Shown: positions 1 to 64,000 of the stretch, one piece after another | Numbering within the stretch: the stretch's first letter is position 1 | Layout: each line of letters begins with the position of its first letter | Program-made: the position numbers and the translations under genes | Notes under the pieces: model-generated | Told to the model about the DNA's origin: nothing | Databases searched by the model: none | Seen by the model: the letters and a program-made list of their open reading frames with translations, nothing else | DNA from: Chthoniobacteraceae bacterium | Lineage (GTDB): Bacteria > Verrucomicrobiota > Verrucomicrobiia > Chthoniobacterales > Chthoniobacteraceae | Length of the DNA stretch: 64,000 nucleotides | Assembly (NCBI GenBank): GCA_035997375.1 | Contig: DASYIS010000422.1 | Span: 1,380 to 65,379 of the forward strand | Reading direction: 5' to 3'

Positions 1-1191
1 CGCGAGACGAAGCTGAGCATCGGCATCGTCGCCTTCAGCGAGGCGCAGCAGGGCGCGATCGAGGACGCGCTGGAGGCGCTCGCGGCCGAGGACGCGGCGT
101 TCGAGGGGCGGCTCGAGGAAGAATATGCGCGCGAGGAGGACGACCAGTTTTGCGGGCTCTTCGTGAAGAACCTCGAGAACGTGCAGGGCGACGAACGCGA
201 CATCATCCTGCTCAGCATCTGCTACGGGCCCGATGCGAATGGCCGCATGCTGATGAACTTCGGCCCGATCAACCAGCGCGGCGGCGAGAAGCGGCTGAAC
301 GTGATCTTCAGCCGCGCGCGGCATCACATGGCGGTCGTCAGCAGCATCCGGCACGCGGCGATCACGAACGACTACAACGACGGCGCGGCGGCGCTGAAGA
401 GCTTCCTCCATTACGCCGAGTGCGCGTCGCGCGGCGACCTGCGCCTCGCCGGCGGCGTGCTGGAGGGGTTGAACCCGCTCACGCGCAAACAGCTCGCGCC
501 GCCACGCGGCGACGACGCGGTGGTGCGGCAGCTGGCCGCGGCCCTCCGCGAGCGCGGCCTGCGGGTCGACGAGCACGTCGGCCAATCGCGCTTCCGCTGC
601 GACCTCGCCGTGCGCGCGAGCGACGCGCGCCACTACTGCCTCGGCATCCTCATCGACACCGCGCGCCAGTACGCCAACCCCGACGTGGCCGAGCGCTGGG
701 TCACGCAACCCGCCATCCTGCGCGCCTTCGGCTGGCAGGTCGCGCTGGTCCTCACGCGCGACTGGCACCACGACCCGCAGGACGTGCTCGACCGCCTCGA
801 GCGCCTGATGCGCGGCGAAGCCGAGCCCGCGATGGCCCTCGAGGACGAAGCGCCCCCGCCCGCGCCGCCACCGGCCGCCGCGCCGGCTCCGGTCTCCCCG
901 GCGGCGGAGCCGGCCAAGGCAACCTCCGTCGACCAAACGCCGGCGAAGACGACCCGCCTGGAGTTCCGCGACGGCCGCTCCGCGAAGTTCTGGGAAGTGA
1001 CGCAAGACGGCGTACTGCTGACCGTCCGCTACGGCCGCCTCGGCGCCCAGGGCCAGACCCAAGTGAAGACCTTCGAAACCCCCGAGCGCGCCACCCGCGA
1101 AGCGGGGAAGCTGATCGCGGAGAAACTGCGCAAGGGGTATACGGCCGGCGGAAGCAAAGAGTCGCAGTCTTCCAGCTTGGCGTGTCAATAG
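1..1191 (+). CDS. Superfamily-1 (DNA2/NAM7-type) helicase, C-terminal part with restriction-endonuclease-like/DUF3320-type region and terminal WGR domain; 5' end outside window
   Basis: Frame 1 is open from nt 1. Motifs: NVQGDERDIILLS and INQRGGEKRLNVIFSRAR (late SF1 helicase motifs), RCDLAV..GILIDT (REase-like fold), LEFRDGRSAKFWEV..VRYGRLG (WGR). Confidence 0.8.
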   Translation, partial: RETKLSIGIVAFSEAQQGAIEDALEALAAEDAAFEGRLEEEYAREEDDQFCGLFVKNLENVQGDERDIILLSICYGPDANGRMLMNFGPINQRGGEKRLNVIFSRARHHMAVVSSIRHAAITNDYNDGAAALKSFLHYAECASRGDLRLAGGVLEGLNPLTRKQLAPPRGDDAVVRQLAAALRERGLRVDEHVGQSRFRCDLAVRASDARHYCLGILIDTARQYANPDVAERWVTQPAILRAFGWQVALVLTRDWHHDPQDVLDRLERLMRGEAEPAMALEDEAPPPAPPPAAAPAPVSPAAEPAKATSVDQTPAKTTRLEFRDGRSAKFWEVTQDGVLLTVRYGRLGAQGQTQVKTFETPERATREAGKLIAEKLRKGYTAGGSKESQSSSLACQ

Positions 1192-1200
1192 TAAGAACTG

Positions 1201-1246
1201 ACCCCCTGCCTTCGACCCGACCCCCTGCCTTCGACCCCCTGCCTTC
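1201..1246. repeat. Three direct copies of ACCCCCTGCCTTC (1201, 1220, 1234) just after the helicase stop, at the edge of the low-GC island
   Basis: Read directly from the sequence. Confidence 0.8.
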
Positions 1247-1343
1247 CTCCATGCGTGAACTCCCTCCCGGCGTGCTCCATCAGAAAGCTGCCGCCCGCCC
1301 GCTCGTCGCCAACCCAACTCGCGTCGCGGGCGAAGAAGATCGC

Positions 1344-1904
1344 CTACTGCGCGGCGTCTTCGATCAGCGGCTTAAGAATTTGGTGAGCTATCATTTCAAA
1401 GGCTAATTCATAGGCGTTAGTAAATGACGCCACGGAACCCAACGCATCGTCCAGATGACATCGATTTAACGCTATGTGTGCGTGGGGATTCGGGACTGAC
1501 GAAGTCATAAGGTGAAGGTGAGGCCCTCGTTTATAAACTTCGTGTGGACTTCCGAGAGCTTCATTCGGATCACAGTGAAGGGCGAGGAGTTCCTGCTCCT
1601 CGTTGGAAGCAACCGATCTGAACAGGCTGAAGTACGCTCTAAACAAATAAGCTTCGTCCCGGCCAAACATTCTCCAAAGCTCGAAATACATTGCATGAAC
1701 TCTCGAAATGAATGTTGGAAAACGCCACGACCTATAGTCGCTGGTCGCAGGCGCGCCCGCATGCACGCCGATTACGTATTCCCGTCCAATGGACCGCGGT
1801 TGCCAAGCTGGACCAGTGGGGGTTTGAGTTAGTTGTTTAAGCATCCGCGAGACCTCTGCTCCTCGGGAACTCAGGGCAGCCATGTTTGTGGTGATCCTAA
1901 ACAT
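1344..1904 (-). CDS. Hypothetical protein (186 aa), translationally coupled to the upstream methyltransferase
   Basis: The internal ATG at 1904 overlaps the methyltransferase stop as TGATG. Lies in the low-GC island. His-rich segment PHLHL..PHAHIAL. No family recognised. Confidence 0.6.
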   Translation of the reverse strand: MFRITTNMAALSSRGAEVSRMLKQLTQTPTGPAWQPRSIGREYVIGVHAGAPATSDYRSWRFPTFISRVHAMYFELWRMFGRDEAYLFRAYFSLFRSVASNEEQELLALHCDPNEALGSPHEVYKRGPHLHLMTSSVPNPHAHIALNRCHLDDALGSVASFTNAYELAFEMIAHQILKPLIEDAAQ

Positions 1905-4588
1905 CAAAGCTCCATTCCAATACCTAAGCGTTCCTTGGCCGACAAACAATAAAGGCCAGCCACTATTTGGTCCAGTTCGCGCTCACAAGTTTGGTTATCT
2001 TCCAAATCGGTGCTGGCGATCCGTTTGTCCACAAGTCGAAGAAGATGCTTGAGAATGGCGGGATCGATTGTCGTGGGATCCGGGACGGGCGTTGACGACA
2101 AGGTGGCAGATTCAAGTCGAGCATATCCGCGCTGATAGCTATGAGAGTGGGATGAAATGTGCCAAAAGCACGGCGTCGAATTTAGAACTGCTAGAAATAC
2201 TCGCAAAAGGGAGTCGTCTCCAGTTCTCTCGATAGGAAAGAGGAACGGAGAATGGGACACCGCATAACTCCCCTCCTTGTCGAACGCGAAACGGGGAACC
2301 AGGACGAGGTGCGGCGTTACCAATTTCGGACGCATCATGTGTTCAGGCTTGCGTGGCCTAACAGGCATCCACCACTCCAACTGTCCCTTCATCACAGGTG
2401 ATCTTTGTCGGAGGATCCGACGATGCGAACAGAGATATTCCCATGTATCAGGAAAATCCCGCTTCACCTCGTCTTCAGTCAACCGCCGACTCCCATCGAA
2501 AGGATAGAAAAGGTAGCGCGCAGTTTTCCCAGGAACATAATATACGCCCATTTCACGATCGGAAAGATAAGGGACATAAATTTTACGGTCGGCCTTCGGA
2601 ATCCGCGATCGGGGAATCAAAAAAACGTCGTCCGCCCCCGTAATAAATCCTTCCCGGACTTCGAAATAATCCCGGAGAATCGGAAGTTTGTCGAAACGTT
2701 TTTTGATTCCCGCCTCAACAGGAGGTAAAATATGCCACTCTGAATCCGAAAAGAAGCTTTGATCTACGTCGTACACCGAGAAAAGATTGGATTCGACCTG
2801 CTGTCCTTCGAGCACATACTGAAGTGCCTTCCCAACCCAGTCCTGACACTTTACTAGGGTTGCCGAAGGCTCTTGCAGCGCGGCAATGGCTCGTTTTTGA
2901 AATATCATCAAAACGACATATGCGCCAACATCTGAAAACACTATAACATCCTTCAAATCGACAAGGCATCGAATCCAGCAGGCCCCCCTCAGATATTCGC
3001 GCATCTTGGACGCGTTTTTGGCCAGTAAGAAATTATGCGGGAGTACAAACAACCCGTACCCTCCGGGTTTCAGGGCGTCAATGGCGATTCGAAGAAAGGC
3101 TAAATATAAGTCAACTCTTCCGATCGAGTATTCCTCCATGTAGTCCGAAAGCTGCTTGCGTAATCCTGGGTCCTGATAAGTTGTGGACACGAATGGAGGA
3201 TTCGCAATAATCGCATCATAATCCCGAAGTAAACCAGCGTTAGACTCGATTAGATCAAGAATCTGCGCTGAGTGAATGTTTAGCGTGACTGGAAGATCAT
3301 CAACTAGCACCAAGTGGAGGAGCGCAAGAGAAAGACGACTCGCCTGGCATGCGTTCTCGTCTTTATCGTATCCGTTGACTCGCTGAAAGCAGGACTTGAT
3401 GACATCTGTTGTGAGATCACTCGGCGGATCACACTGAAGCTCAAGAAGGGTCCGAAGAAATATTCCGGACCCACACGCCGGGTCCAAAGAGCGAATTTTG
3501 CGAAAGGTTGATGGAGGCATTTGCTCTCTCAAATAGCGCGCGAAAAAGCGCGCAATGAATTGAGGAGTGTATACGCTGCCAAATGCACGCTCGCTCTTCT
3601 CTTGGGCGATGGAGGGTAGAAAGCTTAGTTGCTCGGTCGGCTCGATACGGAGTATGGAGACGTAATGCTCGTAAATCCGACTCAAAGCATGCTTTGACAT
3701 CAGCGAAAAATCATACCTGTAAGGGGCAAATTTGTTTTGGTAGAAATCTCCAATTAAGGCTTTGCAAGTACTGTTTTGAAGCTTATTAAATATCGCGATT
3801 CGAGCTTCATCGAGGACATACGTTGGCAGATTCCCCGGGATGTAACGACGCAGCGTTGCAGAGAGGCAGTCAGTAAAGTGACTCCTATCAGCATTTATAC
3901 GGCAGGTCTCGTAAAGAGTCGCGGATTCTTCACTCCGATCGCGACGGTGCATCCTAACGGCATTATCCTCCGCAGCCCGAATGAACATTATCGTGTTGAA
4001 CAATGAAGACAACTCTTCATTCGTCGGAAGGTTGTTTAGCTCGGCAGCAAGGTTGCGTTTCCAAAAGGAAATTGTCCGGATTAGAGCATCGTCGAGGGCC
4101 GGGACATTCGGATTCGGCCGCTGACCGCTCACTTGCTCGAATGCTTCGCTGCGGAGATGTTCCGAGTCGTGCCGCGACAGTTTGCTGGTTTGAACGATTT
4201 TCGGCGGATCGCTCCGATTAAATACAAATAGAATTTCATCGAACTGGACTTGAATATGCCAGTCAACCAAATTGTTATACGAAATGGAAAGCAGTCGGTG
4301 CTTTTCCGACATGCTCAAATCGACGTAGCGCTGATGCTGGCGAAAGAACGTGATTACAGCCGTATGCTCCAGTCCGTGCTCGACAAGAAGATGCGCCGTT
4401 GTCACACCTCCGAGGTCATCCGTTTCGAATCGGTCAGTCGGATGCCAACCTAACGTTTGGGCGAAGTCGTTCAATGCCCGACTTCGCTCCGGAGGAGAGG
4501 TTAGGTCAGACGTGAGGCGCAAGAGAATGTCGAATTCATTATCCATTGGTGGCGGTACTGGTTCTAGCGTCGGTTCGCGTGCGGACAA
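1904..4588 (-). CDS. Eco57I/type-IIG-like N6-adenine DNA methyltransferase (894 aa) with a long N-terminal helical region and a C-terminal specificity-like region
   Basis: SAM motif I LDPACGSGIFL and catalytic motif IV NPPF(VS). Size and architecture resemble type IIG/IIL or BREX PglX-type enzymes. Visibly lower GC than the flanks. Confidence 0.85.
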   Translation of the reverse strand: MSAREPTLEPVPPPMDNEFDILLRLTSDLTSPPERSRALNDFAQTLGWHPTDRFETDDLGGVTTAHLLVEHGLEHTAVITFFRQHQRYVDLSMSEKHRLLSISYNNLVDWHIQVQFDEILFVFNRSDPPKIVQTSKLSRHDSEHLRSEAFEQVSGQRPNPNVPALDDALIRTISFWKRNLAAELNNLPTNEELSSLFNTIMFIRAAEDNAVRMHRRDRSEESATLYETCRINADRSHFTDCLSATLRRYIPGNLPTYVLDEARIAIFNKLQNSTCKALIGDFYQNKFAPYRYDFSLMSKHALSRIYEHYVSILRIEPTEQLSFLPSIAQEKSERAFGSVYTPQFIARFFARYLREQMPPSTFRKIRSLDPACGSGIFLRTLLELQCDPPSDLTTDVIKSCFQRVNGYDKDENACQASRLSLALLHLVLVDDLPVTLNIHSAQILDLIESNAGLLRDYDAIIANPPFVSTTYQDPGLRKQLSDYMEEYSIGRVDLYLAFLRIAIDALKPGGYGLFVLPHNFLLAKNASKMREYLRGACWIRCLVDLKDVIVFSDVGAYVVLMIFQKRAIAALQEPSATLVKCQDWVGKALQYVLEGQQVESNLFSVYDVDQSFFSDSEWHILPPVEAGIKKRFDKLPILRDYFEVREGFITGADDVFLIPRSRIPKADRKIYVPYLSDREMGVYYVPGKTARYLFYPFDGSRRLTEDEVKRDFPDTWEYLCSHRRILRQRSPVMKGQLEWWMPVRPRKPEHMMRPKLVTPHLVLVPRFAFDKEGSYAVSHSPFLFPIERTGDDSLLRVFLAVLNSTPCFWHISSHSHSYQRGYARLESATLSSTPVPDPTTIDPAILKHLLRLVDKRIASTDLEDNQTCERELDQIVAGLYCLSAKERLGIGMEL

Positions 4589-4754
4589 GCCACGGACACG
4601 AGCGCCAGATATACTCAGGCGAACATGTCCGCATTGTCAAGGGCTCACTACTCAAGGTGGACACATTTAGGATCGGGTGGGGAAAAGCATGAGGCATGCT
4701 CCACTTTGTGGCAAGGTGCTCCGTTACAGAAAAATCGGAACACCCTCCGTCTCC

Positions 4755-5066
4755 TTAGCTCGCCTCCGGCAGCACTACGTACGGTTCCAGCTTCCGCGCA
4801 GCTCGTCGATCAGCTCCGGCTACATAAACGCGTAATCGTCCGGGATGTGCAGGTGATGATCTGCTTGCCCTCCAGCGCTTCGGGGTACTTTCGCCGGAGC
4901 TGGCTGAGGTGCGATTTCTCCATGACGAAGATGAGGTCGGCCCAGCCGAGGTGGCCGGCGGTGACGACGATGCGGGCTTCGCCTGGCAGCCGGGGGCGCC
5001 CTCGAACAGCTTCTCGGCGGTGAGGCTGCGGATCTTGTTGCGGCTGCAGATGAAGAGCAGCTTCAG
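4755..5066 (-). pseudogene. Low-molecular-weight protein-tyrosine-phosphatase-like gene, decayed (three frameshifts plus one in-frame stop)
   Basis: KLLFICSRNKIRSLTAEKLFEG (CX5R P-loop) is in one frame, EKSHLSQLRRKYPEALEGKQII in a second, HLHIPDDYAFM-TAG-PELIDEL in a third, and KLEPYVVLPEAS-stop back in the first. Confidence 0.7.
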
Positions 5067-5170
5067 CGGAAGAGGGGGAGACAAGGAGGGAGGGAGAGGG
5101 GGCGAGACAGCCTCCTTCACGACGCCGGCGCTACTTCCCGCCGGGGCGCGCACAGGGGGGCGCGCACAGG

Positions 5171-5271
5171 GGTCAGACCTGAATGGCGCTAAGATAAGCC
5201 GCTTTTGGGACGCGCCGCTCCGGGAATTTCGTCCCAAATGGCTCTTATCTTAGCGCCATTCGGGTCAGACC
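5171..5271. repeat. Imperfect 100-nt palindrome (two arms of about 42 nt, GGTCAGACCTGAATGGCGCTAAGATAAG...) next to the transposase remnant; REP/IS200-type terminal hairpin candidate
   Basis: Left arm 5171-5212 is about 85 percent complementary to right arm 5230-5271. Confidence 0.8.
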
Positions 5272-5304
5272 TTACTATTGACAGTCGAGCCCCGGGTGCG
5301 GCGC

Positions 5305-5550
5305 ATGCCACGACCGCCGCGCATCGAGTATGAAGGAGCCACGAGCCGGGGCGATCGGCGGGAGGAGATTTTCGTCGATGAGCAGGATCGCCGCAGCCTT
5401 TTGCGCACTTTGGGCGAAGCCTGCGCGAAGACCGTCTGGGAGATGCACGCCTATGTGCTGATGAGCAATCACTTTGCTCTCGTCGTGGAGACCCCGCAGC
5501 CGAATCTGGCGTTGGGGATGCAGTGGTTGCTCGGGACGTACACGCAACGC
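5305..5550 (+). pseudogene. IS200/IS605-type Y1 (REP-associated, RAYT-like) transposase, truncated and mutated
   Basis: MPRPPRIEY..RGDRREEIF..HAYVLMSNHFALVVETPQPNL..GTYTQR matches the common RAYT N-terminus. The YHVMN block is missing, the HUH motif reads HFA, and homology stops at 5550. Confidence 0.75.
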
Positions 5551-5640
5551 GGCAGGGCGTCCCATTCCTCCTGCGGCATGCTTTCGAGCCAGGCGAGCTT
5601 TTCCAGGCACTCCAGCACCGAGCGCCGTCCGCCGCCGGGG

Positions 5641-6531
5641 TCAATACTTGATGGTGGAGGCGGCGTAGATCTGGTCGACGGCCGCCGCCAGGGTTGCGTC
5701 GAACTGGGCGTCGGTCATCGGATGCCGCAGGTCGTCCAGGAGGGCCCGGGAGAAGCTCGCGATCATGCCGTGATTCTTCGCCAGGCGCCGGCAGGCGTCG
5801 TGGAGGGAGTATCCGCCCGACAGGGCCACGACCCGGGTGACGCGCGGATGGTGGACGAGCGGCGCGTAGAGGTCGGGGATTTCGGGGATCGTTACTTTGA
5901 TCATCACCGTCTGTCCCGCGGGCAAGGCGTTCACTCCCTGGAGCAGCTCCTGGAGGAGAATGGCTTCGGCGCCGGCTTTGTCGGGGCTTTTGATCAGGAC
6001 TTCCGGCTCGAGGATGGGGACGAGCCCGTGCCGGATGATTTGCGCGCCGACGGCAAACTGCTGCGCCACGAGGGCGGCGATCCCCGTCGGCGAGGGGAGC
6101 TGGATGACCGATCGCATCTTGGTGCCGAAGATGCCCAGCCCGACCGCCCGCGTGAGCAAGGCGTCCAGCGCGGGGATCGGCTTCATCAGTTGGACGCCGT
6201 CGTGCTCGGGTTCCATTCCCTTGTCGACTTTCAGGAACGGCACGACGCCGCGCTCTTCCCACAGCCAGGCGGGGACGGGCTTGCCCTTGGCCAGCCCGTC
6301 CATCGTGCCTTCGAAGAGGATGGCGCCGATGATTTTGTCGCCGTGGAAGGCCGGCGAGCTCATGACGCGCACCCGCATCTCATGCATGCGCTGGAACATC
6401 TCGGCTTCGCCGCTGTAGGCACTTTCCGGGATGCCGTAAGCCCGCAGCGCCCCGGGCGTCGAGCCGCCGCTTTGGTCCAGCGCGGCGATGAAGCCCTTTT
6501 TCCCGGTCATCTGCGTGAGCATGTCTTTCAT
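5641..6531 (-). CDS. fba: Class I fructose-bisphosphate aldolase (296 aa)
   Basis: KKGFIAALDQSGGSTP..FLKVDKG..ILEPEVLI..SGGYS are typical of the 296-aa class I FBA family. Clean ORF; the antisense 435-aa ORF is a shadow. Confidence 0.9.
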   Translation of the reverse strand: MKDMLTQMTGKKGFIAALDQSGGSTPGALRAYGIPESAYSGEAEMFQRMHEMRVRVMSSPAFHGDKIIGAILFEGTMDGLAKGKPVPAWLWEERGVVPFLKVDKGMEPEHDGVQLMKPIPALDALLTRAVGLGIFGTKMRSVIQLPSPTGIAALVAQQFAVGAQIIRHGLVPILEPEVLIKSPDKAGAEAILLQELLQGVNALPAGQTVMIKVTIPEIPDLYAPLVHHPRVTRVVALSGGYSLHDACRRLAKNHGMIASFSRALLDDLRHPMTDAQFDATLAAAVDQIYAASTIKY

Positions 6532-6917
6532 GTTTTAGAGGTGAAGAAAAGGGGAGAAGAAAGGAAGTCGAGAGTTTCTCTTTGACGGAGAAAGAGGACA
6601 TTCCGGCACCAGTGGACGCCCTCTCGTGGTGCAGCATGATGGCGGCGGCAGGCGCAACGCTCGGGCAGCGGACAGCGATCCACGCGCCTGTCCGGCGGCA
6701 TGGCGTCCCATTCCTCCCGCGGTCCAGGGCCACGCGCACCGGAGTCCGAAGAGGCGTGAGTCCGCGGCCAGCGCGGCGAATCAAGACAGCATTTTCGCTG
6801 CTTTTTCGCGTGACAAAATCGGTCGTTTTCAGTCGTTTTTTCGGCCCGTTCCCTAGGTGAAAGGGCGAAAATGCAAATTCATGTAGGTGTTGTGAAAAGC
6901 CGTGTTTTCATGGAGGG

Positions 6918-7586
6918 ATGCTTCAATCACCACTCGCCGCAACGCCCTCCGAAACCACCGAAACCCCGACCCTTCATCTCCTCCCCTCGCCACGCCCTCT
7001 GCGGCTGGACGAACTGACGCCGGAGGTCGCCAAACTCATCTGCGACGTGATCCGCCTGGACGGGTTGGCCGACCATCACGCCGGCGCGTTGGCGCGCGTG
7101 CGGCGGGCCACCCTGGAGCGTTGGAAAGCGGAGGATGAAGGTTTCGCGCTCGCGCTGGAATTGGCGCGCGCGGAGTTCGAGTGGAAGCTGGTGCAAAAGA
7201 TCAACAACGCGCGCAAACGCGACGGAACGCCGGACTGGCGCGCGCAGGTTTGGATGCTCACGAATTACTCGGCGGAGGGGGTGGTGAAACCGGCGCGCGC
7301 CGCGAAGCCGGCCGGCGCGGACGCGCAAAGGCGTGCAAACCTTCCCGAAACTCCCGCCGCGCCGCCGGCGCCGACCGCTCAGGGGACTGAGCGGACCACG
7401 AGGGAACGGTGCGCTCCACCAAGTGGGCCGGGAGGCGCGCGCGAAAATACCGCAAACCTTCCCGAAACCCCGGCGCGCGCAGGCGGATCGCCGCTCGCCG
7501 GACGGATCGCTCCGGCCGGACAAAAGCCGTCATTTGTTCCCGAAACCACCCAACTCGCCGGAGCGGGCGGGCAGCGCGCGGCTTGA
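6918..7586 (+). CDS. Hypothetical protein with an N-terminal terminase-small-subunit-like HTH; the C-terminal half is low complexity and built on TTCCCGAAAC repeats
   Basis: LTPEVAKLICDVIRLDG..RVRRATLERWKAEDEGF resembles HTH modules seen again in the prophage. The C-terminus may be spurious. Confidence 0.5.
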   Translation: MLQSPLAATPSETTETPTLHLLPSPRPLRLDELTPEVAKLICDVIRLDGLADHHAGALARVRRATLERWKAEDEGFALALELARAEFEWKLVQKINNARKRDGTPDWRAQVWMLTNYSAEGVVKPARAAKPAGADAQRRANLPETPAAPPAPTAQGTERTTRERCAPPSGPGGARENTANLPETPARAGGSPLAGRIAPAGQKPSFVPETTQLAGAGGQRAA

Positions 7587-7599
7587 TTGAGCCTGAAAA

Positions 7600-7739
7600 C
7601 CGGAATGAGGACCACGGATATCACGGATGGCACGGATACCGAGGCACTTGCGCAAGATCGGAGACTCACCCGATGGGTCGTGTCCAAGAATCGTGCCCAT
7701 CTGTGCAACCCGTGGTCCATCTTCCGTCTCCATTCCCGG
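7600..7739. repeat. REP-like structured element: CACGGAT x3 plus an imperfect terminal inverted repeat (CCGGAATGAGGACCACGG / CCGTGGTCC..CATTCCCGG)
   Basis: Read directly from the sequence. Non-coding gap between two + strand genes. Confidence 0.5.
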
Positions 7740-7905
7740 ATTAGATTGAGTTGCGGTGCCGCCGCCGGGCCGGATTTTCCCGAAACTCGGCCCTCGGTGC
7801 GCTCCGCGCGCCTGCGATCTGATGAATCCATCGAGCCCCCGGCATCCGAACTCTAAGGGCACATCTTTACGCGCCGCGCGCGGCGTGATTTAGTGGCCTC
7901 ATCCC

Positions 7906-9204
7906 ATGCGCCGACGATTTCCCCTTCTGCTCCTCCTTGCCACCGCGCTTCTTTTGCCGACCGCAGGCCGGGCCGACACGGTCATCCTGAAATCGGGTGA
8001 GAAACTCGAGGGCAAAATCGTCGGCGAAACCGCCGCGGATTACACCGTGGATTACAAAGCCGGCGCCGGGATCACCGACACGCGGACGGTTCTCAAGTCC
8101 GACGTGGAAAAGGTCGTGAAGGAAACGCCGGACGATCTCGCCTGGCAGCAACTGAAGACGCTGCAGATCGGCGCGGCGTCGCTGCCCGTGGGCGGCTACG
8201 AGGGCCCGATGCACCTGCTGCAAGGCTTCATCGCGCAGTTCCCGCAAAGCCCGCACGCCGGCGAGGCCGCGCAGGCGCTGAAGGGGTTCGAGGCCGACAA
8301 GCAGCGCGTCGACGACGGCGAGGTGAAGATCGAAGGCAAGTGGATTTCCAAGGAGGAGGTGCAAAAGGAGCGCTACCAGATCAACGGTCGCGCGGTCTAC
8401 AGCTACATGCAGGATCTCGCCCGCCACAACGACCTCGTCGGCGCCCTGAATGCGTTCGACAAGCTGGAGAAAGAGTACCCCGGCTCCAGTGCGTATCCCG
8501 ACGCGGTCCCCCTGGCCCGCCAGCTGGTGGAGAAGCTGAAGCCGACCGCCGACCAGATGTTGAAGAGCTGGCAATATCAAAAGGGCGAGCGCGATGCCGC
8601 GACGAAGATGATGCCCGATGCGCAGCGGATCCAGACCGCGGCGGCCCAGAAGGGCGAGCAGGACCGGCTCGACGCGGCCCTGGAAGCCTCGACCAAGGGC
8701 GGGGTGAAATGGCCGCCGCTGCAGAAGCAACACGAAAAGACCCTCTCGACGATCATCGCCAAGACGCAGCCCGAGCTGACGCGCCTGAACGCGCTGCCCG
8801 TGGAGAAAATGCGGCAGTCGCTCCAGCTCGCGCAACAGGCGCGCGAAGAGCTGGCGAAGCATGATCTCGAGGCCGCCGACACCGCGGCGAAGGACGCGAC
8901 GAAACTCTGGAGCGCGAACGAGCTCGCGACCCGCCTGCAAAAGGAAGTCACGGCCCAGAAGACGCTGGCCAAGGCCGCCACGCCCGTGCCGGTGGCCGTC
9001 GCCGCCACCCCGGCGCCGCACGCGGCGCAGGCGCCGGCGGCCAAGACCACCACCGCCCCCCCGCCCGTGTCGCCCGAGGAGCCGAAGAATTTCTTTGCCA
9101 CCCCGCGCGGACTGGGAGCCATCGGGCTCGTCGTGCTGCTCCTCGGCTACGGCTACTTCAATTACAAAAAGAAGAAGCAAGCCGCCACGCACGATTTGGG
9201 TTAG
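7906..9204 (+). CDS. Secreted/membrane-anchored hypothetical protein (432 aa)
   Basis: N-terminal signal peptide MRRRFPLLLLLATALLLPTAGRA. C-terminal TM segment GAIGLVVLLLGYGYF followed by KKKK. The long antisense ORF 7867..9192 is a shadow. Confidence 0.8.
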   Translation: MRRRFPLLLLLATALLLPTAGRADTVILKSGEKLEGKIVGETAADYTVDYKAGAGITDTRTVLKSDVEKVVKETPDDLAWQQLKTLQIGAASLPVGGYEGPMHLLQGFIAQFPQSPHAGEAAQALKGFEADKQRVDDGEVKIEGKWISKEEVQKERYQINGRAVYSYMQDLARHNDLVGALNAFDKLEKEYPGSSAYPDAVPLARQLVEKLKPTADQMLKSWQYQKGERDAATKMMPDAQRIQTAAAQKGEQDRLDAALEASTKGGVKWPPLQKQHEKTLSTIIAKTQPELTRLNALPVEKMRQSLQLAQQAREELAKHDLEAADTAAKDATKLWSANELATRLQKEVTAQKTLAKAATPVPVAVAATPAPHAAQAPAAKTTTAPPPVSPEEPKNFFATPRGLGAIGLVVLLLGYGYFNYKKKKQAATHDLG

Positions 9205-9218
9205 ACCCTTGCGCTCCC

Positions 9219-9809
9219 ATGACCACCCGAAGCGCGCAGGTCGAACGCCGCACGACTGAAACCAACATCCGCCTCGCCCTCGGCATCGACGGCGCCGGCC
9301 AGGGCAACGTGCGGACGAAGATCCCGTTCTTCGACCACATGCTCATCCTCTTCGCCCGCCACGGCCTGTTCGACCTGGAGGTCGAGGCCGATGGCGACAT
9401 CGAGGTCGACTTCCACCACACCGTCGAGGACACCGGCATCGTCCTCGGCCAGGCCTTCGCGCGCGCGCTCGGCGACAAGCGCGGCCTCTGCCGCTACGGC
9501 CACGCCTACCTGCCGATGGACGAGACCCTGGCCCGCGTGGTCGTCGATTTCTCGGGCCGCCCGTATCTCGAGTTCCGCGCGCCGGCGCAGGTCGCCCCCA
9601 TCGGCCTCTTCGCCTTCCAGCTGGTCGAGGAATTCCTGCGCGCCTTTTGCGTCCACGCCGGGTGCAATCTCCACGTCGAGATCCTGTACGGCCGCGACGC
9701 CCACCACATGGCGGAGGCGATCTTCAAGGGCCTCGCGCGCGCGACCGACAGCGCCTGCCGGCTCGATCCCCGGGTGCAGGGAATTCCCAGCACCAAGGGC
9801 AGCCTGTAG
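9219..9809 (+). CDS. hisB: Imidazoleglycerol-phosphate dehydratase
   Basis: RRTTETNI, IPFFDHML, DFHHTVEDTGI, GRDAHHMAEAIFKGLARA and IPSTKG are the canonical HisB motifs. Confidence 0.95.
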   Translation: MTTRSAQVERRTTETNIRLALGIDGAGQGNVRTKIPFFDHMLILFARHGLFDLEVEADGDIEVDFHHTVEDTGIVLGQAFARALGDKRGLCRYGHAYLPMDETLARVVVDFSGRPYLEFRAPAQVAPIGLFAFQLVEEFLRAFCVHAGCNLHVEILYGRDAHHMAEAIFKGLARATDSACRLDPRVQGIPSTKGSL

Positions 9810-9918
9810 CGTCCCGTGGCAACCCACCGGCGGGCCGGCCAAGAAAGAGCGACTTCGCGCGAAAAAGAAGTTGCTCCCACGGGTGAACCGTCAGAGAGTT
9901 TCCGCCCCACAAGGAAAA

Positions 9919-9993
9919 TCCGGCGTAGCTCAGTGGTAGAGCAATCGGCTGTTAACCGATCGGTCGTAGGTTCGAATCCTACCGCCGGAGCCA
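9919..9993 (+). tRNA. tRNA-Asn: tRNA-Asn (anticodon GTT), CCA encoded
   Basis: Acceptor stem TCCGGCG/CGCCGGA, D arm AGCTCAGTGGTAGAGC, anticodon loop CTGTTAA, T arm GTAGGTTCGAATCCTAC, discriminator G plus CCA. Confidence 0.93.
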
Positions 9994-10070
9994 CTTGCGG
10001 TGCGGGTTGCGGGCGTTTCCGCGATCGGCGTGACAGTTTCGTGACAGTAAGTGTCCAGCCTTTGCGGAGA

Positions 10071-11012
10071 ATGAGTTCCCCCATCTTCAACGGAACGGAT
10101 TTTGGCAATTATCTCTTGGAGCTCGACCGAGACTTCGCCCGGGAGATGACGCTTAGCGACGCGGCGCGGACTTTGGCGCCTGCTCAGTGGTACGAGATTC
10201 TTGACGGGCGCCAACGCGCTGCGCGCATTATCGCCGATTGCAGCACGGGCGACGAGCGCGTCATCACCGTGGCGTTCCCGAGCGGCCCCACTTCATTTCG
10301 GCTTGTGTGGGATGCTACGCGGGCAGGGTGGGTTGCAGGCGAGTTGATCGGCTCGCGCGTCACTCACTACTTCGCTCCTTCGTCCGGCCGTGGTGCTGCG
10401 CTCACGTCTCTATGCAAGCGCGGGTTCGCAGGCATCGACGTCGTGATGACTGTCCCGAAATCTCTCGATCCGAAGCTCTGTAAAACTTGCCTCAAGCGAA
10501 TCCAAGAGACACGGGCCACTGCAGCAGGGGAATCAACTCCCACCCGACCGATGACCTATTTCCTTTTTGCCGGTGACCAGGTGCAGGGGCCGTTCGGTGC
10601 GCCGGATATAATGCAGATGATCCTGCAGGGGGAGGTGGACGGTTCCGCCAAGGTGTGCCGCGAGGGAGATGACGACTGGCGGCCGGTCGATGAGATCGTG
10701 ACCGTGGCGGCGCCGCCGCCATTGCCGGTGGCGACCTTGGCCGTGGCCTTGCCGCCCCCGCTGCCGATATCATCGTGCTCGCGGGGAGCTTACGTGATGC
10801 TCGGGATCTTTTTGGGCCTGCTGGGACTGCACAATTTCTACGCCGGCCGGTTCCGGGAAGGCGCAATCCAGATGGTTCTGACGGTCGTCTTTTGCTGGAC
10901 GCTGATCGTTCCCCTTTGCGTGGCCGTCTGGGTATTCGTCGACCTGATCGCCAATACGGTCGACGGAAAAGGGCGCCGGTTTCGAAGCGCGAATACGGCG
11001 CCGTTACGCTGA
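10071..11012 (+). CDS. GYF_2 (DUF4339) plus TM2-domain membrane protein (313 aa), probable prophage moron
   Basis: ATG at 10071 preceded by GGAGA. YFLFAGDQVQGPF..DDDWRPVDEI is GYF-like; MLGIFLGLLGLHNFYAGRFREG is TM2-like. The ORF-track start at 9816 runs through the tRNA and is rejected. Confidence 0.7.
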   Translation: MSSPIFNGTDFGNYLLELDRDFAREMTLSDAARTLAPAQWYEILDGRQRAARIIADCSTGDERVITVAFPSGPTSFRLVWDATRAGWVAGELIGSRVTHYFAPSSGRGAALTSLCKRGFAGIDVVMTVPKSLDPKLCKTCLKRIQETRATAAGESTPTRPMTYFLFAGDQVQGPFGAPDIMQMILQGEVDGSAKVCREGDDDWRPVDEIVTVAAPPPLPVATLAVALPPPLPISSCSRGAYVMLGIFLGLLGLHNFYAGRFREGAIQMVLTVVFCWTLIVPLCVAVWVFVDLIANTVDGKGRRFRSANTAPLR

Positions 11013-11837
11013 GTGCGTGAAGGGCCAGGCGGCGCGGAGTTGCTCGAGGGTGCCGGGGTAGCTGTTGCGGTCGGCGCCGTCGCTGCCGGGGACTTCGCGG
11101 GGCGGTTGGCCGCCCTGGCCGTCGGTGTATTGCAGGAGGGTCCATGCAGGCCAGTTGGGGAGGATGGGGCGCGGGTGCTCGCGCATGTCGCAGAGCCAGA
11201 GCGGGCACTGGGCGAAGAGGTCGTCGGCGCGGTCCTCGAGGAGATCGCGGAGCAGGCCGCCGCCGCCGTAGATCATCGGCATGCGGCCGGTGGCGTCGGC
11301 GACGGCGTGGATCCAATCGCGGCCTTCCTGGAGCGTCATGTCGGGGCCGGTCTCGTCGGGCTCGAAATCGAGGACACACAAAACCTTCGGGTCACTTCCG
11401 GCTTCGTCGCCCAGGAAATTGGCGGACTGCTTGCGCCCGTCGGCACCGGTGGCGAAGTGGTAGGCGCCCCAGAGAAAGCCCATCGCCAGCGCGGCTTCTT
11501 TGCGCGTCTGGTAGAGGCCGTCATCGTAACTCACGCCCTGGCTCGCCTTGTGAATGATCGCCGCGAAGCCCGCGGCTTTCAGTTTCTCGAGGTCGATTCG
11601 GTTGGCGTGGTTCACGTCGATGATGCCCGTGAATTGGCCCGCGACCATGAGCGGCCCGGCGCCGGCGCCGGCACCGATCGCCACCGGCTGGGCGAGCGTG
11701 GCGTCGGCGAGACGCGTGAACGCGGCGCGGCTCTTATCCCCGAGCTCGCCGTCGACTTTTCCGGCGTAGCCGGCGGGGGGATCAATGAGCAGGCGCTGGA
11801 GGGCGGCGGCGCGGTCGGCGAGGGAGAGCTGAGGCAT
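11004..11837 (-). CDS. Endolysin: N-terminal peptidoglycan-binding-like segment plus GH25 muramidase
   Basis: GIIDVNHAN..IIHKASQG..GAYHFA..LDFE..LLQYT is GH25-like. Start chosen at MPQLSLADR (11837) with GGAGG upstream. The upstream ORF extension is Arg/Pro junk. Confidence 0.85.
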   Translation of the reverse strand: MPQLSLADRAAALQRLLIDPPAGYAGKVDGELGDKSRAAFTRLADATLAQPVAIGAGAGAGPLMVAGQFTGIIDVNHANRIDLEKLKAAGFAAIIHKASQGVSYDDGLYQTRKEAALAMGFLWGAYHFATGADGRKQSANFLGDEAGSDPKVLCVLDFEPDETGPDMTLQEGRDWIHAVADATGRMPMIYGGGGLLRDLLEDRADDLFAQCPLWLCDMREHPRPILPNWPAWTLLQYTDGQGGQPPREVPGSDGADRNSYPGTLEQLRAAWPFTHSA

Positions 11838-11982
11838 ACGCCTCCCCGGCCCTGTCAATGCCGGCGCGCCGGGTGGGCGGCGCGCCGGGCGCGGCGGTCG
11901 AGCTCGGCGGCGATCCGGATCTCGGCGTCGGCGAGTCCGCGGGTCGAGCCCCAGCAGACGAGCAGCCAGGTCAGGAGAGCGC

Positions 11983-12594
11983 TCACCGGACGAGGACCTT
12001 GCCCGCGCCCTTGGTGGCGATGCCCATGACGACGTCGCCGGCGACCTTGGCCGTGGCGTCGCCGGCGCGCGTGATGTTGCGGCCGCGGGCATCAGTCGGC
12101 GCGGAGTGGTTCGGCGCGTCGATATCGAGCTCCGCGCGGCCGGGCGTGAGCACGAGGTGGAGGCGCGCGGCGTCGGCCGCGGTGCGAAAGCTCGCCGGAT
12201 GTTTGCCGTCGCCGAGCTGCAGCTTCGTCTCGGCGCAACCGGTGAAGCAGAGCGCGGCGGCGATGAGGGCGACGAGGGTTTTCTTGCCTTCGAAGAGATG
12301 CTGCACGGCGGCGAAGGTGGCGCTGAATTGCTTCATCGTCGCCGAGTTGTCGGCGACGACATTGACGAGCTGCGCGTTGCTGGCCTTCAGGTATTCGCCC
12401 TGGCTGTCCTGCACCTTGTCCAGGCGCTCAGACATCCGGTCGTGGCGGGCGGCGAAGTAGCGGGCGACGATCCAGAGCGCGGCGCCGCCGACCACGAGCA
12501 AGCCGAGGAACCACCACCGCATATCCTGCGCGGCGGCGTGGTCGATGAACTTGGTGGCGGTTTCGATTTGGGCGATTTGGGCGAGGAGCTCCAT
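11983..12594 (-). CDS. Lysis-cassette membrane protein (203 aa): N-terminal TMD plus coiled-coil-like region, with an in-frame internal lipoprotein signal (spanin-like)
   Basis: TMD WWFLGLLVVGGAALWIVARYF. Internal KKTLVALIAAALCFTGC lipobox at codon 120. Sits between the tail fibre and the endolysin. Confidence 0.6.
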   Translation of the reverse strand: MELLAQIAQIETATKFIDHAAAQDMRWWFLGLLVVGGAALWIVARYFAARHDRMSERLDKVQDSQGEYLKASNAQLVNVVADNSATMKQFSATFAAVQHLFEGKKTLVALIAAALCFTGCAETKLQLGDGKHPASFRTAADAARLHLVLTPGRAELDIDAPNHSAPTDARGRNITRAGDATAKVAGDVVMGIATKGAGKVLVR

Positions 12595-12619
12595 GGCTTC
12601 CCCGCCCGCGCTGTCAACG

Positions 12620-14209
12620 CTACTCGGTCACGAACGTGACGTGGATCGTCACGTCAGAGCCCGTCGTCTCGTCACCAGGGCTGCCATCCGTCGCAGTCCG
12701 CGCAATGAGCGACGCCCCGACGTACGGGGTTTTGAGGTTGTCCATGGACTGCAAGAGCATGCCCGCCCCATTGAACCCGCTCGTATCTCCCGAAAGGTTC
12801 GCCAACGGGATCTTCAAGATTGGCGAAAACACGCCGTCTCCGACATCGGAGTGAAGGTAGCCGATCTGCACTTCCGCGCTCGCCCAAGCGGTTGATCCGC
12901 TCATGGCAAAACTGGCATTCAGCAGCCGAAGCCCCTTGCCGGCCACGGCGGCGGCCAGCTCGACGGAATTCACGCCGGTGCCCGCAATGTCATTCGTGCC
13001 GTCAAAAAACGCAGCGGAGAAGATCATGCCGTTGCTGCCGGTGAACGAATGACCGGCGCCGGTCGAAGCCGCGAAGACGTGCAGCGCACTCGGGTTGGAG
13101 GGATTATCGTCCACGGCATCCCATCCATGCGCCTGCAAAAATGCAATGATCGCCTCCTTGACCGCGATGGCGTCCGGGTAGGAGTAATGGTAATCCAAGC
13201 CGTCGAAGGAATCGAAGAACCTGATGGCGATATCGGCGCCACTGTCACCGGTCGCCGAGGTTTCGTTCCCGAAGGTCACGGTGGTCGAAGTGCCGCCGTC
13301 AAACTGAATCGTGATCGAGCCCGGGGCGCAATCCGCGCCGCCCACCGGCGTGATTTGGTAGTACGCCTTCGTTCCCGACACCGGGGCGACGATTTTCGAC
13401 AGCACGCCGCTCGCCGCGCCGATGACAGATCCATCCGCACCGTCGGTGCCATTGGTCCCGTTGGTCCCGTTGGTCCCGTTGGTCCCGTTGGTCCCGTTGG
13501 TCCCGTTGGTCCCGTTGGTCCCGTTTGTTCCGTCCGCGCCTTTGAGCGCGAGATAGCCGCCCCAGGCGCCGGCCGACTTCGGCCCGTACAGGCGCGTGTG
13601 CGTCGTCTCGAGATAGAAGTCTCCGTTCGCCCCGTCGCCAGAGCCGGGGGCGGCCGCGCCAGACAGGATCACCGATCCGTTGGTGCCGTTCGTGCCATTG
13701 GTGCCGTTCGTCCCATTGGTCCCGTTCGTCCCGTCCGCGCCTTTGAGCGCGAGATAGCCGCCCCAGGCGCCGGTCGTCTTCGGCCCGTACAGGCGCGCGT
13801 GCGTCGTCTCGAGCCAGTAGTCGCCGTTCACCCCATCGCCGGAGCCCGGCGCCGCGGCCCCGGAAAGAATCACCGTCCCCGCCGCGCCGGCGGCGCCGGT
13901 CGCACCGGTCACGGTGTCGAGCAGCGGCTCGAAAGCATCGGCCGCGGAGCCGGTCTCGAGCAGATCGACGTCGGCCAGGACAAAGAGTTGCTTGGGCGTG
14001 GTCTGCTCGACGAGCGTCCCGTTGGTGCGGCCGGCCTTCGTGAGCGCCAGGCGCGCGGCCTCATTGGCGACGGTGATGCGATGCGCCCAGGCGAGACCGA
14101 ACAGGTTGCTGGCGTCGGCCGGCGTTTCGAACTCGAGCGGACCTCCGATGTTGATGGTGACTCCGGTGGGGAGGAGGCGGTTGACGCGCAGGGCGGGACG
14201 GGTGGGCAT
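12620..14209 (-). CDS. Tail fibre protein with collagen-like G-T-N repeats and an internal 65-aa tandem duplication
   Basis: Two blocks [42 protein letters not shown], each followed by (TNG)n. Position is distal to the tail genes. Confidence 0.8.
13441..13535. repeat. Near-perfect 9-bp tandem array (CCCGTTGGT, about 8 copies) encoding (GTN)n; a degenerate second array lies at about 13678-13735
   Basis: Read directly from the sequence. Confidence 0.9.
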
Positions 14210-14256
14210 GCCCGCGCGGCGGTGTCAATGACGACGGGCGAGACGCCCGCCCTACC

Positions 14257-15546
14257 CTATGGGCAGAGTGAGGGGATGGTGATGCTGCCGCTCTCGGTAT
14301 GGGTGACCTCGGGGCCGCGCTCGTCTTCCGCCTGGGTCCAGGTCGCCTCGTAAGTGTGCGTGGAGCCGAGTGTCACGACGACCGGGGCGCTGTTCGACCA
14401 GACGTTGTCGGTCGGGCCGGTGAGCGTCTGGTCCACGTCGTCGATCTTGAGCGTCAGAACGATGGCGCTGCCGGCCTTCCCGCCGGTCGCCGTGACGGAG
14501 ACGGTGAGGTGGATCTCCGGCGGCTCGGAGACGTAGCAGGAGAGGTAGACGTCGTCGTGGCCCGGCGGATCCTCGGTCTCGTCGGCCACGCCGTCATCGC
14601 CGAGGCTGGTCCGCTCCGCGCCGGCCGGCGGGTCGAGCGTCGGCGCGAACGTCATCACCACCGGCTGGACGGCCCATGGGCCGATGGTCGTCGAGGCGTA
14701 GTAAGTGTATAGCGTGCCATCGAGCATGTAGGCATCGAGCCGCGCGTAAATGACGTCCTCGGGCTGCAATGGGATGCTGCAAAAGGCGCCCGCGGGCGCC
14801 CCTTGCACCGAGCCGCGGTCGAGCAGCAGCGGCGTGTTGTTGCCGGCACTCTTCTGGACGGTGTAGCCGAGGCCGGGCGTGATGCCGTCGCGCACGTAGC
14901 CCGGCACGACCGGCCCATACGCGCCCGGGAGGGCGGAGGCGGGGCCGGCAATGAGCGGCGTGCCCATGGCGCCGGTCGGCGCCGTGCCGACGCGGACCCA
15001 GCAGAAATACCCGATCGGGATGTTTCCGACGTCGTGCCGGTCGCTGAACTCGAAGTCGAGCTGGACGCCGCCGAGAAAGCCGGGCGGCACCACGGTGAAG
15101 CCGATCGTGCTGACGGAGACGCCGGGCGAAGCCGCGCCAAGGCTGGCCGAGACGAGCAGGTACTCGAGCACCGGCGCGGGACTGAGCGGGACCAGGCTGC
15201 CGCCGCCGGACTCGTCGCCGAGGATGAGGCCGAGGCCGCAGGCCTCCGGCGGGCCGTACGAGGCGGCGACGGCGGGCAGGTCGTCGGGCGTGCCAGGTCG
15301 GCTGCAGGCCGGCCGCGTCCCGTCTTCCCAAGGCTCGGTCACGTAATCCTTGGCGAGATATTCCTCATCCGTCATGTCGGTGGCTTGCGGCACCCGCCAT
15401 TGCTCCTGATCGCCAACCCAGGAGACGAATTCCCAGCCGTGGCCGCGGAAGACAAGCCACTGACGCCAGTTGCGCCGGCGCACCGCCCAGCCGTTCTTGC
15501 CGAGGATCTCCGCTTCCGGCCAATTGTAAACGGTGTCGGCGGCCAT
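14257..15546 (-). CDS. Phage distal tail/baseplate structural protein, hypothetical (429 aa)
   Basis: Longest ORF in operon orientation; abuts the upstream gene (15547). No family recognised. Confidence 0.7.
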   Translation of the reverse strand: MAADTVYNWPEAEILGKNGWAVRRRNWRQWLVFRGHGWEFVSWVGDQEQWRVPQATDMTDEEYLAKDYVTEPWEDGTRPACSRPGTPDDLPAVAASYGPPEACGLGLILGDESGGGSLVPLSPAPVLEYLLVSASLGAASPGVSVSTIGFTVVPPGFLGGVQLDFEFSDRHDVGNIPIGYFCWVRVGTAPTGAMGTPLIAGPASALPGAYGPVVPGYVRDGITPGLGYTVQKSAGNNTPLLLDRGSVQGAPAGAFCSIPLQPEDVIYARLDAYMLDGTLYTYYASTTIGPWAVQPVVMTFAPTLDPPAGAERTSLGDDGVADETEDPPGHDDVYLSCYVSEPPEIHLTVSVTATGGKAGSAIVLTLKIDDVDQTLTGPTDNVWSNSAPVVVTLGSTHTYEATWTQAEDERGPEVTHTESGSITIPSLCP

Positions 15547-16338
15547 TTACGCGGCGGGCTGTTGCGGGCGGATGACGCGGATCGGCATGGTCTGGAAGGC
15601 AAGGCGCGGAATCTCGGGACCGAAGGTGGCGTGCTCCGTATTCGCAAACTCCACCTCGAACTCGAGTCGCCCGTCGAAGAAGCTGCCGCTGTCATCCTCC
15701 TGGTCGGCGAGGGCGGCCGCGACAAGCTCGCCGGCGAGCTTCATGTAGAGCCGGTAAACCGTGGTCGCGCCGCTCCCGTATTTCTTGTAGAAGTGGACGC
15801 CGTCGACCGCCGCGGTGCCGCCGCCGCCCGCGCAGATGACGGCTTCGGTATCGGCCTCCTTGAGGGTCACGCGGAACTCGGAGACATCGAGGTCCTGGAT
15901 GACGTTGTTCTTCGTGACCTGCAAGCTGAAGAAGAGATCGTCGCCCTCCTTCGCCACGCAGCCCGGAGCGTCGGCCGTGGCTCCCGATGGCGACGGGATC
16001 GCGCCGGGGACATTCGGCTCCACGGCGCGCGTGGCGAGGTTGAGCTTGAGGTCGACGTCGGGCCCGGCCGACGCGGTCGTCGCCACGATCGGGATGTAGA
16101 GCACCACCTGGTCGGCGCCGTCGCCATTCGCCGCCTTCACCACCGGGTGCCAGAGGCCGTACGCGGTCGGCGCGCCGGAGATGAGCCCGGTCGAGCCATC
16201 GATGCTGAGGCCGGGCGGCAGGCCGACCGCGGTCCAGGTGACCCCGGCGCCCTGGAGCAGTGCGAGCTGCAGGTTGTAGGCGGCCCATTGCAGGCTGCCA
16301 AGGAGGCCGGTGTTGCGGCTGATTTGCGGTTTGGCCAT
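15547..16338 (-). CDS. Phage structural protein with putative Ig-like segment (263 aa)
   Basis: WTAVGLPPGLSIDGSTGLISGAPT resembles putative-Ig (cadherin-like) domains. Operon position. Confidence 0.7.
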   Translation of the reverse strand: MAKPQISRNTGLLGSLQWAAYNLQLALLQGAGVTWTAVGLPPGLSIDGSTGLISGAPTAYGLWHPVVKAANGDGADQVVLYIPIVATTASAGPDVDLKLNLATRAVEPNVPGAIPSPSGATADAPGCVAKEGDDLFFSLQVTKNNVIQDLDVSEFRVTLKEADTEAVICAGGGGTAAVDGVHFYKKYGSGATTVYRLYMKLAGELVAAALADQEDDSGSFFDGRLEFEVEFANTEHATFGPEIPRLAFQTMPIRVIRPQQPAA

Positions 16339-16345
16339 GGAAAGA

Positions 16346-18739
16346 TCAGGCGATTTTCGCGGAGCCGGCGGACGGGAACTCCCAGATGGCGCCCTTCGGA
16401 TTGACGACGGTGTCGACGGTGTCGAAGCGGTCGAGGTAACCGCGGACGACGAAATTCGCGGTGCTGGGCGCGCCGGCGTTGGCGGCCTCCGCGGTCGCGT
16501 AGACGATGCGGTCCGCGGTCATGGCATTGCTGAGGGAGCGCCGGATGATCGCGCCGAACTGGGCCGGCTCGGGGATGGCCGAGAGAATGAGCTGCTGCTC
16601 GAGGATGGGCGTCGCGGACCAGACGACGTCCTTGAGGTTGATGCCGATCGGCGAGGGCGTGGTGTCGGCGGTGACGCTGCCGACCTGGATGACGAGGACG
16701 AATTGCGCGCGCGTGTTGGCCGCGATCGTCGAGAGCTGGTGGGTGAAGTTGAGGCTCAGCGCCTGGCCCGGCCGCAACATGCGATCGTTGATCGGGAGGA
16801 CGAAGAGCTCGCGCTCCATGTCGGCCGCGTACCAGCTCTTGGTCGACGGCGACTGGTTGACCAGGTACCAGCCGCGGCCGTCGGAGCCGACGTACGCATT
16901 TGTGCTCACAACCGGGGACTTGTGCCCACGCAGGCCGGGCAGCACGACTTCGCTGCCGGTGTTTTTGTAGACCTTGCCGGCCGCGGCGGAGAGCGTCGGG
17001 ACGGTGGCGAAATCGTGATCGATCGCCGCCGAGACGTGGATCGCCGGCGGCAGCGCCGCGAGGACCGCGGGCGTGACCGGCACCTTGAAGTCGGTTGCTT
17101 TCGGAAAGCGGCCCGGGAAGATCTCCGGCGTGAGCGTGAGCGGGAGCTCGAAGGTCGTGTCGCCGGCGTCGAGCGAGACGCCGGGCGTCGAGAAGGCGAG
17201 CTGGTCCTCGATGTCGCCAAGCGTGGCGCCCGTGTCCTCGATGTAAGCCTCGAGCCCTTCGACCTGGCCGATGGTGACGGTGAGCCCCTCCATGAAGGCG
17301 GACTTCGGTCCCGCCGTGGTGAGCACCAGGCGCAGTCCATTGTTGGTGGGCGCGGTCGCGCAATAGACGATGACCTCGTTCGCGCTCGGCACGCCTTCGA
17401 CCAGCGGCTGCTCAATCTCGTACTCGCCGCCATAGGCGAGCACGCGACCGGTCGCATTGTCGATGAGGCACGGCGCCTGCAGGTCGCGCGTGGCGAGGTT
17501 GTGCGCGATCGAGTACTCGAGCGCCGTCCCGTCGCCAATGTTGCGCGCATAGGATTGCGTGCCGGTGATGACGTTGTTGCTGCCGGCTGGCACATAGCTG
17601 CGGTGGCGGACGGGCGTGAGCCATTTGATCGGCTGCACTTCGCCGAGCTCGGCGTAGTGGAGCTCGCGCGCCACGAAGACATCCTGCTGGCAGGAGAACT
17701 CCTGGCTGACCACTTCTTCATCGTCCGGATCCTCGTCGGCGTCGACGTATTGGATCTCCAGCTCGAGCGTGAGCTTGAGCAGGCCGTCCTTGAGCGCGGC
17801 ATCGGCGCGCAGCGCATCGGCGAGCTGCGCCTTGCTGAAGTCCAGCAGGAACGTGAGCGCGCCCGGCGCGAAGCTCTGCACGTGCGAGGTGATCGCCGAC
17901 TGGTTGACCCCGTTGAGCGGCCCGACGAATTCGATGTAGGCGCGATTCGCTTCCGGCACCGTGACGAGGAAGCGCGTCTTCCCGTCGGTGTAGAGGGCAT
18001 TCAGCGCGGCCGCGATGACCTTGGCGGTCGACTGGTTGGAGAGGGTCGTGGTCGAGCGGCCGGCAAAGGTGAGGTAGAATGTCCCCGCCCACTCCGGGTT
18101 CACCTCGAGGATCTGGATCTCGCTCGTGAGGGTGTCGCCGTCGGTGCTGCCGTCGCGGAACGGGAGGATCTTCGGCGCCGGCGGAAGCACGCGGCTTTCG
18201 TTGTCGGCCTCGGCATTGACGACGGGCGTCTGGCAGAGGCGCACCTCGTGGTACCAGGTCTCGTGTTTCTGGTAGGCGCGGATCCGGATCTTCGACTCGG
18301 GATCGAGCGTATTGGCGGCGAACCCCAGCGCCTGCGGACCGTCGCCGGCGCCCGTGAGCTCGAGCACCCACGTGCCCGCCTGGGCCGAAGTAATCGAGGC
18401 CAGGGCAATCCCGCTCGCGGTGAGGGCGGCGGTAATCGCGGCGCTGAACGCGGACGGCGCCGCGTCGAACGCGATCAGCCCGGAGATATGGGTATCGTTC
18501 CCCAGCCAGACGGAGAATTGCCCCGACGTGGGCGCCGTGGAGACGCGACCGATGGAGCAGCTCACGCTCCGGACGTTGACGGACCGCTCCGCCAGCTTCC
18601 CGTTGATCGTGTCGTACAGGCGGACGGTCGTCTTGCACTTATCGTCCTGGATGAAGGTCGGGAGCGTGATCGTCCCGCCGTCGGTCGTGGCGAGACGGCG
18701 CTGCGGAATGAGGGCGTTAAGGGTGATCTGACCGGGCAC
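16346..18739 (-). CDS. Large distal tail protein (797 aa), GTG start
   Basis: Size and position downstream of the tape measure and distal tail genes. TTGACA motif 13 nt upstream of the GTG. Confidence 0.75.
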   Translation of the reverse strand: MPGQITLNALIPQRRLATTDGGTITLPTFIQDDKCKTTVRLYDTINGKLAERSVNVRSVSCSIGRVSTAPTSGQFSVWLGNDTHISGLIAFDAAPSAFSAAITAALTASGIALASITSAQAGTWVLELTGAGDGPQALGFAANTLDPESKIRIRAYQKHETWYHEVRLCQTPVVNAEADNESRVLPPAPKILPFRDGSTDGDTLTSEIQILEVNPEWAGTFYLTFAGRSTTTLSNQSTAKVIAAALNALYTDGKTRFLVTVPEANRAYIEFVGPLNGVNQSAITSHVQSFAPGALTFLLDFSKAQLADALRADAALKDGLLKLTLELEIQYVDADEDPDDEEVVSQEFSCQQDVFVARELHYAELGEVQPIKWLTPVRHRSYVPAGSNNVITGTQSYARNIGDGTALEYSIAHNLATRDLQAPCLIDNATGRVLAYGGEYEIEQPLVEGVPSANEVIVYCATAPTNNGLRLVLTTAGPKSAFMEGLTVTIGQVEGLEAYIEDTGATLGDIEDQLAFSTPGVSLDAGDTTFELPLTLTPEIFPGRFPKATDFKVPVTPAVLAALPPAIHVSAAIDHDFATVPTLSAAAGKVYKNTGSEVVLPGLRGHKSPVVSTNAYVGSDGRGWYLVNQSPSTKSWYAADMERELFVLPINDRMLRPGQALSLNFTHQLSTIAANTRAQFVLVIQVGSVTADTTPSPIGINLKDVVWSATPILEQQLILSAIPEPAQFGAIIRRSLSNAMTADRIVYATAEAANAGAPSTANFVVRGYLDRFDTVDTVVNPKGAIWEFPSAGSAKIA

Positions 18740-18801
18740 GCCCCGCCGGCGGTGTCAACCACCGCCGGAAGGGCCAATCGGCAAAGACCAAGGGCCAAAC
18801 G

Positions 18802-19014
18802 CTAGCCGCGCGCGGTGTCGCCGTAGAGCAGGCGGACGCTGGCGTCGGCCGAAGTCACGATGCAGCCGCCGCGGAAGTGCGTGATATGAACCGGGGCCGT
18901 GGTCAAGATCACCGTGCCTGGCTGCTCCGGGTCGCAGGAGTACTCGATGGGGACGCCGGCGCAGACGGCCAGGCAGAAGCGATCGGCTTCGGTGAGATCC
19001 TCGGGGCGGGCCAT
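18802..19014 (-). CDS. Small hypothetical phage protein (70 aa)
   Basis: Start chosen at MARPEDL. The upstream part of the track ORF looks like junk. Confidence 0.45.
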   Translation of the reverse strand: MARPEDLTEADRFCLAVCAGVPIEYSCDPEQPGTVILTTAPVHITHFRGGCIVTSADASVRLLYGDTARG

Positions 19015-19043
19015 GATTGAGTGCGCATTCCAGACGCTCAGAG

Positions 19044-19226
19044 TCAGCGCGCCGGCGGCGGATCGGGCGCGGTCGGGACCGGTGTCTTCTCGAGGCCGAA
19101 GAAGAAGGGATCGAACGGCCGTGGCTCCCAGGGCCACGGCGGCTCGAGCGGAGGGATCGCGGCCGCCGCGGCGTCGCGATCGGCGCGCTGCTGGGCCAGG
19201 CGTTCGGCTTGGGGGTCAAGGGGCAT
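19044..19226 (-). CDS. Small Pro-rich hypothetical phage protein (60 aa)
   Basis: ORF in operon orientation, immediately preceded by the heptamer array. Confidence 0.4.
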   Translation of the reverse strand: MPLDPQAERLAQQRADRDAAAAAIPPLEPPWPWEPRPFDPFFFGLEKTPVPTAPDPPPAR

Positions 19227-19233
19227 GGGGCAA

Positions 19234-19261
19234 ATGACGAATGACGAATGACGAATGACGA
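19234..19261. repeat. Heptamer tandem repeat (ATGACGA)x4 on the + strand, equal to (TCGTCAT)x4 on the coding strand, 7 nt upstream of the start at 19226
   Basis: Read directly from the sequence. Confidence 0.95.
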
Positions 19262-19271
19262 ACGGGACCGC

Positions 19272-20300
19272 TCAAGTCCAATGCTCGCCGGTGAAGTCGG
19301 CGGCGTGCAAGTACGCATCGATCTGCGCGGCGCTGTCGTTGATCGGCTCGAGCAGGGAGGCGATGAGAACGTCGGCCACGCCGGCGGCGAGACCGGTGCG
19401 AAGCTGGATCGGCGCGGGCGGTTGCGTGAGCGGGATCCGGGCTTTGCTGGCGTGGTGGAGATTCCACCAGACGAAATGCTGCGGGTAGGGCGTCCAGGTG
19501 CCGTCCGGCTCCGCGTCGGCCGCGGCGCCGGGCGGCGAGATGAGCCAGAGGGTGGCCAGCCGCACCTGGTCGCTGTCGGGATCGTGCGCGGTCCCGAGCA
19601 GGCGCTCGAGCGCGGTCGGAGGCTGGGGAGGGAGCCAGCGGCCGGTGGCGAAGATGGAGTGGCGCGGCCGGCGCAGACCGCTGAGATCGAACGTGGTCGA
19701 GATGGTGAAGGTTTGCTGGTCGGCGAAGGGATCCAGCAGGTCGACGCGCTGACTCGAGGAGGCGCGCGGCGTGTCCAGGACGAGATCCACCGCGCGGATC
19801 TGCCGGCTGCGCGTCGGGTCGGCCGGGGTGTCGGCCGTGTCGCCGGACTCGGACTCCGCGGGGACCACGCCGAGTTTCTCGAAGACGGCCGGGTAGCCTT
19901 CGCCGGCGAGAAACACGAGCTCGCCATCGGCGCTGGCAACGGTCCCGGCGGAAGTGATCGGGTTGCGGAAGGAGAGGAGCTCGAGCGCGGGATCATCCAG
20001 GAGCGTGGCATTGATGGTGTCGCCTTTGTCGTCTTTTGTCGCGATCGTGACGTCGCGGCCGTTGACGAAGCCGGGGCGGAAGGTCGTGGTCCAGGCGCCC
20101 TGGTCGCCGGCTGCCGGATTCCAGACGGGCGCGAGCTGCCAGGGATGTTCGAAGGCGTCATCCTGCGGGCGCGCGAAGATGACCACGCCGTCGGGCGTGC
20201 GGTGAAGGCGGACGCCGGGCCCCTGCAACGCGCGGTTGCGGCGCACCAAGTCGACCAGCTTGTTCCACGCGCCGGCGGGGATGGTGAAGAAGGAAAGCAC
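19272..20300 (-). CDS. Phage tail-associated hypothetical protein (342 aa), GTG start
   Basis: Clean ORF flanked on both sides by heptamer arrays. The overlapping 468-aa and 352-aa ORFs are shadows. Confidence 0.7.
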   Translation of the reverse strand: MLSFFTIPAGAWNKLVDLVRRNRALQGPGVRLHRTPDGVVIFARPQDDAFEHPWQLAPVWNPAAGDQGAWTTTFRPGFVNGRDVTIATKDDKGDTINATLLDDPALELLSFRNPITSAGTVASADGELVFLAGEGYPAVFEKLGVVPAESESGDTADTPADPTRSRQIRAVDLVLDTPRASSSQRVDLLDPFADQQTFTISTTFDLSGLRRPRHSIFATGRWLPPQPPTALERLLGTAHDPDSDQVRLATLWLISPPGAAADAEPDGTWTPYPQHFVWWNLHHASKARIPLTQPPAPIQLRTGLAAGVADVLIASLLEPINDSAAQIDAYLHAADFTGEHWT

Positions 20301-20302
20301 GA

Positions 20303-20333
20303 ATGACGAATGACGAATGACGACGAATGACGA
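20303..20333. repeat. Second heptamer array: ATGACGA x3, a CGA insertion, then ATGACGA; it abuts the GTG start at 20300
   Basis: Read directly from the sequence. Confidence 0.95.
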
Positions 20334-20339
20334 AGGGCG

Positions 20340-20996
20340 CTAGGTCGCGGCAGACCAGAAGAAATGGCGGGCGGCGTCCGGAGCGGCCGCGAGCGAGCTC
20401 ACGCGGTGCGCGAGGCTGAAGTACGGGATCTGCACGGCCTGCATCGAGCCGTTGCGCAGGACCAGGCGCGCGAGCGGGTAGCGGACCCGGCGCCCTTTCA
20501 GGCCGGGGATGCCGCCGATGGAAGTCGGGCCGCCGGAACCGGGCGGCGGATCCTCGCCGGTCTCGCTGTCGAAATACGCGACCTGTTTGATCTCAATGGC
20601 GTCCTGATCGATGCCCCACGTCGCGTTGCATTGAATCTCCGCGGCGATGTAGCCGCGGCCGTCGTCGTCGAGCTGGTCGAGCGAACACTGCAGCGTCGGC
20701 GGCGGGTTGTCGTCATCACCGCTGAGCGGGACGCCGTCGATTTGCGGCTCGACGAGATTGAAAGTGCCGGGCGCGATCACGGCCAGGCCGGCGGCGTTGA
20801 GCGTGACCTTGAAATCGTGGGCCCAGACGGAGCCGGCGGACCGCGCCGCGGTGATGATGCGGCCGTCGGCGGTCTCCTTGATCTTGATGCCCGGCCCGGC
20901 GACCAGGCGCTCGCTGCGCACCCAGGTGCGGAAGCGCTCCCAAAGCGCCGCGGTGACCGGCTGGCCGCGGCGCGCTTTCAGGTCGAGGCCGGTCAC
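20340..20996 (-). CDS. Phage tail hypothetical protein (218 aa)
   Basis: Operon orientation; 4-nt overlap with the upstream gene. Confidence 0.7.
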   Translation of the reverse strand: MTGLDLKARRGQPVTAALWERFRTWVRSERLVAGPGIKIKETADGRIITAARSAGSVWAHDFKVTLNAAGLAVIAPGTFNLVEPQIDGVPLSGDDDNPPPTLQCSLDQLDDDGRGYIAAEIQCNATWGIDQDAIEIKQVAYFDSETGEDPPPGSGGPTSIGGIPGLKGRRVRYPLARLVLRNGSMQAVQIPYFSLAHRVSSLAAAPDAARHFFWSAAT

Positions 20997-21769
20997 GTCG
21001 TGAGCTGGGCGGTAGAGTAAGCAAGATCGACGTAGCCGCCGGGACCGCTGAGGCGGTGGCGCTCGGTGACGAGGATCGCCTTGCCGCGCAGAGAAATCTG
21101 CGGCGCCAGCTTGAGCCAGTTGCGCCCGGGAAAATACGGCACGCCGATGTTTTCGGCGCCGGGCGGATACGGGACGATCGTGCCGATCCCGTCATAGACG
21201 GAGGAAGGCACGGTGGCGACGGCATACGTCTTCGTGAACGTCGCGCCAGCCTTCTCCCAGCCCTCCGATTGATAGAGCGGGCTGGGGTTGCCAAGGTCGG
21301 TGATGATGCCGTCGGCCTGGGAAAGTCCCTGGCTGTCGGCCGACGAGTCGGTGTCGGGCAAGAACTCCTGAAATTCCTTGTTCTCTTTGTCCCAGCCATA
21401 CTTGTCCTTCAACGCTTGGAAGTTCGGGTTTTCGCCCCACGGCGATTCGCCCATCTCGCCGTCGAACTCGTAGGTGACCTGGTCGGGGCGATCCTCGATG
21501 CCGGGGAAGTCCTGCCCGGGCAGGCCTTCAAAATTAAACGTGACGATGAAGCGCGGTCCCGATTGCTCGAAGGGACGGCTTTTGCTTAGCACAAACGAGC
21601 CGAGGCCGATTGCTTCCGCGACGGCCGCGGGGCTCAGCGAGAAGGCGGTGCGGAGATCCGGCACGTCGACCGGGACGCTGAGCGAGGCAATGCCGTGCTC
21701 GTCGCCGGCGTTGCCCTTGATCTCGCCGATGACGAGGTGAATTCCACTGACGGTGATATCGAAGGGCAT
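20993..21769 (-). CDS. Phage distal tail hypothetical protein (258 aa)
   Basis: First gene after the tape measure. TTGACA in a perfect 10-bp hairpin loop 13 nt upstream of the ATG. Confidence 0.7.
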   Translation of the reverse strand: MPFDITVSGIHLVIGEIKGNAGDEHGIASLSVPVDVPDLRTAFSLSPAAVAEAIGLGSFVLSKSRPFEQSGPRFIVTFNFEGLPGQDFPGIEDRPDQVTYEFDGEMGESPWGENPNFQALKDKYGWDKENKEFQEFLPDTDSSADSQGLSQADGIITDLGNPSPLYQSEGWEKAGATFTKTYAVATVPSSVYDGIGTIVPYPPGAENIGVPYFPGRNWLKLAPQISLRGKAILVTERHRLSGPGGYVDLAYSTAQLTT

Positions 21770-21896
21770 ACCCCGGCGGCGCTGTCAAAGCGCCGCCGGA
21801 ATGACGAACCTGCCGGCGGGGTTCGGCAATGCAAGAGTCCTCCCCATAGCCGCACGCGGTTATGCAGTTATGCAGATTCTTTGCATATCTGCATGG

Positions 21897-24047
21897 CTAC
21901 TGAAAGACGGCGCCGCCGGAGATGTTCAGGGTCGCCCCCTTGGCGGTGGAGAGGACCGTCTTCACCTGCTCGAGCAGGGCGTTGTTCTTCTTGAGCTCGC
22001 TGGTCTGGCGCTGGTTCTCGCGCAGCAGCGGGCTGGCGGTCCCGCCGGCGGCGAGGTTGCTGGCGCCGATCCGGCGATCGGCGTCGCCCGATCCCCCACC
22101 CTTCTTGTCCTTGGTCTGCGCCGCCTCGAGGTCCGCGAGCTCCTTCGACTTGGCGGCGGCCGTGGCTGGGTCGACGCCGGCGCGCAGCAGCTCCTTTTCC
22201 TTGTCGCTGCGCTTGCCCTCGATCTCGAGACGCTTCGCCTCCTCGGTGTCGCCGCTCGCGAGCGCACGCGCGCGCGCAATCTCGCGATCGAAGGACGTCT
22301 CGGCCTCCCTTTTCTTGGCGCCGCGTTCCAGGTCGACTTGATCCGTGGCGTTTTTGTCCGCGTCGAAGGGATTCTGGCCCATCTCCTCATTCTTGCGCGA
22401 GAGCTCGCTGATCGCCTTGTCGCGCTCGGCGAGGCTCTGCCCGCGTGCGTCGCCGGCAGCTTTCGCGCGGAGGATTCTCATTTCCTCGGCTTGATCGGCG
22501 GCATAGTCCGCCTGCTTGCGCAGCTCCTCAGTCCTGGTCTTGTCGACATTGAAAAGCTCGCGGCGGAGCTGGATCATTTCGGCGAGATGCGTGAGCTCCT
22601 TTTCGCTAAGCTGCACGGCTTCATTCTGCGCGAGCTTTTGCGCGATGAGGGCGTCGAGTTCCTCCTCGGAACCGGCGCCGGATGCCTGGAGAATGTTCGC
22701 GCGCTTGACCTCCGGATCGCGGTCGTCGTAGCCGGCCTTGGCCCGGTCGCGCTCCAGATCTTCGCCGGCCTTCTGGGCCTCCTTGCGCATTTCCGCCGCC
22801 TTCTTCGCGGATTCTGCGGCCTGCAGGTCGGCGTCGCGCTTCGCCTTGCGATCCGCCATCAGTTCGGGGGAGAGGTGCTCGAGCGCCTCCTTGATGGCTT
22901 CGATGCCGGCGGCCCAGGCGTGATACTTTCCCGTGATCTCCTCGAGGGCGTGCGCGTCGAACAAATTGTCTTTATTGGCCTCGACGGCCTTGAGCTGCTC
23001 CTCGATTTCCTCCGCCTGATGTTCCAGGGACTTCAGCGCCTGCTCTCGCTCTTTTTCCGTGGCCACACTCTCGGCCTGCGCGGTGGCGGCGCCGATCCCC
23101 GCCTCGCTCGCGCCGGCGACTTCGTTGAGGGCGGCCTCGCGGCTGGTCCCGTGCGCGATTCCTTTTACAAACCCCACCCCGAGCTGGCCGAGCTGGACGG
23201 CGCCGTTCTGGGAAATGTCGCCAAAGAGCGTGGCGAGCCTGCTCGCCTTCTCGAAGACCTGCTCGGTGGTACGGCCGAGCGGCGTCAGGTCCACCTTGGC
23301 GAGGTCCTGGATGAACGTGAGCTTGCCATCTTTCGCGGCCTGGCCGGTGAGGCCGACGTAGAACTGGTCGATCTTGAGCGTGGCGGCGCCGATGGCGGAC
23401 CCGAGCTCGTGAAAGGTCTCGGCATTCTTTTCGAGCTCCGTGCCGAGCGAGCCGACCTGGCCGCGCGCGATCGCGAGCGCCTCGGAGTTGCCGAGGATGG
23501 CGAGCATCTGCGCCCCGGAGCGGCCGAAGAGATCCATGGCCGCGCGCGAGCGGTCGGCGGGATTCGGGAGCGCGGTGAAGGCGCCCTGCAGCGTGGTGAT
23601 CTGCTCGACGGCCGTCATCGACTTGAGCGCCTCGACGGAGAGACCGAGCTTGTCGAAGGCCTGCTTGGTCGGCTCGCCGCGCTCGTTCAGGCCGGTGAGC
23701 GCCCGGCCCAGGAGCGCGAGCGACGTGCCGACAGCCTCGCCGCCGAGGCCGGCATTGACGAAGGCCTGCTTGAGCAAGACCAGGTCGCCGACGGACTGGC
23801 CGGTCTGCGCAGAAAGATTCTGGAACGCGCTCCCCATTTCGAGCGCCTGGTACATGCGTTCCGCCTGGCCGGCGACGAGCTCAAAGGCTTCATGCACGAC
23901 CTCGCCGGCGACCGCGAAGCCGGCGAAGCCTTTCGCGAAGTGATCGAACTTATGCTCGAGGTGCTCAATCGATTCGCTGACGTTATGAATTCCCTTGAGG
24001 AAATTCCCATAGCCGAGATCCAATTCTACTTTGACGTGACTACTCAT
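21897..24047 (-). CDS. Tail tape measure protein (716 aa)
   Basis: N-terminal tape-measure core (FAVAGEVV..AFVNAGLGGEAVGTSLALLGRAL..DLFGRSGAQMLAILG), then long coiled-coil charged repeats. Confidence 0.9.
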   Translation of the reverse strand: MSSHVKVELDLGYGNFLKGIHNVSESIEHLEHKFDHFAKGFAGFAVAGEVVHEAFELVAGQAERMYQALEMGSAFQNLSAQTGQSVGDLVLLKQAFVNAGLGGEAVGTSLALLGRALTGLNERGEPTKQAFDKLGLSVEALKSMTAVEQITTLQGAFTALPNPADRSRAAMDLFGRSGAQMLAILGNSEALAIARGQVGSLGTELEKNAETFHELGSAIGAATLKIDQFYVGLTGQAAKDGKLTFIQDLAKVDLTPLGRTTEQVFEKASRLATLFGDISQNGAVQLGQLGVGFVKGIAHGTSREAALNEVAGASEAGIGAATAQAESVATEKEREQALKSLEHQAEEIEEQLKAVEANKDNLFDAHALEEITGKYHAWAAGIEAIKEALEHLSPELMADRKAKRDADLQAAESAKKAAEMRKEAQKAGEDLERDRAKAGYDDRDPEVKRANILQASGAGSEEELDALIAQKLAQNEAVQLSEKELTHLAEMIQLRRELFNVDKTRTEELRKQADYAADQAEEMRILRAKAAGDARGQSLAERDKAISELSRKNEEMGQNPFDADKNATDQVDLERGAKKREAETSFDREIARARALASGDTEEAKRLEIEGKRSDKEKELLRAGVDPATAAAKSKELADLEAAQTKDKKGGGSGDADRRIGASNLAAGGTASPLLRENQRQTSELKKNNALLEQVKTVLSTAKGATLNISGGAVFQ

Positions 24048-24853
24048 GTGAGGCCGGCCTCCCGGGCCGCTTTCTTGAGGGCGAACTCCTGGAGGCGGCG
24101 CTCGAGCGCGCCGGCCTGGTCATTGAGGGCGAGCTGGACGTCGCTCTGGATATGCTTCACCGCGCTGACGTAGGGGACGGCGTTGATGATGCCGAGGCGC
24201 ACGCCGGTGGCGGTGACGAGGAGGTAGCTCTGACCGCGCGACGTGCCGTGCCGGCTGATCCAGGCGGGCGGGCGATAGCCGAGCATCTCCGCGGCGCGGT
24301 TCCAGCCGGCGGCGAGAATGCCGACCTTCCCGATGGCCTCTTTCTGGTAGCTCTTGAAGTCGCGCTTGGTGACGAAACCGACGTTCGCGAGGTCGCTCTT
24401 TTTGCGGCCGATGACGGTCTCGCGCCGCACCTGGGTGACGCGGCCGTCGGCGCGGCTGCGCAACTTTTGGTGGAAGCCCTTCATCTCGCTGCGCTTCAGG
24501 AAGTGCAGAAAATCGGTGACGGTCGCGCCGCGGCGATTGATCGCATGGGCGACGGGGACGATCTTCAGCCCGCCATTGTCGGCGAAGAAGCCGCGCCATT
24601 CGTCGGGGTCGAGCGGCTCGAAAATGATATCGAGGTCGCGCGCGATCGCGCGTTCGCCGTGCTTGCGCGCCGAGCTGTCTGCGCTCCCCTGGGCGGGGCG
24701 CGTGCGGCCGATGATGCGCTTGACCAGGTTGCGGCCGAAGTCGCGCATGACGACGTGACCTTCCTTTTTGGAGGTCGCCTCGAAATTGCCCAGCGCCGTG
24801 AGACAACGGCGGGCGTCGAAGGTGGCGTGGGGAACGAGGGAGGCCATGCTCAC
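24044..24853 (-). CDS. Hypothetical phage protein (269 aa) between the chaperones and the tape measure
   Basis: ATGA overlaps at both ends. No family recognised. Confidence 0.7.
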   Translation of the reverse strand: MSMASLVPHATFDARRCLTALGNFEATSKKEGHVVMRDFGRNLVKRIIGRTRPAQGSADSSARKHGERAIARDLDIIFEPLDPDEWRGFFADNGGLKIVPVAHAINRRGATVTDFLHFLKRSEMKGFHQKLRSRADGRVTQVRRETVIGRKKSDLANVGFVTKRDFKSYQKEAIGKVGILAAGWNRAAEMLGYRPPAWISRHGTSRGQSYLLVTATGVRLGIINAVPYVSAVKHIQSDVQLALNDQAGALERRLQEFALKKAAREAGLT

Positions 24854-25107
24854 CAGGGGAGCGTGTCAGCGGCCGGCTCCGCGGAAGGAAGCGCGAGCAG
24901 CTCGGCGAACTCGCTCTCGTCGGCCGGCGGCGGCGGCGGGGCGCCCCAGGGGATGGTCCAGATATTGGCGAGGCGCAACACGGCGTGCTCGTACTGCAGC
25001 GCACGCACCAGCGGCAATTCCCAGAGGATGAACCGTTCCGTCCAGTGCAACTCTTTGGCCAGCGTGGCAACGAAGGACGGCAGCCACGCCGGCTCTAGGA
25101 GTTTGGG
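24850..25107 (-). CDS. -1 frame extension giving a G-T type chaperone fusion (about 222 aa in total)
   Basis: The frame of ORF 24850..25296 is -1 relative to 25095..25520. After the slip it reads PKLLEPAWLPSFVATL... and ends in an ATGA overlap with the next gene. Confidence 0.6.
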   Translation of the reverse strand, partial: PKLLEPAWLPSFVATLAKELHWTERFILWELPLVRALQYEHAVLRLANIWTIPWGAPPPPPADESEFAELLALPSAEPAADTLPW

Positions 25108-25520
25108 GGCGGTACCGGGTCGTTCTTCCCCGGCGCGTCGTCCGGCTTGGGCTCGATGGCGACGCGGGCGGCGGTGACCAGGGCGAGGGTGTGCCGGATG
25201 ATCGCGTCGGCCGCGGCGAGCTGCTTCGCGTCGATCGTGACGCCCCACTCCATGACAGCCTTGCGGAACCTGGTCTCGTTGAAAACCGTCAGGCAAAGGT
25301 CGGCTTCGGGCGCGCTCTGAAGATAGAGCCAGGAGAGGGTGGCGAAGTAGTGGCTCTCCATCTCCTCAACCGGCACGCGCTTGAGCCACTCGTTGCGCGT
25401 CTGCTGCATGAGGGCCAGCGTGACCGCGGTGAACGGTCGCACGCCGGCGAGGAAGCTCGTGAGCTCCGGAGCGATGTCCGGCTCGAGCATGGCGCGGAGG
25501 TTGAGGGCGTCGCGGTCCAT
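25095..25520 (-). CDS. Tail assembly chaperone (G-like, 141 aa)
   Basis: Position upstream of the tape measure. A slippery heptamer lies two codons before the stop, with an 83-codon open -1 frame downstream. Confidence 0.7.
   Translation of the reverse strand: MDRDALNLRAMLEPDIAPELTSFLAGVRPFTAVTLALMQQTRNEWLKRVPVEEMESHYFATLSWLYLQSAPEADLCLTVFNETRFRKAVMEWGVTIDAKQLAAADAIIRHTLALVTAARVAIEPKPDDAPGKNDPVPPPNS
25101..25107 (-). promoter_or_regulatory. Putative -1 programmed ribosomal frameshift site C_CCA_AAC
   Basis: Fits the X_XXY_YYZ pattern in the zero frame of the G-like ORF (..ccg ccC CCA AAC tcc tag). Confidence 0.55.
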
Positions 25521-25524
25521 GCGG

Positions 25525-25959
25525 CTACTTGTTGAGCTCGTCGAGGATCCGCGCCCTGCGGGCCTCGTCGGTGTGCCGGGTGATGAGGGCGATCTTTTTG
25601 CCGCGCCGGCGGACGACGATGGGCCCCTGGTCTTTGACGAAAGCGACGGCGCGAAAGTAATTCTCGAAGCCCGACTTGAGGTAAGCGAGCGGGTGTTCCG
25701 GCTGCTTCACGGCGAACTCCGGATCGCTGAAAAGCTTGATCGCTTCCTCGGCGCCGTACTTGCCGCAGAGGCTGCGCTCGCGCAGGCGCCAGACGGTGAC
25801 GCTGCGCGGGGCGCCGTCGACCTTCTCCACGTATTCGCCGCAGAGCGCCGGCTCGGGTGGAATGCCGATCGCGGTCAGGCAGGCGAAGAGGACGGTGTTG
25901 CGCGTCGCCTGGGGATCGGCCGTGAGCGCCTCAAGGGAGTAGAGTTTGCCTTTTTGCAT
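25525..25959 (-). CDS. Hypothetical phage tail-module protein (144 aa)
   Basis: Operon orientation, between the putative major tail gene and the chaperone. Confidence 0.65.
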   Translation of the reverse strand: MQKGKLYSLEALTADPQATRNTVLFACLTAIGIPPEPALCGEYVEKVDGAPRSVTVWRLRERSLCGKYGAEEAIKLFSDPEFAVKQPEHPLAYLKSGFENYFRAVAFVKDQGPIVVRRRGKKIALITRHTDEARRARILDELNK

Positions 25960-26019
25960 TTAGCGGGGTGATTTATTGAGAATTGTTGGCAATTCTATTT
26001 GCCTCTGTTTAGAGGCGCT

Positions 26020-26349
26020 CTAGCTGACCTCTTGTGCGTTCGGGTAATTGGTGCCGCTATATTCCCAGCCGTCGAAGTCCTCGTTGTACTCGGAGTTTTT
26101 CACCGAATCGATGACCGTGACGCCCCCGGTGATATCGGTGATCTGCGCAGAGCCGATGCCCGGGACGACGGTGAGCGTGCCGTGACCCTTGACGCTGAAA
26201 TCGGTCGTCGGGTCGTACGGATGGACGCGGGCGCTGTTGCCGGTGGAGCCCTTGAGGACTTTCTTCTCGATCTTGTCGGTCGATTCGACGGACTCGATGA
26301 GCGCACCGGTGTGGCGGGTGATGCCGAATTTAACGTCTGTGGCGGGCAT
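26020..26349 (-). CDS. Putative major tail subunit (109 aa)
   Basis: Long CT-rich leader upstream and a hairpin (GCCTCT-N4-AGAGGC) downstream, as expected for an abundantly expressed structural gene. The assignment rests on position only. Confidence 0.45.
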   Translation of the reverse strand: MPATDVKFGITRHTGALIESVESTDKIEKKVLKGSTGNSARVHPYDPTTDFSVKGHGTLTVVPGIGSAQITDITGGVTVIDSVKNSEYNEDFDGWEYSGTNYPNAQEVS

Positions 26350-26405
26350 GGGGGCGGAAGAGGGGGAGACTGGGGAGACTGGGAGAGGGGGAGACGGCGC
26401 GGGGG

Positions 26406-26723
26406 CTACTCCGCGGCCACGTCGGCGCTCGAGATGGCGAGGACGTAGGTGAACTGGTGCGTCACGGTCATGGTGGTGCCGTCGGCGCTGAGGGATTGGC
26501 CCTTGGTGATCTGCATCTTCGCCGGGCGGTCAGCCGCGGACTCGGCCTGCTGCGCGTCGTAGAGCTTTTTCGTAATCGCGTAGGCGAGCTTGCGAATGTC
26601 GCCCGTGGTCGCGTGGGCCTCGCCACTGGTCAGCTCGGGGAAGCTGGCGATCGGGATGACGAGGTCCGAGCCGGAGACGGCTTCATTCGGGATCCAATGA
26701 GAGGGGGCGGGGTTGAAGGCCAT
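26406..26723 (-). CDS. Head-tail joining region hypothetical protein (105 aa)
   Basis: Start moved to the ATG at 26723. The track start at 26744 is the TTG of a TTGACA motif. Confidence 0.6.
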   Translation of the reverse strand: MAFNPAPSHWIPNEAVSGSDLVIPIASFPELTSGEAHATTGDIRKLAYAITKKLYDAQQAESAADRPAKMQITKGQSLSADGTTMTVTHQFTYVLAISSADVAAE

Positions 26724-26866
26724 GCGCCTCTGGCGAGATGTCAACCGCGCGCCGGTCGCGGGCGGGGAAGCACCAAATCACAGGGACCAAGGATCAAACG
26801 GCGCGGCAGTCTGAGCGCCTGGAATCAGGCCGCGCTGAATATTCCAAACACTGTTTGGAAAATTGC

Positions 26867-27334
26867 TCAGGCGTCGCTGCGGTAGCCGCCGCGGAAGGCG
26901 AGGACGGTGCGGTCGGCGCGCTGTTCGACGCCGGGCTCGGTCATTTGCGGCGACGGCCGTCCGATGAGCTCGAGGCCGCGTCCGGTGAACTTAATGCCGA
27001 GCGCGGTCAGGTCGGAGAGGGCGGCGTTGACGACGCGGATCCGCGCGTCGTGCTGCGCCGCGGTGTCGTCGTCGACCTGCGATTCGACGGAGATCTGCAG
27101 GTCCATCCGCATGAAGGAGAAGGAGCTGGCGAGCGGGCTCGACTTGCTCTCGATGAGGACCGCGGGGAGCAGGAGGTCGGCCGGCCGCTCGAGGATCGTG
27201 CCGTCGGCGAGCGTCTCGGCGCCGTGCGCGTAGGTGTGGACCAGGCCGACCTGGTCAGGGTCGGTGGCATACGCGGCCGCAAGTCGGGCGGCGATCGCCT
27301 GGCCGACGGCGATGGAGACGTCGTAATCTCTCAT
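26867..27334 (-). CDS. Head-tail connector region hypothetical protein (155 aa)
   Basis: Operon orientation; overlaps the upstream gene by 4 nt. Confidence 0.65.
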   Translation of the reverse strand: MRDYDVSIAVGQAIAARLAAAYATDPDQVGLVHTYAHGAETLADGTILERPADLLLPAVLIESKSSPLASSFSFMRMDLQISVESQVDDDTAAQHDARIRVVNAALSDLTALGIKFTGRGLELIGRPSPQMTEPGVEQRADRTVLAFRGGYRSDA

Positions 27335-27552
27335 AACCTGCGCGCCGTATCGTCAGTGAAATTGCGCCCCTGCTCCAGCTCGAGGCAGGGCTCGAAATGA
27401 GTGTCGGTCTCCATGGCGATGAATTGGCGGATCGAGCCGCCGCCGTAAACGTAGATCGAGGCGAAGTCGTTCTGCCGCATGCGCAGCCGGACGCGCCCAG
27501 GCAGGCTGCAGCGGATGGGCTTGGGCGGGCGAAGTCCGTGGATGGCTGTCAT
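27331..27552 (-). CDS. Small hypothetical protein (73 aa)
   Basis: Start chosen at MTAIHGL (27552), 4 nt after the glycosyltransferase stop. Confidence 0.5.
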   Translation of the reverse strand: MTAIHGLRPPKPIRCSLPGRVRLRMRQNDFASIYVYGGGSIRQFIAMETDTHFEPCLELEQGRNFTDDTARRL

Positions 27553-27556
27553 GGCC

Positions 27557-28306
27557 TCAGAAGCGTGGCTGCTTGCGGTGGCCGTCCCAGTTCTCACCCC
27601 ATTTGGGCGCCTGCGCGGCCAGGTGATAGACGAACCCGGTGGGGAGCAGGCGGCGGTGCGACTCGGGCCAGCTCGCGGCGAACATCACGTCGTCATGCGC
27701 GGCGGTGCCGAGCGAGTAGGGATACGGCTTTTGCGCGTGGGCGTGCCAGAGCTGGAAAAAGCCGATCGGCACGTAGCCGCGCAGAGGATCCACGTACCGC
27801 GCGCCCGGGGGCGCATGGTGCCGCGGGTTGACCAGGCAACGCCACGCGGCCTGGGGTTCGCGGTGGAGCTCCTTCCGGAGCTTAGCCAGGGCGTCGCGGC
27901 CGACCACGTCGACGCGATCGCAGCCGTAGATGCAGGAGCGCTCCAGGTGGCTGTGATTGAAGAGCAGCCGGCGGAAGTTATCCGGGACGACAATGTCGGC
28001 GTCCAGGTGCATGCGCCAGCCGTGGAACTGGAAACGGTCGAAGCCGGCGTTGATCGCGGCGCCCTTGTTGAACTTGCGGCCGTTCTTCTTGAACAGATCC
28101 GTCTGCACGCAATGGGCGCCGTGTTTCTGCGCGCATTTCTGGGTCGCTTTGTCCTCGTGGCTGGTGACGACGATGAAGCTGTCGAAATGCGCGTGGTTGA
28201 GCGAGAGGGTGACGTCGAGGATATCGTCGAAGCCGACGCAACAGGTGACGCCCTCGAGGCGGAGGGATTCGTCGCAAGCGGGCGTGGTGGGAGAGGCGTA
28301 TTCCAT
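27557..28306 (-). CDS. Glycosyltransferase-like protein (GT2/GT-A-like, 249 aa) embedded in the head-tail module
   Basis: VVTSHEDK..NKGAAINAGF..HLDADIVVPDNF (DxD) is typical of GT-A fold transferases. CT-rich leader upstream. Confidence 0.65.
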   Translation of the reverse strand: MEYASPTTPACDESLRLEGVTCCVGFDDILDVTLSLNHAHFDSFIVVTSHEDKATQKCAQKHGAHCVQTDLFKKNGRKFNKGAAINAGFDRFQFHGWRMHLDADIVVPDNFRRLLFNHSHLERSCIYGCDRVDVVGRDALAKLRKELHREPQAAWRCLVNPRHHAPPGARYVDPLRGYVPIGFFQLWHAHAQKPYPYSLGTAAHDDVMFAASWPESHRRLLPTGFVYHLAAQAPKWGENWDGHRKQPRF

Positions 28307-28345
28307 TGGAGGAAGATTAAGAGGAAGAGGAAGATTCGGGAACGC

Positions 28346-28669
28346 TTAGGCGTTCACCGTGCCGAGGGCGAAGCGGTAGGTGAGCTCGTCGGTATCGACG
28401 GGGCCGACGATGCGCAGAGTTTTGCTGTCGCTCGAGCGGGTGACTTTGAGACCCTGGCGGGGCGTGACGGTGAAGAGCGTCTTTTTCGCGTCGACCGTGG
28501 CGTGGATCTTCACGCGCTTGCCCTGGATCTCGACTTCCTCGGCAATCTCAAGCTGCGTCCAGTTGCCGGCGATCGCGGCGACCTGGCCCTCGATCGTGAA
28601 CGAGGTCTCGCCGAACATCTCCCCAATCAGGTCGATGGCGGAGCTGATGAGGTCGAGTCCGGCGGGCAT
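28346..28669 (-). CDS. Head-tail region hypothetical protein (107 aa)
   Basis: Operon orientation; tight spacing. Confidence 0.65.
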   Translation of the reverse strand: MPAGLDLISSAIDLIGEMFGETSFTIEGQVAAIAGNWTQLEIAEEVEIQGKRVKIHATVDAKKTLFTVTPRQGLKVTRSSDSKTLRIVGPVDTDELTYRFALGTVNA

Positions 28670-28672
28670 GGC

Positions 28673-29137
28673 TCAGCTCCACTTCGTGTACGTCGAGCCG
28701 GCCTTGCCCGGGACTTCGCACAGGGCGATCAGTTTTTCAGCGCGCGCCGGCGTGAGCACCTTGGGAACAACCAGGGCGAAAGCCTCGCAGGGAGGATAGC
28801 TGATAACTTTGCCGAAGAGCGTGCGAAACGCCGCGCCGGAGAGTTTGCGGGCATCCTTCTCGTTTTCCGCGGCGAGCGCGTAGGAAGTCTTTCCCTGGCT
28901 TTGATTGATGACGTGGCAGACAGGCGCTTTGCCGTCGACCAGCGTGCCGAAGTGCTTGGCGATTCCGACGCCGATAAGATCCTTCTCGATGCGCTTGAGC
29001 TCCAGGCCCTTCGCCGCAATCTCCAGGCGGAGCGCGGCGCCGGCGTCGACCAACTCGGCGACCGAGCGCGTCTCGAGGATGGGGCCGTCACCAGGCACGC
29101 CGATCAGCAGAGGCTGAGAAGAATCTTGGGCGGGCAT
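28673..29137 (-). CDS. Head-tail region hypothetical protein (154 aa)
   Basis: Operon orientation; tight spacing. Confidence 0.65.
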   Translation of the reverse strand: MPAQDSSQPLLIGVPGDGPILETRSVAELVDAGAALRLEIAAKGLELKRIEKDLIGVGIAKHFGTLVDGKAPVCHVINQSQGKTSYALAAENEKDARKLSGAAFRTLFGKVISYPPCEAFALVVPKVLTPARAEKLIALCEVPGKAGSTYTKWS

Positions 29138-29232
29138 GGTGATTTAGGAAAAAAAGGCCTGGGCGCCGAAGCTCGAGCGGCGAGCAAATGGTAGGTAGGT
29201 GTCCCGTGAGTTCGGGCGCCCAGGCTGAGTGT

Positions 29233-29526
29233 TTAGGGGGAAGCGGGTTTCGCACCTTTTGGTGCGGGCTTGCGGCGGGGCGTATCCGCCCCAGGTGCCG
29301 ACGGCGCGGCACCCTCCATGGCGGCAGCCGGCGGTGAGAATTTGCGGCGCTTCACGCAGCCCTCGTCGCTGGTCCAGAGCTCGAGCTCCGCGTACTCGGG
29401 ATGCTCGCGGGTGCGGGTGGCGGCCCGGAAGACCTGCTGCTGCTCGCGGATCGGGACCGCGGGGCCGGCGAGGACTTCGGGCGCGTCCTCCTCGTGACGG
29501 CGGCCAATGGTGACGGCGGTGCGCAT
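29233..29526 (-). CDS. Hypothetical phage head-module protein (97 aa)
   Basis: ORF in operon orientation. Confidence 0.5.
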   Translation of the reverse strand: MRTAVTIGRRHEEDAPEVLAGPAVPIREQQQVFRAATRTREHPEYAELELWTSDEGCVKRRKFSPPAAAMEGAAPSAPGADTPRRKPAPKGAKPASP

Positions 29527-29583
29527 GGATCAGTGATTTGAGGAACGCCCCGGCCGTGTGTTACCGCGCCACCGGGAAATTGA

Positions 29584-29889
29584 TTACGCGGCGCCCTTGA
29601 TGCCGCCGATGGCGACCAGGTCGGTGCGCAACTTGTTGACGAGCGCCGCCATGGCGACGTTGTCCGCAATGACGGCGTTGAGCGCGGTTTTCAGCGCGTT
29701 GGCCAGCGTCTGCGTGGTGCCGGCGTCGGAGCCGTTGGCGGTCGCAACCGTCGCGGCCGTGAGGGTGACGGCCGCTTGTGCGGCGCCGGACGGCTGCACG
29801 ACGGGCGTGGCGCCGAAGAGGCCGATTTTCTGCGAGGCCGCGGTGCCGATCTTGTAGCCGGCCGCGGTGTTTTTGACTTGGGTGCCCAT
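29584..29889 (-). CDS. Ala/Thr-rich small head protein (101 aa), possible decoration/accessory capsid protein
   Basis: Immediately follows the major capsid gene. Assignment is by position only. Confidence 0.55.
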   Translation of the reverse strand: MGTQVKNTAAGYKIGTAASQKIGLFGATPVVQPSGAAQAAVTLTAATVATANGSDAGTTQTLANALKTALNAVIADNVAMAALVNKLRTDLVAIGGIKGAA

Positions 29890-29949
29890 AGAGTTAGAAA
29901 ATTATCGTTTAGGTAATGTGGCTGATTCGCTGATTCGCTGATTGACCGT

Positions 29950-30858
29950 TTAAGCGCTGGTGACGCGCTTGATCTGCTGGGCATCGCCCTTCGCGCAGCC
30001 GTAGCTGACCTCGACGATGCGTTTGCCCTTATCGAGGTTCGGGTCGCCCCAAGCTTTGTAGGTGAGCGTGAGGTTGGTCTTCGGGTCGGTGACGACGCGG
30101 TAGTCGCTGAGCTGGCTCATGACCTCCGAGCTCGGCGCGATCGGCGCGTTCGCAATGAGAATGCCGGACTGCAGCGCGGCAACGCCCTTGAGGTTTTCGC
30201 CGTTGGCCGGGAAGCCCGGCACGTCGTAGAGATCGAAGCCGGAGACGCGGCCGACCACGCCTTCGCGCAGGGTCATATCGGAGCCGGAAGCCGACGCGTT
30301 CTTGAGCGCTTGGTCTTTCTTCAACGGCGTCGTGTACGTGTTGTCCAGGATGAGCGCGCGGCCGACGCTGGGCCAGAGGAGCGTGGTGAGGGCCTCATCG
30401 ATGTCGACGATCTCGTCGGAGTCGAAGCCGGCGGCGCCGCCGGTGTAGATCGGGTCGCCGAAGTTGGCCGCGGTGACCAGGCCCAGGATATCGGTGACGA
30501 TGTCCGCGGCGAGGCGGTCGGTTTTCTGCGCCATGCCCTCGGCGAGCACGTCGAGCGGGAGGCCGATGAGCTCCCGGCTGGTGAAGCTGAGGGACTGGTA
30601 CTTGCGGCGGTCGACCGTGACCGGCTGCATGGTCACGTCGAAATCGCCGTCCTCGTAGCCGACGTCCTCGTCGAAATCCTTGGAGGCCATCTGCTCGAGC
30701 GAGATGACGGGAACGCGCACCGTCTTATCCAGCGCGAGGTCGCCCGTCTGGAACGTGTGGGAGAATCGCGTGAGCGGGGCCAGGCGCAGCGCGAGCTGGC
30801 GGATGACCATGTTCAGGATTTTGTCGAGCTTGAGACTGGAGGCGGCGGAGAGGGCCAT
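29950..30858 (-). CDS. Major capsid protein (302 aa)
   Basis: Follows the protease-scaffold as in lambda/HK97-like head modules. 57-nt polypyrimidine leader. Size is typical. Confidence 0.75.
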   Translation of the reverse strand: MALSAASSLKLDKILNMVIRQLALRLAPLTRFSHTFQTGDLALDKTVRVPVISLEQMASKDFDEDVGYEDGDFDVTMQPVTVDRRKYQSLSFTSRELIGLPLDVLAEGMAQKTDRLAADIVTDILGLVTAANFGDPIYTGGAAGFDSDEIVDIDEALTTLLWPSVGRALILDNTYTTPLKKDQALKNASASGSDMTLREGVVGRVSGFDLYDVPGFPANGENLKGVAALQSGILIANAPIAPSSEVMSQLSDYRVVTDPKTNLTLTYKAWGDPNLDKGKRIVEVSYGCAKGDAQQIKRVTSA

Positions 30859-30915
30859 GGTGGGGAGGAGGGGGAGAGCGGGAGGGTGGGAGAGCGGGAG
30901 AGGCTTGAGCGGCGC

Positions 30916-32046
30916 TTACCGGGCGGCGGATTGGGCGGCGTCCCAGGCGACGGCCGCGGCGTCGAGCTTGTCGCCGTGCTTGGCGCGCATCTCGGCTTTG
31001 GCGATCGGGTCCGCGGCCTGGTAGGATTCCCAGAGCGCGACCGGGTCGGCCTTGTTGGCGTCGAGGATCTCCGGCGCGTCCTTCTCGGCGGTGATGCCGT
31101 TGCGGGCGAGGCGCTCGAGCTTGCCGTCGGCTTTCGCCTTGGCGGTGACCAGGCCGGCCTTCTCGCTTTCCAGCGCGGTCACTTTGCCCGTCTCGATCGA
31201 GAGTTTGCCGGTGAGATCGGCGACCTTCGCGGTCTCCGCGGTGAGCTTATTCGTCAGGTCGAGCTTGTCGGCCTCGAGCGCGGTGGCCTTGGCGGTCTCC
31301 GCGGTGAGCCTGGCCGTCAGGTCGGTGACCTTCGCGGTTTCGGCGGTGAACTGACTGGTGAGTTGCGCGACTTGCGCGGTGAGGGCGGCGAGATCCATTT
31401 GGGAGGCGGTGGTGTGCGCGTTGGCGGACGCCTCTCCCGGCATGTCAACGGCGGGCGCATTCGCGAAAAGTTTGGTGAGGTCGAAGAAGGCTTTCGGGTC
31501 GGTGACGCGATCGGTGATCTCGTCGACGAAGCCCCATTCCTTCGCCTCGTCGGCCGACAGCCAGGTGACGTCGTCCATGGCCTGCTGGATCTCGGCGGCC
31601 GGCTTGCCCGTCTTGGCGACATAGGCGGCCACGAGCGTGCCCTTCATTTTGTCGAGCAGGTCCGCGGTCTTGCGGAGATCCCCCGCATCCCCAGACACGT
31701 AATTCGCGCTCGGGTTGTGGATCATGAAGAGCCCGTTTTCCGCCATCTTCACCGGCGCGCCGCACGTGCTGAGCAGGGTCGCCATGCTGGCGCAGAGGGC
31801 GTCGATCTGGACGGTGATGCCGCCCTTGTGCCGGCGCAGCGCATTGGCGATCGCGTTGCCCTCGACGACGCTCCCGCCCGGCGAATTGAGACGGAGCAGG
31901 ACGCGCTTGCCGGTGTGTTTCTTCAGCTCGGCGTTGAACGCCTTGGAGCCAACGCCATAGGCGCCGATCTCATCGAGGATGGCGATCTCGACGGAATCCG
32001 CGGCGGCGTTGCGGATGCGGTACCAGGACTGGGCGGGCTCGGACAT
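30916..32046 (-). CDS. Head maturation protease (S49/ClpP-like) fused to a coiled-coil scaffold with a C-terminal capsid-binding-type module (lambda C/Nu3-like)
   Basis: LRLNSPGGSVVEGNAI..MAENGLFMIHNP (S49/ClpP serine protease). TAETAKV coiled-coil repeats. C-terminal PVALWESYQAADPIAKAEMRAKHGDKLDAAAVAWD. Confidence 0.85.
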   Translation of the reverse strand: MSEPAQSWYRIRNAAADSVEIAILDEIGAYGVGSKAFNAELKKHTGKRVLLRLNSPGGSVVEGNAIANALRRHKGGITVQIDALCASMATLLSTCGAPVKMAENGLFMIHNPSANYVSGDAGDLRKTADLLDKMKGTLVAAYVAKTGKPAAEIQQAMDDVTWLSADEAKEWGFVDEITDRVTDPKAFFDLTKLFANAPAVDMPGEASANAHTTASQMDLAALTAQVAQLTSQFTAETAKVTDLTARLTAETAKATALEADKLDLTNKLTAETAKVADLTGKLSIETGKVTALESEKAGLVTAKAKADGKLERLARNGITAEKDAPEILDANKADPVALWESYQAADPIAKAEMRAKHGDKLDAAAVAWDAAQSAAR

Positions 32047-32103
32047 TTGTCCGAGGGGCCGCTGTCAATGGACAGACATCGTCGCGCGGCTTAAATCTAC
32101 CGA

Positions 32104-32289
32104 ATGGAACTCCGCCACGTTCTGCCAGTTACCCGCCAACCCGCTGAAGGCGGTCGCTGTTCGCGGTGCCACCGCGTCACCTTCAGTCGCGACCTCGGGC
32201 AAGTCTGCTCTATGACTCAGCCGGATGGAACCCAATGCAAAGGCATTTTCGTGCCGTCAGACGCGATCCCCGATTACACCGTGATCTGA
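32104..32289 (+). CDS. Possible small zinc-ribbon protein (61 aa) on the opposite strand
   Basis: CSRC..(17)..C-x8-C. Lies in a 260-nt gap in the minus-strand operon. Weak support. Confidence 0.3.
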   Translation: MELRHVLPVTRQPAEGGRCSRCHRVTFSRDLGQVCSMTQPDGTQCKGIFVPSDAIPDYTVI

Positions 32290-32306
32290 CCCGCCGGAGC
32301 TGGGGC

Positions 32307-32504
32307 CTAAGTAAAACGCATGCAGGGCGGCTCCGGGGGGACGCGGAGGGGGCGCTCCTTTTGCTCTTTGACGATCAGGTTCAGGACTTCGGCGGCTTCC
32401 GCGATGTTGCCCATGACCTGGAGGTAGCCGTCCTCCCCGACCATGACGAATGAGCTGACGAGGCCTTCGCGGTCGAAACAATGGATCTCGGCGCGGGCGG
32501 ACAT
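32307..32504 (-). CDS. Small hypothetical protein (65 aa) between portal and protease
   Basis: Start abuts the portal stop at 32505. Confidence 0.5.
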   Translation of the reverse strand: MSARAEIHCFDREGLVSSFVMVGEDGYLQVMGNIAEAAEVLNLIVKEQKERPLRVPPEPPCMRFT

Positions 32505-33521
32505 TTACGCGGCCTCCTTTTTCTTTTTCTCCGCGGCGGGGTCGACGACGTCTTCTTGCGACGGATCGACGGCCGCTGGAGCGGCGCCGCCGGCGCCGGG
32601 CATGCCGGCGCGCCAGAGCTTGAGCGCCCATTCGGCTTTCATCGCCTTCGCGATTTGCTGGGCGTAGGCGAACTCGCGGAACCACTGCTTGACCATGTGG
32701 CGCCAGCCGCGGCCGCGGCGGGAGTTGACGGAGTCGAGCGTCTCGACGCCGCTGGCGAGCTGGGCGATCTCGGCGAGGGCGTCGCCGCGATCGATGCTCA
32801 TCTGGCCCGGGAGCTGGAACTCGACGTGGTTCATCCATTCGTCGTCGACGTCTTCGACCCAGGTCTCGACAGCTTCGGTCTCCGGATCGGCGGTGAGCGA
32901 CGCGGGGGTGGGCGGCGTGCAGACGCGCTTGAGCGGCCGGCGCAGTTTGCCGGTCTCGATGCGATGCTGCAGGTAGCGGGTGATCCAGGGGCTGCAGAGA
33001 TGGCCGATCTCCGAGTCGCCCATGATCTCGAAGAAATAGCCGGCCTTCTCGATAACGAAGCGCTGCCCGGCGCCGGACAGATCCGCGCAGGCCCAGAAGA
33101 AGTCGCTGCCGGCGCCGCCCAGGGAGGAGAGGCCGTCGCGCATGAGGACATCGCGGATAAACGGCTCGACGAGGGGCGAGGGCGACTCCGGCGTGATGAA
33201 CTTGGCGTCGCCGTTTTCGTCGGTGTAGATGATGGCGCCGCCGCCGGCGAGTTTCTCGTACTGCGCCTGCTCGTTCTTCGGCCCGTCGGGCGGCGGCGTG
33301 GCATCGCCGCCCATGCTCTGGGCGAGGCTGCGGAGCTTGGCCACGCCGCCCTGGCCGCCGGCCTTGACGAGCTTTTTGATGTGGAGACCGATCGAGGAAT
33401 TCTGCTTGGCCGTCTTGGTGACGATGCGGACCAGGTCGCGCGTGTCGCACATGGGGGCGATGGCTTGGGCGAAGTCGGAGGTGCCGCGGACCTGGTTTGC
33501 GCCGTCGGCGTGGTACCAGTG
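32505..33521 (-). CDS. Portal protein (lambda gpB family), C-terminal 338 codons; 5' part displaced by the nested element
   Basis: The frame is open from 33521: HWYHADGANQVRGTSDFAQAIAP-MCDTRDL... It is in frame with the track ORF 32505..33452 and continues the sequence that ends at 43573. Confidence 0.85.
   Translation of the reverse strand, partial: HWYHADGANQVRGTSDFAQAIAPMCDTRDLVRIVTKTAKQNSSIGLHIKKLVKAGGQGGVAKLRSLAQSMGGDATPPPDGPKNEQAQYEKLAGGGAIIYTDENGDAKFITPESPSPLVEPFIRDVLMRDGLSSLGGAGSDFFWACADLSGAGQRFVIEKAGYFFEIMGDSEIGHLCSPWITRYLQHRIETGKLRRPLKRVCTPPTPASLTADPETEAVETWVEDVDDEWMNHVEFQLPGQMSIDRGDALAEIAQLASGVETLDSVNSRRGRGWRHMVKQWFREFAYAQQIAKAMKAEWALKLWRAGMPGAGGAAPAAVDPSQEDVVDPAAEKKKKEAA
33514..33521. 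repeat. Left att core copy TACCAGTG
   Basis: Identical octamer at 43571-43578; the flanks diverge immediately on both sides. Confidence 0.8.
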
Positions 33522-33573
33522 CCGAGGAAATCCCCTAGGAAAACCAATCCGTTCCGGTTTTTGTACCGGTTTT

Positions 33574-35181
33574 TCAGTGCCCGGCTTGCGCGGTCTTCAA
33601 CTCTTTCGGGGTCGTGCCCGCATCGATGCGCACGATCTTCGCGCCATCGGTTTTCTTGGTTTCGCGAATGTCGGCAACGTCCTTGCAGCGATCCAGGTAG
33701 CGCTGAACTGCCTCGGGGTTATCGAGAGGCCAGCCGGCCGCGATCCAATGCTTCACCCGCGCCACTGAAACCTTGTAGGTCGATGCATACTCGGCGGCGG
33801 TCCTTTCGTACTCGCGGCGCTCCAGTTTGGACATGGCCTCGCGGTCGTCCAAAGGCCGCCCTTTGTGAATCCAACGAGCGATGCACTGCGGCGTCACCGC
33901 ATACTCGACGGCATACTCGGCAACGGTTTTTTGGTAGCCGCCTGCGGTGACGGGTTGGAAGCGGTTCGTGAGCGGGTCCCTGGCGCGCAAATTGGCGAAT
34001 CGCATATCTGGCGTGTTCCCAAGCGCGAGGTCCAAAACGCGCGCCGGCTCGGCGGGATGGAGGTTCCAGAAACGGGCCGCGTCAAACTCACGCACGAGCT
34101 GGCGATAATGGCCGAAGATCATGGCGGTGCCGGCGTGCCCCATCTCCAGCGCCAGCTCGGCGGCGTTCTTGAAGTGCGCGAGATGATACGAAGCGAACGA
34201 ATGGCGAAGCGCGTTTTTCGGCCACGCTCCAATCTCCGCCCGCTGACACAACTCGGCGATTCTCAGGTGAATGATTGTGGGCGCCGTCACGACCGGCCCT
34301 GATTCTTGCGCCACCGGCCGTAGCCAAGCGGCGAGGACCGGCTGAATTTTGACCAATCGACGTTGTGAGGTTTTCGACTTCGCCGCGGTCACTTCGATGA
34401 AGCCGTCTTCAAAGTCGACTTCCGACCAATCGAGCCGGCAAATCTCGGCGCACCGCAAGCCGGCAAACGCTCCGATTGCGGCATAGGCGAGCACCTGCGG
34501 GGTGGCGGCTTTGAGCAAGGCTTCGAGCTGGTCCACGGTGAGAATGCCGACGGGCGTATCCTTTTCCTTGAACAGCGCCACGCCCTGCCACGGATTCGCG
34601 GCGGCGTAACCTTGCGTGACCGACCAGGTGAAGAAAGCGGAGAGCCCCTTGGCCTGATGATTCTTCGTAATCGGCTCGCCGGGGAGCTTGTGCAGCCATC
34701 CTTCAGCGTGGCGGGCGGTGATCTCGCTTACCCGCAATCCTTCGTGTGCCTCCGCGAATTTCTTACCGAGGGTTTTCAGGTTCCTGAGATGGTCCGCCGA
34801 CACCCGCAGTCTTCGCTTCACGTCGAGATAAAGCGCGAAGGCTTCCGCGATTGAGAGGCTCGCCGCCTGTTGCTTCAGATGCGCCAATAAGAAGGCGGTG
34901 GCATCGTTGATCGTCTTTTCATAAGGGGAGAGCCTGGCGTGGCAATCCTGAGCCATGACGCGCAACCAGGATGGGAAGCTGAGAACCTCGCGGCCTTGGT
35001 TTAGCAGCTCTGTTTCGCGCTGTCGCGCCCACGTTTCGGCCTCTTTGCCCGATGCGAAGAATTTCAGTTTCTCCTTCCCGGCTTCATCCTTCCAAGCGAC
35101 CAACGCTTTTAGATGCGGGCGATTCGCTAGTTTGCACTTGCGAACCCGATACGATGACTTGCTCATGATGTTTGGAAACAA
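33574..35181 (-). CDS. int: Tyrosine recombinase/integrase (535 aa) with two extra C-terminal HTH modules
   Basis: Catalytic signature GLRCAEI (R), ALRHSFAS (HxxR), GHAG..IFGHY (H..Y). C-terminal repeats TVAEYAVEYAVTPQCIARWIHKGRPLDDREAM and TAAEYASTYKVSVARVKHWIAAGWPLDNPEAV. Confidence 0.9.
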   Translation of the reverse strand: MFPNIMSKSSYRVRKCKLANRPHLKALVAWKDEAGKEKLKFFASGKEAETWARQRETELLNQGREVLSFPSWLRVMAQDCHARLSPYEKTINDATAFLLAHLKQQAASLSIAEAFALYLDVKRRLRVSADHLRNLKTLGKKFAEAHEGLRVSEITARHAEGWLHKLPGEPITKNHQAKGLSAFFTWSVTQGYAAANPWQGVALFKEKDTPVGILTVDQLEALLKAATPQVLAYAAIGAFAGLRCAEICRLDWSEVDFEDGFIEVTAAKSKTSQRRLVKIQPVLAAWLRPVAQESGPVVTAPTIIHLRIAELCQRAEIGAWPKNALRHSFASYHLAHFKNAAELALEMGHAGTAMIFGHYRQLVREFDAARFWNLHPAEPARVLDLALGNTPDMRFANLRARDPLTNRFQPVTAGGYQKTVAEYAVEYAVTPQCIARWIHKGRPLDDREAMSKLERREYERTAAEYASTYKVSVARVKHWIAAGWPLDNPEAVQRYLDRCKDVADIRETKKTDGAKIVRIDAGTTPKELKTAQAGH

Positions 35182-35380
35182 AAAGTCCGTGTCCCGGAAG
35201 GCAGAAACCTTCTCGCGCCGAGAATCACCAAGGCGCTATCCAGGACACGGACTTGATTCTCTGTTTTCAATTGTTCGCCCCCGGCCGGTTGATTACTCCG
35301 CGAGGTTGAGACGTGCGCGGCCACCGTTTCTGCGATGCCCGAACTTTGAGAATAGACGATGCGCATCGGCGAAGGGAAGC

Positions 35381-35575
35381 CTACATTTCGCGCACCGTCA
35401 CCTTGGCGAGAGCGGCCTGCACGGCCTGCCAGCTATAGCGCGCGCATTTGCTCCCGAGTTTCACGACCGGAATCAGTCGGCGCGCCTGCATCTTTTTAAC
35501 CCCAGAGACGCTCAACTTGAGACGTTGGGCGAGTTCCTCAATGGTCAAAAATTCTTGGGTGGCGGCGGTGCTCAT
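35381..35575 (-). CDS. xis: Excisionase/MerR-type HTH DNA-binding protein (64 aa)
   Basis: FLTIEELAQRLKLSVSGVKKMQARRLIPVVKLG is the typical excisionase-family HTH. Located directly upstream of int. Confidence 0.75.
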   Translation of the reverse strand: MSTAATQEFLTIEELAQRLKLSVSGVKKMQARRLIPVVKLGSKCARYSWQAVQAALAKVTVREM

Positions 35576-35973
35576 CTAGCCGAGCTGGCGGTGTCAACGG
35601 GAGCCGGTGGGTACCGTGGGGAATTCAGAAAATCTCGCGTTGTGAGCAACGTGTGAATTGACCGGCAGTAGCCGGCGGGCGTAATGTCGCGTCGGCTGCG
35701 GCACTGTGCGTGCGGTGGCCCGCCATCTCAAACGTCGGACTTGTCACCCGTCGAAGGCGAACATGGGAGACGCGCGCCATCCGGCGCGTTGCCTCCCGGT
35801 CAGAGAAACAAAGGCCGTTCCCGATAGCCCTGGGGGTGACTCCCTGGGGTGAAAAACGCACAGTTTCGGGGGCGGCCTTTTTTGTTTCACACGATCGAGA
35901 ACCCAAAACCGCTCCCGTAAAAAACGAAAGCCCGTGTTGCAAGCACGGGCTCTCGAAAAGGGACTCAACTACG

Positions 35974-36465
35974 ATGAAGAACCGTAATCTGACGGTTGGG
36001 AATGTAATTCCCAGCCTCGGCACCGCAAGAGAAATATCGCTGCCCGCAACGCTGCCCGGAAGGCAGTCTGAGCGTCTGGAATCCGTTCCGGCCCGCGAGA
36101 AAGTCACCCTCAAAGCGCCGGGCGTTCCGCCTGGCAGCTCACCCATCCCCCCGCGCAAGGTTGTGCGGCTCGCGATGCCCGGCCGCCCTGTCGCCCCTGT
36201 CGCCATCCTCGCGGATCGCGAGGGGGTTGCCGAGGTTGGCGCGCCGGCCGCTCCCGGAACGTGCGAGCGCTGCGGGGAAACCGCTGCTGGCCTCCTCTGC
36301 CCGGCATGCACGAATGACGCGCCGCCGGCCGTGCGGCTCGCGTTTGGTCAAGCCGTTGGCATCGATGCGATGCGGGCGGCGGTCGAACGCGTGCGCGCGT
36401 ATGCGCGGCCCGCGGTCGTGCGGCTCACGATGCCCGGCCGGCCGGCGGAAGGGAGGGCAGCATGA
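35974..36465 (+). CDS. Hypothetical protein with a CxxC..CxxC zinc ribbon and a duplicated VVRL(A/T)MPGRP motif (start uncertain)
   Basis: CERCGETAAGLLCPAC. ATGA overlap with the next + strand ORF. The upstream part of track ORF 35710.. looks non-coding. Confidence 0.4.
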   Translation: MKNRNLTVGNVIPSLGTAREISLPATLPGRQSERLESVPAREKVTLKAPGVPPGSSPIPPRKVVRLAMPGRPVAPVAILADREGVAEVGAPAAPGTCERCGETAAGLLCPACTNDAPPAVRLAFGQAVGIDAMRAAVERVRAYARPAVVRLTMPGRPAEGRAA

Positions 36466-37079
36466 AAAAGAGCGAACGTTCGCCGTTCGAAGACGAGCTG
36501 CTCGATGACGAGTGGTGCGACAATCACCCTTGGCTCGAATACCGCTGCGATTCGGTCGCCGGCAGTCTCCTTTTGCTGCGTGGCCGCAAGATCGAAATCC
36601 GGTGGGTTTTCCAAATGGAAAACTTCAAGAATGAAGGCGACGATGAGCAGTACTTCAGAGGGCTCGCGTATGATCGGCTCGGCAGGTTCTACGCTGTCGT
36701 GGAGGAGGACTTGTGCACCCACCCGAAACGCCGGATTTGCGGTGTGAAGAAACTCAACGGAAAGCAGGCGCTCACGTGGTTCGCGCGCAACGCTTGCTGG
36801 GATGCGGCTTTCACGCGCGAGATGTGCCGCGCGATCGACAATCCGGGATTCGAGTTCGTGTCACTCGTGCCCGGCCGGCGCGCCAAGGGCCGCAAGGCCA
36901 CGAAGAAGGCGGAGGCGTTTCACGAGCAGCTCCACCTTGCGACGGCGCTGGTGGAGTGTGTGCGCAAGTTGGACGCGGACCCGACGCTCGCAAATCTCGG
37001 CGAGGCGTGCCGCTCGGCGAGCAAGGTCCACCAGGCGTTGCACGAACCGGCGAACTTCAAGCGCGCCGGCCAAGCGTAG
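36462..37079 (+). CDS. Hypothetical protein (205 aa), lower GC than its surroundings
   Basis: Clean ORF followed by a strong hairpin terminator. No family recognised. Confidence 0.6.
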   Translation: MKKSERSPFEDELLDDEWCDNHPWLEYRCDSVAGSLLLLRGRKIEIRWVFQMENFKNEGDDEQYFRGLAYDRLGRFYAVVEEDLCTHPKRRICGVKKLNGKQALTWFARNACWDAAFTREMCRAIDNPGFEFVSLVPGRRAKGRKATKKAEAFHEQLHLATALVECVRKLDADPTLANLGEACRSASKVHQALHEPANFKRAGQA

Positions 37080-37085
37080 GAAAAG

Positions 37086-37130
37086 AGCCGGCCGGCGCCA
37101 CCATGGCGCCGGCCGGCTGGTCCTTTCTGA
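37086..37130 (+). terminator. Rho-independent-type terminator (15-bp GC stem AGCCGGCCGGCGCCA/TGGCGCCGGCCGGCT, 3-nt loop, T-rich tail)
   Basis: Read directly from the sequence; lies 7 nt after the stop at 37079. Confidence 0.6.
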
Positions 37131-37306
37131 ATTCTGAATTTCCCCGCCTGCCGGCGTCATGCCGAGGCGAACGCCAGCGCGATGCGCCGGCTGCTCTTTG
37201 AAAACCGATAGATGCGCGCTCGAAAAACCGGGCTGCCCCTCCGACTGCGGAAAGCCGCGACGAGGGAGGCAGAGTAAATAGGGAGCGCATCGGACGCCGG
37301 GCGCAA

Positions 37307-39457
37307 CTATTGAAAGACGGCGGACCCTGTCACTTTCAGAACCGGCGGCGGATTGGTCAGGAGGTTCCGGTTTAGAGTTTCGATCGACGAAACGATCTTC
37401 TCGAGCTTTGCGGTCTGCCGCTTCGTTTCGCTCAAGAGCGGGCTGGCGCTTCCGGCCGCGAGGTTGCTCCCGCCAATCCGGCGGTCTGCATCGGTGGAAC
37501 CGCTTCGGCCTTTTTTGCCGTCGCCCTGCGCGGCTTCCGCCTTTGCGAACTCAGCGGCTTTCGCCTTAGCCGTGTCCGGATCGAGCCCGCCGAGTATCAG
37601 CTCCTTGAGCTTTGCGCGCTCTTTGCCCTCGATCTCCAAACGCTTCGCCTCGCCGGTGTCGCCCCGCACGCGTGCCCACATGATCTTGGTGTCACGCTCA
37701 ACGGATTCCTCGAGGTCTTTGCTCTTGGCGTCGCGCTCAACGCTCACATGGCCGACCGCCTTTTCCCGCGCAGCGGCCGGGCTGTCGCCGTTCTCTTCAT
37801 TGCGACGCGCGAGTAGGTGAATTTCCCTCTCGCGTTCGGCGGCGCTCTGGCCGGCGGCATCGCCCGCGGCCTTAGCGCCCAGGATGTTCATTTCGTCGGC
37901 TTGATCCGCCGCGTACTCGGCACGCTTCCGCTGCTGTTCAGTGCTTGCTTTTTCGAGTCTCAATAGCTCCTTTCGATTCTCGATCAGCTCCTGCAAGTGC
38001 GCGACCTCGGGGGCGGTAAGCCCGCCGGATTCGCCCCGCGCGCGATCCTTTGCAATAGTGGCGTCTAGCGCCTCGGTGGAATCAACGCCGGAGTCGGCGA
38101 GGATCTTCCGCTTTTTTGCCTCGGGATCTCGATCCTCGAAACTCGCTTTCTTTTTCTCGCGATCCAAGTCTTCTCCCGCTTTCTTCACTTCCTTTTGCAA
38201 GTCCAGAAGGCGCTTGGCGTCCTGCTCTGCTTCGAGGGCCGCGTCGCGTTTGGCCTTGCGGTCCGCCAGCGTTGCCGGCGAAAGACGCGCGAGGATTTTC
38301 TCGAACATTTCCAGCGACTTCGCCCATTGCCGGTACTTGTCCGCCAACTGCTCCACTTCATCCGGCTGGAAAAGTGCGTCCGCATTTTCCTCCGCATGCT
38401 TGAGCGCCTCCGCGACTTCCTCCGCTTGTTTTTCCAGCGCCGTCATGGCCTGCGCGCGCTCCTTTTCCGTGGCGACATTTTCGATCTGCTTCGCGGCGGC
38501 CCCGAGCCCGACCTGGCTCGCCTCGTCAGGTTCCGCCATCGCGGCTTCCTTGCGGCCGCTCGTTATGACGTAATCAGCGAGTCCAACGGCCGGGATGAAT
38601 CTCCGCAGCGCTGGCGGCAATTTGAACACGGCCGAAGCGAGGGAAAGCTTGGCCATGGCATCCGCCGCGATCGCGACGGATCGGCCAAAAGGCACGAGGT
38701 CCACTTTGGCGAGGTCCTGCACCATGGCCAGCGTCCCGCCCGTCACTTCGTGGCCGGTGAATCCAACGTAAAATTGATCCAGCTTCAGCGTCATGGCGCC
38801 GATCGCGTCTGACGCGGCGTCAAAAGCGGAAGCGTTTTTCTCCAGCTCGTTGCCCAAGCTCCCAACCTGTCCGCGCGCCTGCGAAAACGCTTCGGAATCG
38901 GAAAGCAGCGCGAGCATCTTCGCGCCGGATTTGCCAAACAAATCCATGGCGTAGCGCGCGCGGTCGGTCGGGTTGGCGACGCCCTTGAACGCGGCCTGCA
39001 AGGTGACGATTTGCTGAAGCGCCGTCATGGACTTCAGCGCTTCAAGTGAAACGCCGAGCTGATCGAAAACTTTCTTCGTCGGCTCCCCCTGCTCGTTGAG
39101 CCCCGTGAGGGCGCGCGAAAGAATGGCGAGCGTAGGGCCAACGCTATCCGCGCCCAAGCCGGCGTTTTTGAACGCCTGCCGCAGAACCACCAGGTCCGCG
39201 ATAGATTGGCCTGTATTGGCGGCGAGGTCCGTGAACGCGCCGCCCATCTCCAGCGCCGCCATCAAGTGTTCGGCCTGTCCCTTGATCAGCTCGAATCCCC
39301 TGGAGACCACTTCCCCGGCGACGGCGAACCCGGCAAAGCCTTGGGCGAATTTCGTGAACTTGTGCTCGGCCGTCTCGATGGAACGGCTGACGGAATTGAT
39401 GCCGGCGAGAAAATTCCCGTAGCCCAACTGCATCTCGACTTCGATTTTCTGTCCCAT
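37307..39457 (-). CDS. Second tail tape measure protein (716 aa), paralogue of 21897..24047
   Basis: Start at MGQKIEVEMQLGYGNFLAG (39457). Collinear with TMP1 (FAVAGEVV, AFKNAGLGADSVGPTLAILSRAL, DLFGKSGAKMLALL, ending SAVFQ). Identical length. Confidence 0.85.
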   Translation of the reverse strand: MGQKIEVEMQLGYGNFLAGINSVSRSIETAEHKFTKFAQGFAGFAVAGEVVSRGFELIKGQAEHLMAALEMGGAFTDLAANTGQSIADLVVLRQAFKNAGLGADSVGPTLAILSRALTGLNEQGEPTKKVFDQLGVSLEALKSMTALQQIVTLQAAFKGVANPTDRARYAMDLFGKSGAKMLALLSDSEAFSQARGQVGSLGNELEKNASAFDAASDAIGAMTLKLDQFYVGFTGHEVTGGTLAMVQDLAKVDLVPFGRSVAIAADAMAKLSLASAVFKLPPALRRFIPAVGLADYVITSGRKEAAMAEPDEASQVGLGAAAKQIENVATEKERAQAMTALEKQAEEVAEALKHAEENADALFQPDEVEQLADKYRQWAKSLEMFEKILARLSPATLADRKAKRDAALEAEQDAKRLLDLQKEVKKAGEDLDREKKKASFEDRDPEAKKRKILADSGVDSTEALDATIAKDRARGESGGLTAPEVAHLQELIENRKELLRLEKASTEQQRKRAEYAADQADEMNILGAKAAGDAAGQSAAEREREIHLLARRNEENGDSPAAAREKAVGHVSVERDAKSKDLEESVERDTKIMWARVRGDTGEAKRLEIEGKERAKLKELILGGLDPDTAKAKAAEFAKAEAAQGDGKKGRSGSTDADRRIGGSNLAAGSASPLLSETKRQTAKLEKIVSSIETLNRNLLTNPPPVLKVTGSAVFQ

Positions 39458-39530
39458 AATTTTTGGTGTTGGGCTACGGCCCGCCCTGTGGGGGCTGTCA
39501 ACTCCGGCGGCGGAGCCCCGCCACGGAACG

Positions 39531-39564
39531 AAAAACCCCGTCCCCTCACACCGAGGGGACGGGG
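39531..39564 (-). terminator. Hairpin terminator upstream of the element's tape measure gene (12-bp stem CCCCGTCCCCTC/GAGGGGACGGGG followed by TTTTT on the minus strand)
   Basis: Read directly from the sequence; located in the 156-nt gap between 39614 and 39457. Confidence 0.55.
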
Positions 39565-39613
39565 CTGGACTCGAAGGCCGGCGGCGCAACTCGCCGACAC
39601 CTTCGGCGGCGTG

Positions 39614-40357
39614 TCAATGAATCAGGCCGTCGTCGTCGTCAGTCCACGCGCGGAGAGCTTTGCGAAACTCCGGCCCCTTGTCGGGGAACTTGGCGAGCAA
39701 CTCCAGCGCCTTGGCCTGGCGGCGCTGGTCGTAGGTTGTGCGGGGCGCGGCCGGCGCGGCGATCGGGGCGATCGGGGCGAGCGCCATCGGCTTTTCCAAC
39801 AAGGCGTCTCCGAAGTTTAACCCGGCGATTATCAGCGGCGGCTGGACGTTGGCGGCGATCTGGCGGCCGGCAAGGTCCGCATCCGCGAGCCATTCCTCCA
39901 GAGACAAAAGTGAACCGCTCGGCTCGTGGACAATCCCGAGCCGCGCGGCCGTCTGCAGCTCCTGCGCGCGCAGGGTCTCGGCTTCCTTTCCGATGAGCTC
40001 GAGGATCTTCGCGCGGATCTCAGCGTGGATTGGTTTCGCTTCCCTGTCGATGGCCTGCAACTGCTCTTTGCAGAGCGCGCGCACGGCTTGGCCGCGCTCG
40101 TGGTGGAGTTGGTCGGGAATCACGGCGCCCTCCACGCGGGCCGCATTTTCCGGCGACGGGTCTTTGCGGAATTCCTCGCGGGCCGCGTCGAGTTCCACAT
40201 CCTTTTTTCGTGTGGCGGCCATCTGCCTTTGGAAGCCGTTGAAGCGTTCGGCGAGCTGGCGGAGCGCGGCGATCTGCGGGGGGCTGGCGACGCGGGCGAG
40301 GCGGCCGGCGATGAGGTGACGGAGGCTGGCTTTGGGGTGGGAGGCGCGGAAGTTCAT
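39614..40357 (-). CDS. Hypothetical protein (247 aa), coiled-coil-like
   Basis: Operon orientation inside the element. No family recognised. Confidence 0.65.
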   Translation of the reverse strand: MNFRASHPKASLRHLIAGRLARVASPPQIAALRQLAERFNGFQRQMAATRKKDVELDAAREEFRKDPSPENAARVEGAVIPDQLHHERGQAVRALCKEQLQAIDREAKPIHAEIRAKILELIGKEAETLRAQELQTAARLGIVHEPSGSLLSLEEWLADADLAGRQIAANVQPPLIIAGLNFGDALLEKPMALAPIAPIAAPAAPRTTYDQRRQAKALELLAKFPDKGPEFRKALRAWTDDDDGLIH

Positions 40358-40381
40358 TGGTGGGGGAATTCGGGAATTGGG

Positions 40382-40690
40382 CTACTCGCCCTTGGCGCGA
40401 TCGTAGGCGACGGCGGCTTCATCCAGACGGTTGCCGAGGCGGGCGTGCATTTCGTTTTTCTCGACCGGGCCAGCGGCCAAGTAGGATTCCATGACCGCGA
40501 CCAGGTCGGCCGGCGCGGTGGGTTCGGCTTGGTCGGCGGTGCCCTTTTCGCAATCGTAGGCGGCAGCGGCGGCATCGAGGCGCGGGCCTTCTCGATCGCG
40601 CATTTCGTTTTTTTCGACCGGGCCAGCGGCCAAGTAGGATTCCATGAGCGCCACAAGGGTGGCGTGCTCTGCGGTGGGGGCTTGTGTCAT
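40382..40690 (-). CDS. Small protein (102 aa) made of two tandem copies of the scaffold C-terminal module
   Basis: LVALMESYLAAGPVEKNEMRDREGPRLDAAAAAYD and LVAVMESYLAAGPVEKNEMHARLGNRLDEAAVAYD. ATG at 40690 with AAGGAGG upstream. Confidence 0.7.
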   Translation of the reverse strand: MTQAPTAEHATLVALMESYLAAGPVEKNEMRDREGPRLDAAAAAYDCEKGTADQAEPTAPADLVAVMESYLAAGPVEKNEMHARLGNRLDEAAVAYDRAKGE

Positions 40691-40713
40691 TGCCTCCTTG
40701 CCGGGGGTGTCAA

Positions 40714-41664
40714 TCACCAGCCCTCCAAGGCGCGATCGTAAGCGACGGCGGCTTCATCCAGTCGCTTGCCGTGGCGCTCCATCAGTGCATTTTTTTCGAG
40801 CGGGCCAGCCTTCAAGTAAGACTCCATGAGGGGGACCAGGTCATCTCCCCCCGCGCGGGAGAGGGTTTCGGGGGAGTCTTTCTCGGCGGTAATGCCATTG
40901 CGCGCCAAGCGCTCCAATTTGCCCTCCGCACGGCCTTTGGCGGCCGTGAGTGCGGTAATCGTTCCGTGAGCGGTGGCGAGGGCCGCGCGCGCGTCGGCGA
41001 GCTGGTTTTGAAAGTCCGTCGCTCTCGCCTGCCAATGCTGCCAAGAGGTCGTGGCGATCGTCTCGGGAGGTTTGGAGCGCGGAGCGTTTTGAAAGCTGGA
41101 AAGATCGAAGCTGTTCTTTGTCGTCACGCGATCGGTGATTTCATCGATGAACCCTTGGGCTTTCGCTTCCTCCGCGGTGAACCAAGTTTCGGCGTCCATC
41201 ATGGCGGCGATTTCCGCGGCCGGAATCCCGGTCTTGGCGACGTAGGCATTGACGAGCTGCGCCTTGATTTTGTCCATGACCTGCGCGGCCGTGCGCATTT
41301 GCTCCGATCCGCCCTGCGCGGCGCCGCTCGGATTGTGGATCATGAAAAGGCCGTTTTCCGCCATGCGGACGGGCTTTCCCACCATGGCGAGATAGCTCGC
41401 CATGCTCGCGGCCATGCCGTCGATTTGGACCGTCACGCCTGGCTTGTGGCGCAGAAGGGCGTTGTAGATCGCGTTCCCTTGAATGACCGACCCGCCCGGC
41501 GAATTGATGCGGAGATTGATCCGCTTTTCGCCATAGGTCTTGAGCGAGGCGAGCATCGCGATCGCGGTCTGAGCGAACGAACCGATTTCGGCGTAGATGA
41601 ACAGGTCGACGACGCCGGCGTTGTTTTCGATCGAGTACCAGGATGAGGGCGAGGGCGCGGGCAT
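40714..41664 (-). CDS. Element-encoded S49/ClpP-like head protease-scaffold (316 aa), paralogue of 30916..32046
   Basis: LRINSPGGSVIQGNAI..MAENGLFMIHNP..GKLERLARNGITAEKD..LVPLMESYLKAGPLEKNALMERHGKRLDEAAVAYD. The track start at 41685 is the TTG of a TTGACA motif. Confidence 0.85.
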   Translation of the reverse strand: MPAPSPSSWYSIENNAGVVDLFIYAEIGSFAQTAIAMLASLKTYGEKRINLRINSPGGSVIQGNAIYNALLRHKPGVTVQIDGMAASMASYLAMVGKPVRMAENGLFMIHNPSGAAQGGSEQMRTAAQVMDKIKAQLVNAYVAKTGIPAAEIAAMMDAETWFTAEEAKAQGFIDEITDRVTTKNSFDLSSFQNAPRSKPPETIATTSWQHWQARATDFQNQLADARAALATAHGTITALTAAKGRAEGKLERLARNGITAEKDSPETLSRAGGDDLVPLMESYLKAGPLEKNALMERHGKRLDEAAVAYDRALEGW

Positions 41665-41681
41665 GCGCATCTCCGCGCCTG

Positions 41682-42569
41682 TCAACCGCCGGTGCGGACA
41701 GGTATTATTGGCTGCTCGGGGTGCAGGGCGGCGTAAGCTTGGTCGATATAGGCTTTTCGCTCATCTTCGGGCAGGCGAAAGAAGCCGTCCTCATCCTCCT
41801 TCCCCGCGAGTTTCCACGCCGCGCTCTTCGTTCGTTCCACGTCGGCCCAGATGGCTTCGTCGTCGTGGTCGATCAGCGGGGGCCGTGCCGCTGGCTCTTC
41901 TTCGCCATAGATAGGCGGCACCCATCCCGGAATCATGGCCTGCGCCGTCGTTCGGCACTCTTTGTCGAAACCCCTGATAACTGCATCCGTTTCCGCCTCG
42001 AGGATTTCCTCGAGCTGGTCTTCATTGGACGCGCCGCTGAGCTTTCCGGGGAGACGGCCCACCATCGCTTTGACGCGAGCACGCAGGAAGCCGAACACGC
42101 GCGCGGAGAAGGTCTCAACTGCTACCACCTCGACGGTGCGGTCGTTGGCCTTGCGAATGGCCGGCGCGGCGATCTCCTCTTTGCGGAGCTGCTCTTTGAT
42201 GGCGAGCCATTCCTTGGAGAGGAGAAGACGCGTTTGAGCCAAGCTGCCATCGGTCTTTGAGGCTTCCCAATCCCGCCGCGCTTCATCCTCGGCGAGGCGC
42301 AAGGCGGCGAGCGGATCGGACGGGCGCGGAGCGGGCGCGGCCGTGCCGGCGGCCGGCGCGGGCGCGGGCGCGGCTGCTGCCGTCGGCGGCTGCTTGCGGC
42401 GGTTCTGCGCGTCCACGATCGCGGCCGTGCCGTTTGTGATTCGGCCATTGGCGGCGCGCCATTCTTCGGCCGCTTGAAGGGACGTGAGCGGCATGCCGCG
42501 TTTGACCAGGCGACCGACATTCTGTTGGGAGCAGCCCCATTCACGGGCCAGAGCATTTTGCGAAATCAT
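41682..42569 (-). CDS. Terminase small-subunit-like DNA-binding protein (295 aa)
   Basis: N-terminal HTH LAREWGCSQQNVGRLVKRGMPL, an Ala/Pro linker and a helical C-terminal part. Same architecture as the helper TerS and preceded by the shared cos-like sequence. Confidence 0.6.
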   Translation of the reverse strand: MISQNALAREWGCSQQNVGRLVKRGMPLTSLQAAEEWRAANGRITNGTAAIVDAQNRRKQPPTAAAAPAPAPAAGTAAPAPRPSDPLAALRLAEDEARRDWEASKTDGSLAQTRLLLSKEWLAIKEQLRKEEIAAPAIRKANDRTVEVVAVETFSARVFGFLRARVKAMVGRLPGKLSGASNEDQLEEILEAETDAVIRGFDKECRTTAQAMIPGWVPPIYGEEEPAARPPLIDHDDEAIWADVERTKSAAWKLAGKEDEDGFFRLPEDERKAYIDQAYAALHPEQPIIPVRTGG

Positions 42570-42634
42570 TGCGCCCCAGGCGCAGAGTCAACGGGGGGTA
42601 CAATGGGTACAACCTACAACCTAAGCTTTTTTGG

Positions 42635-42765
42635 GAATTCCGCGTGCGACAAGGCCGGGGGAGCTTGCAACCGCTCGCGGGGGGGGTGCCCCTAGGAGAC
42701 TCCTTAGCCGGGGGGGTGCCTAGGTGCGGCCATGCCGCGCGCAGGTGCCCCGTGGCGGCCTGGCT
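42635..42765. repeat. Copy A of a roughly 130-bp sequence shared with 48364-48500 (candidate cos/pac or late control region), flanked by GGTACAAC/GTTGTACC repeats
   Basis: GCGTGCGACAAGGCCGGGGG.GCTTGCAACCGCTCGC..GGGGGGTGCCC..AGGAGACTCCTTAGCCGGGGGG aligns between the two loci with few mismatches. Confidence 0.7.
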
Positions 42766-42886
42766 GGCCACAAGGCCGGGCTGTAATCTCTCTCCCTACA
42801 ACGCTTCGCGAGCATTGTACCGTTGTGGAATGCGCGCCAGCGTTGTACCCCCATGCGCGCCCGTTCTCGCCTTCTGGCTTGGCGTG

Positions 42887-43147
42887 CTACATCAGCTCGC
42901 GGAAGGCGAGGGCGAGCCGGTCGAGCTCGCCGGCTCTATCGATCAGAGCCGGCGTGAGCTCGTCCACTCCCAAGACAATCTGGCGTGTGATGTCCACGGC
43001 CTCACGGATCAAGCCGGCCTCGGTTGAAATGGTTTCGCGGTCGTCGCCTCTGCTTCGCTTGAACCGCAGGAAGCCGAGCGCCAGAGCGCCAGAGAACACG
43101 CAACGGCGTGAGGTTTCCAACACCACCTCTTCTTCTTCCGTGCTCAT
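42887..43147 (-). CDS. Small hypothetical protein (86 aa), paralogue of the next gene
   Basis: Start at MSTEEEEVV (43147). C-terminal VDELTPALIDRAGELDRLALAFRE resembles VKDLTPAMLHRAGELQTLAEEFRE. Confidence 0.55.
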   Translation of the reverse strand: MSTEEEEVVLETSRRCVFSGALALGFLRFKRSRGDDRETISTEAGLIREAVDITRQIVLGVDELTPALIDRAGELDRLALAFRELM

Positions 43148-43374
43148 CGGCCAACCTCCCGGAATTCTTCGGCGAGAGTTTGCAGCTCGCCGGCGCGGTG
43201 GAGCATGGCCGGCGTGAGGTCTTTGACCGCGATGATTTCCGAGCGCTCGGATTCGATCCAGGCGGCGGCGATCAGCGCGCGCGAGGCGGTGAGCTCGCGG
43301 AGTCTTTGAAGGCAGGCGCGGCCAGCGGCGAGCGTGTGCGCGCTGGAATTGAGGAGGCGGGTTTCGAGGTCCAT
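43144..43374 (-). CDS. Small hypothetical protein (76 aa), first gene inside the right end of the element
   Basis: AGGAGG plus TTGACA upstream; ATGA overlap with its paralogue. Confidence 0.55.
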   Translation of the reverse strand: MDLETRLLNSSAHTLAAGRACLQRLRELTASRALIAAAWIESERSEIIAVKDLTPAMLHRAGELQTLAEEFREVGR

Positions 43375-43417
43375 TTGCCTCCTGCCCTACTGTCAACGCT
43401 CCAACAGCCAAAACCGC

Positions 43418-43443
43418 AAAAACCGGGACCGTTCCGGTTTTTT
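43418..43443. terminator. A/T-flanked hairpin AAAAACCGG-N7-CCGGTTTTTT (bidirectional terminator-like) near the right end of the element; contains CCGTTCCGGTTTTT, also present at 33549-33562
   Basis: Read directly from the sequence. Confidence 0.5.
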
Positions 43444-43569
43444 GGTGTTCGCGTGGGTACTTCAGGGTCCGCGACGGGACTACCCGCCTCTTCCCGCCAA
43501 TCCGCTGGAAGCCTGATGAACACAGGCTTCCAGAGTAAATGGCCCCTCTTCCCGGTTCCCTACTTGCTA

Positions 43570-44211
43570 TTACCAGTGGATTACCTGGGCACGCGGGATG
43601 CGCGTGAAGGTGTTGTCGAGGCCGCGGACGTGGATCGCGACCATGCAGTGGTTGTTGTCGAGCTCGATACCGTCGACGATGAACGGGTTGCTCTCGGCGG
43701 ACGGCGGCGACATGACCTCCGAGGCGTCGAAAAGCTGGATGCACGGGGCGTCTTCCCAGCGCGGATTCGGTACGATGGCGGCGAGGAATTCGCCCTGCTT
43801 CACGCGGGCCTGGGGCGCGAAGGTCTGGATCTCGTAGCCGTTGCGCCGGCCGGCGAGGTCGCAACGATCGGGCGCGAGCATGTAGCACTCAACGTCGGCC
43901 TCGGCCTCGGCGTTCCAGGCTTCATCGTCGGTATTGAGCGCGAGATAGATCCCCTTCCCCACGACGTAACGGGCGATGCCGCGGACGGCTTCCTTGACGA
44001 TGCCGAAGTTCTGGAAGAGCCACTCGACGCGGAAGTTGATCTGCTGCCGCGTCCAGGACGGGAGATACTGCCGGGTGTCCGCGTTTGGAAAATAGAAGAT
44101 CGACTGGCGATCGGGCGTGTTGCTGACGGCCTCGGCGAAGGGGCCCCACGCGTTGACGAAGCCGAGCATGGCGCCGGCGGCGGCGCTTTTGAGCGTCTGA
44201 AGGAACTTCAT
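43570..44211 (-). CDS. Portal protein (lambda gpB family), N-terminal 213 codons, truncated by the nested element
   Basis: Follows the gpW-like gene as in lambda. Ends ..RIPRAQVIHW-TAA exactly at the core repeat. Normal portals are about 500-550 aa. Confidence 0.85.
   Translation of the reverse strand: MKFLQTLKSAAAGAMLGFVNAWGPFAEAVSNTPDRQSIFYFPNADTRQYLPSWTRQQINFRVEWLFQNFGIVKEAVRGIARYVVGKGIYLALNTDDEAWNAEAEADVECYMLAPDRCDLAGRRNGYEIQTFAPQARVKQGEFLAAIVPNPRWEDAPCIQLFDASEVMSPPSAESNPFIVDGIELDNNHCMVAIHVRGLDNTFTRIPRAQVIHW
43571..43578. repeat. Right att core copy TACCAGTG
   Basis: Identical to 33514-33521. It supplies the codons His-Trp and the TAA stop that truncates the portal N-fragment. Confidence 0.8.
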
Positions 44212-44215
44212 GGGA

Positions 44216-44494
44216 TCAGCAGGTGGCGCCGAGACTGGAGAAGTCGCTGTAGGTCAGGCCGACGGCGTCGCCGGCGCTGAGCCGGCGCGCCTGGTTGACC
44301 GCGGCGAGGAGCTCGGCGGCGTCCATGCGGCATTCCTGCTGGCCCGATTTGCCGTTTTGGCCGGCGAGGGTGGTGAAGGCGATCTGCCCGCCGCCGGCGA
44401 GGATCTTCGCCAGGCACTGCGCGCGGAGGTCGGTCAGATCGAGCAGCTCGTCGTCAGCGGCGTCGGCGAGGGCTTGGATGAAGGCGTCGGACAT
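44216..44494 (-). CDS. gpW-like head-tail joining protein candidate (92 aa)
   Basis: Small ORF between terL and portal, the lambda W position. The call is positional. Confidence 0.45.
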   Translation of the reverse strand: MSDAFIQALADAADDELLDLTDLRAQCLAKILAGGGQIAFTTLAGQNGKSGQQECRMDAAELLAAVNQARRLSAGDAVGLTYSDFSSLGATC

Positions 44495-44516
44495 GCCCCG
44501 GCGGCCGAGTCAACGG

Positions 44517-44783
44517 CTAGGCGAGGGCGAGCGCGCGCCGGCGGGCGGCCGCGTGGCGGTGCTCGAGCGGCGTGACCTGGCTCCAATAGCCGGGGGGCGG
44601 GGTGCGGATGAACTGGCGGTGGGGACCGGTGAGGCTGCAGCCGCCGCCGCGGGGACCGCTTTTGCGGCCGAAATCCGGCGGCGGCTGGAAGGACGGGAAT
44701 GGCGTGGAGTCGATTCCGAAGGCGGAGCTGCGTTGGCTCGCGAAGACGGCGGCGGCGAGGGCGATGAGGCGGAGGAGTTTCAT
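44517..44783 (-). CDS. Small secreted hypothetical protein (88 aa)
   Basis: Signal peptide MKLLRLIALAAAVFASQRSSA. Lies inside the packaging module, so a possible moron. Confidence 0.5.
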   Translation of the reverse strand: MKLLRLIALAAAVFASQRSSAFGIDSTPFPSFQPPPDFGRKSGPRGGGCSLTGPHRQFIRTPPPGYWSQVTPLEHRHAAARRRALALA

Positions 44784-44880
44784 ACGCCAGTTTCCGGAGT
44801 GTCAACGCGCGCACTCCGAGCGCCTGGAAAATGAGCCAGGCCGGTGATCTCCCGAAGGAAAGCCGGCCTGGTCATGGGGT

Positions 44881-45294
44881 ATGAACACCCTTGGAGGCGT
44901 GTCAATGAGGTGCTATCGATCGGCCGTGCATCATCTCACGGTAGTATTGACCGAAGGCGGTGAGATTCTACCAATCACGGTGATGGTGAGATTATACCAA
45001 TCACCGCCCCCGCAAACCGCCTCGCTGATTACCAAAGAGCTGGGCCTCGGGTGCGCGCATTGCGGAGGCGACATTGGAGAAGTCGGCTACACAAAAGACG
45101 GCCGACCGATTGAATGGATCTGCTGCTCCCCGCTGTGTTGCCTGAAATTCGACGAGCGGAATCTGACGATGGCGATCTTCCGGAACCTGAAGGTGGTCTG
45201 GGGTAAGCTCGCTGCAGGAGCCGCCACGGGAATTCCGTCTGGCGGTACCGCGGCGGCGGGAGCGCGAGGGCGAACTCGAACTGGTCGATCATGA
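44881..45294 (+). CDS. Possible Cys-rich protein on the opposite strand (137 aa) in a lower-GC 0.5-kb gap
   Basis: CAHCG..WICCSPLCC. It overlaps two 20-nt direct repeats, so the region may instead be regulatory. Confidence 0.3.
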   Translation: MNTLGGVSMRCYRSAVHHLTVVLTEGGEILPITVMVRLYQSPPPQTASLITKELGLGCAHCGGDIGEVGYTKDGRPIEWICCSPLCCLKFDERNLTMAIFRNLKVVWGKLAAGAATGIPSGGTAAAGARGRTRTGRS

Positions 45295-47496
45295 GGGCGC
45301 CGCAGTGGTGAGCTTCCGCACTCTGTCGCGGAGCGTCTCGAGTTTGCCCTCCGCCTCCGCCTCCATTTGCGCGAGCCGCTTGACGCGCTCAGCGTCGAGG
45401 ATCGGCTCGACGTCGAGGCCCTGCACTTCCTGCTCTTTCCAGCAGTCGCCCTGGTGATTCTTTTTGCGGCGTGCGACCCACATGAAGCCGCCGCCTTTCT
45501 TGGGGACGGTGTGTTCGTCGCAGAGCTGCTCGATGAACTCGGGATCGATATTGGACGGCAGCCAGCGCATCAGCTTCCGGTCTTTGATGATGCGGCGGTA
45601 AACCGTCTGGCAGAAATAATCGCTCCAAAACCACGTGAGGGTGAGCCGCTTGTCGTCGACCTCGGAAAGATAGACCACGTTGCCGCGGCAGTGGCCGCGG
45701 CTGCCGCCTTTGGCCGGCGCGAAGATGTCGCGATTATCGCGGCAGAACTGGTAGACGTCCGCCTCGCTCTGCGCCTGGTCGCCGGAGTCGACCAGGCCGG
45801 TATAGACGCGCATCGGCCGCGCGACACCGGTGGCGGGATCGTGCCAGAGATACTCGTTGAAGCGCGCCGGCGCGGCCGCAGCGGTGCGGCCGCCGGCGTG
45901 CGCGGAGAGCGGGAGGATGCCGGCGAGCTCCTGAATCTGAGTCCAGGCGACGGCGCTCCCATAATCGACCAGGACGCCGACGGTGGGCCAGCCGGGGAGA
46001 TCCCACGCGATGCCCCAGGCGAAGATGTTCCACCAGAACGGGGCCTCGCCGCCCTGCTTCTGGACGTCGACGGCCATGGTGAGCACGAATGGTTCGAAGC
46101 CGCCGGCCTTTGGCCCACTCGGGATGGTGCCGAGCAGGTACCGCGGCGAGGCATCGCGCAGGCGCTCGACGTCGGAGGCGTCGACTTCGGTGGCGACGCT
46201 CTTGAACTCGAGGCCGAAGTAATTGTTGTACAGATCGTGCATCGCGCCCGGGTCGCCCATGGCGAGCAGGTAGCGCTTGCTGATGCTGCCCCAGCGCTCG
46301 AAAGGGCTGTAGGCGGCCCACCAATGCGCGGAGACGTGAGAGCGGGAGGCCTTCGGGTTGGTGGCCATCCAGCGGAAGCGGCGGAGCATCCAATTCAACG
46401 AGGTCTGTTCGATGCGGCAGCCGTTGACGCACTGGTACCAGGTCTCTGTCTCCGCGAGATCGGAGTCCCATCCGACCTCGACGGTCTCGGGCTTGCCGTC
46501 CTCGCCGACGCGGGTCTCGGTGATGCGGGCGCCGCCGAATTGGAAAGAGCCGGTCTTGGCCAGGCGGAACTCGCCCGCCGGCAACGGCGTGAGATCTTCG
46601 GCGAACGGGACCTTCTCTTCACCGGGAAAGAAAGTGAGCGGCTGCCAGCCGGCGAGGGTGGGATCGTGCCCGGCCGGCGACCAGCCAGGCGTCGGGACCT
46701 CAGGTGGCGTGAAGGTGTGGCGCGGCCCGCGGGGTGTGGCGCGATGTTTCGCGGTGCAATGAGGGCACGGGAGGTAACACTGATGGCGGCTGCCCTTTTG
46801 ATGACGAACCGTGACGGCGCCGAATTCATCGGTCGGCGTGCTATTCTCGAAAACCTTGCTGGTCCGCGGGAAGAGTTTGACGCGGGCCTCGGCGAGCTGG
46901 TGCGCCGGCGCCTCGCCTTTCGTGGTGTGATGGATCTTGCCGGACTCGTTGATGAAGACCCACTCGGCGTTGAAGCCGGCGAGCTCGTTCGGCGATCCGG
47001 CGCCGGCCATCTTGAGGAACGCGCCGCCTTTGAAGAAACACTGCGCGGCCGTCCAATGCTCCTTGGTGCGGATCGCCTGCTCGGCGACGGGAAGGCAGGC
47101 GAGCAGGAAAGGCTCGAGCTCGCGGCGGAAGAGCTGCCGTGCGCTGGCGCGCGAGGGATCGACCCAGAGCACCGGGCCCGGCGCCTCGGCGATCTTGTAG
47201 AGCATCAACGCGAAGCAGAGGAGCGTGCCACCGGTGCGCGCGGACTTTTTCAGGGTGAAGGTCCGGACGTGCTTTTGCATCGCGAGATCCATGAGGCCTT
47301 CCATGGGCGGGACGCGCGAGGTGTCGAGCGGGCCGGGCTCGGTCGCGGCGGCGACGGCCGGGATGACGACGTGGCGATTGACCCAGACGCACGGCCGCAA
47401 TTTGGCGGGGATGCGGAAGGCGATGCCGGCGGCCGTGGCCATGATGCGCATCGTCTTGCGGACGGTGCGCTGCGCGTTGACGAGCTGCTGGATCAT
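45289..47496 (-). CDS. terL: Terminase large subunit, GpA family (735 aa)
   Basis: KKSARTGGT (Walker A-like), CYLPCPHC zinc motif, size and position upstream of W and portal as in lambda gpA. Confidence 0.9.
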   Translation of the reverse strand: MIQQLVNAQRTVRKTMRIMATAAGIAFRIPAKLRPCVWVNRHVVIPAVAAATEPGPLDTSRVPPMEGLMDLAMQKHVRTFTLKKSARTGGTLLCFALMLYKIAEAPGPVLWVDPSRASARQLFRRELEPFLLACLPVAEQAIRTKEHWTAAQCFFKGGAFLKMAGAGSPNELAGFNAEWVFINESGKIHHTTKGEAPAHQLAEARVKLFPRTSKVFENSTPTDEFGAVTVRHQKGSRHQCYLPCPHCTAKHRATPRGPRHTFTPPEVPTPGWSPAGHDPTLAGWQPLTFFPGEEKVPFAEDLTPLPAGEFRLAKTGSFQFGGARITETRVGEDGKPETVEVGWDSDLAETETWYQCVNGCRIEQTSLNWMLRRFRWMATNPKASRSHVSAHWWAAYSPFERWGSISKRYLLAMGDPGAMHDLYNNYFGLEFKSVATEVDASDVERLRDASPRYLLGTIPSGPKAGGFEPFVLTMAVDVQKQGGEAPFWWNIFAWGIAWDLPGWPTVGVLVDYGSAVAWTQIQELAGILPLSAHAGGRTAAAAPARFNEYLWHDPATGVARPMRVYTGLVDSGDQAQSEADVYQFCRDNRDIFAPAKGGSRGHCRGNVVYLSEVDDKRLTLTWFWSDYFCQTVYRRIIKDRKLMRWLPSNIDPEFIEQLCDEHTVPKKGGGFMWVARRKKNHQGDCWKEQEVQGLDVEPILDAERVKRLAQMEAEAEGKLETLRDRVRKLTTAAPS

Positions 47497-48323
47497 GGCT
47501 CGTCGTCGAGGGGCGGCGGCGGCGGCGTGGGCGAGTCGTCAGCCGGATCAGCCGGGCGCTGGGGGAGCTCTTCGCCCTCGAGGGCGGCGAAGATGAGATC
47601 GACGAGGGTGCGCAGCAGGACCTCGGCTTCGCGCTCGAGGATTTGCTCGATCTCGTCGCGATCGATGATGCCCTCGAGCTTGGCGGCCGCGCGCGGGGGG
47701 AGATTGTTGATCGCGGCGCGCAGGGCGTTGAAGGTCTGGGCGATATCGGCTTCCGCCTCAGAGCGATCGATGGTGAGGCGGTTTTGCTTCCGGATGTCCG
47801 GGGCGTCTTTCTCGAGCTTGCGCAGGGCCTCGACCACGCCCATCCATTCCTTGAAGCGGTTTTGAAGGTGCAGGGTGCTGCTGCGCGATCGGATGGCAGC
47901 GAAGTATGCGGCCGCGCGCTCGCGTTCGGCCTTCTGCAGGCGTTCAATGGCGGCGAGTACTCCGACGCCTTCGAAGAAGGTTTCATCGAGCGCGATGAGG
48001 TGCGGCTCGACGGGATCGCCGTCCCAGGTGCGCAAGCCGGCGGCGGAGGTCCTGGCGTCGTCGAAGGCGGGGCGCTCGGTGCGAGGGGGATCTGCAGGCG
48101 TGCCGGCGATGTTGCGCGTGGCTTCTTCAACCTGGGCGGAATCGAGATCCTCGGCGGGCTTGCGACCGCGCGGGGAAAAATGCTCCCCCATGGCATCGGG
48201 ATCATCGAGCGGCTTCCCCGCGGCCGCCCACCGTTTGATCGTGCGGAGGCTTTTCCCGTAGATCTTCGCGTAGTGCGCGAGCCCGTGGTGGTATTTTTTC
48301 GGCGGCTTTGGATCTCGGGGCAC
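47493..48323 (-). CDS. terS: Terminase small subunit candidate (276 aa)
   Basis: ATGA overlap with terL. N-terminal HTH LAHYAKIYGKSLRTIKRWAAAGKPLDDPDAM. Acidic C-terminus. By my reading of the printed sequence the GTG start falls at 48324 rather than the ORF-track 48323, and the two readings do not reconcile; the track coordinates are used here. Confidence 0.65.
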   Translation of the reverse strand: MPRDPKPPKKYHHGLAHYAKIYGKSLRTIKRWAAAGKPLDDPDAMGEHFSPRGRKPAEDLDSAQVEEATRNIAGTPADPPRTERPAFDDARTSAAGLRTWDGDPVEPHLIALDETFFEGVGVLAAIERLQKAERERAAAYFAAIRSRSSTLHLQNRFKEWMGVVEALRKLEKDAPDIRKQNRLTIDRSEAEADIAQTFNALRAAINNLPPRAAAKLEGIIDRDEIEQILEREAEVLLRTLVDLIFAALEGEELPQRPADPADDSPTPPPPPLDDEP

Positions 48324-48363
48324 GCCCGGTGGCCGGTGTCAAAAGTGCCAGGTGCCAAATCCA

Positions 48364-48500
48364 ATTCCGCGAATGCCGCGTGCGACAAGGCCGGGGGGGC
48401 TTGCAACCGCTCGCCTGGGGGGGGTGCCCAGGAGACTCCTTAGCCGGGGGGTGTACGCAGGCGCGGCAACGCGCGCGTAGGAGCCCCGTGGCGCGCCGTT
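48364..48500. repeat. Copy B of the shared roughly 130-bp cos-like sequence, flanked by GTGCCA/TTGGCAC repeats
   Basis: See copy A. Located immediately upstream of the helper terS. Confidence 0.7.
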
Positions 48501-49081
48501 CCAGCCGGCGCGCAATCCCCTACCCCTCCATTCTTGGCACCTACACCGGACTGTAAGGCTGAATTGTCACCGTACACATCGCGCTCGAGAAATTCACGCA
48601 GTTGCGCGAGGTCGTGCCTCGCCTCTTCCTTGTTGAGCTCCGCATGGCCCAGCTCCACCTGACGCTTGTACTTGCTGAGCTCAGTCGCCAGGCGCAGGTG
48701 ATGCCCCAGCGGCCGGATCGGCGCATCACCCTTGATCACCGGCCGCACCTTCGCCGGCACGTACCCTTGGTGGAACTTCCGCACCGACTTCTCCGACAAT
48801 TCCTCCACCTTGTTCACAAGCGGATTGGCCGTCGCCAACTCCAGGCACAGCGCGGCATTGCCGAACCCCGCGGCCAGATTCTCTTTCAGCCACAGCTCGA
48901 AATGCGGCGCACCGACGCTCGCTTTGATCGCGCGCAGCGTCTTCCCGATCTCCCAGGCGCGCGCCAGCGAGCGCGCAATCCACGCGCGCGCGTGGCGCCT
49001 CGCCTGCCTCTCCTGGCTCCCGAGCCTCAGCAGCTCTGCCTTTAAGCCTGGTACGTCTTGGCGAGTTGTGCTCTTCGACAT
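48440..49081 (-). CDS. Hypothetical protein (213 aa)
   Basis: Start chosen at MSKSTTRQD. The C-terminal tail runs into the cos-like repeat and may not be genuine. Confidence 0.5.
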   Translation of the reverse strand: MSKSTTRQDVPGLKAELLRLGSQERQARRHARAWIARSLARAWEIGKTLRAIKASVGAPHFELWLKENLAAGFGNAALCLELATANPLVNKVEELSEKSVRKFHQGYVPAKVRPVIKGDAPIRPLGHHLRLATELSKYKRQVELGHAELNKEEARHDLAQLREFLERDVYGDNSALQSGVGAKNGGVGDCAPAGTARHGAPTRALPRLRTPPG

Positions 49082-49833
49082 CTTTCGCGGTGTTCCTCGT
49101 CTCTCATGTTGCGGGAGCGCAGGCCTCCGAAAGTATCGCGCGCATCGACCACCAGTTTGTCGAATTGCTGCCTCGTCTTGTTCGTGGGCGCCGCGAGTTG
49201 CTCGAGCGTCAGCGCTCCCAGTGGGCCCAGCGCCATCACGTACGCCAGCGCCGCCACGCGCTGACCGAAGTCCGCGAGCGATTTCCCCCGCCGCATCCAC
49301 TCCAGGGCGGCGCCGTACATCTTCCCCACCGCGCCGACATTCCCGTCCCCGATCGCCTCCTCGAGCTCCTCCTCTTTCGCGTGCTCAGCCTCGTAAGCCA
49401 TTCCCCGCAAAAGCCCCGGCCTCAGGACATGCAGCATGACCGTCAGCCGCCGCCCCATTTCCGCCGGATTCGCTGCTTGCGTCGACCACAGCAGCGCCCG
49501 CGCGAAAGCGTCCTGCACCTCGGAGTACTCGTTCGCCGTCAGCTCCGGCTCGAGGCGATCGACCGGCGCATCCACCTCGCTCGCGGCCGCGGAATCGGCC
49601 GGATCGCGGAACGCCTCCGTAAACATCACGCTGCTTTCTTCCCGCGCGAAGCCACGGCGATCGCCGCCGGCGCCCTCGGGTTCCAGCCCCGGCCCGTCCA
49701 GGTTCATGGCGGCCAGCCGCGCCCGTTCTTCCGGCGGCAATGCCGCCAGCCACGTCGACCAGGCATCGGCATTCTGTCGGTCACGCCGGCGCCGGCGTTC
49801 GTCTGCGGTCTCGCTGCATCGTGAGTCGCTCAT
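49042..49833 (-). CDS. Hypothetical protein (263 aa)
   Basis: Start at MSDSRCSE. The track start at 49887 is the TTG of a TTGACA motif. Confidence 0.55.
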   Translation of the reverse strand: MSDSRCSETADERRRRRDRQNADAWSTWLAALPPEERARLAAMNLDGPGLEPEGAGGDRRGFAREESSVMFTEAFRDPADSAAASEVDAPVDRLEPELTANEYSEVQDAFARALLWSTQAANPAEMGRRLTVMLHVLRPGLLRGMAYEAEHAKEEELEEAIGDGNVGAVGKMYGAALEWMRRGKSLADFGQRVAALAYVMALGPLGALTLEQLAAPTNKTRQQFDKLVVDARDTFGGLRSRNMRDEEHRERCRRAQLAKTYQA

Positions 49834-49939
49834 GGGGTGGTTGATCTTGCCCGCGCCTCGCGCCGGCGTCCACTGGCCCCCTGTCAATCACCGGTCATAA
49901 TTCCGCCGCAATTCTATCTTTTGCGGTCGCAACCGCGGC

Positions 49940-50269
49940 TTATTTCTTGCCGTTGCAAATCCAGCGATCAAACGCCGGCGAGCTCCGCAACTTCCGCAGG
50001 CGCCCCTTTTCCCCGCGCTCGATCTTCACCGTCGGCGCGAAATTGATCTGCCCCATCTTCCGGCGAAACCGCGAGGGCGACACTCCCAGCCGCGCGCACA
50101 GTTCGCCCGGCGTCTCCCACTCTCCGGCCATCTCGACGATGTAACCCTTCGCCACCAGCAACTGCACGGCGGCGAGTTCAAGACCATCCTCAGTGGGGGC
50201 AGATAGAACGTGGGCAAGCAAGCCGCCGGCGAACCTACCACGACCGCTGTGCCGCGGCGAGCCTTGCAA
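49940..50269 (-). CDS. Small HTH-type DNA-binding protein (start uncertain)
   Basis: GELCARLGVSPSRFRRKMGQ is HTH-like. Confidence 0.45.
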   Translation of the reverse strand: MQGSPRHSGRGRFAGGLLAHVLSAPTEDGLELAAVQLLVAKGYIVEMAGEWETPGELCARLGVSPSRFRRKMGQINFAPTVKIERGEKGRLRKLRSSPAFDRWICNGKK

Positions 50270-50522
50270 AAGGGCGCCCGCTCGCTATTCCAACCGGACT
50301 GTATGAGTTGGCAGAAGGCCCGCCAAGAGGCGGAGATGTGGATAACGCAGATGAAACTGGCAAAGGTCAAAGGCGAGTACTTGGACCTGAAGCCATACGC
50401 GGGCGCCCTTGCTCACAAGGGCGCGTTCAAGAACATGGTCATACAGGCCGCGCGCCGCATCCTTCTCGCCAAGGGTGCGAAGCGCGTCGACCTGCCACCG
50501 GAGGATCCCGTGCAAGAATAGC

Positions 50523-51236
50523 CTACTTCCCCGGCGTGATGATCACCTCGCGGTATGGCTCATCGCTGTGGGTAACACCACGCTGCCGGGCCACGGCGCG
50601 GATCTCGCACCCGTCGAAGATCGCCCGGATCGCAGGCGTGTCGTTCAGCGTCACCAGCCAACTCCCCCGCAGCGTGCTGAGGCAGTCCCGTAGCCGTTGC
50701 ACGTCGGTATTGGTCCACGTGGCGTACTGCCTGGCATCGCAGTCCGTGTATGGCGAGTCCAGGAAGAAGAAGCTGTGCGGCCGATCGTACAGTTTCACGC
50801 ACCTCTCCCAGTCCAGGTTCTCAATCGACACCCGATCGAGCCGAAGGTTCAGGGCGCGGATCGCTTCCATGCGATTCGCGCGCGAGTTCAGGGCGCCGCC
50901 GCCAACGGCCGTCGAGCCGAAGCTCTCCATGTTCGCCCCGCCAAAGCAGGTGCGGTTGCGGAAGAACCAGCGCGAGGCTCGCTGCAGGTCGGTCAGCCCC
51001 ACTTGGCTCCGAAAGTCATTGAACTCATCTCGGCTGTTCAGCACGAACTCCAGCTCCGTCAAAAGCACGTCGTGGTGAAACCGCACGCAGCGGTAGAAAT
51101 TAACGAGCTCGCCGTTGAGATCGTTGACCACCTCCATCTTCGATCTCTCCTTTGCCAGGAGGACAGCCAGGCCGCCTGCGAACGGCTCGACATACGTTTC
51201 GTGCGGCGGAATGAGGGGAAGTATTTGGTCGAGCAA
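50523..51236 (-). CDS. dam: DNA adenine methyltransferase (Dam family); the true N-terminus probably extends to about 51296
   Basis: YVEPFAGGLAV (motif I) and FFFLDSPY (DPPY-type motif IV). The conserved KPAIVWPGGKRRLL lies upstream of the track TTG start. Confidence 0.85.
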   Translation of the reverse strand: MLDQILPLIPPHETYVEPFAGGLAVLLAKERSKMEVVNDLNGELVNFYRCVRFHHDVLLTELEFVLNSRDEFNDFRSQVGLTDLQRASRWFFRNRTCFGGANMESFGSTAVGGGALNSRANRMEAIRALNLRLDRVSIENLDWERCVKLYDRPHSFFFLDSPYTDCDARQYATWTNTDVQRLRDCLSTLRGSWLVTLNDTPAIRAIFDGCEIRAVARQRGVTHSDEPYREVIITPGK

Positions 51237-51350
51237 CCGGCGCTTGCCGCCGGGCCAGACGATTGCGGGTTTCGTCGGATACGATGCTTTATTGATTCAT
51301 GAGATTGCGCTCCTTCGCAGGAAAGCACCTCCCAGTGTGTCAACCACAGC

Positions 51351-51611
51351 TCACAAAAACTCGTGAAACTCGTGGCAGGCGCCGCAATAGCGATGCCTGA
51401 TATCGTCCGGTGAATAGCTCACCCGGTGGCAGCGCGGACACTCGATCGACGGCTCCGCCGGCGTCAACGCGCGTGGATTGAGGTCGAGATCGAGCTGCTC
51501 GCCTGGCCCATAGACGCTGAGCGCTGCCTGCAGCTCTTGCAGCCGGCGCACGCCCTCCTCGTGCGCACGCCGGCGCCGGCGGAATCCCGCGATGATGCGC
51601 AGCAAGCTCAT
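51351..51611 (-). CDS. Small zinc-ribbon protein (86 aa)
   Basis: CPRCHRV..YCGACHEF. ATGA overlap with the parB-like stop. Confidence 0.5.
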   Translation of the reverse strand: MSLLRIIAGFRRRRRAHEEGVRRLQELQAALSVYGPGEQLDLDLNPRALTPAEPSIECPRCHRVSYSPDDIRHRYCGACHEFHEFL

Positions 51612-53620
51612 TTCTTTTTTCCGGGCGCCTGGAATTTCACTCCGTACACCTTCCCCGCCGCGTTGACCATTCCCTCGTCGAAGTACCCCCATTGGCCGTA
51701 GCAGAGCAGTTCCATCACGACCCCGCGCAGCCTCTTCCCGTCGGCCTTGGCGCAAAACACCTCGAGCGCCTTCTGGTACCGCTCATGCTCCGGCTTCTTC
51801 TCATCTACCGGCAAATTGCGCCGCTCCACGACTTGGCGCGCTTTGTCCTCAAAGCGCCGAACGATGAGTCGCAAAACGTCGGCCGTCAGCTCGCGGGCTT
51901 CGGCCGCGGCGGCGATCTGGCCGACCTTGGCCCGGGAGATGGCCAGCGCCGCTTGCTGCGCTTCGTTTTGCTCTTCGCGCTCGCGCTTTTGCTTCGCCTC
52001 CCGGCTCTCCTTGGTCGAGGCCTGCGCCAAATCCTCGTGCCCGGCCAGGGCGAGCGCCTTGGTCGCCGCGGCGCGCGTATGCAGCAGGCGCGGTCCCGGC
52101 GGTCCCGAGTAGGAGTAGGCCTGGTGCGCGACAATGACCCCCGGCGCGTGCTCGCCGAGCAGCGCCTTCCAAGTCCGCCCCTTGCCATCGTACTCGCACA
52201 CCGCCGACGCCAGGACATAGCCGGCTCGGAGCGAGCCGTAATTGAACAAGCCGGCGCTCTGCGCCCGCGTCAGCACCTTGTACCCCTTGGCCTGATACGG
52301 CGCGGTCTCCTCCTGCCACTTCTTCTCCGCCGCCAACTCCTCTTTGATCTCGGCCGCCCGCGCCTTCGTCTCGCGAAAGCTCACGTCGTCTTTCTCCGCG
52401 AGCAGCTCGTGCGTAAACTTCTCCTGCGCCGCCCGGTCGCCGATGCTGCTGATGATTTCCGCCTGGCTCGCCTTCAGGTCCCCCTGCTCCAGCGCCGCCC
52501 GCGTTTCCGGCGGCAGCTCGAGCAGCGCCAGCTTCGCGTAGATCGTCGCCCGCTTTTTCCCCACGGCTTCCGCGATCTCGTCCATCGTGAACCCCTCCTC
52601 CTTCATCCGCTGGTAGCCCCTCGCTTCATCCAGGTCGCGCAGATCCTCTCGCTGCAGGTTCTCGACGAGCTGCGCCTTGAGCGCGTCGCGGTTGTTCAGA
52701 TTCCGCACCATGCACGGCACCTCGGCCAGGCCGGCCCGGCCGGCGCAGATCCAGCGCCGCTCGCCGGCGACGATCTCGAAATGCGGTCGCGATGCGTAGG
52801 CGTGCTTGAGCTCGGCTTCCACGATGTCCGCCGGGAGATTGATCCGCGGCAGCTCGGTCACCGAATCTCCGCAAAGCCGCACCAGGACAAACCGGTCGCC
52901 GCCACCCCAGGGGCGCACCTCATACTTGATCGGCCGCACCAGCAACGGCTGCAGGATGCCGTGCACCTTGATGCTCTCCGTGGTCTCGACCAACTTCCCC
53001 TCATCGAACTCGGTGCGATTCGTCGGGCTGCGCTCGATGAGCTCCCGCGCGATCTGCCGGAAGCCTTCACCCGCCTTCGCCGCCGCGGCGATCGCCTCCG
53101 GCCGCTGGTCGCCGGTGGCCTGCGCGAGAAAATCCGCCTGCTCTTTCTTCGGGAGCCTGCGAAAGCCCGCCTCATCCGTGCCCGCGGCCGCGAGCGCCAG
53201 GCGCATCGTTTTCTCGAGCGGCGTCTCGGCGCCGTGGACGAATTGCTGCGCCCACTCCGTGGCCACCTCGAGCGGAGGCTGGGCGAACCGCGGTGCGGCG
53301 GGCGTATCCGGCCCCGCGATCGGCGCTTGCTCCCAGCGCCCGTGGCGCACGGAGAAGGCGGCGGTGCGGTCGACCTGAGCGCCGAGGTCCTTTTGCGCCC
53401 ACTTCTGCTCGCGGGCCGTGAGTTGCTGCCAGAGTCTTGGGGTCGCCCGCGGATCCTTTTTGGCGGCGCCGTTCGCGTCCGCGCCGGCGAGCTTCGCCTG
53501 CCAACGCTCCTTCATCTGGGCCGCGAGGCGCTCTCTCTTTTCCGGGGCCATGGCGGGCCGGCGATTCATGACGAGTGGTTTCATTGGGTGGTTTGCTTGG
53601 GTTGGTTGGCTGACATTCAT
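51608..53620 (-). CDS. ParB/Srx-like nuclease domain protein (670 aa)
   Basis: HGILQPLLVRP..FEIVAGERRWICAGRAGL..VPCMVRNL..LVENLQREDL and an HTH (DEIAEAVGKKRATIYAKLALLELP). Confidence 0.85.
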   Translation of the reverse strand: MNVSQPTQANHPMKPLVMNRRPAMAPEKRERLAAQMKERWQAKLAGADANGAAKKDPRATPRLWQQLTAREQKWAQKDLGAQVDRTAAFSVRHGRWEQAPIAGPDTPAAPRFAQPPLEVATEWAQQFVHGAETPLEKTMRLALAAAGTDEAGFRRLPKKEQADFLAQATGDQRPEAIAAAAKAGEGFRQIARELIERSPTNRTEFDEGKLVETTESIKVHGILQPLLVRPIKYEVRPWGGGDRFVLVRLCGDSVTELPRINLPADIVEAELKHAYASRPHFEIVAGERRWICAGRAGLAEVPCMVRNLNNRDALKAQLVENLQREDLRDLDEARGYQRMKEEGFTMDEIAEAVGKKRATIYAKLALLELPPETRAALEQGDLKASQAEIISSIGDRAAQEKFTHELLAEKDDVSFRETKARAAEIKEELAAEKKWQEETAPYQAKGYKVLTRAQSAGLFNYGSLRAGYVLASAVCEYDGKGRTWKALLGEHAPGVIVAHQAYSYSGPPGPRLLHTRAAATKALALAGHEDLAQASTKESREAKQKREREEQNEAQQAALAISRAKVGQIAAAAEARELTADVLRLIVRRFEDKARQVVERRNLPVDEKKPEHERYQKALEVFCAKADGKRLRGVVMELLCYGQWGYFDEGMVNAAGKVYGVKFQAPGKKK

Positions 53621-54237
53621 TTCCGCGCCTGCGGCGCCTGGTACGGCAGGCCGACAAAGCGAAAGACCGCCTCTTCGCTCTCCATCCGCTCCGCCTCCGC
53701 CCGGCCGAGGTGCTGCCGGCTAAAGCCGGCGCCGTACGCATTCCACGTCCAGCCGCGGTCGAGCGCCCTCGCGGCGATCTCCAGATTGGTCCGCTTGCCG
53801 CCGGTGCGAAAGACGAGCGCGTTGAACCACTTCTCCGCATCGGTCGCAAAGAAGTCGATCGCGATCCCCGTGCGCGTGTGGACCGCGAGCTTGTTCAGCG
53901 GCCCCCAGGTCGGCGCGCCGTCTCTATTGAGCCGCTTGGCCAGGTAGCCGCTCGACGCCAGGCAATCGAGCAGCAGCCCCGAGACATCCGTCGGCACCGG
54001 CCGCCGAAAGAGATCCGTCGTGTCCGCCACCGCCTGCACCTTCGGGATGAACAGGAGCTCGATATCGCCGACCTCCTGCTTCAGCCGGCGCAGACTCCCC
54101 GCCACGGTGACCCGCTCCATGTGCGGCTGCACGATCGCGAGCAGTTCGCGCGCGACCGCGATCGCCGCCTGCCGCGGCACCTTCGGCTTTTCCTCGAGCG
54201 CCGGCAGCAGCTCCTCGACGACGACGGTCTGCATCAT
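53617..54237 (-). CDS. Pol-X (DNA polymerase beta-like) nucleotidyltransferase domain protein (206 aa)
   Basis: VAGSLRRLKQEVGDIELLFI, IAIDFF, FRTGGKRTNLEIAARA, EEAVFRFVGLPYQAP match the Pol beta palm/thumb pattern. Confidence 0.65.
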   Translation of the reverse strand: MMQTVVVEELLPALEEKPKVPRQAAIAVARELLAIVQPHMERVTVAGSLRRLKQEVGDIELLFIPKVQAVADTTDLFRRPVPTDVSGLLLDCLASSGYLAKRLNRDGAPTWGPLNKLAVHTRTGIAIDFFATDAEKWFNALVFRTGGKRTNLEIAARALDRGWTWNAYGAGFSRQHLGRAEAERMESEEAVFRFVGLPYQAPQARK

Positions 54238-54503
54238 TGGCCGCCATCCCTCCAGCGTTCATGGTGCCGCTGCCACAGCCAGGCCGCGGCATTAGCCGGC
54301 CGCGCCGGCAAGCTCGAGAGCTCATAACAGGCCAGCCAGACCAGGTTCGCATCCTCGCGGATCCGCCGGCGCCAGATCCCGCCAAACCTCAGCATCCCGA
54401 GCTCGCCGATCGCGTCTCGGATGAAATCCATCAACTCCTCCGCGCCCGCCTCCACCTTGAGATGCAGGTCCGGCTCCAGCCACGGTGGGAGGTCCTCAGT
54501 CAT
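54234..54503 (-). CDS. Small hypothetical protein (89 aa), related to the C-terminus of 54847..56097
   Basis: Start at MTEDLPPW with an ATGA overlap. GGIWRRRIREDANLVWLACYEL resembles GGRWRNAWREDGNAVLNACYEL. Confidence 0.5.
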   Translation of the reverse strand: MTEDLPPWLEPDLHLKVEAGAEELMDFIRDAIGELGMLRFGGIWRRRIREDANLVWLACYELSSLPARPANAAAWLWQRHHERWRDGGQ

Positions 54504-54850
54504 GGCGTCGTCCATTTGAGGCGATGCGGCCAGACCTTCTTGAGAAACTCGGCAAAGCCCAGGCGGCCGCTGGCTTCCTCGTAAGCGCGCCACGAAGCAA
54601 AGGCCTCCGAGCGCCGCGGCTTCTTGAGCGTGACCACCGGCTGCCGGGCGCTCCATTCATTCAGCGCCTTGCGGCCGGTCGGCGCGGTGGTCAAATAGTG
54701 ATCGCCGCCCGCGAGCGTTTGCGCGCCATGGTCGTAAAGCAGGCCGCGGCGCGCGAGCTCGAGGACCCGCGCTTCGCCGGTGACGTAGCGTCCCGTGCGG
54801 GAGGCGTGTTGCAGCACGTCGGCTTCCCAGTCGGTGAGCTGCGTGTTCAT
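54500..54850 (-). CDS. Hypothetical protein (116 aa)
   Basis: Start at MNTQLTDWE with an ATGA overlap. Confidence 0.5.
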   Translation of the reverse strand: MNTQLTDWEADVLQHASRTGRYVTGEARVLELARRGLLYDHGAQTLAGGDHYLTTAPTGRKALNEWSARQPVVTLKKPRRSEAFASWRAYEEASGRLGFAEFLKKVWPHRLKWTTP

Positions 54851-56097
54851 GCCTCCTCTGCCCTCCGACCCCGCGTGTTCTCCTTGTGGATCGTGTTGTA
54901 TTTGTCGCGCAGCCATCCTCCGGGGTTGGCCAGGGGCGGCGCAATCCGATCGATCAATCGCAGCTTCAGCTCGTAGCACGCATTCAGCACCGCGTTGCCG
55001 TCCTCGCGCCATGCGTTGCGCCAGCGGCCGCCCCATTGCTCCATGATCCGCTCGCCGAGCACCCGCTTCAGCCAGGCCATCGCCTCGGCCTCCGTCGCGC
55101 CGGGGTCAAGGGAATCGAGCGGGCGGTGTTGGAAAACAACACCGCCCTTTGAAAGCTTTAAAGTCTCAGAGTTATCTTTAGATAACTCTAAAGCTTTAAA
55201 GCTCTTAAGAGGGCAGTGTTGTTTTCCAACACCAGTGTTGGATTCCAACACCGGCGCCTCGCCCAGGCTCGCCGCCACCTGTTCGTTCAAAGTCAGCGGT
55301 CGCGTCTGCTTCGGCAGGCTGCTCGGGCCGTTTCCGGCCGGCGCCTGCGTGGGCGATTGATCCTTCGCTGCCTTTTCTGTTTGCCCGTCACTGGCGGGCG
55401 CTAAAAGATCATGGGAAGAACCGTCCCGGCTCCCCCATGACTCCAGCGGTCGCGTCTCTCCGCCTCCGCTACTCGATGCCTGTTCGGCCGGCGCGGAAAA
55501 AGAGGAGCGATCCGTAACTGGAAAAGTCGTACGCGCCCCCAACGAGCCTCCCGCCGCCACCGCTCGCTGGTGCGCGGTCAAGATACTAGCCCGCATCCGC
55601 TCGAGCGCGAGCGCATCCTGCAGCTCGTGCTCGACCTCGGGGCCGAAGAGCTCACCCTGCTCCGGCCAGATCCGGCCGACGCGCAGCAGGTACCGCTCCG
55701 TGTCATCCGCCGCGCCTTCCGCCGCCGGCGTCGGCAACCGGCTCGTCACCCCGATCCACGGCCATTCGCGCGACGGCGGCATAAAGGTGAGGATCCACCA
55801 GTCGCCGACCAGCGTCTCCTGGATGATCTTCAGCCGGACCAGGCGCTTCAGCCCGGCGCCGAGATTACTGCGGCTCATCCCAACCAGTTGCGCGAGCATC
55901 GTCTTCTGCGGCAGCGGGAAAAATGGCCGGCTCTGCGCGAAGCTGAAAAAAATCACCTTTTGCGAGATCCGCATTTCCCACTCCGACAAGTCGTAGCGCG
56001 ACAGAGCCCAGAAACTCACCGCCATTAGGCGCGCGTAATCGATGGGCTCTTCAGCGGCCGGCAGCATGGCGCTCGCCTGGATGGGTTCGATGGGCAT
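54847..56097 (-). CDS. Winged-helix DNA-binding protein, possible replication initiator (416 aa)
   Basis: LAQLVGMSRSNLGAGLKRLVRLKIIQE is wHTH-like. Position in the early operon. Functional call is tentative. Confidence 0.55.
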   Translation of the reverse strand: MPIEPIQASAMLPAAEEPIDYARLMAVSFWALSRYDLSEWEMRISQKVIFFSFAQSRPFFPLPQKTMLAQLVGMSRSNLGAGLKRLVRLKIIQETLVGDWWILTFMPPSREWPWIGVTSRLPTPAAEGAADDTERYLLRVGRIWPEQGELFGPEVEHELQDALALERMRASILTAHQRAVAAGGSLGARTTFPVTDRSSFSAPAEQASSSGGGETRPLESWGSRDGSSHDLLAPASDGQTEKAAKDQSPTQAPAGNGPSSLPKQTRPLTLNEQVAASLGEAPVLESNTGVGKQHCPLKSFKALELSKDNSETLKLSKGGVVFQHRPLDSLDPGATEAEAMAWLKRVLGERIMEQWGGRWRNAWREDGNAVLNACYELKLRLIDRIAPPLANPGGWLRDKYNTIHKENTRGRRAEEA

Positions 56098-56418
56098 CTA
56101 GGCTGCCACCCCCTTTCGTTTCCCGGCGTCGGGAAAGAAATGCTGCGCGGCCTCGACCAGGATCGGGTCGCGGGCGAAGAGCAAGCGCGCGCGCAGCTTC
56201 CGCAGCGCCCGCTGCTCGATGAGCATGATGGCGGTGTGCGTGCAGCCGGCCCAGGCCGCAATCTCCTCCTGCGTGTACCGCACGCCCGGCAGCGCGACCG
56301 CGTGCAGGCACGCGATCCCAAGATCGACCCGCGCCGACTTCTCCGGGCCTTGCGGAGGCACGCTCCAGTCGCGGCATTCGTGCCGGCCCTGGCGGCACTT
56401 CAGGGAGGCGGCTTTCAA
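56098..56418 (-). CDS. Sigma-70 region-4-like HTH protein (106 aa)
   Basis: YTQEEIAAWAGCTHTAIMLIEQRALRKLR resembles sigma region 4.2. Confidence 0.55.
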   Translation of the reverse strand: MKAASLKCRQGRHECRDWSVPPQGPEKSARVDLGIACLHAVALPGVRYTQEEIAAWAGCTHTAIMLIEQRALRKLRARLLFARDPILVEAAQHFFPDAGKRKGVAA

Positions 56419-57398
56419 GCGGCCTCCCCGTTGAGTTTTGCCATGACCCGGCCCAGCCAGTCGCGCGGCGGCGCCGGCGCGGGCGGCCGCGCGTGGCCGC
56501 GGCGCGGGTGCAAGCGCGCGTAGTCCGCCGCGGCCTGGTCGAGCCAGGGGACGATGTGGGGATGCGCCTTGCGCCAGCCGGAGAGCCGGGGGGGCGGCAC
56601 GCCGGCGCGGAGGCCGGCGGCGGAGGCGGAAAGCCCGTCGCGCCGCATCGTCTCGCAGATCTGCATGACGAGCGCGGCCGAGAACGTGGACCCCGCCGGC
56701 TTGGCCTCGTCGATCATTCGGCGGACCTGGGGATCCTTGCGCCAGCGCGAGAACGTAGTCCGGACCACGCCCAGGCGCTCGCAGGACCGGGAGGCGGAGA
56801 GCCCTTCCTCGCGCATCAACGCGCAGATCCGCTCGATGAGCTCTCGCGAGCAGTGCGAGGGTCGCCCCATCTTCGCGCTCGGCTGAGCCGGCGGCTTGGG
56901 CGTGCAGGCGCTGGATGCGACGCTGGAGTCGATGGCCAGCGCCCGTTTCTTGGGGGTGGCAAAGCCCACGCTTGGCCAGTGATCATTCAGCACCGGCCGC
57001 CACGGCTCCCCGGTCAGCTCCGCGAGCAGTTGCCGCTCCTCGCGCTGCTCGCGGGCCATGGGAGAGAGCACGGTCTCCGAGCGCAGAGCCGCGCTGCATT
57101 GCGGACAGGCGGTGATCGGCAGCGCGTTCGGCGCATCGGTCGCGAAAAAGAAGATCTCCCCTGCCCCGGTGAAGCCGAGAGACAAGACGAGCTCGCACGC
57201 GGCGCAATAGCCGAGCATGCGGAGAGCGGAAGGCCCTGAATGGCCGGGCTTGTGAATAACTTGAGACTGCGGTAAAGGGAGAGCTGATTCGCTCATTGGG
57301 GAAAGTGGGCTGATCTTGGGGATTCCGGACTCGCGTGGCGCCGGCCTGTAAGCCGGCGCCACGCGTTCGTTCTCTCGGTTGTATGTGCCGATCGGCAC
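56415..57398 (-). CDS. Protein with two tandem HTH modules (327 aa; start uncertain)
   Basis: SRELIERICALMREEGLSASRSCERLGV..FSRWRK and AALVMQICETMRRDGLSASAAGLRAGV..LSGWRK. Confidence 0.55.
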   Translation of the reverse strand: MPIGTYNRENERVAPAYRPAPRESGIPKISPLSPMSESALPLPQSQVIHKPGHSGPSALRMLGYCAACELVLSLGFTGAGEIFFFATDAPNALPITACPQCSAALRSETVLSPMAREQREERQLLAELTGEPWRPVLNDHWPSVGFATPKKRALAIDSSVASSACTPKPPAQPSAKMGRPSHCSRELIERICALMREEGLSASRSCERLGVVRTTFSRWRKDPQVRRMIDEAKPAGSTFSAALVMQICETMRRDGLSASAAGLRAGVPPPRLSGWRKAHPHIVPWLDQAAADYARLHPRRGHARPPAPAPPRDWLGRVMAKLNGEAA

Positions 57399-57423
57399 GC
57401 GCCTTCCTGGGCGCCGGTGTTAG

Positions 57424-57690
57424 CTAAGCGCTCTCACCTCCCCTCAATTTATGAGCGTAATCCGCCAACCGCTGCAGCGCCTCGATGAACTCATCCACCG
57501 CTTCCGCCGGCAGCATGATCGTGTCGCGCCGGCCCGCCACGTCCTCCGTAATCTTGAACACCAAGCCGCGGCTATTCTCTTTCAGATCGAGGAAGAAAAC
57601 CTTCCTCCCCGCGAGAATCTTTTCCGCTGCCAGTGGTTCCGACGGATAGCCTGCGCCCCCGCCCCGTTGCTGTGTTTGCTCTGCTGTCAT
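57424..57690 (-). CDS. PUR-alpha/DUF3276-like nucleic-acid-binding protein (88 aa)
   Basis: KVFFLDLKENSRGLVFKITEDVAGRRDTIMLPAEAVDEFIEAL matches the PUR-repeat pattern. Confidence 0.6.
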   Translation of the reverse strand: MTAEQTQQRGGGAGYPSEPLAAEKILAGRKVFFLDLKENSRGLVFKITEDVAGRRDTIMLPAEAVDEFIEALQRLADYAHKLRGGESA

Positions 57691-57693
57691 AAA

Positions 57694-58182
57694 TTATTGG
57701 GTGAGCCTCCTCTCGATCTGGTAACCCGGCGCGGGCTTCTCGGCATTGAGCGAGCACGGCGCCCCCTGCGCCGAGCAGATCGCCGCCGCGCGCTCACACG
57801 GCCCTTGGCCGAGGAACATCACCGCCCGCACCTTCGTCGCGCCGAAGAGCAGCTCGAACCAGACCCAGTGCCGCCCCGTCGCCTCGGCCTGGTCAAACAG
57901 CGTCTTCAGGCCGGCACGTTCCGAGAACGGCCCAGAGGTCTCCTCACTGGAATTGCCGAGCTCCTTCATCAGCGGCAACAGCGCGCCGCCCAGGCGCATC
58001 ATCGCGGCCTCGCTCAACATCAGCGCGCAGACCGCCGGCTGCCGCACCCCGGCCTGCGCCGGCCGCACCAGGGCGCCGCGGTCGACCCCGTTCATCAGCA
58101 TCCCGATCAGCACATCCTCGAGCGAATGCTTGTCGTCTTCGAGCTCGTCGCCCGCCTGCGCCTGGAAGGGAGCGTCGCTCAT
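57694..58182 (-). CDS. Hypothetical protein (162 aa)
   Basis: Start at MSDAPFQ, overlapping the upstream stop as TGATG. Confidence 0.5.
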   Translation of the reverse strand: MSDAPFQAQAGDELEDDKHSLEDVLIGMLMNGVDRGALVRPAQAGVRQPAVCALMLSEAAMMRLGGALLPLMKELGNSSEETSGPFSERAGLKTLFDQAEATGRHWVWFELLFGATKVRAVMFLGQGPCERAAAICSAQGAPCSLNAEKPAPGYQIERRLTQ

Positions 58183-58619
58183 CAGCGCGGTCCTCCTTTT
58201 GGCAAGCGCTGGAGCTTCGTAATCAATCCCATCAAGTGCACAAGCGAGGCCGGATGCAGGTGTGTCTCCGGGTCGCGTAAGAAGACGTCCTCCCCGCGCT
58301 CGCAGACTGCCTCGAAATATAGAATGATCAGCCCGCAGACGTGGAGCACCCCGCGGTCCGTCTGCTGCAGGTTCGACCACCGAGGTGGAGCAATCCCCTC
58401 GTCACCGAAAATGCAAGCGAAGAGGTCCTGGAACAGCGGCCCCCGCGAGATGTAATACCATTTCTGAAACGTGACCTTGCGAAGCATGTAGTCCAACGTG
58501 AGCTCCGCATTGATCTCCGTGTAACCCGGCACCTCCAGATGAATGCCTTGCCGGGGAATCAGGCAAACCGCCTGCGCTGGCAAATCGATGGATTGACCGT
58601 TCGCGACAACTGTCTTCAT
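58182..58619 (-). CDS. Hypothetical protein (145 aa) with an ABC/AAA_21-type Walker-B/D-loop-like segment but no Walker A
   Basis: VFLRDPETHLHPASL resembles the DEPE.HLHP motif of OLD/AAA_21 ATPases. The protein is too short to be a full ATPase. Confidence 0.5.
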   Translation of the reverse strand: MKTVVANGQSIDLPAQAVCLIPRQGIHLEVPGYTEINAELTLDYMLRKVTFQKWYYISRGPLFQDLFACIFGDEGIAPPRWSNLQQTDRGVLHVCGLIILYFEAVCERGEDVFLRDPETHLHPASLVHLMGLITKLQRLPKGGPR

Positions 58620-60511
58620 CGGCGCAGGTCCTCCGCGATTTGCAGCACTCCCGAGCCGGAGATCAGCTCGAGCGTGCGCAGTTTGCTCAGCGGGTTATTG
58701 AACCCGCCGCCGTCGGGCGCGTAGCCCGTCACGTGCGCGAGCTCGCCCTTGTGCATCACGCCGTCGGGCGCGCCGGCGAGCGCGCGTAGAATGAGACCCT
58801 CGGCTTTGCCCAGCTCGCCGCACCAATAGTTGAGCAGCTCGAGTCCGGTCGGCAATGGCGGCACCTCGCCGATCGCCTGGCGACCGCTCTCGGTAATGCG
58901 CAGCGGATCTGAGCCGACAATCAATTCCGTCGTGCGCAGCTTGCTCAGCGGATTATTGAAACCGCCGCCGTTGACCGAATAGCCGGCGATCAAAGCGACG
59001 CGCCGCTTTGCCACGGACGCCGGCGCATATTGCGCGAGCACCGTCAGGATCGCGCGCTCCGCTCTGCCCAGCTTCACATCCCCTCCACCGCCGCCAGTGG
59101 CCCCGGCGGTGGAGGTATGACCGCGCTGCGAAACGCCCCGCTCATCGCGTAAGCGCTGCTCACTGCTCCCTTTGCTCTCGGTTGCCGGCTGACTCCCGCC
59201 GGCGGGGAATACGTGCGGACTGCGGGGCGCTACTGCCGCTGGGCTGATGGCGCGCATACCCTCTCTGGTCCGCGCAGAGCTCCCGTTGCCCTCCACCGGG
59301 GCGTGGGTGAGTTTTCCGAGCGCCGTACTGATCGTCGTCGCCGCGAGCGCCGCCACTTGGGCGGAGGCGTTGAGCTTCTCCTCGAGGATCCCCAAGCGCT
59401 GCAGGTCGGCCGCCTTCAGCACCGGGACCTCGACCCGCTTCTCCTTCCCTTTCCGGCGCTCGATCACCCAGTCAAACAACCGCAGCAGACCGCCTCCGCT
59501 CTTCGCGTCAACCGGCAACCCGGCTGCTTTGCAAAGCTCGTCGATCGATGCGTTGAGCGTGTGAACTTCCTTCCGGAGCGCCGGCGGATTGTTCACCTTT
59601 GCCTCCTCGATCGTCGCCTGAATCTCCCGGGTCAGGCCGGCGAGATCGACCTCGATCATCTTCGCCGCCGGCTTCACCGCGCCCGGCGCCGGCGTGCTCG
59701 AGCTGTCGAATGACAGCCGGCGCGCGATCTTCACCCGGCGAAACTCGCCCAGCCATTGCGGCGACCAGACCCAGGCCTCGCCCGTCTCCAGCTTCGGGAG
59801 CGCCGCCGTGAATTCCGCGATCTGCTCCTTCGTGCCGGCGATGCTCGCCCAGTCGACCAGCGCCTTGTGGTCATGCGGCCCCGTCACCCGGCCGCAGATC
59901 AGGAGATCCACCTGGCTCAGCACATTCTTGTTCAGCACGGCCGGCCGCTGGCTGATCATCGTCAAGCCGAGCCCGCGCGAGCGGCCGCGCCGGCAGATCG
60001 CCTCAAAGGCCCCGAGCATCCGTTGCTGTCCCGGCATCGCCCGTTGCGGCGCGAAGCTGTCCGCCTCGTCGACCATGAGATGGATCGTCGCGCGATCCGC
60101 TGCCTTGCTCCGATAGAGCCGCTCCGCGAAGTCCGCGGCAAACCGATCCTGCGCCGCGTTGCTCTCAAAGCCGCTCATGTCGAGCACCACCGAGCGGCCG
60201 GAGCTCACGACAAAATCCGCGACCACCGCGCCCGAGCTCGGCAGCAGCGGCGTATCGCCATGCTCGCCCCCGAGCACCACGACGGCGAACCCGCGGCCGC
60301 CCTTGCCGGCGGCCGGCGAGCGTAGCCCCCACCAGACGCCCGTCGGATCGAGCGCCACCACCTGCACGCCGGCGCCGAGCATCAGCTCCGTCTGCTTGAG
60401 CGCGGTGTACGTCTTCCCGGCGCCCTTCTGCGCCAGGATCGCCTGCGTCCGCGCCGCGAGCTCGAGCGGAAGCGCGAAGCCGTCTTCGGAAATGGTGAGG
60501 GCGTCGCTCAT
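58616..60511 (-). CDS. HerA/FtsK-like P-loop ATPase with two C-terminal winged-helix repeats (631 aa)
   Basis: ILAQKGAGKTY (Walker A), IHLMVDEADSF (Walker B), duplicated ..GGGFNNPLSKLRT.ELI.GS.. modules. Start at MSDALTI with an ATGA overlap. Confidence 0.75.
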   Translation of the reverse strand: MSDALTISEDGFALPLELAARTQAILAQKGAGKTYTALKQTELMLGAGVQVVALDPTGVWWGLRSPAAGKGGRGFAVVVLGGEHGDTPLLPSSGAVVADFVVSSGRSVVLDMSGFESNAAQDRFAADFAERLYRSKAADRATIHLMVDEADSFAPQRAMPGQQRMLGAFEAICRRGRSRGLGLTMISQRPAVLNKNVLSQVDLLICGRVTGPHDHKALVDWASIAGTKEQIAEFTAALPKLETGEAWVWSPQWLGEFRRVKIARRLSFDSSSTPAPGAVKPAAKMIEVDLAGLTREIQATIEEAKVNNPPALRKEVHTLNASIDELCKAAGLPVDAKSGGGLLRLFDWVIERRKGKEKRVEVPVLKAADLQRLGILEEKLNASAQVAALAATTISTALGKLTHAPVEGNGSSARTREGMRAISPAAVAPRSPHVFPAGGSQPATESKGSSEQRLRDERGVSQRGHTSTAGATGGGGGDVKLGRAERAILTVLAQYAPASVAKRRVALIAGYSVNGGGFNNPLSKLRTTELIVGSDPLRITESGRQAIGEVPPLPTGLELLNYWCGELGKAEGLILRALAGAPDGVMHKGELAHVTGYAPDGGGFNNPLSKLRTLELISGSGVLQIAEDLRR

Positions 60512-60879
60512 GCGTCGGGACTTTTGAGGATGCGCACCAGCCGCCCGCGCGCGGCGACCTGGTGCTCGGCCAGGCGGCGCACCACCAGCGACTCCACGAG
60601 CCGCACCTGCTGCAGCCAGACCAGGAGCAGCGGGACCGAGGAATGTTTCAAGGCCTCGGCCAACTCGACTCCGAAATGCGCGGCCGTGACGCGCTCCAGG
60701 CACGAGGAGCAGACCGTGCGCTGCTCGTTCACCCAACTACACCCGCCGGCGCACGCCCGCGCATCCGTGCAGCCGCACTCCGCGCACGTGCCCGGCCGCA
60801 CCTTGCGCGGGCGCCGGGAAGGGGCGCGGTCGCCGAGCGAAGCCAGCCCACGGATGAGATCGAGCATCGCCTCGTTCAT
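60508..60879 (-). CDS. Cys-rich hypothetical protein (123 aa)
   Basis: CAECGCTDARACAGGCSW..CSSC. ATGA overlaps. Confidence 0.5.
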   Translation of the reverse strand: MNEAMLDLIRGLASLGDRAPSRRPRKVRPGTCAECGCTDARACAGGCSWVNEQRTVCSSCLERVTAAHFGVELAEALKHSSVPLLLVWLQQVRLVESLVVRRLAEHQVAARGRLVRILKSPDA

Positions 60880-61208
60880 GCCGCTGCCCTCCGTTGTTGG
60901 ATCGCCGCGCGGATCTCCGCCATCGGCGCGTGAATGACCCGCGCTTCATGCCGCTCGGAAGTGGCGGCAAACTTCCGGACAGTGCCGGTCCGGCGATTGC
61001 GGACGCGGACTTCGCTTGGAGAGTACCACCAGGCATCGCTGTGCCCAATGACCTCGGCCTCGATCTTCGCGCGCCCCAGTTTCACCTGCACCAGGCAACC
61101 GAGCGGATAAGCTCGCTTCACCTCGGCCATCAGGGCCTCCGTGGCTTTGCGGCTTTTCTTGTAAGCCGCGGCGATCGCTGCGGGGATGCATTTGCCGACG
61201 TCGCTCAT
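60876..61208 (-). CDS. Hypothetical protein (110 aa)
   Basis: Early operon; 4-nt overlaps at both ends. Confidence 0.5.
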   Translation of the reverse strand: MSDVGKCIPAAIAAAYKKSRKATEALMAEVKRAYPLGCLVQVKLGRAKIEAEVIGHSDAWWYSPSEVRVRNRRTGTVRKFAATSERHEARVIHAPMAEIRAAIQQRRAAA

Positions 61209-61552
61209 ACGCCGAGTTGGAGTTGTTGCCGCCGCGGACCGGCGGCGAGTTGTTTCAATGGCCGCGCCGGCTTGAGCGCGGCCTGCGCCACGCTCTTGCG
61301 CACGTCGACGCAGGCACCCTCTTTCGTGACGAAGCGCGTCTTCTTCCCGACGCTCTCCGTCTCGATCGCGACCTCGTCGCCGAGCGTGTACTGGAAACAG
61401 TAGCCCTCCTCGCCGAACTCAGCCAGGTCGATAAATTGGCGGCGGGTCAGTCGCACCGCGCCCGCGAAAAGGTTGAGCAGCGTCTGCAGGCCCTTGTTGT
61501 CCGGGACCAGGAACGCCGAGCCGTCGATATTGATGATGGTCGGCTTTTTCAT
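61205..61552 (-). CDS. Hypothetical protein (115 aa)
   Basis: Early operon; 4-nt overlaps at both ends. Confidence 0.5.
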   Translation of the reverse strand: MKKPTIINIDGSAFLVPDNKGLQTLLNLFAGAVRLTRRQFIDLAEFGEEGYCFQYTLGDEVAIETESVGKKTRFVTKEGACVDVRKSVAQAALKPARPLKQLAAGPRRQQLQLGV

Positions 61553-62022
61553 GGGGCGCTCCTTTCCAGACGCTCAGACTCCAGCACCGCCAGCTCCGCC
61601 GGCGTCGCAAAGCTCAGCCGCGCGCGGATGCTCATGACGTCCAGCACCACGTCGCGGTAGGCAAACTCCCCGTCGTCGGCCAGCGCGGCGAGTTGCCCGC
61701 CATCGATGCCCGCGGCCAGCGCCTGCACCCGCAGCACTTGCTCCTTCGCGTCACCTGGCACGTCGTGTTGCGGATCGGTCCCCATCTGGAGCACCCGGCC
61801 GAAGACCGGGGCGAGCCGCGTGAGGATCTCTTCGACGCCGCCGAGCCAGAGCTCCACCTCGCGCCGCGACGCCTCGGGAAAGTCCGGTCGGCGCAGCACG
61901 ACCTGGAGCGATGAGGCGAGGATGAACAGCGTCCCCACCGGGAGGACGAGCGTGGCCTCCCGGGCCGCGTGCTCGCGCATGGCCTCGACGAACTCTGCCG
62001 CGGGATCGGAGGTATTCGTCAT
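61549..62022 (-). CDS. Hypothetical protein (157 aa)
   Basis: Start at MTNTSDP with an ATGA overlap. Confidence 0.5.
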   Translation of the reverse strand: MTNTSDPAAEFVEAMREHAAREATLVLPVGTLFILASSLQVVLRRPDFPEASRREVELWLGGVEEILTRLAPVFGRVLQMGTDPQHDVPGDAKEQVLRVQALAAGIDGGQLAALADDGEFAYRDVVLDVMSIRARLSFATPAELAVLESERLERSAP

Positions 62023-62735
62023 GGCGCGGCGACGACGGGTTGCACGAACTTCTCCCGCGCCATCTCCCATGGCACCAGCGACCGCGAAAGCTTCAGCCCC
62101 TCATCGACCGGGACCGCGACGATCGCGTAATCCCACGCCGAGTCGATCTCCGCCCGCGTGTACTGCCCGGCGCGCCGCAGATCCGTCACGTAGCCGGCGC
62201 GGTGCGGCGCCCACCAGAGCGCGAGGTCGCTCCCCGGCATCGGCGAATGTTTCACCGAGAGCAGAAAGAACAGCTCCGGCGCCGACGCGGGCTCGGGGAC
62301 CTTCACCATGACGTGGCGCAGCGAGACGCCGCCGCTGATCCCCTTCACCATCACCATCGCCGAATGCCCGCCCATCAGCCAGGCCTCCGACCTGGTCACC
62401 GTCTCGATGAGGCGACTGTCGCCGAGCACCGGCTGATACAGCACGGCCGTCCCGGCCGGGCACGCCTCATTCCACCGCTGCGCCAGCATCTCCTCGAGCG
62501 AGGCTTTGACCTCCCGCAAATCGTTGATCGCGTCGGCGCCGCCTTCGCCATCTTTGGACGTAGAGCCGTCTGGCAGCTCCTTGGTTCCATCCGGCCAGAT
62601 CAACCAGACGTCGCGCCCGCGGAAAGCCTCAGCCGCGAGCCGCTGCTTCATGTGGGAGTGATCAGCATCCTCCTCGCCGGTGAAGATGTCGCGCCCGCTT
62701 TCCTGGTCGCACACCCAAAGTCGATATGTGCTCAT
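62019..62735 (-). CDS. Hypothetical protein (238 aa)
   Basis: Early operon; 4-nt overlaps. Confidence 0.55.
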   Translation of the reverse strand: MSTYRLWVCDQESGRDIFTGEEDADHSHMKQRLAAEAFRGRDVWLIWPDGTKELPDGSTSKDGEGGADAINDLREVKASLEEMLAQRWNEACPAGTAVLYQPVLGDSRLIETVTRSEAWLMGGHSAMVMVKGISGGVSLRHVMVKVPEPASAPELFFLLSVKHSPMPGSDLALWWAPHRAGYVTDLRRAGQYTRAEIDSAWDYAIVAVPVDEGLKLSRSLVPWEMAREKFVQPVVAAP

Positions 62736-62974
62736 GGCAGAATGAGCCCTCCCGCATTGCGACCCGGCACCACGATCGGCGACGGCGGCGTTGAGAGAAG
62801 CGCGCGCGCCTGGTTAAGCCAGCCCCGCGCTTCCTCGATGCATTCCAGCGCGGCCGCCTTCTGTTGCGCGTCGAACTGCTCGTCCATCTCCACAAACATG
62901 CCGGCCGCCGTCGCCGCGATCCGGGCGCCGTCGACCGCCGCGATGGTGAACGAAGGCACCGCTGTCTCGCTCAT
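62732..62974 (-). CDS. Hypothetical protein (80 aa)
   Basis: Early operon; 4-nt overlaps. Confidence 0.45.
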   Translation of the reverse strand: MSETAVPSFTIAAVDGARIAATAAGMFVEMDEQFDAQQKAAALECIEEARGWLNQARALLSTPPSPIVVPGRNAGGLILP

Positions 62975-63390
62975 CGTCCCCTCCCTTCTCCCTCGAGGTC
63001 CTCGAGCCGCTCCGGGGCAGTATCGTAATCATCCGCCTTCTCCTGCTCCGTGCGATCGTCCTCCTCACCCAGCGCGCTGCGCAGCTCGTCGGCCGCGTGG
63101 CCGTAGCGACCATCCATGAGCGCCAGCAACGCGCGCTTCACCTGGTCCCGCGAAACCGGCGCCTCCGCATTCCGGCAAATGAACCGCTCGCGGACCTCGC
63201 GCACCGTGACTCCATCGATGGACGCCAGCGCCTCCGTCAAAAGGTCAAAGCTCTGCGACCCGACATTGATGAACCAGCCAAGGAGCGGATTCTCGCGCGA
63301 CGACTGCCGGAGCACATGCACCATCGCCTTCCGCGCCTGGTCGAGCGGCGCAACACCTTCCATCTGCTTCCCTTCCATGAGCTGGTCCAT
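62971..63390 (-). CDS. Hypothetical protein (139 aa)
   Basis: Early operon; abuts the upstream stop. Confidence 0.5.
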   Translation of the reverse strand: MDQLMEGKQMEGVAPLDQARKAMVHVLRQSSRENPLLGWFINVGSQSFDLLTEALASIDGVTVREVRERFICRNAEAPVSRDQVKRALLALMDGRYGHAADELRSALGEEDDRTEQEKADDYDTAPERLEDLEGEGRGR

Positions 63391-63960
63391 TTACAGCGCC
63401 CTCCCTTCCAAGAGAAAATCCGCATCGGATGGCAGGCCAAGGATTCGCTGCTCACCGTCAATGCCGCCCGCGAGGGTGATGTAGAGGAGCGCCTCGCTGT
63501 CCCATCCCCGCAGATCGCACTCGTACCTACCGGCGACGAGGGTGCCGTCTGGCAAGACGAGAGTCAGGCCGTGTCCGCAATGCACGTCGCGACGACCAAG
63601 CCAGTGGCGGAAGCCACCACCATCGCGCTCCAGGCGAAGTCGGCCGTAGCGCAGCCCAGCCCGCCGCGGCGACGGCTCGACAGCGAACTCGGCGCTGTCC
63701 GGCAGCACAATCTTCGCCTCGCCGTAGCGCGACAGGCGGAAAGTAATGAACGCCTTCTCCTCTTCGCGACTCACCCATCCCGCAATGGTGGTCTTATCCG
63801 CGAGCAGCAAGTGCACCGGCTGGGGATTGAAGTCGCCTTCCGTCCAGACCTCATCAAGCGAGCGGCTCCCGCGCTTGACGCGCAACAGTCGCGCCAGCTC
63901 CGTGCGCCAACTGTCGCGGCACGCATCGCGGAAGCGGTCATACCTTTCGTGGTCACTCAC
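63391..63960 (-). CDS. Hypothetical protein (189 aa)
   Basis: Early operon; clean ORF. Confidence 0.5.
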   Translation of the reverse strand: MSDHERYDRFRDACRDSWRTELARLLRVKRGSRSLDEVWTEGDFNPQPVHLLLADKTTIAGWVSREEEKAFITFRLSRYGEAKIVLPDSAEFAVEPSPRRAGLRYGRLRLERDGGGFRHWLGRRDVHCGHGLTLVLPDGTLVAGRYECDLRGWDSEALLYITLAGGIDGEQRILGLPSDADFLLEGRAL

Positions 63961-64000
63961 CTCGCCCGCCTGCCAGAGCGCTTCGAGCTGAGGTTCGACC

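Follow-up and report, generated by a model that had tools for sequence, protein, structure and literature searches.

Introduction

HE-PICIs (helper-embedded phage-inducible chromosomal islands) are satellites of Enterobacterales which live inside the late genes of the prophage that helps them (Tommasini, Mageeney & Williams 2023, PMC10111431), and the survey of 491 elements mapped 14 insertion sites, plus one putative site, with portal sites 38, 227 and 241 among those mapped and 21 as the putative fourth of the portal (PMC10111431). In an experiment in E. coli, the composite of prophage and satellite excises and replicates first, and the satellite then excises precisely (PMC10111431). Helper-embedded satellites, including portal insertions, have been known since that publication, which contradicts the claim in our preliminary description of the present locus that no satellite in the portal gene of its helper was known. 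SaPI1 encodes CpmB, a small satellite protein with the C-terminal capsid-binding module of the helper scaffold, which competes with this scaffold and results in small capsids (Dearborn et al. 2017, PMC5644958). VEIMEs, in the sections of Eppley et al. (2022, PMC9618062) cited here, are small integrase-bearing marine satellites of non-classical hosts, and resemble the present element in this and in the inclusion of Verrucomicrobia genomes; they differ in that these sections report them as integrated in bacterial genomes and do not speak of insertions into late genes of a helper.

Results

The window (the whole stretch of 64 kb that was analysed) contains a lambda-family portal gene which is split by an element of 10,057 bp (Table 1). 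The N-terminal fragment ends at the core, where an A supplied by the element completes a TAA stop, and the frame upstream of the ORF 32505..33452(-), in which the first own start codon of the C-terminal part is found only at 33452, is open to 33521 and translates as HWYHADGANQVRGTSDFAQAIAPMCDTRDL; both halves are without stops or frameshifts. Deletion of 33522..43578 in silico gave an in-frame portal of 549 aa, on which Pfam Phage_portal_2 matches as a single stretch (aa 54-338, E 6.9e-35) that spans the junction at aa 213. The rejoined portal is colinear, along 96-100% of its length, with 30 uninterrupted homologues (520-577 aa), and its junction coincides with H212-W213, both invariant columns in the alignment of portal homologues. 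All sequence statements of the preliminary description (the TACCAGTG repeat at both junctions, the open frame and the fusion) were confirmed, its claim that precise excision would rebuild the portal is supported, and the sequence itself shows a precise insertion that can be reversed in frame. As the portal stays split until excision, its integrity necessarily depends strictly on excision of the element and helper morphogenesis is coupled to it, which supports the coupling proposed earlier.

Table 1. Coordinates of the element, its attachment sites and the helper prophage within the window.
Feature	Position	Strand	Remarks
Embedded element	33522..43578	-	10,057 bp including one core copy
Portal, C-terminal part (helper)	32505..33521	-	338 codons, frame open from core
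Left 8-bp identity block TACCAGTG	33514..33521	.	integrase-side junction; portal codons H-W-Y
Tandem arm-type repeats GTTCCGGTTTTT/GTACCGGTTTTT	33549..33574	+	28-53 bp from core
Tyrosine integrase	33574..35181	-	535 aa by longest ORF; 530 aa as called in L001
67-aa ORF between excisionase-like gene and integrase	35163..35366	-	part of the L007 element matches at 73% identity over 37 aa
HTH_17/excisionase-like protein, 64 aa	35381..35575	-	weak match, under Pfam cut-off
163-aa ORF	35974..36465	+	divergent from xis-int genes
205-aa family-marker protein	36462..37079	+	homologues next to integrase in L012, L010, L013, L004, L007, L176
Terminator-like bidirectional hairpin, 15-bp stem	37086..37118	.	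between convergent 205-aa and tape-measure-like genes
Tape-measure-like protein, 716 aa	37307..39457	-	54% identical to helper TMP over whole length
247-aa protein	39614..40357	-	immediately upstream of TMP copy; 31% identical to L004 element protein
111-aa protein	40382..40717	-	~40-aa C-terminal protease-scaffold module, twice in tandem
ClpP-type prohead protease with C-terminal scaffold domain	40714..41685	-	45% identical to helper copy
TerS-like protein, 295 aa	41682..42569	-	C-terminal part 39% identical to helper TerS
Non-coding block, candidate cos	42635..42757	-	core CCCCCCGGCTAAGGAGTCTCCT; 87% identical to 48371-48493
Two small ORFs	42887..43374	-	86 aa (42887-43147), 76 aa (43144-43374)
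A-run/hairpin/T-run, bidirectional terminator-like	43418..43442	.	includes second CCGTTCCGGTTTTT copy
11-bp-stem hairpin overlapping box TTCCAGAGTAA	43505..43538	+	hairpin 43505-43533; box 32 bp from core
Right 8-bp identity block TACCAGTG	43571..43578	.	junction on portal N-fragment side
Portal, N-terminal fragment (helper)	43570..44211	-	213 aa, ends ..RIPRAQVIHW-TAA
tRNA-Asn beside hisB	9919..9993	+	left edge of helper prophage
Helper tape measure protein, 716 aa	21897..24047	-	
Helper major head protein	29950..30858	-	
Helper prohead protease-scaffold fusion	30916..32046	-	
Helper TerL (GpA ATPase and nuclease)	45289..47496	-	
Helper TerS-like gene	47493..48323	-	
Helper copy of cos-like block	48371..48493	-	upstream of helper TerS

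The two copies of TACCAGTG form an identical direct repeat of 8 bp, and in the sense of the portal the core reads CACTGGTA. The earlier proposal of a site-specific element with attB in a conserved portal motif is supported, the core lying on codons for the invariant His-Trp-Tyr/Phe of lambda-family portals; among 18 related loci with an intact portal (L197 left out), 10 have the exact DNA core and the other 8 match it at 7 of 8 positions. The predicted attB junction after excision is ..GGCGTGGTACCAGTGGATTACC.. and the predicted attP junction of the excised element is ..CTTGCTATTACCAGTGCCGAGG... Arm-type repeats are present at both ends of the element. The 64 kb contain the end motif described before, CCGTTCCGGTTTTT, at two places and no others (33549 and 43429; 0.01 expected); the left tandem arm repeat belongs to a 14-mer also present at 43429, and hairpins lie within the right end (43418-43442 and 43505-43533). 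One terminator-like hairpin just within the upstream junction counts against the satellite reading favoured below, and could stop passive read-through of helper late transcription. The layout TTYCAGAGTAA-N31-33-core is kept in four of four cases (the window element, L012, L007 and L011).

The GC content of the element is 62.8% vs. about 66% in the flanks (GC3 0.73-0.83 vs. 0.87-0.92), and 10 of its 12 ORFs (integrase, excisionase and late-gene-like) are co-oriented with the interrupted portal, with the 163-aa and 205-aa ORFs on the opposite strand. The integrase, which belongs to PF00589 with R243, R326, H349 and Y359 invariant across the family alignment, lies at the downstream end and points outward; past the catalytic domain, its C-terminal extension contains two repeats similar to the N-terminal HTH of TerS proteins. 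The excisionase-like gene adjoins the integrase in L007, L004, L010 and L013 too. The integrase, excisionase-like, TerS-like, protease-scaffold and tape-measure genes reported earlier were all confirmed; for TerS and the excisionase the profile matches are weak, and synteny and paralogy complete the assignment.

Judging by protein identity, the cargo genes are diverged paralogues of late genes found in the helper (54% for TMP, 45% for protease-scaffold, 39% for TerS). The tape-measure ORF of the element is open to 39589 and its product equals the helper TMP in length; the retention of a full-length tape measure was counted against the satellite reading. The protease-scaffold is about 57 aa shorter than that of the helper, as coiled-coil repeats are missing, and the 111-aa tandem-module protein is a candidate competing scaffold. 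In the TerS-like protein the N-terminal DNA-binding part differs from helper TerS. The 10-kb element lacks genes for TerL, portal, capsid, tail, lysis and immunity; no defence genes were detected in it, and no replication gene was recognised, with five ORFs being without assignable function. All late ORFs of element and helper are intact with coding-type GC3. The helper prophage extends beyond the right end of the window, so its own right end and integrase lie outside.

A non-coding block of 126 bp is 87% identical between element and helper, compared with 64-70% for the coding paralogues, and is probably cos. The intact relative L180 also has the core of this block, upstream of its TerS-like gene at a distance of about 120 bp, and the core recurs in L182, L184, L185 and the L010 element. 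In the window element, it is flanked by repeats different from those of the helper, and the sequence from the block to the TerS-like gene is unrelated to the helper counterpart.

In L012, a second portal (49% identical) is occupied, with a related integrase, at the same core and the same residue, and with the same immediate TAA stop. In L007, an element of 10,062 bp, with an integrase 43% identical, splits a protease-capsid gene; when the halves are joined at TATTCCAC, the frame is restored and PF05065 matches as a single stretch across the junction. In L011, TerL breaks off past the ATPase domain, and the same arm box and an integrase come next. Other relatives of the integrase family are in chromosomal sites. 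Family elements have a common int/xis/205-aa backbone with different late-gene subsets, but where the integrase stands with respect to the att arm, and which way it points, varies among them. The sizes of the two fully bounded elements (10,057 and 10,062 bp, with different cargo) fit a packaging-size constraint.

Discussion

We consider the 10-kb insert to be a helper-embedded phage satellite with the life cycle outlined here, at a probability of roughly three in four. This reading is well supported because of the cargo, the missing TerL, portal, capsid and tail genes and the related integrases in other late genes; dependence on the prophage had been suggested in the preliminary description, and L012, L007 and L011 strengthen that suggestion. 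Since its tyrosine integrase would recombine the 8-bp core with the codons of the portal motif, the element resides within the portal of the prophage it exploits. To hypothesize on excision and packaging, which we infer, induction would activate the composite of prophage and element, after which Xis and Int would excise the element and the portal gene would be repaired. TerL, portal, capsid and tail would come from the helper, with the TerS of the element steering helper TerL onto the element's own cos, and the short scaffold and tandem scaffold-tail protein may act against the helper scaffold to give small capsids sized for about 10 kb. Such particles would carry the element into cells with a related prophage, whose conserved portal motif would serve as attB. 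Besides the hairpin and the tape measure, the points that weigh against this reading are that no excision product came to light, that the occupied sites come from one population, that a replication gene was not recognised and five ORFs have no assigned role, that TerS and excisionase have weak profile matches, that the placement of the integrase varies in the family and that the right end of the helper lies beyond the window.

It seems unlikely that the locus is a dead scar, in which site-specific integration took place and element, prophage or both are now immobile, with the portal split fixed in a decaying prophage. To its credit, neither the restored 549-aa portal (at least 90% identity) nor an empty site of this phage was found in a collection of 5.8 billion proteins, the right end of the helper is outside the window and many HE-PICI helpers look truncated (PMC10111431). 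The occupied site also recurs in other assemblies, with attL on the contigs L001, L002 and L003 and attR on the JGI contig L174, all 99.98-100% identical to the window; because these four represent one near-identical population, they do not demonstrate evolutionary persistence or mobility. However, decay is difficult to reconcile with the intact late ORFs of element and helper and their coding-type GC3, two identical cores, conserved catalytic residues of the integrase, portal halves free of stops and frameshifts, and a cos-like block held at 87% while the coding paralogues drifted to 64-70%.

The cargo follows the order of the helper late genes (TerS, protease-scaffold, ..., TMP) at 39-54% protein identity, and an outward integrase at the end of an element is the pattern of prophages (PMC10111431), so that the insert could be read as the remnant of a second related temperate phage, its late-gene copies being leftovers of a deleted morphogenesis module. 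We find this quite improbable, as family elements of similar size (10,057 and 10,062 bp) have a common int/xis/205-aa backbone and differing late-gene subsets, the shortened scaffold and tandem scaffold-tail protein resemble adapted genes rather than debris, TerS has its own DNA-binding end with flanking repeats beside a conserved cos core, and lysis, immunity and tail genes are absent, with no replication gene recognised. It is hardly credible that the insert mainly serves host or prophage as a switch of regulated gene integrity which locks virion production, with its own transfer secondary: portal function does require excision and chromosomal genes with switches of this kind are known (see the discussion in PMC10111431), but a mere lock has no use for a cos-like site or for genes of packaging and capsid assembly, relatives are also in chromosomal sites and defence genes were not detected in the element. 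The chance of an assembly chimera, two unrelated contigs joined within the portal gene, is negligible, since beyond the general risk of metagenome assemblies nothing speaks for it, and the same attL and attR recur in the contigs named above from different samples and assemblers, with exact 8-bp direct repeats at the junctions and a frame restored by removal of the insert.

The satellite reading agrees with HE-PICIs in several respects: nothing but excision rebuilds the interrupted gene, insertion affects the genes for portal, capsid, terminase and protease in lambda-like phages, the element is bordered by a short block of identity, it has a cos segment in common with the helper (about 90% identity) and late genes taken over from it, some relatives are chromosomal ('off-target' or sister), and most ORFs are co-oriented with the interrupted gene. 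Unlike HE-PICIs of Enterobacterales, the window element is in Verrucomicrobiota, and its integrase (24% identity with that of the founding HE-PICI, along 147 aa) is without Arm-DNA-bind_3, has the C-terminal twin TerS-like HTH and is located at the downstream end, pointing outward. AlpA, a recognisable primase and a Bro zone are absent from the element, which has its own TerS and TMP; its attP contains the TTCCAGAGTAA box 32 bp from the core and CCGTTCCGGTTTTT repeats instead of a doubled TGTATTGC, and its portal site is about 25 and 40 aa upstream of sites 227 and 241. The arrangement has an independent origin here, in a distant phylum and with another integrase, and the novelty lies in the phylum, the unrelated integrase clade and the different attP architecture.

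With SaPI1 the element shares the possession of its own TerS and a scaffold C-terminal module in a small protein, here known from sequence alone, whereas SaPIs are chromosomal, pac-type and from Firmicutes, and the window element has two tandem modules in 111 aa plus a shortened protease-scaffold. P4, a cos-type satellite of about 10-11 kb, shares the cos of its helper P2 and takes capsid, tail and TerL from it, and the window element is similar in size, in the probable cos common to the helper and in the presumed dependence on it; P4 integrates at a tRNA gene and not in the helper, and has a primase-helicase and the external scaffold Sid, homologues of which were not found in the window element. 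In the B. subtilis skin element in sigK and the Listeria comK prophage, a host gene is likewise kept split and rebuilt by timed precise excision; those are host genes under host developmental or infection programmes, while the gene interrupted in the window belongs to another mobile element.

Disruption of the Helper Portal Gene

The portal gene of the prophage, hereafter the helper, is interrupted by an element that carries the same 8-bp core, TACCAGTG, at both junctions (see the feature table). The N-terminal ORF ends with ..RIPRAQVIHW followed by TAA, and the C-terminal frame, open from 33521 down to 32505, starts with HWYHADGANQVRG.. in the same direction. When the element was removed in silico, an ORF of 1,650 nt (549 aa) was obtained, on which Phage_portal_2 (PF05136) aligns as a single stretch (aa 54-338, profile 22-314) spanning the junction at aa 213, with a score of 121 bits against a cut-off of 32.9. 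A late (morphogenesis) gene is thus disrupted, with the portal cut at aa 213 and the TAA stop supplied by the element: the first element base past the core is A, both at window 43568-43570 and at about 2582-2584 of L012 (a contig with a related integrase, also a portal insertion), and this A turns CAC TGG TA into TAA, so that the N-terminal fragment stops cleanly at Trp213. No portal-like sequence in the element and no replacement gene end in attP were found with Pfam and PHROGs profiles and BLASTP within the window. The in-silico attB reads ..GCCGTCGGCGTGGTACCAGTGGATTACCTGGGCAC.. and the in-silico attP reads ..CCCTACTTGCTATTACCAGTGCCGAGGAAATCCCC...

Among approx. 5.8 billion proteins searched, the rejoined portal has 30 relatives; one is the C-terminal fragment of the window itself, another a partial protein of 329 aa, and the rest are 511-577 aa long. 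These relatives, mainly from Chthoniobacter and other Verrucomicrobiota, are 38-58% identical and cover 89-100% of the rejoined protein; both portal halves are colinear with them, uninterrupted portals of 520-577 aa aligning over 96-100% of its length, and H212 and W213 are invariant columns of the aligned motif IHWYxADxxNQVRG. All related IMG/VR portals (17 of 17) are uninterrupted. At the DNA level, the His-Trp codons match CACTGGTA exactly in ten of 18 intact portal loci and at 7 of 8 bases in the other eight (loci of 38-58% protein identity, 17 from IMG/VR together with L180 and L181 from ENA/Logan; the relative L197 was not assessable by the motif search). The preliminary description of the repeat, both halves and the rejoined 549-aa frame was therefore right base for base, and the BLAST check that it proposed for the rejoined portal returned uninterrupted, colinear relatives in which the junction residues are invariant.

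An assembly chimera, against which a check for misassembly had also been advised, is ruled out, because the junctions recur on contigs from other samples: the C-terminal portal fragment with the adjoining integrase is present on three contigs (JGI 3300035671, Logan SRR11678566 and JGI 3300041409), and a further JGI contig has the N-terminal portal fragment between TerL and the element. At 99.98-100% identity to the window, these contigs confirm the junctions, yet they are one population and not independent evolutionary events. A degenerate attB/attP/attL/attR pattern, and then the plain attL/attB left half, gave 0 matches in the metagenome_contigs collection, where the known attL was also missed; as the scan did not return a 22-nt exact pattern known in two of the JGI contigs (L001 and L003), its negatives do not equal absence, and the collection evidently lacks the samples behind these two contigs.

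Features of the helper prophage and of the element inserted in its portal gene (element parts are numbered in the portal direction)
Feature	Position in window	Strand	Remark
tRNA-Asn, with hisB	9919-9993		left edge of the helper prophage, which fills the rest of the window
Helper tape measure	21897..24047	minus	716 aa
Helper major head protein	29950..30858	minus	
Helper ClpP protease-scaffold fusion	30916..32046	minus	
C-terminal portal frame	32505-33521	minus	
Element	33522-43578		10,057 bp
Core copies	33514-33521 and 43571-43578		8 bp
N-terminal portal ORF	43570..44211	minus	213 aa
Helper TerL	45289..47496	minus	GpA-type
Helper TerS-like	47493..48323	minus	
Other helper late genes		minus	split portal and tail genes
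Helper early region			ParB-like, Dam methylase and HerA-like genes
Element 1			core
Element 2			32-bp spacer and box TTCCAGAGTAA, the box in reverse orientation inside an 11-bp-stem hairpin
Element 3			bidirectional terminator-like hairpin, contains CCGTTCCGGTTTTT
Element 4			two small ORFs
Element 5			126-bp helper-shared block
Element 6			TerS-like gene
Element 7			protease-scaffold gene
Element 8			111-aa ORF
Element 9			247-aa ORF
Element 10			716-aa tape-measure-like gene
Element 11		opposite	205-aa and 163-aa ORFs behind a strong bidirectional terminator
Element 12			HTH_17/excisionase-like ORF, 67-aa ORF, integrase
Element 13			two tandem GTNCCGGTTTTT repeats
Element 14			core

Organization of the Element

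With 10 kb, and with TerL, portal, capsid and tail genes absent by Pfam, PHROGs and BLASTP, the element is too small and incomplete for virions of its own. It is also lower in GC than its flanks (62.8% vs. approx. 66%; GC3 0.73-0.83 vs. 0.87-0.92). Near one terminus it has its own tyrosine integrase together with a putative directionality factor. The 14-mer CCGTTCCGGTTTTT occurs at only two sites in 64 kb, both in the element (0.01 expected), and in the circular form these copies would flank the core, like arm-type sites. Unless the late transcription of the helper is antiterminated, read-through might be stopped by the hairpin that lies directly inside the upstream junction. The TTCCAGAGTAA box was also considered as an outward promoter; this was rejected, since in L007, a contig with a related integrase, the box is oriented differently from that of the window with respect to the split gene.

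Five ORFs gave no assignment, and no replication function was recognised in the element. No match to primase, SSB or Bro-N was found among the element ORFs with Pfam and PHROGs, and PADLOC returned nothing on the unassigned ones. The 247-aa protein had no match in Pfam, PHROG, PDB or PADLOC. For the 205-aa protein there was no PDB sequence match, its AlphaFold model was poor (pLDDT 61; best Foldseek E against PDB 0.39), and an IMG/VR scan with the alignment of its family gave zero relatives.

Late-Gene Cargo and the Cos-like Block

Three element genes are copies of helper late genes by BLASTP within the window: the tape measure is 54% identical to that of the helper across all 716 aa, the protease-scaffold 45%, and the TerS-like protein 39%, the last limited to the C-terminal 83 aa. 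The scaffold domain of the element lacks about 57 aa of the repetitive coiled coil of the helper and keeps the GKLERLARNGITAEKD segment and a C-terminal module of approx. 40 aa. In the helper, this domain (window 31100-31400, aa ~225-300) has a unit of about 11-14 aa, LTAETAKVxDLTxK, repeated in tandem, and the element copy lacks most of these units. The 111-aa ORF consists of two tandem copies of the approx. 40-aa scaffold C-terminal module, 55-63% identical to the C-terminus of the helper scaffold over 30-40 aa and 69-74% to that of the element itself. In SaPI1, the C-terminal helix-and-hook of CpmB is already known to imitate its counterpart in the helper scaffold and to compete with it for the capsid protein, which leads to small capsids (PMC5644958); the 111-aa protein resembles CpmB in having a scaffold C-terminal motif, a likeness seen at the level of sequence alone.

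At the DNA level, element and helper are most alike in a non-coding stretch (42635-42757 vs. 48371-48493, 87%), while the coding paralogues reach 64-70%. This 126-bp block lies in both copies approx. 65-190 bp upstream of the TerS-like gene, with unrelated DNA around it, and contains the putative cos, around AAGGAGTCTCCT. In the intact relative L180, its core, CCCCCCGG-TAAGGAGTCTCCT, likewise precedes the TerS-like gene, by about 120 bp. Three other relatives (L182, L184 and L185) also have the core, as does the element of L010 near the integrase-distal end; L004 has a diverged form. Between the core and the TerS start, by eye, the element has GGTTGTA-type repeats and the helper TGGCAC/TGACACC repeats. 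Given the GpA-type TerL, the simplest reading is that the shared block would be a common cosN-like core combined with element-specific TerS binding sites. In L004, at about 300-900, the diverged core is surrounded by four or five iteron-like repeats (GAATTGATACCCTG...ATGACACCCTG), ahead of where the genes of this element start.

Integrase Family and Its Targets

The integrase matches PF00589 (E 1.8e-11, 44.6 bits, cut-off 27.1) and phrog_1 (E 2.2e-31), and in the integrase alignment A2 residues R243, R326, H349 and Y359 are invariant; its nine long-type integrases have Asn where the HxxR box usually starts with His. For the excisionase the matches are weak (HTH_17 23.9 bits, cut-off 27; phrog_66/7735 E ~1e-3); the gene is kept beside the integrase in relatives.

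Most of the approx. 1,200 integrase relatives are Verrucomicrobiota proteins of about 380 aa, and about ten (517-565 aa) have a C-terminal extension of two repeats, Y..YxV....I.KW...GxPLDDxEAM. These repeats are similar to the HTH at the N-terminus of the helper TerS (window 33574-34000, aa ~409-496, vs. 48180-48323) and are also found in the L004 and L007 integrases; fusion to a TerS-like HTH is unusual for a tyrosine integrase. An NJ tree limited to residues 30-385, which carries no support values, groups the long integrases in one clade. Besides the L007 contig, scans of GTDB genomes and IMG/VR with the integrase alignment found only short relatives (approx. 380 aa) and no further long-type integrase. 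A short-type relative on contig L109 (about 9800-9890) lies by a tRNA 3' end, and a few bases separate this tRNA from a TTCCAGAGTAA box, which points to tRNA-targeting integrases as the likely ancestors of the late-gene-targeting clade.

Late-gene residence was found in four of the nine clusters with context, in three different genes, and all four share the layout of box, N31-33 and 8-bp core. In L012 (integrase 53% identical), the N-terminal portal fragment, ..RMIHW-TAA, stops at the same residue as in the window; the core is again TACCAGTG, and the box is 33 bp off. In L007 (integrase 43% identical), a 10,062-bp element (1650-11719) splits a protease-capsid fusion gene, which, joined at the 8-bp repeat TATTCCAC, gives a 648-aa ORF with PF05065 in one stretch over the junction; its cargo includes a capsid paralogue and, in the tape-measure position, a 766-aa protein with no family match and no BLAST match to the tape measures of the window. 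In L011, a contig whose second junction is off its end, there is a TerS, together with a TerL 57% identical to that of the window, and TerL ends after ..MHDFFN, with the ATPase domain alone left, followed by the box and an integrase. Chromosomal or non-phage genes flank the integrases of L176, L004/L005 and L010; L004 and L005 were discarded as an example of one integrase with different flanks, as their DNA is 100% identical and the gene calls differ.

Integrase, xis-like gene and 205-aa protein make up the backbone of the family, while late-gene cargo varies, and so does where the integrase lies with respect to the att arm. The only two fully bounded elements measure 10,057 and 10,062 bp with different cargo, which hints at a packaging-size constraint.

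Comparison with Known Satellites

The preliminary description held that no satellite residing in the portal gene of its helper had been described, which is overturned by the helper-embedded PICIs (HE-PICIs) of Tommasini, Mageeney and Williams, portal sites included (PMC10111431). As these were published in 2023, the window shows a known kind of system. That report lists 491 elements at 14 mapped sites and one putative site in nine lambda-cognate late genes, with portal sites at Phage_portal_2 profile positions 38, 227 and 241 (putative 21) (PMC10111431). Upon mitomycin C, the composite excises and replicates and the satellite then excises precisely; a 258-bp cos segment is in common with the helper at 90% identity, and late-gene capture and off-target chromosomal relatives are also described (PMC10111431). 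In passages of the supplement the hosts are all Enterobacteriaceae, and the main text adds Arsenophonus and states a limit to Enterobacterales solely for the related fis PICIs (PMC10111431). Use of the term HE-PICI for another phylum was not found in the literature searched.

As a functional class, HE-PICIs and the element are alike in late-gene disruption, the identity block at the junctions, in-frame restoration, an own integrase, small size and helper-related late genes (39-54%). Mapped by eye, the window portal site is about 25 and 40 residues upstream of HE-PICI sites 227 (..RLSDIKDY) and 241 (..QSAIVKA), in the same conserved portal stretch. However, the element is outside the clade of 11capE, the founding HE-PICI. 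The integrase of 11capE, which has an Arm-DNA-bind_3 domain absent from the window's and is a distant outgroup in the NJ tree, shares 24% identity with the latter over 147 aa; the 11capE neighbour matches Phage_AlpA (PF05930, E 2.8e-15), whereas the 64-aa protein of the window is just a weak HTH_17. The doubled attP motif of the 11capE type is tgTGTATTGCantgTGTATTGCa at about -81/+132; TGTATTGC is absent from the element, its sole occurrence in the window being at 11126. In HE-PICIs the order of zones is integration (integrase at the upstream end, facing inward), Bro, replication (primase/SSB) and late, while the integrase of the window is at the downstream end and aims outward. Rfam gave no family at gathering score in 33000-44500, including the P4-type immunity RNA (C4/isrK) of several HE-PICIs. 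The relative L011 encodes a Bro-N/ANT (antirepressor-type) protein at 4697-5434; domains of this class characterise the "Bro zone" of PICIs from enterobacteria and are absent from the element of the window. Unlike cf-PICIs, which encode capsid, portal and head-completion proteins, the element has neither capsid nor portal, although L007 has the capsid paralogue.

The element is most probably a helper-embedded satellite, a reading of the preliminary description that is well supported structurally and plausible functionally, considering the reversible insertion, the recombination module, the cos-like core and the partial late genes, and it is best filed as an independent origin of such satellites in Verrucomicrobiota. 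To hypothesize, induction would lead to excision of the element and repair of the portal, the TerS and cos of the element would then serve for its packaging by helper proteins, and the short scaffold together with the tandem-module protein would direct the formation of small heads. More speculatively, the tape-measure copy might let particles enter helper lysogens despite superinfection exclusion, an idea that comes from attB being present in helper lysogens only.

A wider reading, to which as a whole we give a probability of about 0.2, is that a second, evolutionarily independent helper-embedded lineage may exist in soil and freshwater Verrucomicrobiota, whose integrase clade may have fused two TerS-type HTHs at the C-terminus and repeatedly switched late-gene targets (portal, capsid, terminase). 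Its conserved tape-measure (and chaperone-like) cargo might re-equip helper tails, and satellite particles might thus inject into the carriers of the helper prophage, the sole holders of attB, which may exclude superinfection by the helper.

Helper-embedded satellites have been documented so far in one order of Gammaproteobacteria and with one integrase clade. The Verrucomicrobiota lineage, with an unrelated integrase, has the same solution, targeting invariant portal, capsid and terminase motifs and carrying the putative helper cos and diverged late genes, which suggests that residence in helper morphogenesis genes is recurrent and not a peculiarity of E. coli phages. Because their portals look "split", such helpers will be misjudged as defective by prophage predictors and annotators. 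For work on integrase retargeting and the control of capsid size, handles are offered by the conserved attP layout of box, spacer and core, by the integrase with its twin HTH and by the protein of tandem scaffold tails.

Other Features of the Window

The early region of the helper also contains a fragment of a DNA polymerase beta-like nucleotidyltransferase (53617-54237) and a 670-aa ParB-domain protein (51608-53620). Outside the prophage, at 163-1191, there is a partial chromosomal ORF of helicase/nuclease type with AAA_12, REase_MTES_1575 and WGR domains.

Follow-up and report, generated by a model that had tools for sequence, protein, structure and literature searches.

To our knowledge, how satellites redirect capsid size has been worked out for few determinants, namely Sid, CpmAB, Ccm, TcaP, and Rcm, all of them from Proteobacteria or Firmicutes. 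In phage P22, the C-terminus of the scaffold is its coat-binding end. The coat-binding end of the 80alpha scaffold is likewise the C-terminus (PMC5644958). CpmB, encoded by SaPI1 with 80alpha as helper, forms dimers that share the C-terminal motif of the helper scaffold; they contend with it for the same position on the capsid protein and span neighbouring capsomers (PMC5644958). The topology of Rcm, encoded by SaPIpT1028, mirrors that of the helper scaffold, and Rcm has been proposed to compete for the capsid protein (PMC12409344). Among satellites embedded in their helpers, HE-PICIs encode an integrase (Int), an AlpA-type excisionase (Xis), and a "late zone" of helper-captured genes (Tommasini, Mageeney and Williams 2023, PMC10111431).

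Here, we analyzed a 64,000-nt stretch of DNA (hereafter, the window) in which a satellite-like element encodes a 102-aa protein consisting of two scaffold-type modules. This protein resembles CpmB in being small, all-helical, and satellite-encoded, and in carrying a helper-scaffold C-terminal docking element, assigned here by homology. Both have two heads per functional unit, which in the present case are predicted to compete against the helper scaffold and to bridge neighbouring capsid subunits, and both come from a satellite with no capsid protein of its own, as judged here from the genes. However, CpmB, a 72-residue protein with a single head, owes its bivalency to an N-terminal dimerisation domain, whereas the 102-aa protein is a covalent tandem without such a domain. 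CpmB docks by a helix and hook with an RIIK motif, whereas the module described here is a helical hairpin of ~40 aa. There is no sequence similarity between the two proteins (no Pfam or PHROG match, nor any NCBIfam family match, was obtained for the 102-aa protein), and their host phyla and types of helper are different. Rcm likewise mirrors the scaffold of its helper, but is larger and multi-helical, with scattered common motifs rather than a tandem repeat of the scaffold terminal domain. Sid (P4), TcaP (PLE), and Ccm (SaPIbov5) are satellite-encoded determinants of capsid size, a role that the 102-aa protein may share. Sid and TcaP are external scaffolds and Ccm is a capsid-protein homologue; none of them mimics the terminus of a helper scaffold, and no similarity of the 102-aa protein to these three was found.

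The original prediction had rightly named CpmB as a mimic of the helper scaffold C-terminus (PMC5644958) and had called the tandem protein a different solution from those described. This is apt for the architecture, a covalent tandem without a dimerisation domain, but not fair for the principle, because mimicry of the scaffold C-terminus was already known. On the strength of its sequence, the 102-aa protein would be a further variant of the CpmB/Rcm type of scaffold mimicry.

A Satellite-like Element in a Prophage Portal Gene

An element of ~10 kb was found inserted exactly into a prophage's portal gene of the lambda family, near Pfam position 197, between two copies of an 8-bp direct repeat, CACTGGTA (43571-43578 and 33514-33521). 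At the predicted excision junction, the rejoined portal reads ...ATCCACTGGTACCACGCC...; its ORF is intact, matches PF05136 across the junction (6.9e-35), and is collinear with the intact portal of the phage context L083, to which it aligns without gaps there. The key genes of the element and the prophage are all on the same strand, and GC3 is lower in the element than in the prophage. The features of both are as follows.

29950..30858, minus strand, helper major capsid protein (MCP), 302 aa, presumed target of the module (PHROG major head protein, 4e-19)
30916..32046, minus strand, helper ClpP protease-scaffold, 376 aa (NCBIfam head maturation protease, ClpP-related; Pfam, PHROG)
32505..33521, minus strand, helper portal, C-terminal fragment (PF05136 match across the rejoined junction; L083 alignment)
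33522..43578, minus strand, integrative element, putative helper-embedded satellite (8-bp direct repeat and rejoined portal)
33574..35166, minus strand, element tyrosine integrase, 530 aa (Pfam Phage_integrase; PHROG integrase, 2.5e-31)
35381..35575, minus strand, element excisionase or AlpA-like HTH protein, 64 aa (HTH_17; PHROG excisionase)
37307..39457, minus strand, element tape-measure paralogue, 716 aa from ATG 39457 (PHROG tape measure)
39614..40357, minus strand, element long-helix protein, 247 aa, conserved in related elements (homologous to L086_224 and L087_184)
40382..40690, minus strand, tandem-module ORF with two block B modules (ORF translation, 102 aa: MTQAPTAEHATLVALMESYLAAGPVEKNEMRDREGPRLDAAAAAYDCEKGTADQAEPTAPADLVAVMESYLAAGPVEKNEMHARLGNRLDEAAVAYDRAKGE)
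40714..41685, minus strand, element ClpP-type prohead protease with short scaffold (Pfam CLP_protease, 1.3e-37; PHROG head maturation protease, 1e-71)
41682..42569, minus strand, element TerS paralogue, 295 aa (weak PHROG terminase small subunit match)
43570..44211, minus strand, helper portal, N-terminal fragment, 213 aa (PF05136, profile positions 22-197)

The element tape measure is 53% identical to the helper tape measure (TMP; 21897..24047) over its full length, and the C-terminal part of the element TerS is 39% identical to the helper TerS (47493..48323; 4e-14). The element protease-scaffold, for which ATG 41664 is the probable start, shares 45% identity with that of the helper and holds the catalytic Ser and His motifs (GMAASMA and MIHNP); the alignment has gaps amounting to ~60 residues in the coiled-coil region, and the helical spacer is about 55 residues shorter than in the helper. 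Both resemble the lambda C/Nu3-type protease-scaffolds in combining a ClpP-type prohead protease with a C-terminal helical scaffold, whereas the 102-aa protein has neither protease nor coiled coil and presents the terminal domain only, twice. The integrase carries a C-terminal extension of TerS-like HTH repeats, of which residues 451-491 are similar to the N-terminal end of the helper TerS, and a hairpin followed by a T-run lies upstream of the tape-measure gene (39566-39534). The 247-aa protein was modeled by AF2 as long helices at low confidence (pLDDT 61); a PDB fold search with this model gave no informative match, and a profile search with its family returned four proteins only. This conserved helical protein, encoded next to the tandem gene, is an alternative candidate for a size determinant.

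Searches of the element ORFs against Pfam, PHROG, and NCBIfam found no capsid, portal, TerL, or head-tail connector genes, in contrast to the capsid-forming PICIs, which encode MCP, portal, and head-tail connectors. A primase or replication gene was not detected in the element either. Its embedding in the helper portal gene on the same strand, its Int and AlpA-like Xis, and its late genes paralogous to those of the helper are shared with HE-PICIs. Those satellites come from Enterobacteriaceae (PMC10111431), whereas the host here is probably Verrucomicrobial; their zones run in the order Int-AlpA-Bro-replication-late, and the late zone of the present element is composed of TerS, protease-scaffold, tandem C-terminal domains, and TMP. 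The organisation is unlike that of HE-PICIs because int and xis occupy the downstream end and the searches revealed no primase. We propose that the helper of this element is a lambda-like Verrucomicrobial prophage with the portal gene as insertion site. The exact portal insertion, the 8-bp repeat, Int and Xis, and the paralogues of helper genes bear out the element named in the original prediction; judged from these features, it is a discrete integrative satellite-like unit carrying paralogues of helper morphogenesis genes. We rejected its interpretation as a decayed prophage remnant, given that at least three diverged elements carry the same compact set of genes.

The Tandem-Module Protein and the Scaffold C-terminal Domain Family

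A repeat search of the window identified three direct copies of 144 nt each with a unit of ~150 nt (40388-40531, 40541-40684, and 40723-40866), two of them 76% and 70% identical to the reference copy, at spacings of 153 and 182 nt. In minus-strand translation, copies 1 and 2 make up nearly the entire 102-aa ORF, and copy 3 encodes the final ~45 residues of the element protease-scaffold. A six-frame scan counted exactly four modules in the window.

40553..40657, minus strand, module 1 core: LVALMESYLAAGPVEKNEMRDREGPRLDAAAAAYD
40400..40504, minus strand, module 2 core: LVAVMESYLAAGPVEKNEMHARLGNRLDEAAVAYD
40735-40839, minus strand, module 3, the C-terminal end of the element protease-scaffold
30940-31044, minus strand, helper module, the C-terminal end of the helper protease-scaffold

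BLASTP matched the two modules of the 102-aa protein to the element protease-scaffold (1e-15 and 5e-13) and each of them to the C-terminus of the helper protease-scaffold (3e-11, 52-58% identity). At the amino-acid level, the module 1 core shares 80% identity with module 2, 69% with module 3, and 60% with the helper module, to which modules 2 and 3 are 57% and 49% identical. The identity to the module of L083 was 60-63% for modules 1 and 2 and 51% for module 3. On a profile built from 24 family members found elsewhere, with zero sequences from the window, each half of the 102-aa protein scored about 47-49 bits. The repeat, BLASTP, and independent-profile scores thus agree with the original description of the product as essentially two scaffold C-terminal modules in tandem, and BLASTP and repeat copy 3 equally corroborate the placement of the same module at the ends of the helper and element protease-scaffolds.

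The ORF showed the properties of a gene of the element: its GC3 of 0.75 is typical of the element, and its codon-position GC pattern agrees with that of real element genes. ATG 40690 has AAGGAGG only 2 nt upstream, and an alternative start, GTG 40717, would give 111 aa, overlapping the protease stop as GTGA with GGAGG 4 nt upstream. The possibility that the ORF is a frameshift extension of the protease-scaffold was rejected, as the 37-nt overlap has no slippery sequence and the start signals are independent. A lambda gpD-like decoration protein, suggested by gene position, was also rejected, the sequence being wholly that of the scaffold C-terminal domain. The AF2 model of the 102-aa protein (mean pLDDT 84.7) comprised two helical hairpins, H7-21/H24-49 and H61-72/H75-101, with residues 50-60 between them forming a linker of low confidence. 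Neither a Foldseek search of the PDB with this model nor a profile search against PDB sequences produced a meaningful match, and a word-indexed homologue search returned the protein itself only. Among 5.8 billion clustered proteins, no orthologue was found, the same sequence alone being present on two near-identical contigs; by this measure, the gene is a singleton so far.

An exhaustive profile search recovered only 27 representative module-bearing proteins, mostly coiled-coil scaffolds of 144-193 aa with the module at the end. In the canonical architecture of the family, an N-terminal coiled coil leads to block A (GKLERLARNGITAEKDxPE) and a single block B, the repeated module (profile consensus DPxALWExYxxADxxxQAxMRAxHGxKLDAAAxAxD), at the extreme C-terminus, and the gene lies directly upstream of that for the MCP. 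The module size given in the original prediction, 35-40 aa, therefore falls short of the whole scaffold C-terminal domain, since the conserved domain also includes block A. Both halves of the 102-aa protein fit the block-B profile of the family (66.9 and 68.2 bits), but the protein does not have the canonical scaffold architecture, comprising two copies of block B and a linker without coiled coil or block A, in an element without an MCP gene. As far as sequence can tell, it is a derivative of the scaffold C-terminal domain family and not a canonical scaffold. More than one module per protein was found in element-encoded proteins only, namely P0001 with two strong copies and P0027 of L086 with one strong and one weak copy.

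In four phage contexts (L083, L099, L100, and L103), the module-bearing gene sits between the prohead protease and an MCP of ~303 aa. The MCPs of L083, L099, and L100, the three included in the comparison, were 44-51% identical to the helper MCP, with that of L100 cut at ~210 aa by the contig end. The module was identified as the scaffold C-terminal domain because its gene lies directly upstream of a helper-related ~303-aa MCP in every full-length phage context examined; the ends of coiled-coil scaffolds and the neighbouring MCP genes thus uphold the assignment made from the window. Further afield, a scan of viral contigs with the element protease gave 80 loci that matched in the protease domain only, and a six-frame scan of these 80 loci with related ClpP proteases found no module. 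A tblastn search of cultured phages with the last 75 aa of the helper scaffold (blocks A and B) found nothing, and no module carriers were found among solved structures and cultured phages. A metagenome pattern scan with the module alignment yielded 600 pattern matches and 0 confirmed cases, the query being too short and the patterns too degenerate. The isolate nearest to the helper MCP was Verrucomicrobia phage P8625 (34% identity).

Instead of the capsid protein, the module might bind the portal, the protease, or a second scaffold molecule, in which case the tandem protein would regulate portal or protease incorporation or scaffold oligomerisation. Analogy is the sole basis for the role given to the C-terminal domain, the element and the portal gene are physically linked, and the conserved domain consists of blocks A and B together, not block B alone. 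However, the module lies at the extreme C-terminal end of scaffolds, which are either free or fused to three types of protease (ClpP, S49-adjacent, and, in P0025, an uncharacterised N-domain), and always co-occurs with the ~303-aa MCP family. An NCBIfam model of ClpP-protease/scaffold/MCP fusions, where the end of the scaffold adjoins the N-terminus of the MCP, also argues against a partner other than the capsid protein, as does the location of the coat-binding end in P22 and 80alpha, and we consider such a partner improbable.

Selection and Proposed Function

Next, we focused on the divergence of the module copies. Estimates based on 35 codons gave a dN/dS of 0.28-0.47 among the copies of the element at a dS of 0.4-0.8, with the frame kept, and the family-invariant residues (Y, G, A, A) are all present in modules 1 and 2. 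The element copies appear, from these substitution ratios, to be under purifying selection. A near-invariant Trp of the family is replaced by Met in all three element copies, a change that could alter or weaken binding. These data bear on the possibility that the ORF is a neutral by-product, unexpressed or functionless, left behind when the 3' end of the protease-scaffold gene was copied through slippage or unequal recombination. Such an origin would suit a singleton gene without orthologue that is missing from L086 and L087 and forms a tandem repeat directly downstream of its parent sequence. Nevertheless, the copies have retained frame and invariant residues despite their divergence, each still scores ~47-49 bits on the independent profile, the codon-position GC is like that of real element genes, and two plausible ribosome-binding and start arrangements exist, one with the GTGA stop-start overlap; a neutral by-product thus seems rather unlikely.

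From homology and gene context, the 102-aa protein is probably a two-headed mimic of the helper scaffold. We infer that it is expressed, binds the capsid protein, and affects capsid size. On induction, the element would excise via Int and Xis, restoring the portal gene. Because it has no capsid, portal, or TerL gene, the satellite must assemble with helper proteins, to which it would add its own TerS paralogue, a protease-scaffold with a shorter helical spacer, and the tandem-module protein. The 3' end of the protease-scaffold gene would have been duplicated to give the tandem-module gene. Each module is a predicted helical hairpin homologous to the terminal domain of every scaffold in this phage family, and, as in P22 and 80alpha, that domain would dock on the capsid protein's inner face. 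With two heads, a linker of ~12 residues, and no oligomerisation domain, a single molecule may occupy the scaffold sites on two neighbouring capsid subunits. It would thereby rival the long helper scaffold and hold adjacent subunits or capsomers a set, short distance apart in the manner of a CpmB dimer; combined with the shorter scaffold of the element, this would bias assembly toward small capsids fitting a 10-kb genome and penalise helper packaging. A functional bivalent satellite mimic of the helper scaffold C-terminal domain, with duplication origin, docking on two subunits, and a bias toward small capsids, is the reading that we prefer, tentatively and at a little less than an even chance.

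Alternatively, the protein may be a pure decoy or inhibitor that binds the scaffold site of the capsid protein, or the helper scaffold itself, solely to prevent the helper from assembling procapsids; it would then interfere with the helper without determining capsid size, with size set by the short protease-scaffold, the 247-aa protein, or both. Homology and satellite context are equally consistent with this, the element does encode those other candidate size determinants, and modules 1 and 2 are nearer to the helper module than the element scaffold's own module is (60% and 57% versus 49%). Because it has neither block A nor any coiled coil, the 102-aa protein cannot nucleate a scaffold core, which also suits a decoy. 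A monovalent module would suffice for competition, however, and bivalency suggests bridging or avidity; we hold a pure decoy to be unlikely, with a small but appreciable probability.

If the bivalent mimic binds two capsid subunits, the geometric principle of CpmB, two scaffold-type docking heads kept a short distance apart, would be reachable by simple tandem duplication of a helper-type scaffold terminus, and the 102-aa protein would be a minimal, easily engineered probe of scaffold-contact spacing versus capsid curvature. The prophage in the window may not be the helper to which the modules are tuned, because their identity to its module is only 49-60%, and modules 1 and 2 resemble that of L083 to about the same degree.

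Related Elements

Three to five related elements were identified (L086, L087/L088, L089, and possibly L082), which have a common core and each encode a short module-bearing scaffold. The tandem-module gene was absent from L086 and L087. The tandem protein is therefore not a conserved requirement, because related elements manage with a single mini-scaffold. The present element would extend helper-embedded satellites to another phylum and add a satellite with protease-scaffold and tape-measure paralogues. We regard it as possible, though doubtful, that these elements form an undescribed Verrucomicrobial satellite family that remodels helper capsids with its own protease-scaffold and short or multivalent scaffold C-terminal domains, and that the covalent two-headed "staple" encoded here is a size or interference factor and, after CpmB and Rcm, the third solution by an internal mimic, distinct from both in its architecture.

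Other element genes were also used as queries. The TMP alignment matched eight loci in genome contigs, where only the TMP N-domain was common and neither the module nor other element genes were present; these were dismissed as ordinary phage TMPs. The integrase scan of viral contigs retrieved one unrelated-looking phage fragment. The element Xis was 54% identical to the Xis that follows the mini-scaffold P0013 in L089.

Tandem module and the 102-aa protein

A unit of ~144 nt occurs in three direct copies arranged head to tail (40388-40531, 40541-40684, and 40723-40866), with 76% and 70% identity to the reference copy. The first two copies fill a 102-aa ORF, and the third codes for the C-terminal ~45 residues of the element protease-scaffold on the minus strand.

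Coding regions carrying the module
40382..40690, minus strand: 102-aa ORF filled by the first two repeat copies
40714..41685, minus strand: element protease-scaffold, a ClpP-type prohead protease with a helical C-terminal extension
30916..32046, minus strand: helper protease-scaffold (376 aa), with the module as its C-terminal end

BLASTP aligned the 102-aa protein to the element protease-scaffold (1e-15 and 5e-13) and to the helper protease-scaffold (3e-11, two matches). The window holds exactly four modules, and none was found in 80 viral loci carrying related ClpP proteases; because of these matches and counts, the repeat is real, specific, and well beyond chance. These data bear out the original prediction that 40382..40690 contains the scaffold C-terminal module twice in tandem. 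The module was also proposed to end both the helper and the element protease-scaffold, and it does, but the conserved region is longer than the module then described: in both proteins the repeated module (block B) is preceded by block A (GKLERLARNGITAEKDxPE). Of the two blocks, the 102-aa protein contains only B. For each of its modules AF2 gave a helical hairpin at high confidence (block pLDDT 92-95), with a low-confidence linker between the two at residues 50-60.

The ATG start at 40690 follows AAGGAGG by only 2 nt. An alternative GTG start at 40717, giving 111 aa, lies 4 nt downstream of GGAGG and shares a GTGA overlap with the protease stop; both modules are present whichever start is used.

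The element protease-scaffold matched Pfam CLP_protease (1.3e-37) and the PHROG head maturation protease (1e-71), and is 45% identical to the helper protein, the alignment showing gaps of ~60 residues in total across the helical spacer. The coiled coil of the helper scaffold (30916..32046, residues ~215-300) consists of ~five repeats of a ~14-aa unit, LTAETAKVxDLTxK... Roughly four of these repeats are missing from the element paralogue, so its spacer is ~55 residues shorter.

The module as a scaffold C-terminal domain

A profile of the four window copies was run exhaustively with HMMER against 1.84 billion representative proteins (E <= 0.001) and recovered 27 proteins, three of them the window's own. 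Most of the others are 144-193 aa long and share one architecture, in which an N-terminal MTLKEQLD is followed by a long coiled coil, block A (AAEQLAKNGIxPxAKDxP), and block B (DPxALWExYxxADxxxQAxMRAxHGxKLDAAAxAxD), the last forming the extreme C-terminus. In the database locus L083, the gene order is TerL, a W-like gene, a lambda-family portal, a 61-aa gene, an S49 protease, a 182-aa module protein, and a 303-aa major capsid protein (MCP); the same arrangement was found in loci L099, L100, and L103, the last also with a 303-aa MCP. The MCPs of L083, L099, and L100 were 44-51% identical to the window MCP (29950..30858). The common architecture and consistent phage contexts indicate that the module is the C-terminal domain (CTD) of scaffolding proteins in one family of lambda-like phages, carried both by free scaffolds and by scaffolds fused to a protease. 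It had no match among solved structures, Pfam, PHROG, or NCBIfam families, or cultured phages.

In P22, a helix-turn-helix scaffold end docks on the capsid protein. The C-terminal end of the 80alpha scaffold also docks on the capsid protein (PMC5644958), and by analogy the module likely docks on the MCP. A different partner for the module, such as the portal, the protease, or another scaffold, would be quite unlikely.

A block-B profile scan of all 27 family proteins showed exactly one module in every phage scaffold. More than one was present in only two proteins, both element-encoded: the 102-aa protein, with two full-strength modules, and the protease-scaffold of the related element L086, with a strong module plus a weak copy located internally (13.5 bits). 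In the latter, from a Chthoniobacterales element, a satellite has multiplied the module independently. The L086 gene lies at L086:8001-8999, and the weak copy occupies residues 227-257, upstream of block A.

The element in the portal gene and its relatives

The ~10-kb element (33522..43578) lies exactly inside the lambda-family portal gene of the prophage.

Features of the element and its insertion site
43570..44211, minus strand: portal N-terminal fragment, a lambda-family portal ORF that stops after 213 residues (...AQVIHW)
32505..33521, minus strand: portal C-terminal fragment, resuming at 33521 (YHADGANQVRG...)
33574..35166, minus strand: tyrosine integrase of the element
41682..42569, minus strand: TerS paralogue (295 aa); helper TerS at 47493..48323, minus strand
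37307..39457, minus strand: tape measure protein (TMP) paralogue, 53% identical over its full length to the helper TMP at 21897..24047, minus strand

An 8-bp direct repeat, CACTGGTA, is present at both junctions (33514-33521 and 43571-43578). When the portal was rejoined (549 aa), the PF05136 match was continuous over the junction (6.9e-35 vs 1.4e-19 for the fragment alone), and the product was collinear with the intact L083 portal, with no gap at the junction. Third-position GC is lower in the element (0.73-0.83) than in the surrounding prophage (0.87-0.92), which starts near 11 kb, past host genes such as hisB, and continues beyond the window. The element also encodes an AlpA/HTH_17 excisionase, the 102-aa protein, and a 247-aa helical protein, and contains no MCP, portal, or TerL gene. 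Its TerS paralogue resembles helper TerS in the C-terminal part only (39% identity, 4e-14) and differs in the N-terminal HTH, the pattern expected of a satellite TerS that would redirect helper TerL to satellite DNA. The anatomy is that of a helper-embedded satellite, a configuration known from enterobacterial HE-PICIs, whose sites include Phage_portal_2 genes (PMC10111431).

Related elements were reached by looking up module-bearing proteins. L086 encodes an integrase, an HTH_17 protein, a DnaB-like replicase, a 141-aa gene, a ClpP protease-scaffold (P0027), a 224-aa gene, and a 998-aa TMP. L087/L088 carries an integrase, rep-like genes, a 287-aa ClpP protease with a degenerate terminal module, 184-aa and 788-aa genes, and a 125-aa mini-scaffold (P0024). 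L089 has a 162-aa mini-scaffold (P0013) and, after it, an Xis with 54% identity to that of the window, and L082, a possible related element, has a TerS-N-like ORF and a 95-aa mini-scaffold (P0021). The protease domains are homologous in the window element, L086, and L087, as are the 247-, 224-, and 184-aa proteins. Between the window and L087, the large TMP-like proteins share 38% identity over the N-terminal part (5.6e-40); the 998-aa protein of L086 had no significant pairwise match and shares only the TMP_3 domain call. Short scaffolds with a phage-type CTD are thus conserved within this small family of elements. In the window's element no replication gene could be identified, in contrast to L086 (DnaB-like) and L087.

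Several further features were observed. Integrase residues ~435-491 form a C-terminal extension with two HTH-like repeats, resembling the N-terminal DNA-binding region of TerS (helper, 39% over 41 aa; L099, 47% over 57 aa); through this extension, integration or excision may be coupled to the packaging site. In L086 and L087, as in the window, a homologue of the 247-aa protein precedes the large TMP-like gene. Between these two genes in the window, a strong 15-bp GC-rich hairpin with a T-run (39534-39566, minus strand) suggests ATG 39457 as the start of the TMP gene. Another hairpin, perfect and bidirectional (37086-37118), separates the TMP-like gene from a convergent 205-aa gene (36462..37079, plus strand), which, like the 163-aa gene at 35974..36465 (plus strand), had no family in Pfam, PHROGs, or NCBIfam. 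At the upstream end, adjacent small paralogous ORFs on the minus strand (43144..43374, 76 aa; 42887..43147, 86 aa) end in ...DLTPAxxxRAGELxxLAxxFRE..., have no family match, and may be regulators. In the host flank, a low-GC (0.49) Eco57I/N6_Mtase-type restriction-modification gene (1904..4588, minus strand) adjoins a WGR/REase_MTES_1575 protein (163..1191), probably as a separately acquired defence island.

Maintenance and proposed role of the tandem protein

The three element module copies differ by dS of 0.4-0.8, so the duplication is not recent. Their dN/dS of 0.28-0.47 (over 35 codons only), the intact frame in both copies of the 102-aa ORF, the retention in both of every family-invariant residue (Y, G, A, A) and of most that are near-invariant, and a codon-position GC pattern as in a real gene point to a maintained gene, and the ORF very likely encodes a real protein. 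These selection signals disfavour a neutral duplication remnant, an improbable explanation that the singleton status of the gene nonetheless favours: the tandem protein is peculiar to this element and exists as a single sequence, carried by two contigs of 99.985% identity. Identity to the helper module is 60% and 57% for modules 1 and 2, vs 49% for the element scaffold's own. A near-invariant Trp is replaced by Met in all three element copies and by Ile in the L087 mini-scaffold.

We propose, tentatively and as somewhat short of probable, that the 102-aa protein is a bivalent scaffold-CTD mimic leading to displaced helper scaffold and a small capsid. Excision would restore the portal gene, and the satellite would then have to assemble its particles out of helper MCP, portal, TerL, and tails. 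It would contribute a TerS whose different N-terminal domain confers packaging specificity, a protease-scaffold whose shorter spacer, as an alpha-helix, would be ~8 nm shorter, and the tandem-CTD protein. The latter has two docking heads ~12 residues apart and no oligomerisation domain. It would bind at the scaffold sites of two adjacent capsid subunits, push out the long helper scaffold, and restrict the geometry locally. Dimers of CpmB have this effect when straddling capsomers (PMC5644958). A pure decoy, which would block helper assembly and not set size, is unlikely. Because a cos-type (gpA) terminase is combined with a 10-kb genome, vs a helper of at least 43 kb, a small capsid would be advantageous to the satellite. 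Alternatively, size could be set by the conserved 247-aa long-helix protein, for which a pLDDT 61 model gave no informative fold match, or this protein could act as a TMP chaperone.

The tandem protein had been put forward as a different solution from those described. This holds for its architecture, a covalent tandem of the terminal domain and nothing else; the principle, a satellite protein copying the docking end of the helper scaffold, is already known from CpmB and Rcm (PMC5644958, PMC12409344), and embedding in the helper from HE-PICIs (PMC10111431). Its derivation by duplication from the satellite's own protease-scaffold is also new, as is the association with a satellite-encoded protease-scaffold and TMP, the latter counted as new because TMPs in satellites have been reported as rare (PMC12822802). 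The phylum is new as well; the host is probably Verrucomicrobial, since the nearest cultured MCP is from Verrucomicrobia phage P8625 and L086 is from a Chthoniobacterales MAG.

Follow-up and report, generated by a model that had tools for sequence, protein, structure and literature searches.

Why should two different small terminase genes in one stretch of DNA be preceded by the same sequence, and what might each of them do with it? The window, which is the whole stretch of 64,000 nucleotides that we analysed, carries a phage and, within it, a smaller element. An earlier note on this DNA had proposed that the two share a cos core and differ in the flanking repeats that their small terminases (TerS) would bind. 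We believe that this is probably right, and that the locus holds one cos cleavage core common to a helper phage and to a satellite embedded in the portal gene of that phage, each with cosB-like TerS sites of its own.

The shared segment

The satellite copy of the segment (copy A) lies at 42635..42757 and the helper copy (copy B) at 48371..48493, both on the minus strand. With blastn they are 87.3% identical over 126 nt (E 3e-35), which bears out the claim that the same roughly 130-bp sequence stands before both terS genes. A repeat search gave two blocks, with 42635-42715 against 48371-48451 at 90% over 81 nt and 42736-42757 against 48472-48493 at 91%. The 18-mer CCGGCTAAGGAGTCTCCT occurs exactly twice in the 64 kb, compared with 0.03 expected occurrences. 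The placement upstream of both genes also stood, but its framing had to be corrected: since the genes of the locus run on the minus strand, coordinates rise in the upstream direction.

Copy A is in the 317 nt of non-coding DNA that precede the satellite terS, and on the identical contig L017 there are no gene calls over it. Copy B, upstream of the helper terS, is partly coding; on its upstream side, 48440-48493 reach into the 3' end of the helper upstream gene, and the rest is intergenic. Relatives of that gene have a weak DUF3102 match, and a conserved TAA is its stop codon in several related phages. Since the segment is partly coding in the helper, some of the conservation could be coding constraint; in the satellite and in one related locus (L024) it is non-coding. 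A leftover of the tail of the helper upstream gene, non-coding here, is also present in copy A, so the segment was clearly captured from a helper-like phage. In the DNA that satellite and helper have in common, the shared segment has the highest identity, at 87%, while the homologous protease and tape-measure-like genes reach 64-70%.

A satellite inside the portal gene

The separate element supposed by the earlier note is a discrete, integrase-mediated and precise insertion of 10,057 bp in the helper portal gene (33522..43578, minus strand). The N-terminal portal fragment (43570..44211, minus strand) has amino acids 1-211 plus a stop made by the junction, and covers Phage_portal_2 positions 22-197 of 354. 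The C-terminal fragment (32505..33521, minus strand) was found by tblastn with the portals of L001, L002 and L004 and runs from about amino acid 207/217 to 494-531. Deleting the satellite restores a 549-aa portal that is colinear with its homologs, and the predicted restored junction, which excision would recreate, contains ATCCACTGGTACCACGCC. An 8-bp att core, TACCAGTG on the plus strand, is repeated at both ends of the satellite (33514-33521 and 43571-43578). We rejected a portal frameshift or pseudogene, as well as two tandem prophages, because the fragments join exactly across the insertion.

The satellite is co-oriented with the helper late gene and is inserted at portal codon ~211. It encodes a tyrosine integrase (33574..35181, minus strand; Pfam Phage_integrase 1.8e-11) that has two C-terminal TerS-N-like HTH repeats, and an excisionase-like (Xis) HTH_17 protein of 64 aa (35381..35575, minus strand), the latter at E 5e-5, which is below Pfam's cut-off. 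Its paralogs of helper genes are TerS, a protease-scaffold and a tape-measure-like protein, and there are two small satellite ORFs that are paralogous (43374..43144 and 43147..42887). Searching with tblastn and the terminase, portal and capsid proteins of L001, L002 and L004, we found no TerL, portal or major capsid protein (MCP) homologs inside the satellite, so it must use the TerL of the helper. A 247-aa satellite protein was considered as a diverged capsid protein and rejected, as it has no similarity to the helper MCP. Pfam and PHROGs gave no primase or Bro domains in the satellite, and no replication gene or origin was recognised there. An integrase, att repeats, a co-oriented insertion in a late gene and missing virion and packaging genes are features of a helper-embedded satellite, and the element has these.

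We found no excised or circular form of the satellite. The copies in L017 and L018 are integrated and identical to the window sequence. A second, related element is present in a prophage capsid gene (L021).

The terminases

The helper large terminase (45289..47496, minus strand) is of the GpA (lambda) type, with Pfam matches to GpA_ATPase (1.5e-33) and GpA_nuclease (7.6e-21). It is at most 32% identical to those of cultured phages, INPHARED has no DNA match to the locus, and tblastn found no second TerL copy in the window. PHROG matches had pointed to a second terminase at 56415-60736; we discarded it, as that region encodes a HerA-like protein of 706 aa and an HTH protein of 327 aa. The shared core adjoins the small-terminase gene of a GpA-family phage, which is the position of a lambda-type cos site.

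The helper small terminase, TerS_B (276 aa; 47493..48323, minus strand), overlaps terL by 4 nt, matches phrog_57 at 9e-9 and shares 42-54% identity with its counterparts in related phages. The satellite small terminase, TerS_A (295 aa; 41682..42569, minus strand), has a weak match to the same profile (4.6e-4). Nine of ten of its remote homologs match that profile as well; no close homolog was found. We took a profile match, an N-terminal HTH and a helical core as the marks of a TerS, and found all three. In the AF2 model of TerS_A the HTH spans aa 4-41, helices follow at 86-212 and the pLDDT is ~95. Foldseek found nothing for TerS in the PDB and weak matches only in BFVD, and a PDB sequence search for TerS gave no significant match.

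TerS_A and TerS_B are 39% identical over aa 119-201. The two parts of TerS_A have different nearest relatives: a first set of TerS proteins is 45-52% identical to it in the N-part and only 14-22% in the C-part, while for the helper-type set the C-part has 35-40% identity to it and the N-part 21-29%. By these domain-wise identities TerS_A is a domain chimera, with an N-terminal HTH from another TerS subfamily and a central helical part of the helper type. The prediction of two different TerS proteins was borne out in this form, with a foreign DNA-binding domain joined to a helper-type core.

Flanking repeats

Between copy A and the satellite terS there are three direct hexamers (42598..42619), which read TTGTAG-g-TTGTAC-cca-TTGTAC on the minus strand and are candidate cosB-like sites for TerS_A. 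On the plus strand these are GTACAA at 42598 and 42607 and CTACAA at 42614. Beyond the core (42796..42848) there is one more direct copy (42796-42801, CTACAA on the plus strand), followed by inverted copies: TTGTAC at 42815, TTGTGG at 42823 and TTGTAC at 42843. The helper has its own set at the equivalent place (48336..48357), TGGCAC-c-TGGCAC-ttt-TGACAC on the minus strand, which are candidate cosB-like sites for TerS_B. On the plus strand they are GTGTCA at 48336 and GTGCCA at 48345 and 48352. Beyond the helper core (48535..48570, plus strand) there are inverted TGGCAC at 48535 and TGTCAC at 48565; these far-side helper hexamers, which fall within the end of the upstream gene, are weaker evidence for that reason. 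The repeats described in the earlier note were all where it had put them, but it had missed the third helper copy at 48336.

Both copies therefore have three direct hexamers of equal geometry and differing sequence, and these are the only such clusters in the 64 kb. The hexamers are significantly clustered, with a spacing of 7-9 nt. Six of the 21 TTGTA[CG] sites in the 64 kb fall in a span of at most 250 bp around copy A, and nowhere in the window except at 48336-48357 does TG[GA]CAC form a triple cluster.

Related phages have TGATAC or TGACAC where the helper has its hexamers, and most have an A-tract between the core and the repeats. The recognition helix of TerS goes with the type of hexamer. 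Across the relatives, TerS proteins with the helix xTIKRW are found with TGNNAC hexamers, in L001 the helix TVRRW is found with eight copies of TGTCCGG, and in the satellite the helix QNVGRL is found with TTGTAC. This tracking is drawn from related phages and the satellite side of it is one sequence; on that basis it agrees with the claim that the differing repeat sets are matched to TerS.

A core conserved in related phages

Some 80 nt of the shared segment belong to a conserved motif, which ~12 related Verrucomicrobial phages with GpA terminases also have upstream of terS. The loci that have the core blocks at this position are L001, L002, L004-L007, L013, L014, L016 and L022-L024. In copy A the core (42640..42715, minus strand) is a candidate terminase cleavage and assembly site (cosN-like), defined on an 11-sequence alignment in which the blocks are invariant and the spacing is fixed. 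The blocks, all read on the minus strand, are a C-run and dyad, CCCCCCGGCTAAGGAGTCTCCT, at 42694-42715, then GCGAGCGGTTGCAAGC at 42663-42678 and CCCCCGGCCTTGTCGCACGCGG at 42640-42661. In copy B (48376..48451, minus strand) the equivalent blocks are at 48430-48451, 48399-48414 and 48376-48397. The spacing is GTCTCC-19/20-GCGGTT-19-TCGCACG, and in both copies the core ends 45-65 nt from terS. An imperfect dyad, CTAAGGAG-T-CTCCTAG, is conserved, with an outer pair that switches between GC and CG; L002 and L004 carry GAGACCCC-N8-GGGGTCTC. The core of copy A is 90% identical to that of its own helper and 53-73% identical to those of the relatives, and three derived substitutions are common to copy A and the helper.

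We looked at contig ends as a proxy for cos ends. One independent Logan contig (L022) begins inside the core, after the GCG of GCGGTT, 175 nt before terS and ~25 nt from the dyad, although this is possibly an assembly break. Every other contig runs through the core, including the contig carrying P0013. Single-protein and whole-core pattern scans of IMG/VR and GTDB found nothing, and scans with degenerate patterns found a handful of loci only.

A structured RNA, known or new, was rejected as the source of the conservation on the Rfam blank, a fold z near 0 and the lack of covariation. Rfam has no match to the shared segment either at the gathering threshold or at E <=1, and single-sequence folds on both strands have z from -0.09 to +1.06. 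In the RNAalifold consensus (-8.55 kcal/mol) the covariation term amounts to -0.5, and each of the two window copies interrupts the single long stem with an A-A. Neither copy has a sigma-70-like promoter, and terminator-like matches are at chance level only. The conservation is of the kind left by a protein site. For the core, the alignment of related phages came out in favour of the earlier note, with a motif at the terS-upstream position in related phages and no sign of RNA structure.

Alternative explanations

Other things than packaging can be imagined for a segment in this place. The one we take most seriously, while still thinking it unlikely, is a late-operon regulatory site (a promoter, activator or antitermination site) that was copied so that a helper regulator controls the terS-protease operon of the satellite, with the hexamers as operators for an HTH regulator. 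P4-like satellites share late-promoter logic with their helpers. The DNA before terS is also where one would expect a late promoter or activator site, and a satellite could likewise share that; the segment is at the early/late boundary, right before the first late gene in all relatives, and conservation without RNA covariation suits any DNA that binds a protein. Against this, a sigma-70-like promoter was found in neither copy, and the satellite, being co-oriented in the helper late operon, is already transcribed from upstream. The type of hexamer tracks the HTH of TerS, TerS_A being a TerS with a swapped DNA-binding domain, and the satellite needs a cos somewhere and has no other helper-like DNA to provide it. 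We consider it rather improbable that the segment is a scar of recent recombination or gene conversion between helper and satellite, without function in the latter. The non-coding remnant of the upstream gene in copy A would fit a scar, the satellite is known from one sequence, and the test for purifying selection on the satellite copy was marginal (Fisher p = 0.07). However, the patch stops exactly where the private hexamers start, with satellite-specific repeats on both sides, the neighbouring homologous genes are far more diverged, and the satellite retains all 31 of the family-invariant columns that the helper keeps.

Direct and inverted short repeats around a conserved non-coding segment could also be the iterons of a replication origin, and the satellite is an element for which we recognised no origin or replication gene. 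We give this very little credence. An AT-rich unwinding element is absent from the core, which is rich in G/C runs; the terS-adjacent position is conserved in all relatives and is distant from their replication genes, and the repeats co-vary with TerS rather than with an initiator. A leader or non-coding RNA that controls terS seems just as improbable to us, even though the part found only in A and B can form a hairpin, of differing sequence in the two copies, and the dyad makes a small stem with an outer pair that is GC in seven sequences and CG in three. The Rfam, folding and covariation results given above all speak against it.

Proposed packaging mechanism

The packaging model of the earlier note is coherent and passed the in silico tests that were available, and we regard it as supported by the sequence comparisons. 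The two copies would be the cos regions of a temperate Verrucomicrobial GpA-terminase phage and of its 10-kb satellite. A core of ~80-125 nt, made up of the C-run, the dyad, GCGGTT and TCGCACG at fixed spacings, would be needed by the helper TerL for assembly and cutting (cosN-like), and the segment common to A and B only may be a cosQ-like part. The direct hexamers between core and terS, together with the inverted copies on the far side, would be cosB-like sites that each TerS recognises through its own N-terminal HTH, with TTGTAC/TTGTAG read by the satellite protein and TGGCAC/TGACAC by the helper protein. The central and C-terminal part of TerS_A presumably serves oligomerisation and contact with TerL. 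Since this part is of the helper type and the DNA-binding domain is from another subfamily, we propose that TerS_A can bring the helper TerL to satellite DNA only. We infer from this anatomy that each TerS binds its hexamers, that TerL cuts within the core and that, after an excision that restores the portal, a 10-kb satellite genome is packaged.

If this is true, the packaging specificity of a lambda-type terminase is split: the core must match the large subunit, the repeats must match the DNA-binding domain of TerS, and the parasite exploits the split by swapping only the repeat part. Reciprocal swaps would be easy to make, as the locus itself supplies two proposed cos sites and two TerS proteins.

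Comparison with known systems

The logic of the hijack is already known from E. coli cos-PICIs, from the TerS proteins of SaPIs and PLE and from helper-embedded PICIs, and what is new here is the variant and the phylum. SaPI TerS(SP) and the Vibrio PLE TerS pair with the helper TerL and recognise satellite DNA only. A satellite-encoded TerS with a helper TerL is also what we propose here; SaPI and PLE are pac/headful systems, whereas the terminase here is of the lambda (GpA) type, and helper and satellite have a conserved cos-like core in common. P4, like the satellite here as we read it, is a satellite of ~10-11 kb with a near-copy of the cos of its helper (P2), on whose capsid, tail and terminase it relies. 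P4 does not have its own TerS or a private cosB, and it integrates in the chromosome and not in the helper. In phage lambda, cos consists of cosQ, cosN and cosB, with R3, R2, R1 and R4. The locus here is likewise directly upstream of a small-terminase gene and has a partly symmetric centre, with repeats toward terS and also beyond, as lambda has one beyond; there is no sequence similarity to lambda cos, and the 16-bp R sites of lambda contrast with 6-mers spaced 7-9 nt.

E. coli cos-PICIs (EcCICFT073) keep cosN and cosQ of the helper and differ in cosB (Fillol-Salom et al. 2019, PMC6739421). They use the helper GpA-type TerL and redirect packaging to satellite DNA, as we propose for the satellite here. 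In their case the factor is Rpp, which heterodimerises with the phage TerS, whereas here it would be a TerS homolog of full length whose DNA-binding domain has been swapped, and the host belongs to another phylum, Verrucomicrobiota.

Among helper-embedded PICIs, 11capE and its helper have 258 bp in common at 90% identity where lambda has cos, and a putative portal site, B:Phage_portal_2:21, has been noted (Tommasini, Mageeney & Williams 2023, PMC10111431). As in those elements, the shared segment here is at the cos position with an identity of ~90%, and late genes were captured from helpers. The differences are that Xis and Int are at the downstream end, that AlpA, Bro and primase zones were not detected, that the element has its own TerS and an integrase with two C-terminal TerS-like HTH repeats, that the insertion is at portal codon ~211 and that the hosts are not Gammaproteobacteria. 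The satellite does not have the four-zone organisation of Gram-negative PICIs (int-AlpA, Bro, primase/replication, late), so it should not be classed as a PICI sensu stricto.

Satellites of the helper-embedded type have so far been described in Gammaproteobacteria; their range would be extended to Verrucomicrobiota, where we found no phage-satellite study in the literature that we searched, and insertion in head genes may have evolved more than once. We are nearly evenly divided, and lean slightly against, on the wider idea of an independent non-proteobacterial lineage of helper-embedded satellites with a domain-swapped TerS, a core kept in step with the helper, replaced repeats and integrases with two TerS-type domains. 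For annotation, a split portal or capsid gene in a prophage may mark an embedded satellite and not decay. The two TerS-type DNA-binding domains that the integrases of such a lineage would have acquired hint at an evolutionary or functional link between packaging recognition and integration.

Insertion in the helper portal gene

We found related contigs through TerL homologs; they come from Chthoniobacter/Spartobacteria-type Verrucomicrobia (L001-L007, L022 and L024), and their genes follow the canonical order terS-terL-gpW-portal (520-577 aa)-protease-scaffold-MCP. The window's portal gene is instead split, with homolog residues 1-217 at 44211..43573 and residues ~207/217 to 494-531 at 33548/33521..32598. 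Deleting 33522-43578 (10,057 bp) in silico gave a 549-aa portal that is colinear with its homologs across the junction between ..VIHW and YHADGANQVRG... This segment, the satellite, is flanked by an 8-bp direct repeat, TACCAGTG, and the prophage that carries it adjoins tRNA-Asn.

The satellite encodes two small paralogous ORFs and then, after its copy of the shared segment (copy A), its small terminase TerS_A, a ClpP-type head protease, a 247-aa protein, a 760-aa paralog of the tape-measure-like protein in the helper, an HTH_17 excisionase-like protein and a 535-aa tyrosine integrase. When terminase, portal and capsid proteins from the related phages were used as tblastn queries, no homolog of TerL, the portal or the MCP was found in the satellite.

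A segment shared by satellite and helper

The earlier note described a sequence of roughly 130 bp upstream of both terS genes, and we confirmed it. Copy A (42635-42757) and the helper's copy B (48371-48493) form a single blastn match with 87.3% identity over 126 nt, and an 18-mer from the centre occurs exactly twice in 64 kb, where 0.03 occurrences are expected. A repeat search in the window paired 42635-42715 with 48371-48451 (90% identity, 81 nt) and 42736-42757 with 48472-48493 (91%). Homologous genes of the satellite and the helper are 64-70% identical in DNA, whereas this largely non-coding segment reaches 87%.

All genes in the repeat region are on the minus strand, as judged by GC3 analysis and ORFs. 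Copy A lies upstream of the TerS_A gene (42569..41682, minus strand, 295 aa) and copy B upstream of the helper's TerS_B gene (48323..47493, minus strand, 276 aa), which overlaps by 4 nt the large terminase gene (47496..45289, minus strand; Pfam GpA_ATPase/GpA_nuclease).

A conserved core upstream of terS

The central ~80 nt of the segment, the core, is not private to this pair: every related phage that we examined has it upstream of terS. It consists of the blocks CCCCC(C)GGnTA(A/G)GG(A/G)GTCTCCT, G(T/A)GCGGTT and T(T/G)(T/G)TCGCACG at fixed spacings of 19-20 nt and 19 nt. At its centre is an imperfect dyad, CTAAGGAG-T-CTCCTAG, whose symmetry is retained in relatives with altered sequence. In L001 and L007 the core precedes one additional gene of ~210-220 aa that lies before terS (L001 2598-2810; L007 4407-5183).

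In several helpers the upstream gene, which has a weak DUF3102 match in some relatives, ends at the TAA/TAG within the first block. However, coding constraint does not explain the conservation, because in L024 the upstream gene stops 320 nt earlier and the satellite's block does not code for protein. RNAalifold gave only -8.55 kcal/mol for the core with a covariation term of -0.5, an A-A mismatch interrupts its one longer stem in copies A and B alike, single-sequence folds of the segment were not better than shuffles, and Rfam had no match to it. A search of the segment for a sigma-70-like promoter was also negative. Together with the invariant blocks, these results give the conservation pattern of a DNA site that binds protein. 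The main rival to a packaging role, that the core is a late-regulatory site, remains, and the two are compatible.

The core of copy A has 90% identity to the core of its own helper, against 53-73% for other family members, and the satellite and its helper have three derived substitutions in common. Copy A also retains a non-coding remnant of the last ~20 codons of the upstream gene, so the segment was captured from a helper-like phage.

One related contig, L022 (Logan contig SRR26786846_704), begins within the core (GTTCTATCGCC...TTGTCGCACGC, L022 1-30), where its first base follows the GCG of the invariant block GCGGTT, at a distance of 175 nt from terS. This start could be a physical cos end or else an assembly break; all other contigs are continuous through the core.

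Flanking repeats and the TerS proteins

Similarity between the copies breaks off exactly after the core, where each has three direct hexamers in the identical layout hex-1-hex-3-hex: TTGTAG/TTGTAC/TTGTAC in copy A and TGGCAC/TGGCAC/TGACAC in copy B. Both also have inverted hexamer copies on the far side of the core. The short flanking repeats in the earlier note are at the positions it gave, but it had missed the third helper copy. The repeats are strongly clustered: of the window's 21 TTGTA[CG] sites, six fall inside 250 bp around copy A, and the sole triple cluster of TG[GA]CAC is at 48336-48357.

Relatives have an equivalent arrangement with TGATAC/TGACAC, TGTCAC/TGCCAC, GGTGATA or TGTCCGG x8; in L001, at least eight copies of TGTCCGG follow the core in place of the three hexamers. 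The repeat type pairs with the TerS recognition helix: xTIKRW with TGNNAC, DERTVRRW with TGTCCGG and the satellite's SQQNVGRLV with TTGTAC. In the helper family, then, the blocks are kept and the hexamer type tracks the recognition helix, in line with the model in the earlier note. Co-variation between satellite and helper could be tested on that family alone, since the data searched contained a single satellite of this type.

Homology between TerS_A and TerS_B is confined to the central part (39% identity over 83 aa). About 57 remote relatives of TerS_A came up in an exhaustive HMMER search, and nine of the ten tested matched phrog_57 "terminase small subunit". One set of proteins has 45-52% identity to its HTH domain but only 14-22% to its central part, while helper-type TerS proteins, TerS_B included, are 35-40% identical in the central part and only 21-29% in the HTH. 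By these domain-wise identities, TerS_A is a chimera in family terms. In its AlphaFold model, built on the relatives' alignment, a three-helix domain at the N-terminus is predicted with confidence and is followed by a disordered linker and four long helices; fold searches gave weak TerS support.

Proposed packaging mechanism

The helper TerL would require the core, and each TerS would use its own hexamer array to recruit TerL to DNA. The satellite would capture the helper motor by retaining a helper-matched core while exchanging both the repeats and the DNA-binding domain of TerS. We infer both the binding of TerS to the hexamers and the cutting by TerL in the core. The interpretation in the earlier note, a common cleavage core (cosN-like) with private TerS-binding repeats (cosB-like), is supported and probably correct.

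The proposed mechanism is in keeping with established satellite biology. In E. coli cos-PICIs, cosQ and cosN are kept but cosB differs and is read via Rpp (PMC6739421). SaPIs and PLE encode their own TerS. Helper-embedded PICIs have a ~90%-identical segment at the cos position in common with the helper (PMC10111431). What is new is the combination of a cos-type GpA terminase, a satellite-encoded TerS with a swapped DNA-binding domain and insertion in the portal gene. The Verrucomicrobial host is likewise new for such satellites; we found no paper on Verrucomicrobial satellites in the literature searched.

Integrases and other features

The satellite integrase (33574..35181, minus strand) and all its long relatives carry a tandem pair of TerS-N-like HTH domains at the C-terminus (window 33574-34000, minus strand; also P0052, P0053, P0055, P0056 and P0059). 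These are homologous to the N-terminal HTH of helper-type TerS (YxKTxxEYAxxYxVxxxxIxxWIxxGxPLDD), and an integrase with TerS-type DNA-binding domains is unusual. P0059 belongs to another element of ~10 kb, which splits a prophage major-capsid gene (L021 309-12299) and also carries genes for an HTH_17 Xis, a DUF1441 small-terminase-like protein, a 766-aa protein and a capsid protein of its own (325 aa). The helper capsid's N-part (309-1778) matches one half of this capsid protein, and its C-part (11742-12299) matches the half that follows. This element suggests a lineage of head-gene-embedded satellites outside Proteobacteria.

Near both satellite ends there are AAAAACCGG(A/T)AC repeats (43428-43441 and 33547-33575), likely integrase arm-type sites. 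The two small ORFs at the upstream end (42887-43374; 76 aa and 86 aa) have a common C-terminal motif, LTPAxxxRAGELxxLAxxFRE, and no family matches; both may be interference or regulatory factors. The 760-aa paralog (37307-39589) has 64.5% nucleotide identity over 2 kb to the gene of the helper's 716-aa tape-measure-like protein (21897-24047). The 3' end of the ClpP-protease gene in the satellite, together with the small ORF after it, contains three 144-nt repeats in tandem (40388-40866), with 70-76% identity to the reference copy. The repeats resemble the scaffold-like C-terminal part of the helper protease (30945-31131), to which they are related, and the region may be a scaffold variant that alters capsid size.

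In the helper early region, a 327-aa and a 706-aa protein (56415-60736) have 'terminase' PHROG matches that are misleading, as Pfam identifies an HTH_Tnp_1-type HTH protein and a HerA-like ATPase. The helper protease (30916-32046) is ClpP-type with a coiled-coil C-terminal extension, whereas the closest TerL/portal relatives have S49 proteases, so the head module is mosaic.
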